Origin: Sphyrna mokarran
Taxonomy: Eukaryota
Length of the DNA: 64,000 bases
Assembly: GCA_024679065.1 (NCBI GenBank)
Contig: JAGIQG010000004.1
Location: forward strand, 62,372,001 to 62,436,000
Direction: 5' to 3'
Numbering within the stretch: position 1 is the first letter of the stretch; every line of letters begins with the position of its first letter. A program made the position numbers and the translations under genes. Below are positions 1-64,000 of this stretch, piece by piece. The notes beneath the pieces were generated by a model, which was not told the origin of the DNA, searched no databases, and saw only the letters and a program-made list of their open reading frames with translations.

Positions 1-175
1 TTCTTCCCACAATCCAAAGATGTGCAGGTGAAGTGGATTGGCCATGATAAATTGCCCCTTAATATTAGAGGGATTAGCATGACAAATGGTTATGGAGATA
101 GGGCTTAGGTGGGATTGTTGTTGGTGCAGGCACAATGGCTGAATGACCTCCTTCTGCACTGTAGGGATTCAATGA
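1..175 (+). mobile_element. HE1/V-SINE, 3' part (truncated by window start)
   Basis: cccacaatccaaagatgtgcagg...ggattggccatgataaattgcccctt core followed by a LINE-like tail cctccttctgcactgtagggattc. Confidence 0.8.
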
Positions 176-279
176 TTCCAAGGAGGTTCAGCAAGCAACA
201 GGGTTATCGAGCATTCATGAGATTTAATCAATGTAAATGGCTCACGCCATTAGGCAATGGGATAACTGACTCACCAGTA

Positions 280-660
280 ACCTGCCATTAGGAAATTGCA
301 AAGTGTTTCAAGAAACAGTAAAGACACTATTATGTTGATTACAGCAGTGACATTGATATGGTCTGCATTGGTTTAAACCAGGCTTTTGATAAACACCCAT
401 ATGGCAGGCTGGTTATGAATGTAAAATCCCTTCAGATCCAAGAGAGAGTGGAAAAGTGAATCCCAAGTCATGGCAGAATGAAAAGGCCGATTAATTTTTG
501 TTATTAAAGAGCTGTTACTGCTGAAGTTTTAGAATACCAATTATTCAGTTCCAAGTGCTTTTGCAACTTGTGCTACTGATGATGTCAACACCAATGTAGG
601 GGACACGATAAAGACATTTGCCGATGTTACAAGAATTGGCACGGCTGCAGTAAGACATAA
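280..660 (+). mobile_element. Old CR1 RT fragment
   Basis: Degenerate AFDK (gcttttgataaa) and FADD (tttgccgatg) motif DNA. Confidence 0.55.
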
Positions 661-667
661 TTGAACT

Positions 668-777
668 GATGTGGAGAGGCTAGCATTGGACTTGTGTGGG
701 CGAAGTAAGAAGTTTCATAACACCAGATTAAAGTCCAAAAAGTTTATTTGGTAGCATGAGCTTTCAGAATGGTGCTC
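668..777 (-). mobile_element. Penelope-like element terminus, cut by the adjacent CR1 inside its hammerhead region
   Basis: Reverse complement matches the terminus at 55920-56030 (ccaaataaac...ggactttaatctggtgtt...ctccacatca). Confidence 0.7.
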
Positions 778-2587
778 AAGATGTTGGAGGAGATTCTTAG
801 AGATAGGATGTATAGGCACTTGGAGCGTTGCGATCTGATTAGGGATATGCAGCATGGCTTTGTTAAGGGGAGGTCATGCCTTACAAATCTGGTAGAATTT
901 TTTGAGGAGGTGGTGAAAACGGTCAATGAAGGGCGAGCCGTTAATGTCATCTATATAGATTTTAGTAAGGCGTTTGACAAAGTCCCTCATGGGAGGTTAG
1001 TTGAGAAGGTCAAGAGTCATGGGATACAAGGACAGGTAGCTAGATGGATAAGTAACTGGCTTGGTAATAGGAGACAGACAGTAATAGTGGAAGGGTGTTT
1101 TTCTAGCTGGAGGTGGGTCACTAGTGGTGTGGGGCAGGGCTCAGTACTGGGACCTCTTCTATTTGTAATATAATATATATAAATGACTTGGAAGAGGGAG
1201 TAAGTGGAGTGATCAGCAAGTTTGCAGACGATATAAAGATGGCTGGACTTGCAGATAGTGAGGAGCATTATCACCTGCAGGTGATACAGCAGGGCATAGA
1301 TAGGCTGTAGCTTGCGCAGATAGATGGCAGATGGAATTCAATCCTGATAAATGTGAGGTGATGCATTTCGGAAGAAAGAATGTAAGGCGGAGGTATCTGA
1401 TAGAGGGTAGATCTATTAAGAGTATAGAAACACAGGGGGAACTGGGGGTGCAGGTGCACAAGTCTCTGAAGGAGGCAGAGCAGATGGAGAAGGTTGTGAA
1501 GAAAGCATATGGTATGCTAGCCTTTATAGGAAGGGGTGCAGAGTACAAGAGCTGGCCTTTAATGTTGCAGTTGTATAAAATGCTGGTTAGACCTCATTTG
1601 GAACACTGCGTCCAGTTCTGGTCGCCTTACTACCGGAAGGACATGGAGACTCTGGAGAGAGTGCAGAGAAGGTTTACCAGGATGCTGCCTGGTATGGAAG
1701 GTCTGAGTTATGAGGAGAGATTAGGCAAATTGGGACTGTTTTCCTTAGAAAGACGTAGACTTAGAGGACATCTAATAGAGGTGTACAAGATTATGAAGGG
1801 GATAGATAGAGTAAACAGGGTTAAGCTTTTTCCTAGGATGGACTCAAATAGCACAAGGGGTCACGGGCTTAGGGAGAGGGGGGCAAGGTATAATTTGAAT
1901 GCTAGAGGGAGTTTTTTCACACTGAGGGTGGTGGGGGTATGGAATGCACTGCCAAGTAAAGTGGTGGAGGCCGGTACTCTGGAGTGATTTAAGAAATACT
2001 TAAATGGGCACACGAACAGAATGGGAATGGAGCGGTATAGAAAACTGATTTAAAATAGAGATCATGAGCCTTGGGAGTCCCTGGGAAGTGTGCAAATAGA
2101 TGATGATATTGATGTACTTGTTTTTATCCTACAGGTGCTTTGGTTCACCTTGTTCTCTAACAAGGGGCATACACGCGATGGGTCGTGAGATGGCTGCTCT
2201 TGGATTTTTTCGAGAGTATTCTAGTGCTTCATGTCGTTAGTGTACGCTTGACCTGGACCATTTGATGGGCAACACAACAGCTCAGTGACTATCGCTGTGC
2301 TGTGCAGATACATGGATTTGGGCCCGTGTCTGTGGGAGCTTGCGCATTCTCCCCGTGCTTGCGCGGATTTTCTCTGGGTGCTCTGATTTCCTCCCACATC
2401 CCAAAAATGTGCTCTTATGCTAATTGGCAAAATAAATTCTCCCTAAGTTGTCTCAAATTTGATTTTTAATCCATAGGTCTATAAACATAGACAGTGATCA
2501 CAGGTAGAGATGGGAACATTGGGGTGGCAGCACGGGCTTATTGGGCTGAAGGGCCTGTTTCCCGTGCTGTTTTGTTCTTTGTTCTTT
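778..2587 (+). mobile_element. CR1 LINE family A, 5'-truncated, with long SINE-containing 3'UTR
   Basis: RT motifs [33 protein letters not shown] (ORFs 769-1173, 1331-1987) with frameshifts; (TTTGTTC)n tail. Confidence 0.95.
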
Positions 2588-2589
2588 AT

Positions 2590-4190
2590 CAGCTGAGACT
2601 CATCTCCAAATAATGGCTCCCACTGACACCACAAGCTGCTGACTCAAAGTGGAGAGCATCTCCAAAATTTTTGAACATAGTCACACAGACATCAACTTCC
2701 TACAAAGATGCAAGGAAGCAGATAAGATTCTGAAAGGATGAAGATCACAAACCCACTCAGGTCAACCTATAACACTGACTGCACTGAGAGACTTTGCCAT
2801 TGCACCTCTCTCACACTCCTCAACCACTTCATATATCAGCTCTACAGCAGATACCGCAACCTGGAAACCAAGATAGAATTGATATTCTCAACTTGCTCAG
2901 GACACAGTCTAGCCGCAAAACAATGCCAAGCAGATGAGCTCATGGATCTATACTATCTACATGCATACCAAGAACAGTAAATTCGAGAAACTCAGCATCA
3001 CCACCAGCAGCAATTAAGCCTCCTCCAGTACCACAGTAGAAAACAGTAACACTGCAGGGAAGCCCATTGTCAATTTGTGAGACTACGCTCTTCAACCAGA
3101 TGAAATCAAAGTTCTCAGCAGAGGGTTTAATTTCTGCCCCACCACAAAAATGTACTCCATTAGTCTTACGGTGAAGACAGAGATGTCACCAGGTGAATGA
3201 GGCTCCAGTTCATCCACCAACCCGAAGAGGCCAAAAGCAAATCCAATGAAACAGCCAGTGAACCAGAACAGAGATCAGAGTGCAGCAATCAAAGAGGAAA
3301 GAGTCGAATTGGACCCCTCTGGAAGAACATTGCCCTCAACTCGACATGTATGCTTAAGCTATCAGGAGATGTGTCGATATCAAATTCATCAGCCACACTC
3401 ACAAGACAGCCCCACATGTCACCCAAGTACAGTGCAACACCATCACGCTCTCAAGACCAACTGCATCATTGCCATCAAACCAGCAGACAAAGAAGGGCCA
3501 CTATTATACTGAACAGAATGAATTACTGACAAGAAGTGTACTGACAACTGAACAATCAGGAACACTACAGTTACCCACTGATCTGACCAAAGAACGCCTG
3601 CCAACTCAACAGGCTGATTAAGACCTTTGATCCAGACTATCAGAGCACCCTCCATGCTCTCACCCCACATACTCCCTCTGTTGGCAATTTCTACTTCCTC
3701 CCGAACATACGCAAGGCTAACATACCCGGCTATCTGATCGTATTGGGCAATGGGACTCTGTGTGAGAACCTCTCTGCCTACGTCGAGAGCACTTTGAAAT
3801 CCATCGTGTAAGGAATCTCAGCTTCTGTTGCAACACTATGGATCTTTTACAGAAACTCAGCATCCATGGAACAGTTGAACAAGGAGCACTCCTCGTCACA
3901 ATGGGTGTCTCAGTACTCTACACTAGCATCCCCCATGATGACGGCATCACTGCAACTGCCTCAGTACACAATGTTGACAACTGTCAATCTCCAGGTGCAA
4001 TTCTACAGCTCATCCATTGCATCCTGGACCACACGTCTTCACCTTCAACAGCTAGGTCTTCATCCAGTCAAACAGAACTGCCATGGGGACCAAATTCACA
4101 CCTCAATATGCCAACACTCACCTGATGAAGAAGCAGAGCTACCAAACAAACATTGGATTTTAACCTGGTATTGTGAGAGTTCTTCAACTG
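2590..4190 (+). mobile_element. Penelope-like retroelement relic (RT N-terminal half joined to terminal repeat)
   Basis: IKPADKEG, LVTMGVSVLYTSIPHDDG and TAMGT motifs of PLE RT in broken frames; internal deletion joins directly to the CTGATGA-containing terminus at 4121. Confidence 0.88.
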
Positions 4191-4349
4191 GATAGGTGGG
4201 CTGAGAGGACAACAATATTCTAGTTGGTTTAGTATAAAGTATTTTGTGAGAAGCAACAACATAAGGGAAGACACAAATATGAAGATACTTAAAAATGTGA
4301 AGGAGCAGAGAGATCTTGGAATGAATAATCAGAGATCTTGACATTTTAG

Positions 4350-4660
4350 CCTTCATAGCATCATAGATTTGTGTAACCATAACAGCACAGAAGGAGGTAA
4401 TTCTTCTCAAACAGCATGTACTATCCCATCTAGGCCCTATCCCCTTAACCCCACAATAGTTACTCTGCTAATCAAATCATCCAGACATTAAGGGACAATT
4501 TAACATGGTCAACCAATCTAATCCGCATATCTTTGGAACGTGGGAAGAAACCTAAGCACCAGGAGGAAACCCATACAGACATGGGGAGAAAGTCACTCAA
4601 GGTCAGAATTCAACCCTGGTTCTGGTGCTATGAGGTTGTAGTGCTACTCGCTGTAGCACC
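4350..4660 (-). mobile_element. HE1/V-SINE inside an old CR1 fragment
   Basis: Reverse-complement V-core (gtgggaagaaacctaagcaccaggaggaaaccca) and tRNA-like head. Confidence 0.75.
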
Positions 4661-4669
4661 AATAAACTT

Positions 4670-5045
4670 CTTTAAGGAAGGTTACATAGACCAGAATTGA
4701 TTTACTTGGAACGAGGGGGCTGAAGGGAGATTTAATTGAGATGTGTAAAACTGAGGGGCCTGTATAGATTTAATATGGAAAAGCTATTTATCTGTCTAGC
4801 AGGGTTAAAAACTAAGGGCCTAGATTTAGAGTAATTGGTAAAAAGATTAGATAAAAAAAGACATGTTTTCACACAGATGAAACTTATCTCCTGAAAGAGC
4901 TACTACGTTTTAAAATCTTTTTGGATGCCAGTAAGATAGAGAACTATACACCGAAGCAGGAAGGTGGCATTAGGCTGGATCACTCTTCCTTAATTGTCAA
5001 GGACACAATGGCCTCGTAGTGTGCTATAACTCTTCTGACTTGTAT
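4670..5045 (+). mobile_element. Old CR1 3' fragment
   Basis: Degenerate RRLRGDLIE-type DNA (gggggctgaagggagatttaattgag) and 3' tail. Confidence 0.6.
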
Positions 5046-5419
5046 AACAGGGAGTGGCCAGTGTTGGATAAATGGATAGAAGAAATTAAAGACCAATATT
5101 TATACACTGTCTCAGAACTGAAGTTGTCCCAAAGTGCTTCAGAAGCAATTAATGAATTTGAGGACTATTATTTTTTTCAATATTGGAAAATTACAGCTAT
5201 TTTGCACACATCAATGTCCAAATGTGGAAAACGGAATGGAATGTGGAGGAGTGGGAGCATTGAGAATCTTTAAACAAATTTAAAGTACTAGCACTCTCTG
5301 GGGATGTTGAACATTTGAATAGGATGATTAAATGTCACCAAAACTAAATGAAAGTCCCAAAAGCTGAGATTATCAAATCCAGTAAGAATGCACTCATAGT
5401 GAGAGATTTGATAATGAGT

Positions 5420-5720
5420 TGGACACATTTGTTAGCTATGCTGCCTCACAGCATTAGGGACCCAGTTTCAATTCCAATCTTGGATGACTGTCTTTGTAGA
5501 GTTTGTATATTCTCCCCGTGTCTGCATGCTGTTCCTCCGGGTACTCTGGTTTCTGTCCACAATCCAAAGAAGTGCGGGTTAGATGGATTGATCATACTGA
5601 ATTGCTCCTTATGGTCCAAAGATAAGTTTAGGTAGATTAGCCATGGTAAATGCTTGGGGTTACAGGGATAGGGATGGGATGAATTGGGGGACTGAGGTGA
5701 GATACTGCTTTGGAGAGTGG
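5420..5720 (+). mobile_element. HE1/V-SINE
   Basis: gttagctatgctgcctcacagc...gggacccagtttcaattcc tRNA-derived head plus V-core tctccccgtgtctgc. Confidence 0.8.
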
Positions 5721-6424
5721 AAGCCTTGAGGAGTGGGGGGGGGGAGCTAAGGATTTTATGGCTCTATCTTCTACAGTCCAGACCTACATCCCACAATAAT
5801 CTAGTCCCTGTTTAGTGCTAGATTAGAGGATATTTTGAAGGAAAAAAAGAACAGTAAATATTAAGTAAGGGATGAGAACCATCTGTCATCTTGATATAAA
5901 TGGGAAGGAAAACTATGGGCCTTGAAATCTCTTAAAAGGAACACCTGAGATTAAAAAGCAGGCAAAGTACTGGAATACTAACCCTGCTAGGTACTAGGAA
6001 AAGGAAATTAGGAAAGGAGCAATGATGAAGGGAAGGGTGAGTGTGGATTCCTTGAAAATGCAGGAGAAAGATAAAATTTGGAGAAAGAGTCTCTTTTCTC
6101 AGAATAGATTAAATTTTGCACTTTGGAAAAGGTTATTTTGGCCTTTATTGCAAAAGGTTTTGGATATAGGAATAAATATGTCTTACTGTAATTATATACA
6201 GCCTCGTGGAGGTTGATTAGCTTACTTAGTTGGATTGCTGGTTTCTGAGACAAAGAAATGCCAACAGTAAAAAGTGAATTGCCATACTGGGTGAGGTCAA
6301 TAATGAAGGCCCTGCCTTCTTAACCTTGTCCCTTGCTTGAGGTATGGCGATCTTCAAGTTAAATTACCACAAGTCAGCTCTCCTTCTCAAAGAGAGGAGT
6401 AGCTTATTGCCATTTGGGGCTATG

Positions 6425-6992
6425 GCAACTTTATATAGAACCTTGTCAGACCCCACTTGGAGTATTGTGCGCAGTTCTGGTCGCCTCACTACAGGAAGGA
6501 TGTGGAAGCTATTGAGAGGGTACAGAGGGGATTTACAAGGATGTTGCCTGGATTGGGAGGCATGCCCTATGAAGATAGTTGAGGGAGCTAGGTCTCTTCT
6601 CCTTGGAGAAATGAAGGTTGAGAGGTGATCTGATAGAGGTATATAAAATGTTGAGAGGAATAGATAGGGTGGATTCTTGGAGGCTATTTCCCAGAGCTGA
6701 AATAGGTGGTATGAGAGGATACATGTTTATGGTGCTGGGCAGCAAGTACAGAGGAGATGTTAGGGGTCAGTTTTTCACTCAAGAAGGTGGTGAGTGAGTG
6801 GAATCGGCTGCCGTAAGTGGTGGTGGGGGCGAACTCTCTGTCGTCTTTTAAAAGACTTCTGGATGAGTACATGGGATTAAATGTGATTGGGAATTACAGA
6901 TAATTCTATGGCCTAGTAGGTATGGATATGATTGGCGCAACTTGTGGGTCGAAGGGCCTGTTTGTGCTGTAGTGTTCTACGTTCTATGTTCT
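6425..6992 (+). mobile_element. CR1 family C 3' fragment
   Basis: RPHLEYCAQFWSP DNA; tail gaagggcctgtttgtgctgtagtgttctac. Confidence 0.9.
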
Positions 6993-7059
6993 TGGTGAAA
7001 CTGACCTGGACTATTGTGTGCCAAAGGAAATGTGAATTTATCTTGATGGGACTGTAATG

Positions 7060-7500
7060 AAAGTTGTGCCTGTCTGATTTCTGAGATGGAGAGATTGTCG
7101 TATGAGGAAAGGTTAAATAGAATCAGGCTTTATGTATTGAAGTTTAGAATATTAAGAGGTGACCTCATTCAAATATTCAAATTCTTACAGTGGTTGACAG
7201 AGTAAATGCAGGAAGGATGTTACCCCTGGTTAGTGGGTCTAGAATCAAGGTCAGCAGTGTCACGATAAGGGATTGACCAATTCGGACTGAGATGAGGAGC
7301 AGTTTCTTCAGTGTGGTGAATTTTGGACATTAGTTGGTCCAGAGGACTGTGGAGGCTTGGTCATTGAGTATGTTCAAGACTGAGATCATTAGGTTTCTAC
7401 ATATTAATGGTGTAGGAAAATTGTGTTGAAGTAGATTAACCATAATCTTATGGAATAGAATGGAACTAGATAGAAGGGCCTACTCATTCTCATATTTGTT
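7060..7500 (+). mobile_element. Old CR1 3' fragment
   Basis: Degenerate YEERL...LRGDL DNA and tail. Confidence 0.65.
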
Positions 7501-7552
7501 ATAGATTCATAAGATTTACAGCATGGAAATAGGCCCTTCAGCCCACTTGTCA

Positions 7553-8740
7553 ATAGAACATAGAACATAGAACATTACAGCACAGAACAGGCCCTTCGGC
7601 CTTCGATGTTGCGCCGACCAATATAAAAAGCAACGCCCCTCCAAACTAAACCATTCCCTTCTCTTCCATATACTTATCAACTAACCTCTTAAACGCCACC
7701 AAACTTGGCGCATCTACAACTGCTGCAGGCAGGGCATTCCACTCCCGAACCACCCTTTGGGTAAAGAACCTACCTCTGATATCCGTCCTATAACTATCAC
7801 CCCTTAATTTAAAGCTGTGTCCCCTCGTGCTAGCTTTTTCCATCCTAGGAAAAAGGCTATCACTGTCCACCCTATCTAAACCTCTAATCATCTTATATGT
7901 TTCGATCAGGTCCCCTCTTAGCCGCCTCCTTTCTAACGAAAACAACCTCAAATCCCTCAGCCTCTCCTCATAAGACCTGCCCTCCATACCAGGCAACATC
8001 CTGGTAAACCTCCTCTGTACCCTCTCCAATGCCTCCACATCTTTCTTATAATGTGGGGACCAGAACTGCACACAATACTCCAAGTGCGGCCGCACTAGAG
8101 TTTTGTACAGTTGCAACATGACGTTGCGGCTCCGAAATTCAATCCCTCTACCAATAAAAGCCAAGACTCCATATGCCTTCCTAACAACCTTCTCGACCTG
8201 ACTGCCTACTTTCAGGGATCTATGCACATACACACCAAGATCCCTCTGTTCATCTAGACTACTAAGAATCCTACCATTTGCCCTATACTCTACACATTTA
8301 TTATTTCTGCCATAGTGCATTACCTCACACTTTTCCACATTAAACTCCATTTGCCACCTCTCGGCCCAGCTCTGCAACTTGTCCAAGTCCCTCTGCAAAC
8401 TATAACACCCCTCTTCACTATCTACCACTCCACCGACTTTAGTGTCATCTGCAAATTTACTAATCCATCCTTCAATACCCTCATCCAGATCATTTATAAA
8501 AATTACAAACAGCAGGGGCCCCAAAACAGACCCCTGAGGTACACCACTTGTCACCGAACTCCACGATGAATATCTCCCATCAACCACCACCCTCTGTCTT
8601 CTATCTGCTAGCCAATTCCTAACCCAATTAGCTAAATCACCCTCTATCCCATACATCTGCATTTTCTGCAGAAGTCTTCCATGGGCCACCTTATCAAACG
8701 CCTTACTAAAGTCCATATATACCACATCAACCGCCTTACT
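7553..8740 (-). mobile_element. Young CR1 family B, 5'-truncated, uninterrupted RT frame
   Basis: ORF 7646-8752 (368 aa) with [21 protein letters not shown]; (GTTCTAT)n tail. Confidence 0.96.
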
Positions 8741-9707
8741 GCTCAGTGCCACTCATTTTTTAACAATTAAGCTAATCCCAATTGCCTACATTTAATTCAT
8801 ATCCCTCTATACCAATCTTACCTAAGTAACTGTCTAAAAGCTTTTCAAAAGATATAATTGGGTCCACCACTACTCCTGCCTCTGCCATCTTGTGCCAGAC
8901 ACTCTCAATCCACTGTGTGAAAAAATTGGATCCTTTTGTATCTTTCCCCTCTCACCTGTGCTCTCAAATTTTAGACTCCCCTGTCATTAGGAAAATATAT
9001 TTATGATCTGTCTGATCTATTCCTCTCATTATTTTATAGATCTCTCTAAGATCACCCATATGTCTCCTATCCTCCACGGAAAAAGTACCAGGTTTTCTAG
9101 GTTCTCCTTATAACTCAAATCATCAAGTCCTGGTAGCATCTGAGTAAATCTTTTCTTCACTCTTTCTAGTTTAATATCATCCCTTCTATCAGAGAGTGAC
9201 CAGAATCTACACAAACGTGGCCTATCCAATGTCTTGTACAACTTCAACAAGATGTCCCAACTCCTGTATTCAATATTCCGACCAATAAAACTAAGCATGC
9301 TGAATGCCTTTTTCTAACCACTTTGTCCACTTGCGACTCCAGTTTCAAGGAGCTATGAAGCTGTACACTTAGACCTTTCTTCTATAACTCATCTCAATGC
9401 CTTACCATTAACTGAAAAACCCTGGTTCGATCGACCAAAATGCATTACCTTGCATTTATCTAAATTAAACACCATTCATCAGACCACTGACCCAATTGAT
9501 CAAAATCCAGTTGCAATCCTAGATAACCTTTTTCACTGTCCACTATGCCACTAACCTTGGTGTCATTTTCAAACTTACGAATAAAGCTTCCTAAATTCCC
9601 ATCCAAATCATTAACATAAATGACAAATAACATGGACCTAACACTGATCCCTGAGGCACACTGCTGGCACTGGCCTCCAGTTTGAAAAACAACCTTCTGC
9701 AACTATC

Positions 9708-10775
9708 AAAAGAGAAAATGCTTGAAAATCTCAGCAGGTCTGACAACATCTGTAAGGAGAGAAAAGTGCTGCCATTTTGAGTTGAGACGATCCTTTGTCA
9801 AAGCTAAAAGCATAGAAAGGGGGAGAATTTATACTGCTTAATTAGGGAATGAAAAATGAGTCATTGGCACAGAAACTAGGGAAAAAGCTGCTAATGGCAG
9901 CCCATAGAGAAAATAAAGGGTGTGAATGGTCAAACAACAGATAAGCTAAGATCAGAGGGTGGGCTATGACAGACGAAAATACAGGGGGAGGGGAGGTGGG
10001 AATGGGGTGTGTCGTGAGGGAGGGATAGGTGGGAGAGAGGTAAAATTTAGAAAAAGGAGGAAGGGGAAGCAAAGGGGGGAAAGGTAAGGAAAGGTGGGGA
10101 CAAAGTGTGGGCAAATAATAGGGGATTGGAATGAAGAAAGACAAAGAAATGAAAAAAAAGAGAACAGTAAAAAAAACTTAAAACAAAGGGATTGAGGTGG
10201 CATAGAGCTAATCATCTGAAGTCATTGAATTTAATGTTGAGAGTGAAAGACTGTAAAGTGCCTAGACAGAAGATGAGATGCTATTCCTCCGAATTGCGTT
10301 CAGCTTCACTGGAACAATGCAGCAAGCCTAGGATAGACATGTGGGCATGAGGGCAGTATCATATGTTAAAATGGCAAACAACTGGAAGGTCCGGGTCCAG
10401 AATGTGCACAGACTGAAGGTGCTCAGCAAAGCCATCACCCAGTGTATGCATAGTCTCTCCGATATAGAGGAGACCACATTGGGAGCAGCGAATGCAATAC
10501 ACCAAATTGAAAGAGGTGCAAGCGAAATGCTGCTTAACCTAGGAAGAGTCTTTTGGACTTTAAATGATAAGCATGGAAGAGGTAAACAGCCAGGTGTTAC
10601 ACTTGCGATTGCATGGGAAGGTACCATGAGTAAAGGGGAAAGTGTTGGGTATATTGAGGAGTGGACTAGGTTATCCCAGAGGAAATGGTCTCTGCATAAT
10701 GCAGACAGACACAATGAAGGGAAAATGTATTTGGTGGGGCATCATGCTGGAATTGGTGAAAATGGTAGAGGATTA
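9708..10775 (-). mobile_element. Penelope-like element 3' part with GIY-YIG endonuclease relic
   Basis: Minus-strand reading around 10420-10530 gives FTCTSFNLVYCIRCSQCGLLYIGET-like sequence; purine-rich low-complexity stretch 9980-10200 and a terminal repeat at 9708-9810. Confidence 0.82.
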
Positions 10776-11358
10776 TGCTTACCATCTTACAACCACCCTG
10801 TTTTCTGTCATCAAGCCAATTTTGTATCCATTTGGCTACCACACACTGAATCCCATGAGATTTAACCTTGTGCAACAATCTACCATGTGGTATCTTGTCA
10901 AAGGCCTTGCTAAAATCTATATAGATTTTGATTGCATTGCTTCATCAACCTTCTTGATCACCCCTTCAAAAATCTTCATCAAATTTGTGAGACATAGTCT
11001 TCCACTTGTTAAACATTGGTGATTGTTCCTAATCAGTCTTTGCCTCTCTAAATGCCTATAGATCCTGTCTCTCACAACATTTTCTAACATGTATCCTATT
11101 ACAGATGTTAGGTTCACTGGTCTGTAGTTCATCATGCAGTCCTCCTTAAACAAAGGCACAACATTTGCCACCCTCCTTTCTTCAGCACCTCACCTGTGAC
11201 TGTCGTTGATTCAAATATCTCTGCCAGAGGACCCCACAATTTCCTCCCAAACTCCCCACAATATTCTGGGATGCATTCATCAGGTCCCGGGGATTTATTT
11301 TCCTTGATCCGTTTTAAGATTTCTAGCACCTCTGTCTCTGTAATATGTTTTCCCCTCA

Positions 11359-12219
11359 AGATAGTGAAGAGTGGTGTTATAGTTTGCAGAGGGACTTAGA
11401 CAAGTTGCAGAGCTGGGCCGAGAGGTGGCAAATGGAGTTTAATGTGGAAAAGTGTGAGGTAATGCACTATGGCAGGAATAATAAATGTGTAGGGTATAGG
11501 GCAAATGGTAGGATTCTTAGTAGTCTAGATGAACAGAGGGATCTTGGTGTGTATGTGCATAGATCCCTGAAAGTAGGCATTCAGGTCGAGAAGGTTGTTA
11601 GGAAGGCATATGGAGTCTTGGCTATTATTGGTAGAGGGATTGAATTTCGGAGCCGCAACGTCATGTTGCAACTGTACAAAACTCTAGTGCGGCCGCACTT
11701 GGAGTATTGGGTGCAGTTCTGGTCCCCACATTATAAGAAAGATGTGGAGGCATTGGAGAGGGTACAGAGGAGGTTTACCAGATGTTGCCTGGTATGGAGG
11801 GCAGGTCTTATGAAGAGAGGCTGAGGGATTTGAGGTTGTTTTCGTTAGAAAGGAGTCGGCTAAGAGGGGACCTTATCGAAACATATAAGATGATTAGAGG
11901 TTTAGATAGGGTGGACAGTGATAGCCTTTTTCCTAGGATGGAGAAAGCTAGTACGAGGGGACACAGCTTAAATTAAGGGGTGATAGTTATAGGACGGATA
12001 TCAGAGGTAGGTTCTTTACCCAAAGGGTGGTTTGGGAGTGGAATGCCCTGCCTGCAGCAGTCGTAGATGCGCCAAGTTTGGTGGCGTTTAAGAGGTTAGT
12101 TGATAAGTATATGGAAGAGAAGGGAATAGTTTAGTTTGGAGGGGCATTGCTTTTTATATTGGTCGGCGCAACATCGAAGGCCGAAGGGCCTGTTCTGTGC
12201 TGTAATGTTCTATGTTCTA
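11359..12219 (+). mobile_element. Young CR1 family B, 5'-truncated
   Basis: ORFs 11345-11824 and 11782-11976 nearly identical to the 7553-8740 copy; same tail. Confidence 0.95.
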
Positions 12220-12874
12220 GATGTCATAATTTATTTCCCTAAATTCCCTAACATCTATATGTTTCTGAACAGTAAATACCGATGAGAAATATTCATCTAG
12301 AATCTCATCCATTTTTTGTGGATCCACACATAGATGATCTTATTGATCCTTAGGAGGCCATATTATTTTTGTAGTTACTCTTTTGCCCTTTATATATTTG
12401 TGGAAGCTCTTCGGATTCTTGCTTTATCTACCAAAGCAATCTCATGTCCCCTTTTTGCCCACCTGATTCCTCTCTTAACTCTATTCCGACATCCTCTATA
12501 CTTTTCAAGGCATGCATTTGATCCCAGTAGATTATGCATGTCATATGCCTCCTTCTCCTCCTTTTTTAACAAGACCTCAATATCGCAAATTATCCAGGAT
12601 TCCCTACTTCTGCCAGCCTTGTTTTTCACTCCAACAGGATGTTTCTACCTGGAACCAACACAATTTTGAAAGTCTCCCACATACCAGCTGTCCCTTTGCC
12701 TGCCAACATATTTGCCCAAATCAACTTTTTTAAGTCTGATACCATCAAAACTGGCAATTTAGAATTTTAACTTCTGGGCGAAACCTATCAATCTCTACAG
12801 CTATCTTAAAGCAAATGGAAATATCCATATCCAAATCAGAAATATCTCCTCGCCATCCTGCTGTGATGTTATCT

Positions 12875-14640
12875 CAAGGAAAACTCCAAGGCTTTTTACA
12901 TTTATGTGAGAAATAAAAGAATGACCAGAGTGAGGTTGAGCTGGGAACTTGTAGTAGTGGGAATTTGTGCATGGAGTCAAAAGAGATAGGAGAGGTGATG
13001 AATGCATATTTTCCTTCAACGATCACCAACGAGGTTTTTGAGTATGATACAGGCTGATAGGCTGGAGGAGGTAGATGTTCTGAAGAAAGATGTATTAGCA
13101 ATTTTGAAAAACCTGAGGGTTGATAAGTCCCCTGGGCCAGATTGGATATATCCTAGGATTCTTTGGGAGATAAAGGATGACATCTCAGAGCTTTAGGCTT
13201 TGATCTTTGGGTCCTTACTGTCCACAGTGATAGTGACAGAGGGCGGGAGAGTGGCGAATGTTGTTCTGACCCTGGTAATTATAGGCTGGTTAGTTTTACT
13301 TCAGTGGTCAGTAAGTTAATGGAAAAGGTCATGAGGGTTAGAATTTATGACCATTTGAAAGATGCAGTTTAACCTTGGATAGCCAGCATGGATGCATGAA
13401 GGCTAAGTCTCACCTCACAAATTTGATTGAATTCTTTGAAGAGGTAACTAAGTGTGTAGATGAAGGTAGAGTAGTTGATGTCATATGCATGGACTTTAGC
13501 AAGATATTTGATAAGGTTCACCATGGTAGGTTCATGAAGAAAGTAAGAACGTGTGGGATAGAGGGATGTTTGGTCAATTGGATAAGGAACTGACTATTTC
13601 ATCGAAGAGAGAGGGCGGTAGTAGATGGAAAACTTTCAGACTGCAGACCAGTTACCAGTGGTGTATCACAGGGATCAGTGCTGGGTCCTCTGCTATTTGT
13701 GATTTTTATTAAAGACTTGGAGGAGGGAGCTGAAGAGTGGTTCAGTAAAATTGCTGATGACACCAAGATTGGTGGAGTAGTGGATGAAGTGGACGACTGT
13801 TGTAGGCTGCAAAGAGACATTGATAGGATGCAGATCTGGGCTGAAAAGTGGCAGATGGAGTTTGACTCTGATAAGTGTGAGTTGATTCATTTTGATAGGA
13901 CAAATTTGAGTGCCAAATACAGGGTCAATGGCAGGGTTCTGAGGAATATAGAGGAACCCAGAAATCTTGGGGTTTATATCCACAGATCTCTGAATGTTGC
14001 CATTCAAGTGGATAGAGCCATGAAGAAGGCTTATCGTGTGTTAATGTTTATTAATGAGGTTTGAGTTTAAGAGCCGTGAGGTTATGCTGCTACAATATAG
14101 GAGCTTGATGAGGCCACATTTGGAATATTGTGTGTAGTTCTGTTCACCTCGCTGTAAGACAGATGTGAAAGCATTGAAGAGAGTGCAGAGGAGATTAACC
14201 AGCATGCTGCCTGGTTGGAAGGATAGGTCTTATGATGAAATGTTGAGGGAGCTAGGGCTTTTCTCTTTAGAGCGGAGGAGGATGAGAGGTGACTTAATAG
14301 AGGTTTATAAGATGATAAAAGGGATAAATAGAACGGACATTCAGATTCCATTTTATCGGGTGGATGTAGCTGTTACTAAGGGATATAACTATAAGGTTCA
14401 TGGTGGGGGATATTGGAGGGGTGTCTGAGGTAGGTTCTTTAGTCAGAGAGTGTTTGAGGTGGGGAATGGTCTGCTGTGATAGTTGAGTCAGACACTTTAG
14501 GAACTTTCAAGTGGTTATTGAACAGGCACATGGAGCACATCAGAATGATAGGAAGTGAGAAAGCTTGATCTTGATTTTGGACAAAGCTCAGCACATCATC
14601 GAGGGTCAAGGGGCCTATACTGTGCTGCACTGTTCGATGT
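12875..14640 (+). mobile_element. CR1 family F, degraded ORF2
   Basis: KSPGPD, QHG, DFSKIFDKV, IADD motifs across ORFs 13002-14428. Confidence 0.9.
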
Positions 14641-15299
14641 TACATTTTTATGTGATGGAATACACAAAACTGGCTCTGTCCAAATACTAGTGAATACCCA
14701 GATTTGTCAGAGTATTTATAGCATCAATGTATCCTGAAGCAATTAGACTGGAACTTGGTGGAATTTGAACCTTCAAACCGTAAATTGTATTCTATTAAAT
14801 GAAATAGAAACAGTTCTGAAACTGAAATTGCCATTGGAATCCAGTCATCAGACAGTATTCCAACAGACCATTATGGACCCGAGAACTATTATATTCAATG
14901 TGCAGGGAACACATTCAAGCTCAGGTTTACTCTGATAGACAACAGTCAGAAATAAATTTCATTTCTGATTGACAGGTTGTCATGAATTGTATGGCATAAG
15001 AAGTAGTGCTGAATCTCAAATGATATAGGTTAATCAATATGAAGTGATCAAGTAAAATGTACTCAACCTTGCAACCAATAATGAGTGATATGGGAAAGTA
15101 TGCTCTATTGGGAAAGCTAAGAATTGAAAGTGGACTAAGTGGGAATGAACATGAAAGATAGAATATAATTGGAGAAATGTAAGATTATATGCAACAGAAA
15201 ATCGAATACCTCTTAAACAAGAAAAGATACAATTATCACCCTTCGACATTCAATGGCATTACCATTTTCTAGGAACTATATTGGAATAAACCAATACTT

Positions 15300-15415
15300 G
15301 GGTCTATAAACATAGACAGGGATCAAGGGTAACGGTGGGAACATCGGGGTGGCGGCTTGGTCTCGTTGGGCCCAAAGGCCTGTTTCCCGTGCTGTTTTGT
15401 TCTTTGTTCTTTGTT
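15300..15415 (+). mobile_element. Short CR1 family A 3' end inside an older element
   Basis: Matches 2475-2587 including the (TTTGTTC)n tail. Confidence 0.85.
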
Positions 15416-15597
15416 TGTACTGTGGTTACCAGAGCAGGCCAGAGGCTACGAATCCTGCACTGAGTAACTCACTTCCTTACTCCCAACTACAGGGTACAAG
15501 TAATGAATTTGAAGGAATACTTTTCACTTCTCTAGATGGATGACACTGTAACAACATTCAAAAATCGTGCCTGCATCCAGTACAAAATAGCCCATTT

Positions 15598-17905
15598 TGT
15601 GATGTTAATGTCTCTTTAAGAAAGTTTTTTTTAAATCATGCTCACAACCTAATATGATGTCATTGGTGGGAGGAGAATAAAATCGTCAGTCAGGTGACAA
15701 GGATTGTTTTTAGTTTCGCTTTGGCTGTAGTATTAGAAACTTAAAAGTCCCCCTCTCTTTTTATTTTGTAAGTGTTACTAGTTAGCCAAAAGCATATCTT
15801 ATTTGTTATCCGACAGATAAAAAAAATTGTATTTTAATGTTTTGGGGAGTTGAAAAGACAAGTTGCTCTGAGTTTTCAAGATAATTTGAAATCAACATTC
15901 AACACAGGGAACTGGATTCCATTGTTACATGAGCTATAGCCTGTGCCCTGATAAATCTGTTTAAAGGGATTTGTTTATAGGATGTTGGTTTTGATTGAAA
16001 CATCTGCTAAGTTGAGTTATATATTATTGTGGTTGTTTTGTTTTCACTTGTTATTGATGAAAGTTCTTGCTAATTTTCTTACTATATTTGTTGACTATAT
16101 TCTTAAATAAACTTTGTTTGATAAAACTACTAGTGATGCACTTAACTCATACCTGAAGTGAAACATCTCATACTTCTCCGAGCCAAATTCAAGATGTGAT
16201 TCAAATTCAAATTCAAATTCAAAAGATTGAGTATGTGGACATTAAGAAAGAGATGGTGTTGGAACTGTTAGATTCCATCAAGGTAGATAAGTCACCAGGT
16301 CCGGATGGGATGTACTCCAGGTTACTGTGGGAGGTGAGGGAAGTGATTGCAGAGCCCCTAGTGATGATCTTTGCGTTGTCAATGGAGATGGGAGAGGTTC
16401 CGGAAGATTGGAGGATTGCGGATGTGGTGCCTATTTTCAAGAAGGGGAACGAGGATAGCCCGGGCAATTACTGACCAGTGAGCCTGACCTCAGTGGTCGG
16501 TAAGTTTATGGAGAGGATTCTGAGAGAAAGGATTTATGAGCATTTAGAGAAGTTCGATATGATCAGAAACAGTCAACACGGCTTTGTTAAGGGCACATCG
16601 TGCCTTACGAACCTCGTTGAGTTCTTCGAAAATGTGACTGAACACATTGATGAAGGAAGAGCAGTGGGTATGGTTTACATGGATTTCAGCAAGACGTCTG
16701 GTAAGGTCCCCCATGCAAGACTTCTTGAGAAGGTGAGAGGGCATGGGATCCAAGATGCTTTGGCCTTGTGGATCCAGAACTGGCATGCCTGCAGAAGGCA
16801 GAGAGTAGTTGTGGATGGATCTTCTTCTGCATGGAGGTCGGTCACCAGTAGAGTGCCCCAGGGATCTGTTCTAGGACCCTTGCTGTTTGTCATTTTCATA
16901 AATAACCTGGATGAGGAAGTGGAGGGATGGGTTGGTAAGTTTGCCAACGATACAAAGGTTGGTAGTGTTGTGGATAGTCTGGAGGGATGTCTGAAGTTGC
17001 AGCGAGACATAGATAGGATGCAAGACTGGGCGGAGAAGTGTCAGATGGACTTCAATGCGGATAAATGTGTGGTGGTCCATTTTGGCAGGACCAATGGGAT
17101 GTAGCAGTATAATATCAAGGGTAGGAGTCTTGGCAGTGTTGAGAAGCAGAAGGATCTTGGGGTCCGGGTCCAGAGGACTCTTAAATCTACCCCGCAAGTG
17201 GAGGATGTAGTCAAGAAGGCATATGGTGTACTGGCCTTCATTAATAGAGCGATTGAGTTTAGGAGTCGGGAGGTAATGCTGCAACTTTGTAGGATCCTTG
17301 TCAGACCCCACTTGGAGTACTGTGTGCAGTTCTGGTCACCTCACTATAGGAAAGATGTGGAAGCTATTGAGAGGGTGAGAGGAGATTTATAAGGATATTG
17401 CCTGGATTGGGGAGCATGTCTTATGAAGATAGGTTGAGAGAGCTAGGTCTCTTCTCCCTGGAGAGACGAAGGTTGAGAGGTGACCTGATAGAGGTTTATA
17501 AGATGTTGAGAGGAATAGATAGAGTGGATTCTCAGAGGCTATTTCCCAGGGCTGAAATGGTCGCTACGAGAGGACACAGGTTTAAGGTGCTGGGGGGCAA
17601 GTACAGAGGAGATGTTAGAGGTAAGTTTTTCACTCAGAGGATGGTGAATGAATGGAATCGGTTGCCATCAGTGGTGATGGAGGCGAACTCGCTAGGGTCT
17701 TTTAAGAGACTTCTGAATGAGTACATGGGATTTAATGGGATTGGGAGTTACAGATTGTTCTATGGCCTGATAGGTATAGATAAGATCGGCACAAAGTGTG
17801 GGCTGAAGGTCCTGTTTGTGCTGTAGTGTTCTATGTTCTATGTAAAACCTATAGTTCAGGTGGACTTTGTAAAACACGTTGGAGTTTCTGTCCTGAATTG
17901 TAACA
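15598..17905 (+). mobile_element. Solo LTR (~660 bp) interrupted by a CR1
   Basis: Starts TGTGATG (15598), ends TGTAACA (17905), flanked by a 4-bp direct repeat ATTT (15594-15597 and 17906-17909); internal AATAAA near 16106. Confidence 0.65.
16198..17841 (+). mobile_element. CR1 family C, 5'-truncated
   Basis: ORFs 16196-17826 carry CR1 RT motifs with stops; (TTCAAA)n at the 5' junction and a (GTTCTAT)n tail. Confidence 0.95.
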
Positions 17906-18890
17906 ATTTGATTACTCTCCCTTTTACAAATATTCAATCCCTCCACAGCCGACGAACTGTGTCAATAATGTGTATCATTTGCAAAATTTGCTACAGGATC
18001 TCACCAAGTTTCCTTAGACAGAACACATTGAACTAACAAGTCTTACCATTTGGAAGGCCTCCACTACTATCTGAAAATTAGATGTATTTCTGATTGCTAC
18101 TTATCAACGGTCTGGAGGTTCCCCCCCTCCCCTAACACATTTACAATCCTGGCTTGTAAATGTATCACCATTCTTTCACTACCGCTTGTTCAAACTCTAG
18201 GAAGACCCTTCTTAACAATACACTGGGTGTACACAGGGATTGCAGCAGTTCAGGAACACAGCTTACTGTTACTTTCTCAAGGGAAACTGGGGATAGGCAA
18301 TAAATGGATGCCTAATCACTGATATCCATATTTAGTAAATGATTTAATATTTAGCCTTTATTTGGATCTGGGTGTCCAGGGGGAGGAATCACAGATCAAA
18401 ATGGCCATACAGTGAACAATTAAGAATTCTGACCGAATTTAACCTTTATTATGAATGTGTTAGAACATACAAATGTAAACCACGGTGTGATCACGCTCAT
18501 GCATTCCATCCAATATTGATCCCCTTGTGTGAGAAAGCAAGTATTTGTCTTGGAAACAGTTCAATTAATGCCCACAAGTTTGTCTTCTTGCATTAAGGAA
18601 TTGATATACGTATAGCATATGTAAGTTGATGGATTTGTATCATCTGGCGCTTATCACAACGAGAGGTAAACGAATTGGAAGATAGATACAATCATTATCA
18701 ACGGAATGAATGTAGGTATTTGTCTCCTCTGGCTAGGGAGCCTAGAGCTAGTTATCGAAAAGAAGGTCCCTCATTATGGGCTGGCTTCAGGAGAAATAAC
18801 TTCACTCAAAGATCTTTGGAATCATTTACCTAAGACGGATGTAGATACTACACGATGTAGTTTTTCCTGATATTCCAAAATTTACTGCAC

Positions 18891-18896
18891 TTTATT
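18891..18896 (-). terminator. Candidate polyadenylation signal AATAAA of the IgSF gene
   Basis: First canonical AATAAA I found on the minus strand downstream of the stop codon (about 1.1 kb); motif only. Confidence 0.3.
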
Positions 18897-19354
18897 GCAG
18901 AACAGTTTTCTTGGAAGGAAAGGCCCATAGTGCCATAGGAAGCAGCTTTTAATTTTTATGATGAAGTTCTCGAGATTGATATTGATATATTTTTGATATT
19001 AAAATTGCGGGATTCCGGGATGGTGCGAAAGGTTGAGGTTGATGTAAATATAATCACATATGGTTTGAAAGTTCTGATTTTGAGCGTGAGAACGATTGAG
19101 TGAGATTTTTACCTTTTAAAAATGAATAACCAGGATAGGCACGGGTAAAATATTTACAGTTCTGCGTGGCGCTAGAACACGAAATCTAAGATAGTGGCTG
19201 AATCAAAATGACCTCACCAGACACCGAATGTTAATACGCATTTCACTACTAAGGAAGAGTTGACGCCGCTAGGCTGTACGCTTGAACGTGGAAAATGTTA
19301 TAATGCATGTGAGAGGATTAAATGGAAGGAAATGCCGGTGTGCTTGGCTTGCAA

Positions 19355-19809
19355 TCCGATTGGTGGTCGTTCATATATAACACTGTCATCAGCAAAAACC
19401 TGTTGAGATGAGTACCCTGTTTCTGCGTTGTAAATATTATTCCAAGTAAATAGTCATACCGTCTCCCATCAGAAAAGGCCAGGGATCCAGGTTACTTTTC
19501 TTCCCATTTGGAGCCTCTAATAATTTACACATCGATTGATATGTTTTTTGCGGAAATCCAACATTGCAAGAATTCGCAATCGGATGGGTGGACGTTCGTA
19601 TGCAACACTGTCATAGGCAAAAAGCTGTTGAGATGAATGCCCCGTTTCTGCGTTGTAAATACTACAACATATCTGATCCAACTAAATAGTCATACCGTCT
19701 CCCATCAGAAAAGGCCACGGGTCCCAGTCACCTTTCATCCCACTTGAAGCCTCTAATATACACATCGATTGATATGTTTTTGCGGAAATCCAACATTGCA
19801 CGAATTCGC
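19355..19809. repeat. Diverged tandem duplication (two units of ~225 bp) in the presumptive 3'UTR
   Basis: Shared strings aacactgtcat, ctgttgagatga, gtttctgcgttgtaaata, taaatagtcataccgtctcccatcagaaaaggcca and gcggaaatccaacattgca occur twice in the same order. Confidence 0.9.
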
Positions 19810-19975
19810 GCTGATCGAAATTCCATCATATAATTATATAATCTGCCCCATTCCTTCTACTCCAGACAATTGCAATAGAGGTTACAGTCAGCCCATTACA
19901 TACACGTCGTTTCTGTATTCGCACGATGGGACTGCCAGCCCGTCTATAAACAACATCACTGGTCTCTGATGATGT

Positions 19976-20125
19976 TCATGCGATCCAGGATTTTTCTCCT
20001 GGGTTGTTTCTTTTGATTTCAGCGTATTCCACTTTCTCTTCCTTCTGATTCATTACTGATGTTTTATCGGAAACGATGAGATCCAAAGACGTATACGCTA
20101 ATGTACCATTGGTGGGTTGCTTGGC
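19976..20125 (-). CDS. Exon 7: terminal coding exon with two ITIMs
   Basis: Acceptor ttgttgctccgacag|; AKQPTNGTLAYTSLDLIVSDKTSVMNQKEEKVEYAEIKRNNPGEKSWIA* contains LAYTSL and VEYAEI. Confidence 0.87.
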   Translation of the reverse strand, partial: AKQPTNGTLAYTSLDLIVSDKTSVMNQKEEKVEYAEIKRNNPGEKSWIA

Positions 20126-23100
20126 CTGTCGGAGCAACAATGACATTTCAGTTGGGTTTTTCGCTCAAATTATATCTTTCAGGCTGCCAATGTGTTAGAA
20201 GTGGTTGAAATTAACTTTTATTCTCAATCTTACCAGGACATAAACGGTGGAACCTTCATCCCTTATTTCCCTCCTTCCTGTTTCGGTTAGCTCTCTGTGG
20301 TTGAGGGCAGCGCAATTCGGATTCCCCGCCTCTCCTGCGCGCATGGTCTGATAAGAGTTTGAGTGAAACATTAACGTTACATCAAATCACAGAAACGACT
20401 TTGAGGACAATGCCAGCAACAACAAAAAAAGTTGATTAGAATTCCTGAAAATCAGATCTGTTAATGAGATCGTGTAATCACTCACAAATACAACGGAGAA
20501 AACTGGCGTTATTTATTTGAAAATTTATTCACAGTCCATGTTAACATAACTCATGCTGGTCGAGTGGGACTTGTGCATGAGCTACGCAGCATCGAACATA
20601 TTTTCTAGCTATGGAGTTGATTATTTCAGATTTCTCCCCCCCCCTCCCCCACCCGCCACACAACTTCCCCAACGGGACCACAGGAGCAGGTAAGGCCCGG
20701 TACAGCGGTCAGCGAACAGGTCCAATCAACGTACGCAGGACACTCAGAGATTCATGGTGCGGCTATTGAGTGATAATAGAATCATAGAATCTGTACTGTG
20801 TAGAAGGAAGCCATTCGACCCATCGAGTCTGCACCTACAACAATCCCACCAAGGCCGAATCCCCGTAAACTCACATATTTACTGGTAATTCCCCCTGACA
20901 TGACGGGGCAATTTAGCTTGGCCAATCAACCTAACCCGCAGATTTTTGGATTCTGGCGTAAACCGGAGCACCAGGAGGAAACCTACACGAACACGGGAAG
21001 AATGTGCAAACTCCCGACAGTCACCTGAGACCGCAGTTGAACCCGGGTGCCTGGCACTATGTCATTTTCAGGCAGACGAATAACCATCTAACTGATATTG
21101 ACAAAATGCAAGCATCTGCTGTCTGCAAGCGTTAGAGAATCTCTGGACTTATATATCATTGCTGTGACAATGGGACACTGACTCCACGTTCACATTGGTG
21201 GCGGGAACTCCTGGAATTATGAACTCAACATGTTTTACGCACCACCCCCCCCTCGCCCCCGCACCCCATCCCGCGCTCGCCTTCAGTATTTGTGACATCC
21301 TGAGCTTATCAATAAATATATCAGTGATGTAAGTGATTTTCACATTGAAGTAGCAACCTACTTCCCATCACTGAAACTGACCTGCTTCTTGGACTTGTCG
21401 GTTATTTCCTCAGCAGCCTTCCTGTCTATTAGGAAAAAGCAATACATCAATGATCAACTTCATCACTTGAAATTTTTCACCAATGTTTACTCAACGTTGG
21501 AGCAAAGTGACCAGGCGCATCAGCAGTGAAAATGTAACAACCATGTTACATATAATGCATGTGGCTGAGACGGGATCCACGCTACAACAGAACACAATGC
21601 CAGTTACAAGCAAACCAAGGTAATGCAGATTCTGAAATTGTGAAGTAAAAGCAGAAATTGCGGAAAATACTCAACAGGTTAGACATTGGTTACCTTTCCG
21701 GGTCAGTGTTCTGACACAAAGGCATGGACCCAAAACATTTATCTCCACAGATTCTGAGATTTGAGCATCTGAAACACTTTCTGATTTTATGTATTTCTTT
21801 TACATTTGGATTCCAGATTCACAGCGTCCACCCTATTGTCGCTACCCGTACAAGCACAGTCACATGCTAGTGACGGTTAAGCGACAGAATTCACAACGCC
21901 GAGAACAAACATCCAGTTTGTTTAATGTTCATAGTTCGTGACATTCTGACATTTAGGATCCTGTTCTCGTCTCAGCACTGCGCCCTCGAACAACAAAACT
22001 TCTGTCAAAATCTAGATTCAAGTCTGCACCATTTCAGCTACATTTGCCGCACGATTACGCTGCTTTGGGACATTAGAACACAATTGTGAATCAGAACGCC
22101 TTACCATCAGATCCATCTAAGTCGCAGCGTTTGAAGAGAATCCGCAGTATCGCTGTCATCATTAGAATTATTAACACACCCGCAACAGATCCAGACACCT
22201 TGAGATAGAGAATCTTCCGGTCTTCTTTATCTAGTGAAGACAAAGTTTAATGATACGATTTTAAGGAGCAAATGATGCTAAACATATGAGCAACGTTAAT
22301 TTTCAAGCCGTGCCGACATATCAAAATTTTCATCTCATGTCTGGGTGTTCCACTTTGATTTTACTGTGAGGCCTCAGAACAATAGTATTAAACTACCAGA
22401 GTACAATATAGATTAAAACACGTTATACATTTGTGATAACATCAGGCCTTTCTTAATTGTATGTAATGTTTCAAGCAATAATTATACAGCTTTCTGCATG
22501 ATGTATCATTATGACATCTGCCAAATTCTATTCTACCAAATCTCCCAAACAGACAAATCCTGTACTAATTAGACAAGATGCATTATTTGAAAATTTATTA
22601 AATAATTTAAGCAACGAGTTATAGTGGATGAAATTGACTATTAATTGCATCACTCTTCCTCTTGATATATCCGTATAAAATCTCTGTTTGTTTGTATGCC
22701 TCATGCAAGTTTTTGCTCAAGGTTAATCTTCCTCCTTCTTAGGAACTTTACAGTCTTTTGTTGTTGATCCTTAAATGATCCCAGTCCTCTAGTTTACCAC
22801 TACCCTTTGGCACGTTGTACATCCTTATTTTCAATTGAACGTTATCATTGACTTCTTTGTTAACTATGGATTTTTCCTCTTTCTCGTGCAATTCCTCTTT
22901 CTGTTTGGGATAAACATCTGCTAATCATTTTGGACTAGCTGTTTGAATATCTGCTCATCTAGTGACCTGTATCATAACTTGTTTACCCAGTTTATCTTAC
23001 AGTTCCTCCCTCATCCCTTTTTAATTGCCCTTACTAAAGTTGAAAACACCTGGAATTCTATCGTATTGTGGTCACTATTCCCCTCAAGGTTCCCTATTAA

Positions 23101-26100
23101 TCTGACTTCATTACTCAAAACTAATTTGTTATTTTCCAGCTGAAATATTCCTCCAAAATATGGACATGGCACTTTAGGAAGGATGTCAATGTCTCAGAGG
23201 GAGAGGAGTGGGGTGTGGAGCAGAGAAGATATTCACTTGGATTTTGCAAGATCACGAAGATTCTTTAAGCAGGGAGACTGGAGAAGTTTGGGCTCTTTTT
23301 CAGAGTTTAAAAAAGTTTAGAATAATCTGATGGTATTGTTCATAGCATTGACTTGTTTAATATAACAAATGCAAGAAATATGACAATAAAGTTACGTAAA
23401 GATACTGATTTTGGGGAATTTGGTCAAAATCAGAGGCAACATGGAGGAAGCCAATGCACAAAGCATGTTGATGTCAGTTGGAATACATTGCCTGAAAACA
23501 AAAGGAGTATTCCAACAGTTCAATTTAGAAGAGAGTTGTATAAAATTTGAAGGGAGAATATTTCTAGAGTTATGGGGGCACTGGTGAGATGAATTAATTA
23601 GATAGCTCTACGAAAGAGCATGCAAATTATAAGGGGTATAGAGTAAACAGGGTTAAGCTTTTTCCTAGGATGGACTCAAATAGCACGAGAGCTCAGGGGC
23701 TTAGGGTGAGGGGGGTGAGGTATAATGTGGATGCTAGAGGGAATTTTTTTCACACAGAGGGTGGTGGGGGTATGGAACGCGCTGCCAAGTAAAGTGGTGG
23801 AGGCAGGCATCTGGAGTTATTTAAGAGATACTTAGATGGGCACATGAACAGAATGGGAATGGAGGGATATAGAAAACTGATTTAAAATAGGGATCATGAG
23901 CCTTGGGAGCTCCCTGGGAAGTGTGTAAATTGTCGAAGATATTATTGCATTTGTTTTATCCTACAGGTATTTTGGTCCGCTGTGTTGTTTAACAAGAGGC
24001 ATACACGCGATAGGTCGTGAGGGGCTACTCTTGGATTTTTTGAAAGTATCCTAGTGCTTCATGTCGTTAGGGTACACTTGACCTGGACCATTTGATGAGC
24101 AACACAATAGCTCAGTGACTATCGCTGTGCTGTGTAGATACATGGATTTGAGCCTGCATCTGTGAGAGTTTGCGCATTCTCCCCATGCTTGCGTGGGTTT
24201 TCTCCGGGTGCTCCGGTTTCCTCCCACACCCCCAAATATGTGCTCTTAGGCTGTTTGGCAAAACAATTTCTCCCTAAATTGTCTCAAAATTGATTCTAAT
24301 GCATAGATCTATAAACATAGTCAGGGATCATTGGTAGGAGTGGAAACATCGAGGTGGCGGCATGGGCTCGTTGGGCCGAAGGACCTGTTTTCCGTGCTGC
24401 TTTGTTCTTTATTCTTTGCAGTGTTATGATAAACTGAACTCCCTACTTGTGTGCAGTACGATTGCAAATAGAACTGTTCAGTCCATGAAATTGATTGTTT
24501 ATTTTTAAAATTTGCAGTGAATGTGCATTCACTACATTAACTTTCACGTTATTCTGAAGGTGAGTGACATTGTGGTAGAGCAAATTCGCTTTGCAGTTTC
24601 AGTAGTGCTGAGTTATCAGACAGGTATCTTTGCAGCTCCCTTTTTCAAGTGTATGCAGTTGGAATTTTCTGTTCATCTCCACATGGTGAGTCAATTTATA
24701 ATCAAATTAAGTTTCATGATGTTTATTATTTATAAAGCACAAATTACGATAATAATGTTAATAACTAACATCGATTAATCTATTGGCTATCCACTGAAGA
24801 TGTCTCAAGTCCGTTTCCTCACATCACATAACTTCACTGATATTGTGGATGAGAGCTTTATAAGGACAGGGCAGTTGGAAAATGTTTTGATTGATTTATT
24901 CCTCAAATGGATCCGAATGTGAATTTTGTGTTTTTGGTAAGAGCCTCACAAAGTTATAGTGACCCTTTAGAATCTGTACACAATAACATATTTCATTCAT
25001 TAATTAACATGATATTTGCATTGCCAACTAAGTCAGCAGTATTGTCTATTTCAATTAGCTTGAGAGGTGAATTGCACTATTGAACCCCCGACGCCCATGT
25101 GGTTTAGGTGCACCCACAGTACTGTTAAGGGAGAGTTGTGGAATTTTAACCTGAAAACAATCAGGTAATGGTGACATATTTCCAAATCAGCATGGTGAAT
25201 GATTTAGAGGCGATATTGCAGGGAGTGCTATTCTCCATGGTTTGCTGCCTTTGTCTGGATGGGTGATAGCAGTCTTGTGTTTAAAAGGTGCTATCTCAGG
25301 AGGCTTGCTGAGCTGCTTCAATCATTTTTGCTGCTGACAATGTTCGTCAAGAGGCTGTGGTTCTATTCTTTACTGTTGGAGATGGCCACAGCCTGACACT
25401 TGTGTCATGTGAAGGTTGTTTGTCTTTTGCCCGCCCAGGCCTGGATATTGTTTAGGTCTTGTTGCTTTTGGATATGAAGTGCTTCAGCATCTGAGGATTT
25501 ATGAATGTTGCTAGACACTGTGCTGTCATCAATGATGTTCCCATTTCTGATCTTAAGATGGAAAGAAGAGGACCCGTGAAATAACTGAAGAAACCTGGTC
25601 CAGGACAGCACTCTGAGGAACTCCTGCAGTGATATGCAGGAATGGATAACCATCATCCTTTGTGCCAAATATGATTCAACCCAGCAGAGGGATTCCCCTT
25701 TGTCCCATTGATACAGATTTTGCTAGGCTGTTTGATGACATAATCCATCATATACTGATTTGATGTCGGGGATGTAACTCTTTTGCACCTCTATTATTTC
25801 TGCTACTTTGGTAGAAATAATAGAAGGAAGGATTATTATTTAAAAGGCGAAAAGCTGCAGCATACTACAGTACAGAGGAACTTGAAGGCCTTTGTGCCCG
25901 AATCGCAAAAACTCAGTCTGCGAGTGCAGGCAGGTGATCAAGAAGGCGAATGGAATGTTGGCCTTTATAACGAGGGGGATAGAATGTAAAAGCAAGGAGG
26001 TTTTGCTGCAACTGTACAGGACAGTGGTGAGGCTGCAACTGGAGTACTGCGTGCAGTTTTGGTCGCCACATTTGTGAAAGGATACATTGGCCTTGGAGGG

Positions 26101-29100
26101 ATGCAGACAGGGTTCACTAGGCTGATACCGAAGATGAGGAGGTTAGTTTATGAGGCGAGAATGGATAGACTGGGTCTGTACTTGTTGGAGTTTAGAAGGA
26201 TGAGGAGAGATTTTACAGAAACAATAAGGTAATGAAGGGTCTAAATAGGCTAGAGGTAGAGAGGTTCTTCCTGCTTAGAAAGGATAGCAGAACTAGAGGG
26301 CACAGCCTCAAAGTAAGGGGAAGGAGAGCAGTTTCGATCGGAGTTGAGGAGGAACTTCTTCACTCAAAGGGTGATGAGTCTCTGAAATTCTCTGCCCACT
26401 AAAGTGGTGGAGGCTACCTCGCTGAATATATGTAAGATACGGGTAGATAGGTTTCTGATAGACAAGGGAATCAAGGATTATGAGGAGAAAACGGGAAAGT
26501 GAAACTGATCCACTTCTGTTCAGCCATGATCTTGTTGCATGTGGCAGGCTCGAGGGGAGAGATGGCCTACTCCTGGTCCCATTTCTTAAGTTCTTATGTT
26601 CTAGAGTTAACTCTTTTAGTCACGAATGAACCAAAGCTGAAATGAGATCAAGAAGTGAATGGTCCCTGTGGAATTCAATCTGAGCATCATTGAGCATGTT
26701 TATTGCTAAGCAGGTGCTGCTTGATAGCGCTGTTGCAGATTCTTGCATCACTCCATCAATTTCCTGATGATCCGGGGCAGATTCACGGGTTAGTCATTAA
26801 TCCAGTTGGATGCATCCCGTTTCTGGTACACAGGACATATTGATCGGTATTTGCCAGTGTTGTAGTTGCATGGAAACAGCTTGATCAGGTGCACTGCATG
26901 TTCTGGAGCACAAGTCTTCAATATTATTGCTGGGATATTGTCAGAGTTCAAAAACTTTACAGTGTCCAATGCCTTCTGCCGTTTTTTGGTATAAAGTGGA
27001 GTAAATTGAATTGATTGAAGACTGACGTTTGTGGTGCTGGGGAGCCAAGATGATTCATTTGGTGTGCAACTTTGCAGAAAATTATCGTGACTGTTTAGGC
27101 CTTTCATGTTATACTCTTGTGCTGGTATTCTCTATCGTTGATGACAGAGATATGTATGGAGCCTCCTGCTCCAATCAACCATCTAATTCCTCCTGCAACA
27201 TGGACAAGCATTCTCTGTGTAGAAATTGAAGTTACGTACTCCATATGAATCATCCATCATCCTGGTATCAAAGAAAAGCCAGAAAAGCCTGAATGACTAT
27301 CGTCTGGTGGCTCTAACATCCATCATTAAGAATGCTTTGAAAGGCCCCCTAGATTGCTTTGATCCACTGCAGTTCATCTATTATTGCAACAGATCCACAG
27401 CAGATGCCATCTCCCTGTCCCTACAGTAAACCCTGGAACAACTAGGTATCAAAGAAATCTACGTCAGACTCCTATTCATTGACTACAGTTCAATCTTCAT
27501 TCATTATTCCTACAATACCCAATTCCCAATTCCGTGGTCCGGTACTCAGCTCCTCCCTCTGTGACCTGATCCTCAACTTCCTCACACACAGATAACAAGC
27601 ATTAAGGATAGGTGACAACACTTGCTCCATGATCATTCTCAAAACTGATGTCCCAGAAGGCTGTGTCCCCAGCCCCCTAATGCACTCGTTATACATCTGT
27701 AACTGTGTGGTTAAATTCCACTCCAACTCAATTTTCAACTTTGCTGATGACAAATCAGCATAGTGGTGGGTCTTAATTCAAACAATGATGTGTCAATGTG
27801 CAAGAAAGAGATAGACAATATGGTGAGCCGGTGCGACAGTAATAACCTCTCCCTCAATGCCGACAACACGATAGAGATAATCATCGATTTCAGGAAGCAT
27901 AGTAGAGGACATGCCCCTTCCAAAATCAATGGGAATGAAGTGTAAGTGGTGGGGAGCTTCACGAGTTTAGGTGTTTAGGTCACCAACAACTTGTCCTGGT
28001 TCCTCCATGCAGACCCAATAGTTTAGAAAGACCACCAATGCCTCTACTTTCTCAGGAATCAAGAGGAATTTTGCATATATGCAAGGACTCTCACCATTTT
28101 TTACGGATGCACCATCGAAACCGTTCTTTCTGTTTGTATCATAGCTTGGTATGGCTCCAGCTTTGTCCAAGACTGCAGAAAAAAAAACTATGAAATGTCG
28201 TAAATGAAGGTCAGTACATCACACAAACCAACGTCCCATCCATCGACTCTGTCTAACTTTCCCGCTGCTCGTTAAGCAATTAGCATAATCCATGATGCCA
28301 CACACTTGGGACATATTCTTTTCCACCTTCTTTCCTCGGGAAAATGTTACAAAATTGTGAAGACACTTACCAATCGACTCAAAAACAACTTCTGTTTCGG
28401 TGTCATCAAACTTTTGAATGGACCTACCTCTTATTAAGTTCATTCGTCTCTCTACCCTAACTATAATTGTAACACCACATTCTGTACATCCGATATGCTT
28501 TGACTGCATAACGCGCAAGAAACAATACTTTTCACTACATTTTAATAAATGTGAAAATAATAAATCAAATCAAGTTAAAAAGAATCATCCACTACTTTGT
28601 CCGACTTCGTGACATGTGTCCGCTCGACAATTCATTTCTGCCGTAGCAATGAGCGCTCTTCATCTAATGTCTTTAATACATTTCTGCTGTAGATTTGGCG
28701 GATAGGACGGCCCAGATCATGTCCCTAATTCCAACAAGATACAATTTACAGGAGTAATTTAGGATTCTTACCCTGATCGCGAAGTACGTAGCTGTCCTTG
28801 ACTGGCATTCTGACAGAAATATGAGAAACTTGGCAGGTATAAACGAACCCGATGTCAACAGGTTTGAGAGAGCTGGAAATCTGATACAGTCCCTCCTCGT
28901 TCTCCCATTCTGTAGTATTAACTCCAGTTCTAATTTCCGTGTCATTTTTGTGCCAAGTGAGGTTGAAATCTTTCGGGAAGAAAGCAGCAGTTTTACAGAG
29001 CAGTGCGAGGGATGGAGAGGACAGAAGCGTTATCTTCACCGATGTTGGCGGCACTGCGAATGAATTAATGGACCTGAATTAAAATTGCTATTCGTGCATT

Positions 29101-32100
29101 GCATCCAGGAGAAAGAACATAAAAGTAATACTTTCCTGGAAGAGAGAACATGTGGCAGCTGGAGTAGGAGAATCTTATTGCTGCAATAATTTGTGTTGCC
29201 TGAAGCAGTGAGCGGAAATATATTTAAATACCATCTTCAGTGAGCATGCTGAGGGGAGACCCACTCTACGCTGAAATAAACTTAAGTTCCAATTATACTG
29301 AACCGGGTAGTGAGAAGTCTCAGCTCTCTCTGAAAGTGTTTCATTATAGTTCGGACATCTAGAATCGTCACTGGTGAAATGCGCAGAATGCAAAATGAGA
29401 CATGCCAAAAAAGCAGAATGGACTCGTTATCTCAACAATTCACGGATTCAATTTCCGAGTAAAACTCTCTCTGACACCATACGAATTTATGTTTAGTATC
29501 TTACCTGTGATGAGCTTTTTGGAAATATTGTTGCTTCATCTGACCGGCAGAGTTCTCCCTGTACATCGTTTCCCTCTCTTCACTTTTCTATGGAAAAGAT
29601 GGTCAGGTTTCCGGCCACAGACCATGAGTTCTGCCGCAGTCAGTTCTTTGCCTTCTTGCATTCTTAATACATTCCCGCAATGTTAAACTGATTCACTTCG
29701 TCTCCCTGTCCTTGATGTTCTTTAATGGTAAATCTGCTAATCCATTCTTGGCTCCGATCAAACATCAACGTCTACCATCCCCTCAGTCTGTGTTTTTGCA
29801 TGACATTACATTGTTGAGCCTTTCCCAGCAGTCAAAACGCGTTCAAAGCCGTGTTCAAATCCTTGCGCTAATTATCACTTTAGTTCGCTCTTATCTTCAA
29901 GTTACAGGCCTAATGTCACTAAATAAGTAGATTTTCTATCCCATTGTTATCATTATTACGGCCCTCGAAATATAAGCATTCTCAGAACTGTGGTCTGTTG
30001 AAGGACTCATATTCATTTTCTCGCAGGATTCATTTATTCCTGACAGGGGCAAAATATCAATCTTTCTCTATTGTTCACATCGCCAGATAGGGGAGAAACT
30101 TACTTCCTCTCTCCTAGCCAGGAGATCAATTCTCATTAAAACACCCACACCTCCAGTTTCTGCATTCAAAAGTTCAAATTCCAGCGCTGGAACCTATTAA
30201 ATGAAACATGTTCAGCGCAATTCTTAGACTCAAACACAGCCAACCGAGATCATCCACGATTCTTCCTTCCCGCAGGCTGAGACACCTTGTGATTCAAGAT
30301 TCCACAATCCGCTTATTTTCTCTTCACTTTGAATAATTGATAAAATTTTTTTTGCAACATTCCAATCTTCATCAGATTGACAAGGCTCCAGATTGAAAGT
30401 AGAATTTCTGAGGCAGTTATTATTTGTATCTTCATCATGTGCAAACTTTGGAAATTCCACTCTGCTCCACCAACCCCTTTTACAATTTGAATCATTCTCA
30501 GTAAGTTACTTCCTTTCAAATGTCCACAGCCCACTACACTCCACCCTGGCATCTACTGAAACTATAAACCCCAAACTGCTACCTACTGTGCAAGGACTAT
30601 TTGACCTCTGAGTTTAAATCTCATCCACGCATTTATCCAAACAGATGACTATGGTCCCGTATCTGATCCTGCATTAACTTCTCGTCCGCCCACACAGAAA
30701 CCCATTCACTTTTGGATCTAATGAACACATTAATTTGCTCCTCCATCTGCATTTCATTGGCACTTGTCTAAATACGATTGCAAACTGTTGTAAACGAGTT
30801 TTTATTCTCCATTCGTTCATCTTCTACTTGAAACATGTCCTGCTGTCTCGCACCGGAATCTATGGGAGGTATTTCTGCTTCTTCACTTCCATCCTTTTGG
30901 AGTCTCAGACAGAATTGAAACAGGACAAATTCCCATCCAGTTTTACAAAAATCCATTTCTTAGCTGTTAAAATCTAAAAATTAATTCATCAATTGGACTA
31001 AAAATAGAACTAATCGAGACTGCTGTAAATTAAATCTATTGACTTTACATTACATCTAATTCAAACCTCCTTTTAGAGCTAGAAAATTGCATGCGCCCTC
31101 TCAACTTTAAATGAAATCTATAAAAAAACAATGCCATATATTTGTATTTAAAATAAAATGTAATCCTAAAATACAATGGGTAATAGAAGCAAATAAATGG
31201 TTCTTGGTAAGTTAACTTGCATCAGCATTACTAAAACATGTTAGCAAATCTAGTCATTACTTCATTACATTAATTATGCATAGTATCATGCAATACTAAT
31301 TACTGTTTATATTGATATCGCTCTCCCTCGGCATGTCCCGCCATCCCCTGCCGCCCTTACCCCTTTCCAATCTGTATACTTCCTGCAGCTATTTTCTGAC
31401 AGTGATGAAAATCTCTTTGTTATACTAGATTAGATTCACCCGGCAACTCATCCCTGTGTGCTGGTGCTGTCGTCAGGTCTGTGTTAAGGGGGTGAATTAA
31501 ATGTTGGCAATAGTAATATATTTGAAGACTTCAGTTCGTCTTCCTTATGTTATACATGTTTATAAACAAATTAAAACAGAAACCTTGACATGTTTAACAA
31601 CATTTTATCACTATTGAGATTACCAGAGCAGGTTCGAGACTAGACGTTCTGCAACAAATAATGAAAGTATTGGTTACATAAAGTATCCCCGCATCTGCAA
31701 AGGCAGGATTCTGCTGGAATAATCTCCATTTAGCTGGGTGAGAATAGCTGTAGAACGCGCGCCAAATTCCGAAAAAAGCATCTAACGTAAGTCAATCCAT
31801 TACTGAAACAACCATTACCTTCACTATCCTCGCACCGCAGTATGCGCTGTCTAAAAGATACATCACTCGCCAAGCAGGCGTGTGACAAAACATTTCAAGG
31901 ACGTCAGCCACATGGGACGAACAGCTTTTCATCAAGATAAATAGCATCCTGAACTGGTCATATATCACCGTTTGTTCCTTGTCACTGAATAAAAACCTGA
32001 AATTCCCAATTCAAAACATCGATTACAGCCATTGATGAAAATCATCCCTCGACCAAAGAGGAATGTAGAATATGAGTAAGAAAATAATGGTGCCTGTGTT

Positions 32101-32967
32101 AACGTGAATTAATTGAAGTAAATGACGGATAATAAAAATCCCGAGAATTAATTGAGGTAAATGACAGATAATAAACATTTCTCTGGAAATGATCTGGATT
32201 CATGTAAACTGTAGTGATTCTATGGCATTATGGGATATTGAAAAGGAGAAAAGGGAGAGAAAAAACATTGACAATCTAATTTTCACTATTGGGCAAGTGT
32301 TGCTATTCGTCGCGCGGGAACACGCAACATTCACTGCAAAAATTGTAAAGTAACAACACAAATCAGACCTGAGCGAAAGTTCCGTCGGATTGCTCAGTTA
32401 TTTTTCTGATATTCACCTGCAGAATTTTACGCCAGCCCGTTTCTCTCTCATTATCACTCACCGTGTACAATAAGCTCAGTCCCACTGCCATTGGCGATTG
32501 ATCCATGTTTAACGCTGCAATAATAGAAACCAGAGTCCTGGAAACTCACATTCAGAAGGTGCAATTCGGAAAATCCTTGACCATGAATCAGGATCATTTT
32601 GCTTTTCTCGGTAGCCAGATCCAACATCACGGCTTGGCTGCGTTTCCACCAAGAAGCAGGAATTATTGCGTTGCCATCGAAAAGCTGCATAGAGCAATTC
32701 ATGGTAATATTTGCACCTTTTATCTGAGTCGCACGTGTCGGCACCTGGACCACCGAGATAGCGGCTTCGAGCGTAGCTGTCAGAAATCAGCACCAACAGG
32801 ATTATAGACAGAGGTAATGATAACCATACTTTCAAATATAATGAAAAAAACAGTAATAAACAATATCCTATATTGCTTTCGCTATTTAATCAAACTATAA
32901 TAAAAAAAACACCTGTATAAATAATGCCCAGAGCCGAGAGGTAATGCAGTAGACGTAATGCAGACAT
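19976..32967 (-). CDS. Spliced 7-exon gene (361 aa): type I membrane IgSF receptor, leader-V-C1-TM-cytoplasmic ITIMs (SIRP/PRARP-like non-rearranging V-C1 receptor)
   Basis: Exons 32967-32913, 32776-32462, 29053-28772, 22230-22105, 21425-21382, 20347-20234 and 20125-19976. Lengths 55+315+282+126+44+114+150=1086 nt give one open frame from ATG to TGA. Every intron is GT-AG with matching phases (1,1,1,1,0,0). Orthology cannot be assigned without a search. Confidence 0.88.
20234..20347 (-). CDS. Exon 6: cytoplasmic exon with degenerate tyrosine motifs
   Basis: Acceptor aactcttatcag|, donor CCTG|gtaaga, 114 nt, phase 0-0; TMRAGEAGNPNCAALNHRELTETGRREIRDEGSTVYVL. Confidence 0.8.
20778..21060 (-). 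mobile_element. HE1/V-SINE in intron 5
   Basis: aaaccggagcaccaggaggaaacc...aatgtgcaaactcc reverse-complement V-core; tagaatcatagaatc tail. Confidence 0.85.
21382..21425 (-). CDS. Exon 5: short cytoplasmic exon (DRKAAEEITDKSKKQ)
   Basis: Acceptor gctttttcctaatag|, donor GCAG|gtcagt. The 44 nt convert phase 1 to phase 0, exactly as needed to read exons 6-7 in frame. Confidence 0.78.
21615..21795. mobile_element. Degenerate short Penelope-derived inverted-repeat element in intron 4
   Basis: aaaagcagaaattgcggaaaatactcaacagg resembles the PLE terminus at 9708-9745, with an imperfect reverse-complement arm downstream. Confidence 0.45.
22105..22230 (-). CDS. Exon 4: stalk, transmembrane and juxtamembrane segment
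   Basis: Acceptor tttgtcttcactag|, donor GATG|gtaagg, 126 nt, phase 1-1; DKEDRKILYLKVSGSVAGVLIILMMTAILRILFKRCDLDGSD. Confidence 0.85.
23622..24417 (+). mobile_element. CR1 family A 3' fragment in intron 3 (antisense to the gene), nested in an older CR1 (23150-23620)
   Basis: Highly similar to 1790-2587. Confidence 0.92.
25010..27170 (-). mobile_element. Old CR1-clade LINE fragments, interrupted at 25785-26607
   Basis: DLNNIQAWA, IPAIILKTCAPE and VYQKRDASN RT-region remnants in ORFs 25405-25668 and 26790-27107. Confidence 0.7.
25785..26607 (+). mobile_element. CR1 family D 3' fragment with apparent 10-bp TSD
   Basis: KKANGMLAFI...LEYCVQFWSP; TAACTCTTTT occurs at 25775-25784 and 26608-26617. 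Confidence 0.88.
27245..28575 (+). mobile_element. Rex1/Babar-type non-LTR retrotransposon relic
   Basis: LNDYRLVALTS, DPLQF, RSTADAIS, GCVPSP, FADD, IIDFRK motifs; (AAATC)n tail. Confidence 0.85.
28772..29053 (-). CDS. Exon 3: Ig C1-set domain
   Basis: Acceptor ttcattcgcag|, donor CAGG|gtaaga, 282 nt, phase 1-1. LLCKTAAFFPKDFNLTW...GLYQISSSL...YTCQVSH carries the C1 hallmarks (FxP, W, YxxxS, CxVxH). Confidence 0.93.
32462..32776 (-). CDS. Exon 2: Ig V-set domain with J-like G strand
   Basis: Acceptor ttctgacag|, donor CACG|gtgagt, 315 nt, phase 1-1. Translation ATLEAAISVVQVPTRATQIKGANITMNC...ASWWK...LHLLNVSFQDSGFYYCSVKHGSIANGSGTELIVH shows B-strand Cys, C-strand Trp, DSGxYYC and GxGT motifs. 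Confidence 0.93.
32913..32967 (-). CDS. Exon 1: signal peptide (MSALRLLHYLSALGIIYT)
   Basis: ATG at 32967, hydrophobic leader, 55 nt ending in phase 1 at ACAG|gtgttt; typical IgSF leader exon 136 nt upstream of the V exon. Confidence 0.85.
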
Positions 32968-33240
32968 TCTGTGCAAAGCCGATGAATCTATTCCGAAACT
33001 CAGCGAAAACACTGACAGATGCGAGAAATGGATAGATTTGAAGAGAACCAGACGTTAGATGTGCTGTAATATCAAGCAGCGGAAGGTAACAGAAGTTACA
33101 ACATCAATGTACTTGTTTGCCTTAACGTCAGAGCTGAGATCACACTCTGATAGTTGAAACCACACATACCAATGTTTTTCGTGACCATATGGAACATTTC
33201 CGTATCACATGAAAGTTTCCGCGTTGGTACAGACTTTATC
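32968..33240 (-). promoter_or_regulatory. 5'UTR/proximal promoter of the IgSF gene
   Basis: Non-repetitive DNA directly upstream of the ATG that aligns by eye with 59880-60137 upstream of the paralog. Contains a RUNX consensus TGTGGTT (33158-33164) and an ETS-like CGGAAG core (~33080). TSS not determinable. Confidence 0.5.
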
Positions 33241-33471
33241 TTATTAAAGATGTGAGCTACTGGTTACAAATACGATTGTGCGGCCAATACTGTCCAGTTC
33301 TATTTTCAACATCTTCGGTTCAATTTCTTGGGGCCAATGTATCAGTCAGCGGGGCGGCTGTGGCCGCCCTTTTTTATAGATTCCGATATGAAAATAACAG
33401 TTCAGATGGGCCGCAGTGAAATTGATTGGCCTTTCGGACATCAAAAAGATAGAAATGATAGAGTTGTAGAA

Positions 33472-36400
33472 TTAGAACCAAGAGGAACAAAGAACAAAAC
33501 AGCACGGGAAACAGGCCCAACGAGCCCGCGCTGCCATCCCGATGTTCCCACTTTTACGCGCGATCCCTGTCCATGTTTATAAATCTATGGATTAAAAACC
33601 AAATTTGAGACAATTTAGGGAAAATTTGTTTTGCCAAATAGCCTAAGAGCACATCTTTGGGATGTGGGAGGAAACTAGAGCTCCCGGAGAAAACCTACGC
33701 AAGCACGGGGAAAATGCGCAAACTCCCAAAGACACAGGCCCAAATCCATGTATCTGCACAGAACAGTGATAGTCACTGAGCTACCGTGTTACCCATCAAA
33801 CGATCCAGGCCAAGCAGACACTAACGACGTAAAGCACTAGAGTACTCTCAAAAAAAAATCCAAGAGCAGCCCTCTCACGACCCATCGCATGTATGCCCCT
33901 CCCTAGACAACAAGGTGGACCAAAGCACCTGTAGGATAAAAACAAGTACATCAATATCATCATCTATTTACACACTTCCCAGGGACTCCTAAGGCTCATG
34001 ATCCCTATTTTAAATCAGTTTTCTATACCCTTCCATTCCCATTCTGTTCATGTGCCCATCTAAGTATTTCTTAAATAACTCCAGAGTACCTACCTTCACC
34101 ACTTTACTTGGCAGTGCATTCCACACCACCACCACCCTCTGTGAAAAAACTCCCTCTAGCATCCAAATTATACCTTACCCCCCTTACCCTAAGCCCGTGA
34201 TCCCTCGTGCTATTCAAGTCCATCTTAGGAAAAAGCTTAACCCTGTTTACTCCATCTATATCCCTCATAATCTTGTACACCTCTATTAGATCTCCTCTAA
34301 GTCTACGTCTTTCTAAGGAAAACAGTCCCAATTTGTCTAACCTCTCCTCATAACTCAGACCTTCCATACCAGGCAGCATCCTGGCAAATCTCCTCTGCAC
34401 TCTCTCCAGAGTCTCCACATCCTTCCAGTAGTAGAGTGACCAGAACTGGACGCAGTATTCCAAATGAGGCCGAACCAACATTTTATACAACTGCAACATT
34501 AAAGGACAGCTCTTGTACTCTACACCCCTTCCTATAAAGGCTAACATACTATATGCTTTCTTCACAACCTTAGCCACTTGCTCTGCCAACTTCAGAGGCT
34601 TGTTCACATGTACCCCCAGGTCCCTCTGCATTTCTATACTCTTAATAGGTCTACCCTTTGTCATATACCTCCCCCATTCATTCTTTCTCCCAAAATGCAT
34701 CACCTCACATTTATTAGGATTAAATTCCATCTGCCATCTGTCTGCCCAAGCTACCAGCCTATCTATGTCCTGCTGCATGGCCTGACAATGCTCCTCACTA
34801 TCCGCAAGTCCAGCCATCTTTGTATCACCTGCAAACTTGCTGATCACTCCACTTACTCCCTCTTCCAAGTCATTTATATATATTACAAATAGAAGAGGTC
34901 CCAATACCGAGCCCTGCGCCACACCACTAGTGACCGACCTCCAGCTAGAGAAACACCCTTCCACTATTACTCTCTGTCTCCTATTACCAAGCCAGTTACT
35001 TGTCCATCTAGCTACTTGTCCTTGTATCCCATTACCCTTGATCTTTTCAACTAACCTCCCATGAGGGACTTTGTCAAACGCCTTACTAAAATCCATATAG
35101 ATGACATCAACAGCTCGCCCTTTGTCCACTGTTTTCGTCATGTGCTCAAAAAATTCTACCAGATTTGTAAGCACAACCTCCCCTTAACAAATCCATGCTG
35201 CGTATCCCTAATCAGATCACAATGCTCTAAGTGCCTATACATCTTATCTCTAAGAATCCCCTCCAACAGCTTCCCTACCACTGACGTCAAACTCACCGGC
35301 CTATAATTTCCAGGGTTATCCCTACTATCCTTTTTAAACAATGGTACAACATTAGCTATTCTCCAGTCCTCTGGAACCTCACCTGTGTCCAAGGAAGAGA
35401 CAAAGATTTGCGTCAGAGGCCCAGCAATTTCACCTCGCACCTCCCTAAGCAGCCTGGAATAAATGCCATCAGGCCCCAGAGATTTATCAGTTTTAATGCT
35501 ACCTAGAAGCTCTAACACTTCCTCCCTCGGTATGGATATTTCCCTCAACTGGTCCACAGCTCCCTCAGAGACGGGAGCTGTCAACAAGCCCCTCTCCTTT
35601 GTGAATACCGACGCAAAGTATTCATTCAGGATTTCCCCCATTCCCTCGGGCTCTAAGCACAGTTCCCCTCCTCCGTCCCTAAGAGGTCCGATTTTTCCTC
35701 TAACCACCCTTTTATTCCTAACATAAGAGTAAAAAGCCTTTGGATTTTCCTTAATTCTATCCGCCAAAATCATTTCATGCCCCCTTTTTGCCCTTCTAAC
35801 TCCCCATTTGAGCTCCCTCCTACTCTGTCTATATTCCTCCAATGCTGTCTCGGTTCCCAGTTGCTTTGACCTATCATACGCCTCTCTTTTCTTCCTAACC
35901 AAGTCCTCAATATCCCTAGTAATCCACAGCTCTCTAATCCTACTTTTCCCATCTTTCCTCTTGGCCGGCACGTATTTATAGAACATAGAACATAGAACAT
36001 AGAACAATACAGCACAGAACAGGCCCTTCGGCCTTCGATGTTGTGCCGACCAAAATAAAAAGCAATGCCCCTCCAAACTAAACCATTCCCTTCTCTTCCA
36101 TATACTTATCAATTAACCTCTTAAACGCCACCAACTTGGCGCATCTACAACAGCTGCAGGCAGGGCATTCCACTCCCTAATCACTCTTTGAGTAAAGAAC
36201 CTACCTCTGATATCCGTCCTATAACTCATACCCCTTAATTTAACGTTGTGTCCCCTCGTGCTAGCTTTTTCCATCCTAGGAAAAAGGCTATCACTGTCCA
36301 CCCTATCCAAACCTCTAATCATCTTATATGTTTCAATAAGATCCCCCCTTAGCCGCCTCCTTTCTAACGAAAACAACCTCAAATCCTTCAACCTCTCTTC

Positions 36401-36770
36401 ATAGGACCTGCAACATTTGCAGTATTCCCTTGAAAGAGTCCTACATGCCTAGCGCAGACTTACCCTTGAACAATCGTTCCCAATTAGTTTCCATAAGTTC
36501 CTGCCTAATCCGACCGTAGTTAGCCTTCCCCCAATTCAGCACCCTGTGCCTAGGGCAACAAGCATCCTTTTCCATATGTATCCTAAAGTAGACAGAATTG
36601 TGGTCACTGTTAGCCACATGTTCCCCTACTGCAACATCAACCACCTGCCCTAGCTCATTACTCAGAACTAAATCCAAGATAGCCCCCTCTCTAGTCGGGC
36701 TAGCCACATACTGCTTCCAGTAAACATTTTACAAATTCCTGCCCGTCCAAACCCCCAGCTCTAGGTACAC
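33472..36770 (-). mobile_element. CR1 family A (APE C-terminus to tail), interrupted by family B at 35979-36410
   Basis: ORFs 34104-35174, 35156-35978 and 36441-36707; SINE-containing 3'UTR at 33472-34010. Confidence 0.95.
35979..36410 (-). mobile_element. CR1 family B 3' fragment nested in family A
   Basis: ORF 36113-36391 and (GTTCTAT)n tail. Confidence 0.93.
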
Positions 36771-37231
36771 ACTGTCCTCAAAAAAAAACTTTTGACAGCA
36801 TGTGTTCTTCCTTTGGCAAAATGGATTTTAATTTTTATCCACAGGATAACTAATTCTGATTGATTTATATAGTTGCTGATACCGCATTGCAGCCTTGTTT
36901 GAAACATGCTGCTGGCGATCGCTGCTACTGTTGATGTTGCAGCTTAAAGACATGATTTACGGGGTTCAGGCGTCGCACGTTAGGCTAGCATTTATTATCC
37001 ATCACTATTTCCCTTTGAGAAAGTGATAATAAACTGCCTTCTTCAACTGCTGCATTCTCAGATGTGTGTACATCTTCAGTGCTGTTAGGGGATTAATTCC
37101 TTGATTTGGACACAGGTGACTGTGAAGGAAACAACCATGTAGTGATGTTCTCAAGTATCCGTCGCCCTTGTCCTTCTAGTTGGTACAGGTCGCAGTTTCT
37201 TTTTATTCATTAGACATAGGCTTCGCTGGTT

Positions 37232-37282
37232 ATGATGTGGAGGTGCCAGCGTTGGACTGGGGTGAGCACAGTAAGCAATCTG
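37232..37282 (-). mobile_element. Penelope terminus tip
   Basis: tgatgtggaggtgccagcgttggactggggtgagcacagtaag is the reverse complement of 55985-56030. Confidence 0.6.
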
Positions 37283-37515
37283 TGCTGGCCCGCATTTATT
37301 GTCCATCCCAGTTGCCCACAGGCAGTTGCGAGTGACATAAGAACATAAGAACATAAGAAATAGGAGCAGGAATAGACCATCTGATCCTTCGAGCCTGACC
37401 TACCATTCAATAAGATCATGGCTGATCTGAAGTGGATCAGTTCCACTTTCCCGCTTTCTCCCCATATCCCTTAATTCCCTTTTGTATCAGAAATCTAACT
37501 ACTCGTGATTTAAAT

Positions 37516-37985
37516 AGGAGTCCCTGGGAAGTGTGTAAATAGATGATGATATTGGTGTACTTGTTTTTATCCTACAGGTGCTTTGGTCCACCTTGTTGTC
37601 TAACGAGGGGCATACACGCGATCAAAGAACAAAGAACAAAGAACAAAACAGCATGGGAAACAGGCCCTTCGGCCCAATGAGCCCGCGCCACCGCCTCGAT
37701 GTTCCCACTTCTACACGCGATCCCTGTCCATGTTTATAGATCTATGGATTAAAAACCAAATTTGAGACAATTTAGGGAGAATTTGTTTTGCCAATTAGCC
37801 TAAGCACATCTTTGGGATGTGGGAGGAAACCGGAGCTCCCGGAGAAAACCCACGCAAGCACGGGGAGAATGCGCAAACTCCCACAGACACAGGCCCAAAT
37901 CCATGTATCTGCACAGATGGTCCAGGTCAAGCATACACTAACAATGTGAAGCAGTAGGATACTCTTGAAAAAGGTCCAAGAGCAA
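37516..37985. mobile_element. Rearranged CR1 family A 3'UTR (37516-37622 plus, 37623-37985 minus)
   Basis: Two consecutive segments of the family A 3'UTR in opposite orientations. Confidence 0.85.
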
Positions 37986-38107
37986 TAGCAGCTCTGCCAC
38001 AGAAAGGCCAACTTGAATTGACTTCACTCTGACCTCACATACTGAAGTCTAACAGAATAGTAATCCTTATGCGTTGGACCATCATTCCAGTCAGGTCAAT
38101 TGTTTAA

Positions 38108-39170
38108 TAAAGAACAAAGAACAACACAGGACAGGAAACAGACCCTTCGGCCCTACAAGCCCGTGCCACTCATTTTAACAATCAGTGAGTGCCTCATTCT
38201 AATCCTTCTTCTATCTATGACTTTTGTCTACAATGTGTGTCAGATTAAGGGAGATCCAATTTAAGGACAATTTATTAACAATAATCAGCCTGAAAGCAAG
38301 TTTTTGGTGTGTGGGAGGAAACTGAAGCACCTAGAGAAACCCACGCAAGCACGGGGAGAATGTGCAAACTCCTACAGACACCGACCCATGTCGGAGATCC
38401 GACCCGGGTTCCTGTAACTGCACAGCAAACAGTGATAGACACTGAGCTGTCATGTTGCCCGTCAATTGGTCCAGCTTAAGCGTACACTAGCAAAGTGAAG
38501 CACTAGGCAACTCTCAAAGCAACATCCAAGAGCAGTCTTCGCACGACCCACCGCGTGTATGCCCCTTGTTGGCCAACAAGGCAGACCGAATCGACTGTAG
38601 ATGTAAAAAAAAAGTCATCAATAAACATATAACAACTTATGCAAAAAGTCACGGAAGATCCCCAGCAGCTCCAATGTAAGAGACAGGTGAGCCATAAAAT
38701 ATGCTGGACACCCCATAGGAATCTATTGATTCCAGGGAAGTCCTGAGGCTCCTGATCCTTAACTAAAACATTCTTTTGTATCCATCCATCTCTAGTCTAC
38801 TCATGTGCCTATCTAGGTAAGCCTTAAACTACTCCAGCATGACTGCCTCCACCAGCCTACTTGGCAGTACATTTCAGGCTTCCACAACCCTCTGTGTGAA
38901 AAACCACCCTCTAACATCCGAATTATACTCGCCACCCTCACCCTAAGACTGTGGCTCCTTGCAATATTTGTTTCCAATCTAGGAAAAAGTTACCACTGTT
39001 TACTCTATTTATACCCTTCATTATTTTATACACCTCTATTAGATCTCCCCTCATTCTCCATCTTTTTCAGGAAAACAGCCCCAATTTGCCCAATCTTTCA
39101 TCATAACCGAGTCCTTCCATACCAGGCAGCATCTTGGTAATACTCCTCTTCCATCTGTCCAGGGTCTCCA
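38108..39170 (-). mobile_element. CR1 related to family A, longer SINE-containing 3'UTR
   Basis: ORF2 end (38780-39170) followed by a 3'UTR sharing catacacgcg, ctcttgga and tagtgcttca blocks and the V-SINE core. Confidence 0.85.
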
Positions 39171-39174
39171 CTGT

Positions 39175-42170
39175 TTTCCTTTCTAAGTGGAAAGAATCTC
39201 TCTACCTCTATCCTATCTAGCCCTTTCATTATCTTGTAAGTTTCTATAAGATCCCCCCTAAGCCTTCTAAACTATAATGAGTACTGGCTCAGTTTATTTA
39301 ATCTCTCCTCATGAGCTAACCCCCTCATCTCCGGTATCGGCATGGTGAACCTTCTCTGTATTTCCTCCAAGACCAATATATCCTTTCGCAAATAAGAAGA
39401 CCAAAACTACACAAGTACTCCAGTTGCGGCCTCACCAGTGCCTTGTACAGTTGCAGCAAGACCTTCCTGCTTTTATATTCTATCCACCTCGCTATAAAAA
39501 CCAACATTCTATTCACCTTTTTGATCACCTGGTGCACCTGTAGACTGTGTTTTTGCAATTCGTGTACAAGAAAGCCCAGGTCCTTCTGTACAGTAGCATG
39601 CTGCAGCTTTTCACCCTTTAAATAGTATTCCCTCCTACTGTTACTTCTGTCAAAGTGAATAATCTCACATTTGCTAACGTTATACTCCATCTGCCAGGTT
39701 CTCGTCCACTCACTCAGCCTTTCTAAGTTTCTCTGCAGACTTTCCACACCCTCCACGTAATTCACTTTTTCACTCATGTTCGTGTCATCAGCAAATTTTG
39801 TTACCCTATACTCAGTCATCTCCTCCAGATTTCTACGTATATGGCAAACAGTTGAGGTCCCAGCACCGATCCCTGTGGCACTCCACTAGTCATCAACTGC
39901 CAACCAGAAACGTATCCATTGATTCCAAATCTCTGCTTCTTGTTAGATAACCAATCCTCAATTCACGCTATCACTTTACCTCCAACTCTGTGCACTCTAA
40001 CCTTATGCAGCAACCTTTTGTGAGGCACCTCATCGAATGCCTTCTGGAAATCTAAAAACACCACATCCACTGGTTCCCTTTGTCTACCGCACTAGTCACA
40101 ACATCATAAAAATCCAGTAAATTTGTTAAACACAACTTCCCCTTCATGAATCCATACTGTGTCTGCTTGATCAAACCATTCTTTTCTAGGTGTCATGATA
40201 TTTCTTCTTTGATGTTGGATTCTAGCATGTTTCCAATTACAGACTTTAAGCTAACAAGCTTATAATTCCCTGTCTTTTGTCTGCTACCTTTTTCAAACAG
40301 TAGCTTAACATTGGCTGTTTCCCAATCCACTGGCACTTCCCCAGATCTAGTGAATTTTGATAAATAATGACTAAGGCATCTGCTACTACATCTGGCATTT
40401 CTTTCAGTACCCTGGGATGCACTCCATCCGGTTCCTGGGATTTGTCTACCTTCAGTCCCATTAGTCTACCAAGCACTATCTCTTTAGTAACATTAATTGT
40501 ATTAAAGACCTCCTACCATCCCTCTATCTTTCATATTCGTTAAGCTATTTGTGTCCTCCTCTGTGAAGACTGACACAAAAAACTGATTTAAAGTCACAGC
40601 CATTTCCTCGTTACCCACCATCAAATACCCCTCTCGTCCTCCAAGAGTCCAACATTTACTCGAGCCAGTTTCTTTTTCTTTATATATTTGTAAAAACTTT
40701 TACTATTTTTTTTATATTCAGAGCTAGTTTAGCTTCACACTCGATCTTTCCTTTCTTATTGCTTTCTTAGTCATTTTTTGTTGTTTTTTAAATCTTTCCC
40801 AATCATCAAATTCCCCACTATTTTTAGCCACTCTGTACGCATTGGCTCTTAATTTAATACTCTCCTTTATTTCTTTTGATAACCATGGCTGGTTATCCCT
40901 TTTTTTACAGTCCTTCTTTACCATCGGAATATATTTCTGCTTAGTACTGAAAAAGATCTTCTTAAAAATTCTCCGCTGTTCCTCAGCTTGCCTACCAACA
41001 AATCTGCACCCCCAATCTACATTAGCCAATTCTGCTCTCATCTCATCATACTCCCCTCTGTTCAAATAGAGGACACTGGTTTGGGACCCTACTTTCTCAC
41101 CCTCCATCTGCATTAGAAATTCAACCATATTATGATTATTCGTCCCCTTACAGGAAGATCCCTAATTCTACCTGCCTTGGACACAGTACCAGATCGAAGA
41201 TAACTTGCTCCCTCATAGGTTCCGTTACATGCTGTTCAAGGAAACTACCCTGACAGCAGTCTAAGAACTCTTCCTCAAGTCCACCAAGTCCGACTTGAGT
41301 CAACCAATCAGTATGCAGATTAAAATAATTATATTTTTTGGGGGGCCCATAATTATTTGGGGGCCTATAAACCACTGCCACCACTGACTTTTTCGCTTCA
41401 CTATTTCTTATTTCCACCCACAATGATTACACGTTTTGCTCTTTAGACCCTTTATCCTCTCTAACTACTGTCCTGATTGTATCCTTTATTAACAGAGCTA
41501 TCCCACCTCCTTTTTGCTCCTGTTGATCCTTCCTAAATGTCTGATACCCCTAGATATTCAGTTCCCAATCCCAGTCATCCTGCAACCACCTTTCCATAAT
41601 GACAACTAGATCATACCCATTTGTGCTGATTTGCCCCATCAGCTCATTCACTTTGTTTCGAATGCTTCATGCATTCAAGTAAAGTGTCTTTATACCAGCC
41701 TTTATCTGGACCGGATTTGTAGAAATGCTACTGACCTTTCCCATGCCCTCTACTCGTTTAATTAGTGGAACATCCTCAACATTAATGTGCACTCCTACCC
41801 TCTCCTTTATAATTTCCCCCATCCCTGCACCTCCCCCCCACTTATTAGTTTAAAGGCCTATCTACAGTCCTAGTTATACGATTCGCCAAGACTCTGGTCC
41901 CAGCACGATTCAGGCGAAGATAATCCCATCTGAATAGGTCCCATCTGCTCCAATACTGGTACCAATGTCCCATAAATTTGAACTCATCCCTTCCACACCA
42001 ATCCTTGAGCCATGCATTCACCTTCTTAATCCCATTTACCCTGCACCAATTTGCATCTGGTTCAGGGAGTAATCCAGAGATATGCAGCTGGTTGGTTCCG
42101 CTTTTTAATTTGGTTTCCAGCTTTTCGTACTCCCTCTGCAGCTCTTAGTTCCTATTTTATCTCTGTCATT
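39175..42170 (-). mobile_element. CR1 family D, end of ORF1 plus APE-RT, degraded
   Basis: ORFs 39325-39819 (FADD), 40246-40476, 40724-41128 and 41148-41423 (VYRPP). Confidence 0.9.
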
Positions 42171-43030
42171 GTGAAAAGGGGTGTTATAGTTTGCAGAGGG
42201 ACTTAGACAAGTTGCAGAGCTGGGCCGAGAGGTGGCAAATGGAGTTTAATGTGGAAAAGTGTGAGGTAATGCACTATGGCAGGAATAATAAATGTGTAGA
42301 GTATAGGGCTAATGGTAGGATTCTTAGTAGTCTTGATGAACAGAGGGATCTTGGTGTGTATGTGCATAGATCCCTGAAAGTAGGCAGTCAAGTCGAGAAG
42401 GTTGTTAAGAAGGCATATGGAGTCTTAGCTTTTATTGGTAGGGGGATTGAATTTCGGAGCCGCAACGTCATGTTGCAACTGTACAAAACTCTAGTGCGGC
42501 CGCACTTGGAGTATTGTGTGCAGTTCTGGTCCCCACATTATAAGAAAGATGTGGAGGCATTGGAGACGGTACAGAGGAGGTTTACCAGGATGTTGCCTGG
42601 TATGGAGGGCAGGTCTTATGAAGAGAGGCTGAGGGATTTGAGGTTGTTTTCGTTAGAAAGGAGGCGGCTAAGAGGAGACCTTATTGAAACATATAAGATG
42701 ATTAGAGGTTTAGATAGGGTGGACAGTGATAGCCTTTTTCCTAGGATGGAGAAAGCTAGCACGAGGGGACACAGCTTTAAATTAAGGGGTGATAGTTATA
42801 GGACGGATGTCAGAGGTAGGTTCTTTACCCAAAGGGTGGTTCGGGAGTGGAATGCCCTGCCTGCAGCAGTTGTGGATGCGCCAAGTTTGGTGGCGTTTAA
42901 GAGGTTAGTTGATAAGTATATGGAAGAGAAGGGAATGGTTTATTTTGGAGGGGCATTGCTTTTTATGTTGGTCGGCGCAACATCGAAGGCCGAAGGGCCT
43001 GTTCTGTGCTGTACTGTTCTATGTTCTATG
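42171..43030 (+). mobile_element. Young CR1 family B, 5'-truncated
   Basis: First ~250 aa of ORF 42191-43189; tail at 43000-43030. Confidence 0.95.
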
Positions 43031-46000
43031 TACACTCCCACTCCAGGTTACTTTGCAGCCCAGATGAGATATCCTAGACCTGAGCACCAAGCAGGTAACA
43101 CAACCAGGGAGAAGGAGTTTCCGAGTGGGTTTGGAGGCCTGGAGTGCATCTGTTTCAATGCGAGGAGCGTAACAGGAAAAAACAGATGAACTTAGGGCCT
43201 TAATATTTTGGAAGGAACTTGGATGTGGTTGCAGTGATGGAGACGTGGTTAAAGGAAGGGGAGCAGTGGCAGCTGAATATTCTTGGCTATAAGTGTTTCA
43301 GGCGTGATGGAGGAGGGTCTAGAAGAGGTGGGGGAGTGGCGTTGTTAGTTAGGGAGAGCATCACAGTAGTGCAGAGGGATGACAATATAGAGGAGTTAGG
43401 AGTGGAGTCACTGTGGGTTGGGAGTTGAGGAATAGGAAGGCGACCATTACTATGCTAGGGGTGTACTATAAGCCACCCAACAGCCCACGAGCAGTGGAAG
43501 AAGGTATATGTAAACACATTTTGGATAGGTGCAGAAAAAAATGATTCCAATCTCCCTGGGGTGGATTGGAAGGTACCTAGAGCTGGGGGTTCAGACGGGG
43601 AGGAATTTGTAAACTGTGTACTGGAAGGATTGTTGGAGCAGTATGCGGCTAGCCTGACTAGAGAGGGGGCTATACTGGATTTAGTTCTGAGTAATAAGCC
43701 AGGGCAGGTGGCTGATGTTGTAGTAGGGGAACATGTGGCTAACAGTGACCACAATTCTGTCTACTTTAGGATACAAATGGAAAAGGATGCTTGTTGCCCT
43801 AGGGGCAGGGTGCTGAAGTGGGGGAAGACTAAAGGATTAGGCAGGAACTTATGGAAACTGATTGGGAATGGTTGTTCGAGGGTAAGTTCACGCTAGGCAT
43901 GTGGGAGTCTTTCAAGGGAATACTGAAAATGTTGCAAGAAAGATATGTGCCAGCTAAGAGTAAAGATGGGAAAGGTAGGATTAGAGAGCCGTGGGTTAGT
44001 AGGGATATTGAGGACTTGGTTAGGAAGAAAACAGAGGCGTATGTTAGGTCAAAGCAGCTGGGAATGGACAGAGCATTGGAGGAATACAGAGAGAGTAGGA
44101 GGGAGCTCAAATGGGGAGTTAGAAGGGCAAAAAGGGGGCATGAAAGGGTTTTGGCGGATAGGATCAAGGAAAATCCAAAGGCTTTTTACTCCTGTGTTAG
44201 GAATAAAAGGATGGTTAGAGGAAAAATCGGACATCTCAGGGACAGAGGAGGGGAAATGTGCTTACAGTCCGAAGGAATGGGGGGAATCCTGAATGAATAC
44301 TTTGCGTCGGTATTCACAAAGGAGAGGGGCTTGTTGATAGCTCCTGTCTCTGAGGAAGCTGTGGATCAGTTGAGGGAAATATCCATACCGCGGGAGGAAG
44401 TGTTAGAGTTTGTAGGTAGCATTAAAACTGATAAATCTCCGAGGCCTGATGGTATTCATCCCAGACTGCATAGGGAAGCACAAGGTGAAATTGCTGGGTC
44501 TCTGAGGCAAATCTTTGTCTCTTCTTTGAACACAGGTGAGGTTCCAGAGGACTGGAGAATAGTTAATGTTGTACCGTTGTTTAGAAAGGGCAGTAGGGAT
44601 TACCCTGGAAATTATAGGCCTGTGAGTTTGACGTCAGTGGTAGGAAAGCTGTTGGAGGGGATACTTAGAGATAGGATGTATGGGTACTTAGAGCATTGAG
44701 ATCGGATTAGGGATACACAGCATGGCGTTGTTAAAGGGAGATTGGCCTGACGAATCTAATAGAATTTTTTGAGCACATGACGAAAACGGTCGACGAAGGG
44801 CAAGCTGTTGATGTCATCTATATGGATTTCAGTAAGGTGTTTGACAAAGTCCCTCATGGGAGGTTAGTTGAAAAGATCAAGGGTAATGAGATACAAGGAC
44901 AGGTAGCTAGATGGATAAGTTACTGATTTGATAATAGGAGACAGAGTAATAGTGGAAGGGTGTTTTTCTAGCTGGAGGTCGGTCACTTGTGATGTGCCGC
45001 AGGGCTTGGTACTGGGACCTCTTCTATTTGTAATATATATAAATGACTTGGAAGAGGGAGTAAGAGGAGAGATCAGCAAGTTTGCAGATGATACAAAGAT
45101 GGCTGGACTTGCGGAGAGTGAGGAGCATTGTCGGGTAATACAGCAGGACATAGATAGGCTGGTAGCTTGGGCAGATAGATGGCAGACGGAATTCAATCCT
45201 GATAAATGTGAGGTGATGCATTTTGGGAGAAAGAATGTAGGGGAGAGGTGTATGATAAAGAGTAGACCGATTAAGAGTATAGAAACACAGAGGGACTTAG
45301 GGGTTCAGGTGCACAATTCTCTGAAGGTGGCAGAGCAGGTGCAGAATGTTGTGAAGAAAGCATATAGTATGCTAGCCTTTATAGGAAGGGGTATAGAGTA
45401 CAAGAGCTGGCCTTTAATGTTGCAGTTGTATAAACGTTGGTAAGACCTCATTTGGAATACTGCGTCCAGTTCTGATCGCCTTACTACCGGAAGGACGTGG
45501 AGACTCTGGAGAGAGTGCAGAGGAGGTTTACCAGGATGCTGCCTGGTATGGAAGATCTGAGTTACGAGGAGAGATTAGGCAAATTGGGACTGTTTTTCTT
45601 AGAAAGACGTAGACTTAGAGGAGATCTAATAGAGGTGTACAAGATTATGAGGGGTATAGATAGAGTAAACAGGGTTAAGCTTTTTCCTAGGATGGACTCA
45701 AATAGCACGAGGGGTCACAGGCTTAGGGTAAGGGTGGTAAGGTATAATTTGGATGCTAGACGGAATTTTTTCACACAGAGGGTGGTGGTGGTATGGAACG
45801 CACTGCCAAGTAAAATGGTAGAGGCAGGCGCTCTGGAGTTATTTAAGAGATACTTAGATGGACACATGAACAGAATGGGAATGGAGGAATTTAGAAAACT
45901 GATTTAAAATAGGGATCATGAGCCTTGGAAGTCCCTATGAAATGTGTAAATAGTCGATGATATTGATGTACTTGTTTTTATCCTACAGGTACTTTGGTCC

Positions 46001-46438
46001 ACCTTGTTGTCTAATGAGAGGCGTACACGCGATAGGTCGTGGGAGGGCTGCTCTTGGAATTTTTTTCAGGAGTATCCTAGTGCTCCACGTTATTGGTGTT
46101 CACTTGATTTGGACATTTGATGGCAACACGATAGCTCAGTGACTATCGTTGTGCTGTGCAGATACATGGATTTGGGCCTCTGTCTGTGGGAGTTTGTGCA
46201 TTCTCGCCGTGCTTGCGTGTGTTTTCTCCGGGTGCTCTGGTTTTCTCCCACATCCCAAAGATGTGCTCTTAGGCTGATTGGCAGAACAGATTCTCCCTAA
46301 ATTGTCTCAAATTTGGTTTCAATCCATAGACCTATAAACACAGACAGGGATCACGGGCAGAAGTGGGAACATCGGGGTGGCGGCGCGCGTTTGTTGGGCC
46401 GAAGGGCCTGTTTCCCGTGCTGTTTTGTTTTTTGTTCT
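43031..46438 (+). mobile_element. CR1 family A, near-complete ORF2 (APE+RT) with frameshifts and SINE-containing 3'UTR
   Basis: FNARS, ETW, GGGVAL, LDLVL, SDH endonuclease motifs, then RT ORFs 43851-45907 and tail. Confidence 0.95.
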
Positions 46439-47186
46439 AACCTTCGGGATTCCTTATCCTTGTCACGAAGGACAGTGTCCCATTTCTGTGGCTCTGGAGG
46501 AATTATTATTGTCTGGGCGAGCGAAATGCTGTTTTTTATGGTGTATTACATTCTTAAATTTAGAAAGGTATTACGCAGAATTGAGTAGTTCAAAAATAAA
46601 AATTCAAATTGAATCCAAATTCATGGTCCTCACAAGAACGTCCTGCATGATTGAAGGTGAAAAGAAATGGCATTGCAGCTGATCTTGGGCTTGATCTGAC
46701 GCTTGACCTTGGTTGAAAGGTAGAGACGTTATGGACGGTGTAGAACTGTTTGTGATTGAAGCGTTCATGCGGACAAATATTTCCCGCTGGCATCGAAGTC
46801 ATACTGTTAATGAAATATTTATTCCGAAGATACTTGTTACTGTTGGCGACCGATCAACTTTGCTGGTAATTTTACTAATAATTGGATAAGGGAGTTGTTA
46901 ATGATACTGGTCACGATATGATTGTGCTTGAGACTGACGACAGATGGGTATAACTCGGGTATTGTACGCGGAACTCAACAATGCTGCAGTTTTACTAAGT
47001 ATAATTACAATTTTGCTTTTGCAATGATGCTTGCAATTAACTTTTGTTGTATGCAATATTTTAGGTAACTGGTTGTTGCAGCTGCGGTGGCATAATGGCA
47101 ATGTCCCTTGATTAGTAATCCAGATTACCCTGGATAATGCTCCGGGTACCAGAATTCAAATTCCATCAGGGTTTATTGAGATATTT

Positions 47187-47630
47187 AGAACATAGAACAT
47201 AGAACACTACAGCACAAACAGGCCCTTCGGCCCACAAGTTGTGCCGAACACATCAAAACCTACCCAGCCATAGACCTATCTATAACCCCCAATCCCATTG
47301 GATCCCATATACTCCTCCAGAAGTCTTTTAAAAGACCCCAGCGAGTTTGCCTCGACCACCACCGACGGCAGCCGATTCCATTCACTCACCACCCTCTGAG
47401 TGAAAAACTTTCCCCTAGCATCCCCTCTGTACTTGCTGCCCTGCACCTTAAATCTGTGCCCTCTCGTCGCGACCATTTCAGCCCTGGGAAATAGTCTCTG
47501 AGAGTCCACCCTATCTGTTCCTCTCAACATCTTGTAAACCTCTATCAGGTCGCCTCTCAACCTTCGTCTCTCCAGGGAGAACAGTCCCAGCTCCCTCAAC
47601 CTGTCTTCATAAGGCATGCCTCCCAATCCC
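47187..47630 (-). mobile_element. CR1 family C 3' fragment
   Basis: ORF 47276-47632; (GTTCTAT)n tail. Confidence 0.92.
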
Positions 47631-48015
47631 AATATTTGAATTCAATAATAAACAAAGTCTAACGATGACCATGTGACAGTTGTCGACAGATGGAAATCCG
47701 TCACTCTTTCCTGGTTTGCAAGTGACTATAGACCCAGGCAACGTGGCTGACTTGTAAATGCTCACTGAAATGGCCTGATAACATTCAGTTGAAGGGCAGT
47801 GAGGAGCCAACAGCCTTCACATTTCTGCAACGAATGGGAACTGCTGATTGCTAACGAAAGCTTGACTATACTTGTCCGGGTGAATGTTTGAGAATGATGG
47901 TTAGGAGTTACTGAAGTGTGAGTGTATTAAGAATGAAAATGGTAAAACAAAAAGTACAAATTATAGCATAAACACAAAATAGGGGAATGAATATGTGGAG
48001 CAGCTGTACTAATTA

Positions 48016-51000
48016 GTCGTCACTAGGAGGCTGCCGGTAGTTGTAGTTTTCTGGCTATATAAGTACTAACCTCTGGGTATCGGCCTCATTGTTCCCTTGG
48101 AGCAGCACGGAGAGGCAGCGATTTGGGAAAGCGTGAAGTTCGTGTGTTAAGTACTTTTTTAACTTTTCTCTTTGTTTAAAATAGCGAGCGGGGGTAGTTT
48201 TTTTTTGCCGTTTTTATTTAAACTAACAAGAAACCGGAAGTCGTCACTCGGAGGCTGCCGGTAGTTGTAGTTTTTTCTCTGTCTCTATAAATTGGTCCAG
48301 AGAGGAAACCCGATACTCTACACAGGTAGAGTATCCCACCCTCCCCCTTCCTCTAACCTAATAATATAAGTGTGTGGGAAGTTTTTTTTTTCTCTCTCCT
48401 TAAAGTAAATTAAAGTATCAGGGATGGCAGTGCAGGCAGTCCGTTGCAAGTCCTGTAGTATGTATGAGGTGAGGGATGCCAGTAGTGTTCATGCTGATTA
48501 TACCTGCAGGAAGTGTGCCCATTTGCAGCTCCTTGAGGATCGTGTTAAGGAGCTGGAGCTGGAATTAGAGGAACTCAGGATAATCCGAGAGGTTGAGGAG
48601 GATATTGGCTGGAGTGACAAAGAGATAGTCACTCCTAAAAATGATTCGTGGGTAACTGTTAGGAGGAGGGGTAAGAAGCAATCGGGTAGACAATCCCCTG
48701 GGGCTGTTCCCCTCCGAAACAAATTTTCTGTCTTGGATGCTACAATTGAGGAAGAATCAACTGGAGAGGACAAAGGGAGCAGGTTTCTGGGGGTGAGCCT
48801 GCTGAGAATGCTCAGGTGGGTAGGGAAAACAAGAGATTGGGCCTAGTAATTGGAGACTCCATAGTTAGAGGGACAGATAGGAGAGTAAGTAGTAATAAAC
48901 GGGACTCAGGGCTGGTGTGTTGCCTCCCAGGGGCTGGAGTCCAGGATGTCACAGATAGGGTTTTTAGGATTCTTAAGGGAGAGGGGAGTCAACCCCAAGT
49001 CATAGTTCATGTAGGGACACATGATATAGGTAGGAAAAGGGAAGGGGATATTAAACAGAACTTTATGGAGTTGGGGTGGAAGCTTAGGGCCAAAACTGGC
49101 AGAGTGGTTATCTCTGGACTCTTGCCTGTGCCAAGGGATAGTTTGGAGAAGAATAGAGAGAGGGAATGTTTGAACTCGTGGCTACGGGAATGGTGCAGGA
49201 GGGAGGGGTTCAGGTTCCTGAACAATTGGGACTCATTCTGGGATAGGTGGGACCTCTACAAGAGAGATGGTCTACACCTGAACCAGAGGGGAACTAATAT
49301 CTTGGGGGGGAAATTTGCTAAGGCTATGCAGGGGGCTTTAAACTGATTCGGGGGGGGGTGGGATCCTGAATAGTTGGGGTGCTAAGAGGGATGAGAGTAA
49401 GGGGGTCATAGAGGAAAGCCGTAAAACACAGCAGCATACGGGTGGGGTAGGGCATGGTTTGAAAGGCGTATACTTTAATGCAAGGAGTATTCGCAATAAG
49501 GGGGAGGAACTTGCAGCTTGGACCAGTACCTGGAACTTCGATGTTGTGGCCATTTCAGAGACTTGGGTAGAGCAGGGACAAGAATGGATGTTGCAGGTTC
49601 CGGGGTTCAAATGCTTTAGTCGGAGTAGAGAAGGAGGTAGAAGGGGGGGAGGAGTGGCATTATTAGTCAAAGACTGTATCACAGTGACAGAGAAGAAGTT
49701 TGATGAGGACTTGTCTGTTGAGGTAGTATGGCTGAGATTAGAAACAGGAAAGGAGAGGTCACCCTGTTGGGAGTCTTTTATAGACCTCCTAAAAGTTCTA
49801 GAGAGGTTGAGGAAAGGATTGCAAAGTCAATTCTGGTCAGGAGTGTAAGTAATAGGGTAATTGTTATGGGGGACGTTAACTTTACTAATATTGATTGGAA
49901 TAGCTATAGCTCTAGCTCGTTAGAGGGGTCAGTTTTCGTACAAAGTGTGCAGGAGGGTTTTTTTGACTCAGTATGTAGATAGGCCAACTAGAGGTGAGGC
50001 TACATTGGATTTGGTGCTGGGCAATGAGCCAGACCAGGTGTTAGGCTTGGAAGTTGGGGAACATTTTGGTGATAGTGACCACAATTCGGTTACGTTCACC
50101 TTAGTGATGGACAGGGATAGGCATGAAGCTGGGGGCAGTAGTTATAGCTGGGGGAAGGGTAATTAGGAGGCCATCAGGAGAGAATTAGGGTGCATAGATT
50201 GGACTAGGAAACTACAGGGACTGGGAACATCTGGAATGTGGTGCTTATTCAAGGAGCAGCTGCTGCGTGTCCTTGATAAGTATGTCCCTGTCAGGCAGGG
50301 AGGAAATGGACGAGTAAGAGAGCCTTGGTGTACGAAAAAAGTTGATTTGCTGGTTAAGAAGAAAAAGGAGGCTTATGTCAGGATGAGGCTTGAAGGCTCA
50401 GTTAGTGCAATGGATAGCTATAGATTAGCCAGGAGGGAGCTAAAGGGGGAATTGAGGAGAGCAAAGAGAGGACATGAGAAGACTTTGGCTGATAGGATTA
50501 GGGAGAATCCCAAAGCTTTCTTTAGATATTTTAAGAATAGAAGATTGGTTAGGGCAAGATTAGGGCCAGTCATAGACAGCAGTGGGAAGTTGTGCGTGGA
50601 GCCTGAAGAGATTGGAGAGGTACTGAATAAATATTTCTCTTCGGTATTCACGCAGGGTGATGTAAATGTAGTTATGGAAAACACTGAGGTACAGGGTAGC
50701 AAACTGGAAAGTATCGAAGTAGATAGGGAGGATGTGCTAGATATTCTCGAGGGTTTGAAGTTGGCTAAGTCCCCTGGGCCGGACGGGATTTACCCTAGGA
50801 TTCTCTGGGAGGCAAGAGAGGAGATTGCAGAGCCTCTGGCTCTGATCGTCAGGTCGTCGTTGGTTACGGGTGTGGTTCCGGAGGACTGGAGGATAGCAAA
50901 TGTGGTCCCGTTGTTCAAGAAGGGGAAGAGAGACCTTCCAGGGAATTATAGGCCAGTGAGTCTTACTTCTGTTGTGGGCAAAGTATTGGAGAGAATTATT

Positions 51001-52314
51001 AGGGATAGGATTATAGTTATTTAGAGAGAAATGAATTGATTGGGGATAGTCAGCATGGTTTTGTGAAGGGTAGGTCGTGCCTTACTAACTCATTGAGTTT
51101 TTTGAAAAAGTGACCAAAGAGGTGGATGGGGGTAAGGCGGTTGATGTGGTATATATGGACTTTAGTAAGGCGTTTGATAAGGTGGCCAATGGAAGACTTC
51201 TGCAGAAAATGCAGATGTATGGGATAGAGGGTGATTTAGCTAATTGGGTTAGGAATTGGCTAGCAGGTAGAAGACAGAGGGTGGTGGTTTATGGGAGATA
51301 TTCATCTTGGAGTTCGGTGACAAGTGGTGTACCTCAGGGGTCTGTTTTGGGGCCCCTGCTGTTTGTAATTTTTATAAATGATCTGGATGAGGTATTGAAG
51401 GATGGATCAGTAAATTTGCAGATGACACTAAAGTCGGTGGAGTGGTAGATAGTGAAGAGGGGTGTTATAGTTTGCAGAGGGACTTGGACAAGTTGCAGAG
51501 CTGGGCCGAGAGGTGGCAAATGGAGTTTAATGTGGAAAAGTGTGAGCTAATGCACTATGGCAGAAATAATAAATGTGTAGAGTATAGGGCAAATGGTAGG
51601 ATTCTTAGTAGTCTAGATGAACAGAGGGATCTTGGTGTGTATGTGCATAGATCCCTGAAAGTAGGCAGTCAAGTCAAGAAGGTTGTTAAGAAGGCATACG
51701 GAGTCTTGGCTTTTATTGGTAGGGGGATTGGATTTCGGAGCCGCAACGTCATGTTGCAACTGTACAAAACTCTAGTGCGGCCGCACTTGGAGTATTGTGT
51801 GCAGTTCTGGTCCCCACATTATAAGAAAGATGTGGAGTCATTGGAGAGGGTACAGAGGAGGTTTACCAGGATGTTGCCTGGTATGGAGGGCAGGTCCTAT
51901 GAAGAGAGGTTGAAGGATTTGAGGTTATTTTCGTTAGAAAGGAGGCGGCTAAGAGGGGATCTTATTGAAGCATATAAGATGATTAGAGGTTTAGATAGGG
52001 TGGACAGTGCTAGCCTTTTTCCTAGGATGGAGAAAGCTAGCACGAGGGGACACAGCTTTAAATTAAGGGGTTATAGTTATAGGACGGATATCAGAGGCAG
52101 GTTCTTTACCCAAAGGGTGGTTCGGGAGTGGAATGCCCTGCCTTCAGTGGTTGTAGATGCGCCAAGTTTGGTGGCGTTTAAGAGGTTAGTTGATAAGTAT
52201 ATGGCAGAGAAAGGAATGGTTTAGTTTGGAGGGGCATTGCTTTTTATATTGGTTGGCGCAACATCGAAGGCCGAAGGGCCTGTTCTGTGCTGTAATGTTC
52301 TATGTTCTATGTTC
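48016..52314 (+). mobile_element. Full-length CR1 family B LINE: 5'UTR, ORF1 (Zn finger, coiled coil, SGNH esterase), ORF2 (APE-RT); inactivated by frameshifts and stops
   Basis: ORF1 48424-49346 (CKSC...CRKC, LELELEELR, GDSIVRG, HVGTHD, DGLHLN; frameshift near 48780); ORF2 pieces 49459-52224; TAATTA direct repeat at 48010-48015 and 52315-52320. Confidence 0.95.
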
Positions 52315-52399
52315 TAATTAATGATATATGTTTAGTGTTACTAAAACGAGTAATCAGCACATTCACAAGAACACAAAATGTAAAGGGAAACCATTTAAA

Positions 52400-54940
52400 A
52401 AAACATAGAAATTAGAATCAGGAGTAGGTCATTCGGCCCTTCGAGTCTGTTTCGCTATTCATGTTGATCATAGCTGATAATCGATTTAAGTATCACTTGA
52501 TCCCTTTAGCCCCAAGAGCTCTATTTAATTTCTTCTTGAAATAAGACAACGTTTCCGTCTCAACTACTTTCTGTGATAATGAATTCTATACACTCCACAC
52601 CTCGAGGTGAAGAAATTTCTTCTGATCTCAGTTCTAAAAGGTTTGCTCCTTATTCTCATATGACTCCTAGTTCTGGATCCCCCACCGTTGGGTACATTCA
52701 TTCTGTATCTACTCTGTCTAACCATGCTCGAATTTTTAATGATTCAATGTATTCTCCTCTCGCTCTTCTAAACTCCAGTAAATAAAATCGTAGCACCTTA
52801 CTCTCCCCTCAAGTAACAGACTTGCCAATCCAGGAATCAGTCTGGTAAACCTTTTCTGTACTCCATCTATTGCCAACCATTTTCAGGGAACGGCATCAAA
52901 ACAGCTCACAATACTCCAGATGTGGCTTCACCAACGTCCTATAAAATTGCAACAAAACATATTTATCCCTATACTCAAATCCTTTCGCTATGAATTAACT
53001 GTCCAACAAAATTTGCCCTCTTTAATGCCTGCTGTACCTGCTTCTTTTCAGTGACTGATGCATGAGGACACCAAGCCTTGCTGTGTATCCAGCTGTCCAG
53101 TTTATACTCTTTCAAGTAATAATTTGTCTTCCTGTTATTGCTGCCAAAGTGGATAACCTCATATATATTTACATTACACATATGCCCATTCACTCATCCT
53201 ATTCAAATTACACTGAAACATCACTGCATCCACCTCACAGCTCACTCTCCCACTCAACTTTGTTTTATTTTCAAATTTGGAGACAATACATTCAGTTTCC
53301 CTTCCAAATCATTAATATATAATGTTAACTTTTGGGACCTGAGCATAGTTGCCTGCAGAAACCCACTAGTTACTGACAGCCAATCATTAAAGGCCCATTT
53401 ATGTCAACTCTTTGCTTCCTATGTACTAACTAGCTTTCTATTTATCTCACGTCATTACCTGCAATCCCATGTGCTTTAACTTTATGTGGTAGTCTGTTAT
53501 GTGAGACCTTGTTAAGTACCTTCTGAAAGTCTAAATAAGCCAGATCCACTGTCTCCTTTTGGCCAGTTCTACAGGTTGCATCCTCATAGAATTTCAATAG
53601 ATTCATCAAGCATGAATTCCTTTCTGCAAATTTATGCTGATTTCGTTTGATTATACCACTCACTGCCTTCCAAATGCTAAGTTATGAAATCTTTGATAAT
53701 GATCTCCAACAATTTCCCAGTACAGTCATTAGGCTCATTAGTCTATTGTCCCTTGCTTTCTTTCTGGCTCCCTTTTTGAATTCTGGTCTTATACATTAGC
53801 TACCTACAAATCTGTAGAAAAGAGTTCAGAGTCCAAAGATTTTGAAAAATAACCACAAATGGATCTGCTATTTCCAGAGTGATGTCCTTAAGTATTCTGG
53901 AATGAAAATTATCAGAATCTAGAGATTTATCCACATAGAACCTCACCAATTTCCCCAAAATTATTTCTGCACGAATGCTGATTTCTTTTAGTGCCTCACT
54001 AAAAGTTGCTTTTCACAGAAATTTTGTTACATTATTCATACCTTATGAATGAAGGTATGAAGATATGAAGACTGAAACTAAGTACGAATTTAAACGCTTG
54101 ACGATTTCTTCATTCCCACTTATGAATTCTCCCGTTTTTGTCTATGAGGTGCTTAGTTTTTTTTGTCAATCTTTTTCACATTGCATTTCTATAGAAATTT
54201 TAAAGTCAATTTTTATGTTCCCCGATAGCTTAATTTCATACTATATTTTTTCCCATTCTAATAAATCCCTTGTTCCTCATTTGTTCATTTTAAATTGATT
54301 CCAGTCCTCAGACTTTAGTACTTTTTCTTTACAATGTGTATGCTTCTTCTTTGAATCTGGTACTATTTCTAATTTCTCTTGTAAACCATAGTTTGGCAAC
54401 AATTTTCTTACTACTCTTGCACCAAACAGGAACAAACGATTTCTGACTTCAACTGTTCATTCTATATATACCTGCCATTGCCTATCCACTGTCTTTCCTT
54501 CCAATAATGTTTCTCAGTCTATCATGGCCAGTTATACTGTCATAGTTACCTTTACTGAGCTTTAGGCCCTTGGTCTCAAAACCAACTACTTGACTAACCA
54601 CAAAGAATTACTATTGGCAAAGAATTCTAATTTCTGATGGTCACTCGTTCTCAACAGTTCTCTCAAATTAGACTGCCACCTAAACCCTTCTCATGACATA
54701 CCATCAAGTCCAAAATAACCTGGTCCCTTTTTGATTCTATTGCTAAAGAATGTCATTCCTAATACATTCCAGAAATTCCTCCTCAATTGGACTATGATGA
54801 ATTTAAGTTCTCCAACTTATATGCAGATTAGTCACAGATGATCCTTTAACACATGCATCTCTAATTTCCTGTCTAATGCTTTTCCCAACATTACCATTCT
54901 AGTTTGGTTGTCTATATACAGCCCTCCACCAATTTATACT
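52400..54940 (-). mobile_element. Old CR1, heavily degraded
   Basis: YLDFQKVLNKVSH and VIHFGSNN remnants; tail at 52400-52450. Confidence 0.8.
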
Positions 54941-55769
54941 GCAGGAAGTGAAAGTGCTGATTTGTTGTCAATGGTCTCTGATTGATAGCGGCGTTGCCTG
55001 GGATAAGAAAAATCTTCAGCAGTTTACTGCAATTATGAAAGTAACTGGTGCATTTTGCAATGTACATCATTTTCTGCTGCATTGTACATTAATCTGCCAA
55101 AGAAAGGTACACAGTAATGGGAGGTGACATGGACAAGTCAAGAGAAAAACTACAACACTATACAGCAGTGGTCATAATATATGAAGTTGTAACTCAGACT
55201 TTTATGAACACAAACAGCTCAACTATCAAAATGATGAATTATAAAAACAGCCTGTTTGTAGTAAGTGATAGTAGAACTATTGAAAATAAACTGGCGAGGG
55301 ATGCTAAATGCATAGAGCAAAAATAAGCAGAATTTAAAGCAGTGATCTATGGAATACAGGTTAAATCTATATCTTTTTTTATTGTACAAATCGCCGAATA
55401 CATTACGTATTATTGAAGGAGGTGTAGTGGGATTGTAACAGCGTGCTAACCTCATAATTTCCACTACATGCCACCTTTGCTTTGACAATAAGGTCTCATT
55501 CTATTCTATTCCCGCTAAACACCACAACAGCATTATATATTTAATTTATTAGTTGCAAATGGTCAGCTTCCCACAATGATATAAAAGTCACAATTTATTT
55601 TATTTTCCTTCTTTTTAAATCGCATTTTTTTTATTGAAACATTTATGTTAACCCAATTGTAATCATTCACGTCTCCACAGAAAATAAGTTTGCTGTTGAA
55701 GATATTAAATGTTTTGAACGTGTCTTGGGGAAAAATATGGATAATTTGGCCTGGACTTTCAAAATCTTA

Positions 55770-56030
55770 CTAACTGTCCTGGCTTGAGACAATTTACACC
55801 CCTTTAACCTGTGATTATCAACCTTCATTCGCATTGCCTGCACCTATGATGGCTTGATTACTCGAGTGTCCGTCTATATATGTTGTGTTTTTGAACCCAA
55901 CTCCACTTACCTGATGAAGAAGCAGTGTTCCAAAAGGTCACACTACCCAACAAACCTGTTGAACTTTAACCTGGTGCTGTGGGACTTCTTTCTGTGCTCA
56001 GCCCAGACCAACGCCAGCACCTCCACATCA
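55770..56030 (+). mobile_element. Penelope-like terminal repeat with decayed hammerhead core
   Basis: cctgatgaagaagcagtgttccaaaagg followed by caaacctgttgaactttaacctggtg, shared with 4121-4190. Confidence 0.72.
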
Positions 56031-56056
56031 TTTTAACCATGTGGTATTAGGTTACA

Positions 56057-56533
56057 GAGAACAAACAAAGAACTAAGAACAATGCAGCACAGGAAATAGG
56101 CCCTTCGGCCCTACAAGCTGGCACCACCCATTTTAACACTCAGTGAGTGCCTCATTCAAATCCTTCATCTTCCTGCAACGATTGTGTACGTCTCAGGGGC
56201 TCCACAATAAAGGGGTGCAAATTTAAAGAATTATATGTGCGCCAGATTAAGGGAGCTCCAATTTTAGGGAGGTTTTTGGGGTGTGGGAGGAAACCAGACC
56301 ACCTGGAGAAAACCCACGCAAGCACTGGCAGATGTGCAAACTCCTACAGACACGGAATTTAGCCGGAGATCCGACACAAGTCCCTGTAACTGCACAGCAA
56401 ACAGTGATAGCCATTAAGCTGTCGTGTTGACCGTCAATTGGTCCAGTTTAAGCGTACACTAATGACGTGAAGCACTAAGCAACTCTTGAAGCAACATCCA
56501 AGAGCAGCCCTCACATGACCCACCGCGTGTATG
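56057..56533 (-). mobile_element. 3'UTR fragment of the family-A-related CR1 (SINE-containing)
   Basis: Collinear with 38108-38562. Confidence 0.85.
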
Positions 56534-56534
56534 C

Positions 56535-57131
56535 GGTGAGGTTAGGAAAGAGTTAATGGACCTTTGTTTACAAAAGAAAAAAACCCTTGAGATTTTTGAT
56601 TGAAGGAATGGAAGGAGAGGTTACGTATACATGGCCATGTATTAATGAGGTTATTGGAAAATGCTAGGTGTTTAGAAGAGACAAAAGAAGCTTTCAATTC
56701 AATTTCAGGCTGGAATGTTTAAAGACAGAAGTCTGCAAACTGCTCTGAAAATCAAAACCTCTTGGAAAAAGTCAAGGCTTTTACCCCAATTTATGGCAGG
56801 TGTGCCTTGGGCTGCGAACTCTATTTGAAGTATTTTTTGAGTCCATAAGAAGAAAGTTGATTATTTGGAGCTGAAAGAGATAAGGTAGAATTTAGAGGTC
56901 TTTCTTTCATGCTTTATTATTAAAGCAGGTACTAATTAAGCCACTAATTTTATCAAAGTTATACTTAAATTATGTTATGAAATAAAATCATTTACAACAC
57001 AAATTCTGAAATTGTCAGTGAAATTACTGCCGTGGTGAAGCATCCTATCCTTAATTTATGCCAAATCATATATATAAAAAGGGTTGTTATATATTCTGGA
57101 TTCCTAAAGTAACTGCTCCAGGGTCCTAACA
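56535..57131 (+). mobile_element. Possible LTR fragment
   Basis: AATAAA near 56980, a gtgaagcatc block resembling 16157-16166 and a CCTAACA end; no TSD found. Confidence 0.35.
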
Positions 57132-57157
57132 ACAATAACATAATGGAAAAATCACTA

Positions 57158-59700
57158 GATTTGATTTGATTTGATTTATAATTGTTACATATATCAACAT
57201 ACAATAAAAAATATTGTTTCTTTCACACTATACTGGTAAACATGCCGTTCATAGAGAAAGAAACAAAAGAGTGCAGAATGCAATGTGACAGTCATAGCTA
57301 GGGTATACAGAAAGATCAACTTAATGCAAGGTAAGTTCATTCAGACGTCTGACAGCAGCAGGAAAGAAGCTGTTCTTGAGTTGATTGGTACAGGACCTTA
57401 GACTTTTGTATCTTTATCTTGATGGAAGAAGTTGGAAGAGAGAATGTCCAGGGTGCACGGAGTCCTTAATTATGCTGGCTGCTTTGCCGAACCAGTGGCA
57501 AGTGTAGACAGAGTCAATGGATAGAAGGCTGGTTTGCTTGATGGATTGGAATAATGTCATTCCTTGTGGTCCTGGGCAGAACATGAGGCATACCAAACTG
57601 TGATGCATAGAAAGAATGCTTTCTATGGTGCAGCTATAAAAGTTGGTGAAAGTTGTAGCTGGCATGCTAAATTTCCTTTTTCTTCTGAGAAAGTAGAGAC
57701 GTTAGTGGGCTTTCTTAACTATAGTGTTGGCATGGGGTGGGGTGGGTGGAGTGGTTGGTGGGGGGGGGGTACCAGGACAGATTGTTGGTGATCTGTACAC
57801 CTGAAAAACTTGAAGCTCTCGATCCTTCCTACTTCATCCCATTTATGTAGTCATGTTCTTCTTTATGCTCCTTTGTTTTGTTGATATTGAAGGAGAGATT
57901 ATTATTGCCACGCTAGTTCACCAGATCCGCCATCTCATTCCTGTCCTCCATCATATCATTGTTTGACGTCCGATCCATTACATTGGTGTCATCAGAAAAC
58001 TTGAAATCGAATTGGAGGAGAATTTGCTATACATTCATAGGCATATAAGAGGTATATGGACTTCAACGTGGATAAATGTGTTGTGGTTCATTTTGGCAGA
58101 TCCAACGGGATGAATGAGTACACTATCAAAGGTAGGAGTCTTAGCTGTGTGGAAGAGCAGAGGGATCTTGGGGTCCGGGTCCATAAGACTCTCAAATCGG
58201 CCTCCCAGGTGGAGGATGTGGTTAAGAAAGCTTACGGTGTACTGGCCTTCATTCATCGAGGGATTGAGTTCAGGAGTCAGGAGGTAATGCTGCAGCTTTA
58301 TAGGACCCTTGTCAGACCACACTTGGAGTACTGTGCGCAGTTCTGGTCGCCTCACTATAGGAAGGACGTGGAAGCTATTGAAAGGGTGCAGAGGAGATTT
58401 ACAAGGATGTTGCCTGGATTGGGAGGCATGCCTTATGAAGACAGGTTGAGGGAGCTGGGACTGTTCTCCCTAGAGAGACGAAGGTTGAGAGGCGACCTGA
58501 TAGAGGTTTACAAGATGTTGAGAGGAATAGATAGGGTGGACTCTCAGAGACTATTTCCCAGGGCTGAAATGGTCGTGACAAGAGGGCACAGATTTAAGGT
58601 GCAGGGAAGCAAGTACAGAGGGGATGCTAGGGGAAAGTTGTTCACTCAGAGGGTCGTGAGTGAATGGAATCGGCTGCCGTTGGTGGTGGTCGAGGCGAAC
58701 TCGCTGGGGTCTTTTAAATGACTTCTGGATGAGTATATGGGATCCAATGGGATTGGGGGTTATAGATAGGTTTATGGCTGGGTAGGTTTTGATGTGTTCG
58801 GCGCAACTTGTGGGCCGAAGGGCCTGTTTGTGCTGTAGTGTTCTATGTTCTATGTTCTATAGTAGGGGTCTGAGAACACAGCCTTGTGGGACACCAGTGT
58901 TCAGGATGTTTTGGAGGAGATGTTGCTCCCTATCCTCACTAATTGTGATCTGTGTGTTAGGAAGTTCAGGATCCAGTCACAGAGGGAGATGCTGAGACCC
59001 AGGGCATGGAGTTTGGAGGAGAATATCGTGGAAATAATAGTGTTGAAGATTGAACTATAATCAATGAAGCCCGAAGTAGGTGTCCTTGTTTTCTGAGTGT
59101 TCCGGGTTGAATGCAGGACTCAACTCCGTTGAGTGGTAGGCAAACTGTAGTGAATCCAGTATTTCAGGAGGATGGAATTGATTCGTGCCGTGACTAGCCT
59201 TTTGAAACACTTTATAATGATGGATGGCAGATCCACTGGTCAATAGTCATTAAAGCACGCTCCTTGATTTTCTTAGGTACAGGGATGATGGTCGTCTTCT
59301 TGAAGCAGACACGGATCTCAGATTGTTGTAAAGAGAGGTCGAAGATACCTGTGAATAATGCTGCCAACTGATTCACGCAGGATCTGACTGCTCGGCCAGG
59401 TATCAGTCGCTTTCCATGGGTTGACGTTTCAGAAGACTGCTCTGACACCTGCAATAGTGGCCCCAGATAGAGGTTCATCCCGGGCTTTCAGGGTAGAGGA
59501 TATTCTCTGGCTGACCTCTTGCTCAAGATAGATATAGAATGCATTGAGCTCATCAGGGAGCCGGAGATTTTATATACCTTTATCTTGTAGCCTGTTACGT
59601 CTTGCTGACATTGCCATAGTTGGCGGGCATCGATGTGGCTAGGCTCTAGCTTGGTCCGGTGCAGTCTTTTAGTATATTTGATTGACCTTCTTAGATCGTT
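57158..59700 (-). mobile_element. Rex1/Babar-type element, interrupted by CR1 at ~58035-58860
   Basis: FKKTTIIPVPKK, LDSLQFAY and FYSCTIESIL motifs; (AAATC)n tail at 57158-57177. Confidence 0.85.
58035..58860 (+). mobile_element. CR1 family C 3' fragment
   Basis: ORF 58056-58721 and (GTTCTAT)n tail. Confidence 0.94.
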
Positions 59701-59879
59701 TCTGGATGCATAATTATACAGACACCAGCTGCAGCAATATTAGTACTGACCGTCGGCAGCATATTTCAAGTATAGGCAGCACTCCAGTTTCAGAAACGAA
59801 TTAACCATCCTTTGGAGAGAACTAAAAATCCGTTTTGCTTGAATAAATGTTTACTAACCTTTTCCCGTATTATCCATCA

Positions 59880-62800
59880 ATACGCAAACATTCACGTGAT
59901 ATCAAAAGGTTCCATACTTTATTGAAAAATAGTGAGGTATGTGAGATGTCAACTATCACAGAGAGCTCTCACCTCTGACACAAGTGTATAACTAATACAT
60001 TGATTTTGCCAATTCTCTCCTCAGCTGCGTCATATTACAACACCACTAACGCCCAGTTAACTTCAAATCTCTCGATTGCCAGCGCTTGTCAGTGATTCTC
60101 GCTGATTTTCAGAACAGAGTCATCGCCTTGGCACAGAATGTCTGTATTCCATCTGCTGGGCATTATTTAGACAAGTGTATTTTTTTTTAGCGTGGTTTGA
60201 TTAAATAGGGAAGGCAATATAATGTAAATAACATTTCTCTCCAATGTTTATCGCAGTTGACATTTCATTTCATTTTACTTGAAACATGTTCATCACTACT
60301 TTTGCCTACCTTTGATTGTGTTGATTTTTGAGAGCTACTTTCGGGGCCGTCCTCTGAATAGTTCAGATGCCCAAGATGTGTTCCAGATGAAAGGCACAAA
60401 TGTTATATGAAATGCTCTTTCCAGCTTTCTAGATCCAGTGCATTCATTTGTGTTGCTGGGCGGCCAAAAGTTGATGTTGAATCTGGCTGCAGAGAAAAAG
60501 CAAAATGCACCTGACTTACAATCAATGATTTTCCGAATTATACCTGCTCAATTTGAGTCTCTAGGTCTCTAGAGTCTATTATTGCAGCGTTAAAAAATAA
60601 TTAAACTGCAATGGCATTGGAATAAGCTTCTGGTTATTGGAGAGTGATATTGAGGGAGAAACGGACCAGCGTAAAATTCTGCACGTGAATACCAGGGAAT
60701 ATGCAACTGACCAACTTGGCAGAATTTTCATTCAGACCTGATTTGCGTTATTTTCCAATATTTGCAGTAAACGTTGTATGTTCACAGCACATTTACCGGT
60801 CTGTGAAAATTAGACTATCAGTAAACAGACATTCATTGTGAAGCATGGAATTCCAATAGCGCCGAAAGAGCCCCTACTCGTGATTTTCAAGATATGTCAT
60901 TCCTCTTAGTCAATTTTAAGAATAAAAGTCACATTCGCACAAACGCCATTTTAAAAATTCCTATTCTGCATTTTTCTTTGGTTGCCGGACTATTTTCTTT
61001 AATGGCTGTGATTGACACTTTGAAGGTGCTCCCTCATCATCCAAAATTCCACGTGCTTGATCCCCGTAGCAAGGAACAAACGGTGATATGTCATCATGTC
61101 AGAATGATGTCTCATTTGATGACAAGTTGGAGATGATGCTCACCTTATGTGGCCCTTAACATATTAACCCATGAATAACGCATATTAACGCAACCCATGA
61201 ATTTGTCAGATGATGCAGCAACCTCTTTGGCTAGTGATCTTATACATTTTTTAAAGAGCAAGCATTACAAACATGATGCACAGATCATGAGGGTGATCGC
61301 TGTTTCATTTAATAGATTGCTTTACGCCAGGTGCAGTCTTTGGGATTATAGCGGTATTTTGCAACTATTCTCATCTCAACAAATAAACAGTACCCCAGCA
61401 GAATCCAGTCTTGGAAGATGCGGGGATACGTTATCGAAGCAATAGTTGCATCATTCAATGGAGAATATCTAGCCTCGAGACTGCTCCAGTCACCTCGGCA
61501 GTAATAGAGCATAATACCAAGATATTCGCTTTAACGTATTGGTACACATGCATAAAATAAAGACGGTGAAATATAGTCGCTAAACATATTCCTGTTGGAA
61601 TCAGTTCGTTCAGTTCTTTAACAAAAACGTGAAGAGTCGTGAGTTGCACTGTTGCCCGTTCAATCGAATCTGGCTTACAACAATGAGATTGCCATTAAAC
61701 GTCAAATATATATATATAAGAATTGAATATGGAGGATAGTGTAATTTGGCAGCAGTAGATTGAAATGGATGGTGGGACAAAGTGGAAGTAATATGCAATC
61801 TATTATTTCCTGCATTTTCCTGCATAGTTAATATAATGAAAAACGAGCACACCTACTGACAACTTATTTATTGATATTTATAGAAGTTAGCTTATCAAGA
61901 ATCATCAATTTACTGCTGTTGCCCACTGCATTTGTAGGATTGAATTTAATTTCAAGTGCCAACAAATTGTTATTAGTCATTGTATTACGGTTGAGATGCA
62001 ACATGCAATGAATACTTTCTTAACACTAACAGGATGTTAGAATTGGATTTAATATAAAGGTAATGAGTTTTGTTTACAGAGATCTAGATTAGGTCCATTT
62101 TTAGATCGAATTATGAATACTGCAGATTTTCGATCTTAACAGCTGGATGGGGAATATTTCCACAAAACAGATCTCAGACTGAGACTGTGGTATCCGGATG
62201 CAGAATATCTCCTGTGTCAAATCCACTAGGATCGCATTGACGAAACTAAACTTTTCCCTATAGACATGTTTCAAGTAGGAGATGGCCGAATAGAGGAAAA
62301 TTCATTGAGGAAATTTCATAAATAAATATTACTGTCATAACAGTTTGTAAACATCTTCAGGTCACCTGCTGATGACATTCTCACGGATACAAAAATCTGT
62401 ATCTGAGTGCAGCGGAAGCAGGGTTCATGCTAGATCAGGTACGGGACCACTATCACGTGTTTGGGAGAATTCTTGTTTCAATCTAAGGCCTCGTCGATCA
62501 GATGGAAATTGGACTGGTGTCGAAAACATTTAATCAAATATTCAAAGTAAGTGAAGAGGAAAGAAGCAACCACAAAGTGTTTGCAGCCTGCGGAAAGGAA
62601 GCACTTTGAATGACCGAGGTTGGCGACTGTTAAGTCGCAGTAGTTACTCCTCTGGACAAGTTTCAGTGAATCGTTTAAAGCTCTGTCCTTTGCCGTTGCC
62701 TGGAAGCGGAACTGTTTAATGTAGGAACTGGAAAGGAGACGGGATTATTTTAAAACGAGAATTGTTCTCTTGGCGAGAGTAGCGGAACTAATAGTCTTCA

Positions 62801-64000
62801 TATCTAAGAAGCTCTCGGTGTAGAGTACAGAGATTGACCTTTTTACCTTGCCAGACAGCAACTCAGCCTGGCGATATAATGAGTAGAAGTATTTAACTTA
62901 TGCCATTTAACAATCATTAGACAGACTACAGTTCGAAATGCGCCTATATTTCAGGGGCCGTAATAATGAAAATGAGGAGTTGCAACTTCTACTTAGTGAC
63001 ATTAGGCTCGTAACTTGGAGATCAAAGCTAATTAAAGGGCTGCACTTTAATACTCACTATCACATCTGCTTCCACTACCTCCCCTGGCAATGAGTTCCAG
63101 GCACCTATCACTCCATATGAAAAAAAAACTTGCATCATACCTCTCCTTTAAACCTTGCCCCTTACACCTTAAACCTACAACCACATCCCCCGCCCCCAGC
63201 CGCCCCGCCCGTTCCCCTACCGCCTCCCCACCCCACCCCGCCCAGAAGTTGCGTCTTGCATCCTAGGACAAACCCTCTGACTGTGCCCCTGCCCCTCATG
63301 ATTTTGTTGACCTGTATCAAGTCACCCTTCAATCTCCGACGTTCCAGTGCGTACAAACCAAGCTTCTCCAACCTCTCCTCACAGCTGATGCTCTCCATAT
63401 CAGGCAACATCCTGGTAAATCTTTTCTGTACCCTCTCCAAAGCCTCCGCGTACGTCTGATAGTGTGGCGATCAGAATTGAACACTATATACCAAGTGCAA
63501 CAGAACTAAGGTTTTATAAAGCTGCAATATAAATTACCAGTTTTTAAACTCAATGCCCCCGGTCGATGGAGGCAAACATGTCGTATGCCTTCTTGACTAC
63601 CTTGTCCATCTGCGTTGCCAGTTTCAGTGACCAGGAGATAAGTCTCAGGAATTGAATCAATTCTTGAGGAATCATGGACAGGGATGTGTATCGAAATGCA
63701 ATATTGGTACAACAGGTTCTTTGTTGTTTTCTTGGTTTGTCTGATCTCGTATTCTATATATCTAATCCGTGCCATTATAGATAGATAACTGTGCCGAAAC
63801 ACTTCCATGGAGAACTGAGACATCGCACTACCTGGTTCAGCATAATTGGAATTTAATTTTATTTCAGTGCACAGAGAGTGAGTCTTCCCTAGCCATATTG
63901 GCTGAAGATAGCAAAACAAATTATCATGGTGATAAGATATCCGTGCTTCAGCTGCTACATGTTCTCGTCTCTGGAAGTCATTGTTTCCTCTGTTCTAATC
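59880..64000 (+). pseudogene. Inverted pseudogenised paralog of the V-C1 receptor (promoter, leader, V exon, V-C1 intron; continues beyond the window)
   Basis: Leader 60138-60174 has an 18-nt deletion and an in-frame TAG (60168-60170). V exon 60335-60639 has stops and frameshifts but keeps TATTATTGC (YYC), and its donor GT is mutated to GA. Intronic similarity to the reverse complement of 29115-32460 persists to the last base. Confidence 0.88.
63050..63632 (-). mobile_element. CR1 fragment in the pseudogene intron
   Basis: ERVQKRFTRMLP...LERRRLKGDL; absent from the homologous intron of the intact gene. Confidence 0.9.

Follow-up and report, generated by a model that had tools for sequence, protein, structure and literature searches.

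An unrearranged V-C1 receptor gene with two ITIM-type motifs and its clustered family in Sphyrna mokarran

The window, a stretch of 64,000 nucleotides from Sphyrna mokarran (contig JAGIQG010000004.1, positions 62,372,001 to 62,436,000), carries on its minus strand seven exons that join into an open frame of 1086 nt encoding 361 aa. Each of its six introns is bounded by GT-AG, and the intron phases are 1, 1, 1, 1, 0 and 0. Exon 1 (32913..32967) encodes the leader (MSALRLLHYLSALGIIYT), aligns with the leaders of the orthologs and ends in a phase-1 donor. It is followed by a V-set exon (exon 2, 32462..32776; 31.3 bits, cut-off 26) with Cys46, Trp61 and Cys105 and by a C1-set exon (exon 3, 28772..29053; 42.5 bits, cut-off 21) with Cys143 and Cys197, both placed by profile match and exon model. 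The exon model assigns the stalk and the transmembrane helix, at about residues 232–250, to exon 4 (22105..22230), and together with the ortholog alignment it defines exon 5 (21382..21425) as a 44-nt juxtamembrane exon with a conserved Gln at its end. No interchain cysteine and no charged residue in the transmembrane core were seen in the encoded protein. The tail is encoded by exon 6 (20234..20347) and exon 7 (19976..20125), the latter ending in the stop codon, and the first AATAAA 3′ of the stop (18891..18896, minus strand) is a candidate polyadenylation signal, read from sequence only.

The splice junctions fall at matching alignment columns in six ortholog proteins, and the best full-length identities to shark orthologs were 48.7% over 349 residues and 48.9% over 333 residues. 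The CpG observed/expected ratio was 0.79–1.07 in six of the seven exons versus 0.42 across the window. The donors of exon 1 (GTGTTT) and exon 5 (GTCAGT) are weak and were assigned by ortholog alignment; another exon 5 donor, at 21362, gives phase 2 and misfits both exon 6 and the orthologs. The open frame and the ortholog junctions agree with an earlier note that had claimed an intact leader-V-C1-TM-ITIM gene of seven phase-consistent GT-AG exons, and the window was confirmed to hold a real seven-exon gene with predicted junctions. As that note had also stated, the gene lies amid retroelements: LINE reverse-transcriptase ORFs, together with esterase ORFs, surround it. On the plus strand, 60334..60621 holds another V exon of this family, broken by many stops and preceded by its leader; its broken C1 lies just beyond the window end.

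Motif reading of exon 7 identified two intact ITIM-type motifs, LAYTSL at 321 and VEYAEI at 344, which bears out the ITIM-bearing tail proposed earlier. The two tyrosines, Tyr323 and Tyr346, are separated by 23 residues, a spacing that suits tandem SH2 domains. In exon 6, the ortholog alignment showed that both proximal tyrosine motifs have decayed (Cys286 in place of Tyr; TVYVLA), and with two of the four ancestral tail motifs lost in this copy, any inhibition would depend on the two distal ones.

Most of the related exons in the genome lie on the contig of the window gene (C993), which holds 39 of 40 V matches (split 21, 17 and 1, nearly all in two clusters) and 40 of 46 C1 matches. Within the 975,807 bases examined, 38 V exons or genes were identified. 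Tyrosine-motif tail exons were present in 19 of the 38 genes, and the last-exon pair LxYxxL / xEYxxI-V was repeated across the family. Another six genes, picked by eye, have an Arg within the transmembrane helix and reach a stop codon shortly beyond it; the V domains of four of them are 89–97% identical to that of a tyrosine-tail gene, while the nearest inhibitory V is 51% and 57% identical for the other two. For 13 genes, tail exons were not found within the examined bases. Each family gene in this genome has one C1, and one skate model has two. Matches on C1437 and at 3.34 Mb of C668 were assigned to a multi-C1 gene and a B7-like gene, respectively, both outside this V-C1 family. According to PMC3716694, the features that make SIRPs paired receptors are clustering, shared ectodomains and opposite signalling. 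The family described here, which is clustered and has like ectodomains and two tail classes, is a paired inhibitory/activating receptor set, the activating class being predicted by sequence pattern only, and the window gene on its own is an ordinary member of this family of about 40 genes.

Relatives were found by alignment search in sharks, rays and one chimaera, under five inconsistent automatic names, consistent with the earlier assignment to a chondrichthyan receptor; a single-V search of longer proteins gave none, and multi-Ig proteins crowded the hits of the search against representatives. Among 75 database relatives, a tail tyrosine motif was present in 33 and the transmembrane Arg pattern in seven. 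The suggestion of a poorly described family held in that no description was found in the literature searched, several key papers that may describe it being outside its coverage; it had missed the paired set of about 40 genes and the members already in RefSeq under automatic names, e.g. SIRPA-like. According to excerpts of the respective sources, NITRs are said not to have been found in cartilaginous fish (bioRxiv 10.1101/2021.06.11.448072) and SIRPs are reported as tetrapod receptors of unknown origin (PMC13262535, PMC9652883).

The 3′ end of the V exon encodes NGSGTELIVH, indicating that the GxG strand is germline. GxG was present in 31 of the 38 family V exons and was preceded by F or W in none of the 31, so that the J-like GxGT strand noted earlier is indeed germline but does not have the F/W that marks a true J. 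No recombination signal sequence (RSS) was found after any of the 34 V exons scanned (of 38; control, 5/5), and none of six loose RSS-like matches in the window lies near the V 3′ end, which upholds the claim of a non-rearranging gene. An Ig light chain or TCR chain joined in the germline would share the V-C1 order, sharks possess germline-joined light chains (PMC12227049), and the AU tests, which rejected no placement on the V and C1 trees, allow the family to group with antigen receptors (p = 0.21 for V and 0.40 for C1). This identity is nevertheless extremely unlikely in view of the transmembrane segment and ITIM tail, the missing F/W, interchain cysteine and RSS, and the separate clade formed by the family (99/97 for V and 94/86 for C1). 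Across its two domains, the predicted structure of an ortholog aligned to B7-H6 and Neph-type proteins with rmsd of 2.5–4.2, and more poorly to Fab or TCR chains (8.5–12.8). Of the ectodomain once described as having the shape of one TCR or IgL chain, the domain order stood, whereas the F/W, the interchain cysteine and a charged transmembrane core are missing and the ortholog model is nearer to the B7-H6/Neph type. It is also very unlikely that the window gene is a PRARP/VJC1 gene of the MHC-linked kind, although the broad architecture of VJ-C1 plus an inhibitory tail is the same. PMC10751288 cites PRARP among the VJ genes of the MHC region, yet all 53 class I matches lie on C1548 and none on C993, and C1027 offers a better candidate in a separate germline V-C1 family whose FGxG strand is canonical. 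The MHC linkage that had been proposed for checking was thus not found, and synteny indicates another paralogon. Alternatively, the window copy could be an attenuated or decaying member with an open frame and a brake that no longer works, as suggested by the two decayed proximal motifs, the weak donors of exons 1 and 5 and three broken relatives within 95 kb. We consider this quite unlikely, since the frame is open over its full length, the distal tyrosine pair is intact, and the invariant Cys46, Trp61 and Gly117 are retained, whereas a 92%-identical neighbour has lost these residues and an intact C1. The two copies differ at 39 non-synonymous and nine synonymous sites; polarised against orthologs, 17 differences favoured the window copy, 10 the neighbour and 12 were ties, a modest signal.

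Two further readings concern the ancestry of the family. It may be the cartilaginous-fish branch of the SIRPs, as a co-ortholog or a differentially retained ohnolog, and the window gene a SIRP-alpha with two domains and CD47 as a possible ligand; we regard this as possible but doubtful. The nearest Atlas clusters of an ortholog were SIRP-alpha (score 0.96; 205 and 203 of 256 features), and in the PDB search with the full-length family profile, UrIg2 ranked second and SIRP-alpha third, the latter in one stretch over V and C1 (profile positions 24–215). The family C1 joined the SIRP-like C1 of lungfish, the only source of SIRP rows, at 87/81, and the tail resembles that of SIRP-alpha in its two tandem tyrosine pairs. 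The genome offers no better SIRP candidate (best matches to lungfish SIRP-like domains, E = 1e-5 for V and 1e-7 for C1), and the contig that carries NSFL1C is a paralog of C993. Against this, the family is unlinked to NSFL1C or syntaphilin: NSFL1C/SNPH markers, the SIRP neighbours in the human chromosome 20 region, lie on C668 and C1326, and no Ig exon was found in the 200 kb around NSFL1C. Family genes also have one C1 and SIRPs two, and Arg is the residue of the predicted activating forms, while DAP12 is what SIRP-beta uses for signalling according to PMC3716694. The V tree set the family beside NKp30-like domains and did not join it with SIRP, although joining was not rejected (p-AU 0.39); the AU tests rejected neither placement, with SIRP rows that were lungfish SIRP-like only, a lungfish-query search for tetrapod SIRPs having returned four lungfish proteins only. 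A search for CD47 was uninformative, neither this genome nor the controls giving a match. By the second reading, the family was derived by joining an NKp30-type VJ exon to a C1 exon and is nearer to NKp30/B7-H6 than to SIRP; its members may engage B7-family ligands or be ligands themselves. The family V and the NKp30-like V of the MHC contig grouped at 98/90 under LG+G4, the structure model of the ortholog matched B7-H6 among its best two-domain matches (Z 16.4, rmsd 4.2, 190 aligned), and NKp30 also couples via a transmembrane Arg. This origin is unlikely, as the mixture model lowered support to 82/25 and the quick tree gave 45, the outgroup rows owed their NKp30 label to position and tied PDB hits, and the family is off the MHC contig. 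In the fold searches, the Ig domains of many V-C proteins tied and no SIRP stood among the matches shown, which excludes nothing.

The order MT-MMP, NDRG and then Ig-domain genes is common to C993 (MMP at 52.9 Mb, NDRG at 53.97 Mb and one of the family clusters from 54.18 Mb) and a contig taken as its paralog, C994 (MMP at 0.04 Mb, NDRG at 0.31 Mb and the Ig exons of an Ig/TCR array from 0.59 Mb). The cluster thus adjoins duplicated copies of the genes bordering the Ig/TCR locus, and the family and that locus may share an ancestor. The V of C994 is presumably TCR-alpha and its NDRG presumably NDRG2, assignments made partly by elimination and not identified by the PDB searches. Maf_N and BRK matches occurred on C993, C668 and C1326, and DAD matches on C1326, C335 and C794; none was found on C994, and these matches do not support its membership in the paralogous set. 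An RHD search for NFAT-type paralogs on four contigs found none and was uninformative. We tentatively propose, as a somewhat unlikely scenario, that the family and the antigen-receptor complex are sister loci, of which the family stayed unsplit: a VJ-C1 gene beside MT-MMP and NDRG before duplication would have given rise, on three different 2R chromosomes, to the RAG-split IgH/TCR-alpha-delta complex (C994), the paired family (C993) and the SIRPs of bony vertebrates.

Whatever its ancestry, the window gene is germline and unrearranged, and its leader-V-C1-TM product, in which two ITIM-type motifs are intact, is probably an inhibitory leukocyte receptor; it is one of about 40 clustered family members and has siblings predicted to be activating. 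The receptor is predicted to work like SIRP-alpha. The protein would be expressed on the surface of leukocytes, where ligand binding may lead to phosphorylation of Tyr323 and Tyr346 and recruitment of SHP-1/SHP-2. Siblings whose transmembrane helix bears an Arg close to its outer end would couple to an adaptor of the FcR-gamma/CD3-zeta type and activate, a coupling pattern as in NKp46, LILRA and GPVI. By the usual logic of paired receptors, the inhibitory form may read a self ligand and the activating copies may counter pathogens that exploit it. A large paired innate Ig receptor family was previously undescribed for cartilaginous fish in the literature searched, a gap that this family would fill, and its occurrence in chimaera, rays and sharks provides named genes for cloning and assay. 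Through the neighbours on C993, synteny in other genomes makes a long-standing question testable: the identity of the unsplit VJ-C1 gene that RAG invaded and of the ancestral chromosome that carried it. A two-domain VJ-C1 precursor was predicted in the shark UrIg paper (PMC12227049, Fig. 2 legend); a true sister locus would supply an origin for SIRP and, beyond the MHC paralogons, a precursor lineage with two domains.

Among known systems, SIRPs share with the family a germline V with a GxG strand followed by C1, clustered paired receptors and an inhibitory tail with tandem tyrosine pairs. They differ in being V-C1-C1 rather than V-C1, the family numbering about 40 genes located away from NSFL1C and not joined with SIRP in the V tree, and in the DAP12-type coupling of their activating members, made by a transmembrane Lys, versus the Arg near the outer helix end of six family genes and seven of 75 relatives. 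NKp30 (NCR3) has in common a single-exon VJ-type V without F/W before GxG and a transmembrane Arg in activating forms, but it has no C1 and is MHC-linked, whereas the family combines C1 with ITIM tails and maps outside the MHC contig; the extended V-C1 shape of B7-H6 resembles the ortholog model. PRARP/VJC1 is likewise germline VJ-C1 with an inhibitory tail, but it has a canonical J and few copies, in contrast to a large paired set, and is reported from the MHC region. The NITRs of ray-finned fish are also a large clustered set of VJ-type receptors, but their second domain is I-set and that of the family C1-set, and NITR-like V rows fell outside the family clade in the V tree. The non-rearranging UrIg and UrIg2 of sharks share an unsplit VJ followed by C1, but UrIg2 has many C domains and is a disulfide-linked dimer encoded in an Ig/TCR complex, UrIg lies in the MHC, and the main text of PMC12227049 contains no occurrence of ITIM, whereas the window gene has an ITIM tail.

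The minus-strand gene was rebuilt from the sequence as seven exons (window 32967-32913, 32776-32462, 29053-28772, 22230-22105, 21425-21382, 20347-20234 and 20125-19976) joined by GT-AG introns of phases 1,1,1,1,0,0, and its predicted protein is 361 aa long. Exon 2 (V-set) and exon 3 (C1-set) both scored above the Pfam cut-offs, and the V exon was modeled by AlphaFold2 at pLDDT 90. The tail carries the motifs LAYTSL and VEYAEI; the gene belongs to the tyrosine-motif class and has lost both exon 6 motifs. A catshark protein (48.7% over 349 residues) and a horn shark protein (48.9% over 333 residues) matched the model, which was built without either of them. When the protein was aligned with six orthologs, two of them with incomplete tails, the exon junctions came to lie in corresponding columns. 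Reconstruction, Pfam domains and junction alignment together back the intact leader-V-C1-TM-ITIM gene claimed in the earlier note, and, as judged from sequence, this is a real gene.

Its placement amid retroelements was likewise confirmed: self-repeated DNA makes up ~47% of the window, and LINE reverse-transcriptase and esterase ORFs are present. Near-complete LINE elements (esterase ORF1 plus reverse transcriptase) lie at window 48409-52221 (plus strand), 34107-36728 (minus) and 7649-8752 (minus), and a tandem duplication of ~230 bases (83% identical, window 19351-19809) lies just 3' of the stop. The nearest paralog, 76 kb distant on the same contig and ~92% identical (C993:62464684-62481333; loci L002, L017 and L077-L079), duplicates the whole gene in broken form. 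Each of its seven exons was found at 83-98% identity; it lacks Cys46, Trp61 and Gly117, and its C1 exon is interrupted by ~3 kb.

The V exon gave 40 genome matches, 39 on C993 (21 at 54.19-55.03 Mb, 17 at 62.40-63.28 Mb and one at 50.24 Mb), and the C1 exon gave 46, 40 on C993, both counts being lower bounds. In the DNA examined for the family (~20-30 kb per gene, 975,807 bases including the window), 38 V exons were found, and an RSS was detected at none of the 34 that were scannable. Elsewhere in the genome, the same rule was positive for 5/5 V exons without a J-like strand and for 0/7 with one. A GxG strand is present in 31/38 family V exons and is never preceded by F or W, so that it is J-like and not a canonical J. 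The germline V exon proposed earlier, with a J-like GxGT strand and no RSS, thus stands in both respects, short of a canonical J.

Other Ig-type genes were also seen. A second germline V-C1 family on C1027 (~0.8-2.8 Mb) and small contigs (L130, L133, L134, L137 and L168-L175), with at least two subtypes and a short V-C intron, carries a canonical FGxG J strand within the V exon. Its V-set and C1-set domains scored above cut-off, no RSS was found at its V exons, and it is a candidate PRARP/VJC1 family. Two genes on C335 (19170329-19172073 and 19309239; L181, L235) each have a C1 exon, directly preceded in the first by a V with YEIPPP and GxG, a CD28H-type motif. Genes at C1437:97.12-97.28 Mb (L108, L109, L185) show long runs of C1-like exons, with no V in the DNA examined. 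Tandem NKp30-like V exons lie beside the MHC class I cluster at C1548:96.75 Mb (L135, L140, L184), and an Ig kappa-like array occupies 81.1-81.9 Mb of that contig.

Of 36 longer proteins recovered with the family profile, 33 come from 13 cartilaginous fish, rays and a chimaera included, and protein look-ups gave five further species. Contig data, where given, were alike for all members within a species, which points to one chromosome in each. Databases list the relatives solely by automatically assigned names, such as SIRPA-like, tapasin-related-like, Ig-lambda-like, NCR3LG1-like and MHC II beta-like, and no description was found in the literature searched. These results support the suggestion of a poorly described chondrichthyan family; earlier papers or supplements by Ohta, Flajnik, Dornburg and Yoder may list it, in which case its novelty would drop. 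None of the 20 proteins identified by look-up was recognised as a V-C1 member from a bony vertebrate; closest outside the family were turtle and lizard multi-V receptors, along with lungfish proteins of SIRP-like type. The multi-V receptors P0042, P0046, P0052, P0078, P0109, P0143 and P0156, of which the four looked up are from turtle, snake and lizard, carry GxG strands and bear titin-like or FCRL5-like automatic names; several have a tyrosine-pair tail like that of the shark family, and one has a TM Arg. The lungfish proteins (P0095, P0196-P0198) show SIRP-like V repeats and V-V-C1-C1, which would date SIRPs before tetrapods.

Tail exons with tyrosine motifs were found in 19/38 family genes, usually as LxYxxL followed ~22-24 residues on by xEYxxI/V, with one to three such exons in tandem. 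In six genes, chosen by eye, the outer end of the TM helix carries an Arg and the reading frame stops within a few residues after the helix. For four of these six, the V domain is 89-97% identical to that of a tyrosine-tail gene and falls within inhibitory clades of the V tree; the other two have no close tyrosine-tail partner. For the remaining 13/38, the ~20-30 kb examined per gene yielded no tail, so they were left without a class. Of the 75 database relatives, 33 show a tyrosine motif in the tail and seven the TM Arg pattern. Architecture, motifs, two classes and shared V domains are thus observed. Coupling of a TM Arg to an adaptor of the FcR-gamma/CD3-zeta type is a known pattern. By analogy with established receptor biology, the family probably pairs inhibitory and activating members: ligand contact with the V domain would lead to phosphorylation of Tyr323 and Tyr346, recruiting SHP-1/2 and damping activation, and the Arg-bearing siblings would signal through such an adaptor.

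What makes the finding notable is the family together with its synteny. Linkage to the MHC, raised in the earlier note, was not borne out, as 53/53 class I matches lie on C1548 and not on C993. CNOT1 (C993, 59.7 Mb) lies between the two family clusters, a NUDIX_2 gene lies 20 kb from the first cluster, and a large MAF gene and a BRK gene are on the same contig; their human counterparts map to 16q. Two gene families of four members each are spread over one set of four contigs: NDRG (C668, C993, C1326 and C994, with a further single match on C794) and MT-MMP (tail domain, 4/4 matches on C1326, C993, C668 and C994). The order MMP, NDRG, V-C1 is common to C994 (0.04, 0.31 and 0.59 Mb) and C993 (52.9, 53.97 and 54.18 Mb). 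From 0.59 to 10.9 Mb, C994 carries V segments with RSSs together with numerous C1 exons, an array consistent with the IgH/TCR-alpha-delta complex reported in PMC12227049.

This shared order would follow if the C993 family and the C994 complex were ohnologs descended from one VJ-C1 gene beside MT-MMP and NDRG, a reading we consider rather unlikely. The markers were picked in the light of human synteny, the mapping rests on one genome, searches with Maf_N, BRK and DAD found nothing on C994, and the family did not join Ig/TCR in trees. A two-exon DAD match lies at C1326 69.19 Mb, a paralogous contig, away from the Ig/TCR array, unlike human DAD1, which flanks TCR-alpha. In published models (PMC10751288), MHC paralogs gave rise to the Ig/TCR complex and translocations followed, which could have put the complex there by chance.

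In separate V and C1 trees (~105 columns; 14 chosen family rows in the smaller ones), the family formed its own clade for V (99/97; 93/60 under the mixture model) and for C1 (94/86). Outgroup labels were assigned from position and known motifs, and the trees excluded three near-duplicate outgroup domains as well as any domain that was partial or broken. The V sister was NKp30-like (98/90, down to 82/25 under the mixture model) and the C1 sister lungfish SIRP-like (87/81); AU tests on these ~105-column trees rejected none of SIRP, antigen receptors and MHC as sister. For a predicted ortholog model, the matches spanning both domains were Rst, B7-H6 and Neph1 (Z 16.0-16.5), and the C domain of the model matched MHC class II at rmsd 1.2-1.7. 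Fab and TCR chains aligned over both domains only at rmsd 8.5-12.8. The inter-domain angle of the model is uncertain (pTM 0.59). The nearest Atlas clusters of the ortholog were SIRP-alpha (0.96), and the full-length family profile ranked an IgA model, UrIg2 and SIRP-alpha at the top of the PDB. NSFL1C and syntaphilin-family genes lie on C668 and C1326, and the 200 kb surrounding NSFL1C contain no Ig exon. PRARP genes are germline VJ-C1 genes with an inhibitory tail, and the SIRP-alpha tail carries two tandem tyrosine pairs. The first reading, an inhibitory V(J)-C1 receptor, was right in kind, and the gene is best classed among the inhibitory members of a large paired V(J)-C1 family of cartilaginous fish. 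The family would work as SIRPs do, yet differs from them in three membership features: the V-C1-C1 ectodomain, NSFL1C/SNPH linkage and a DAP12-type TM Lys in activating members.
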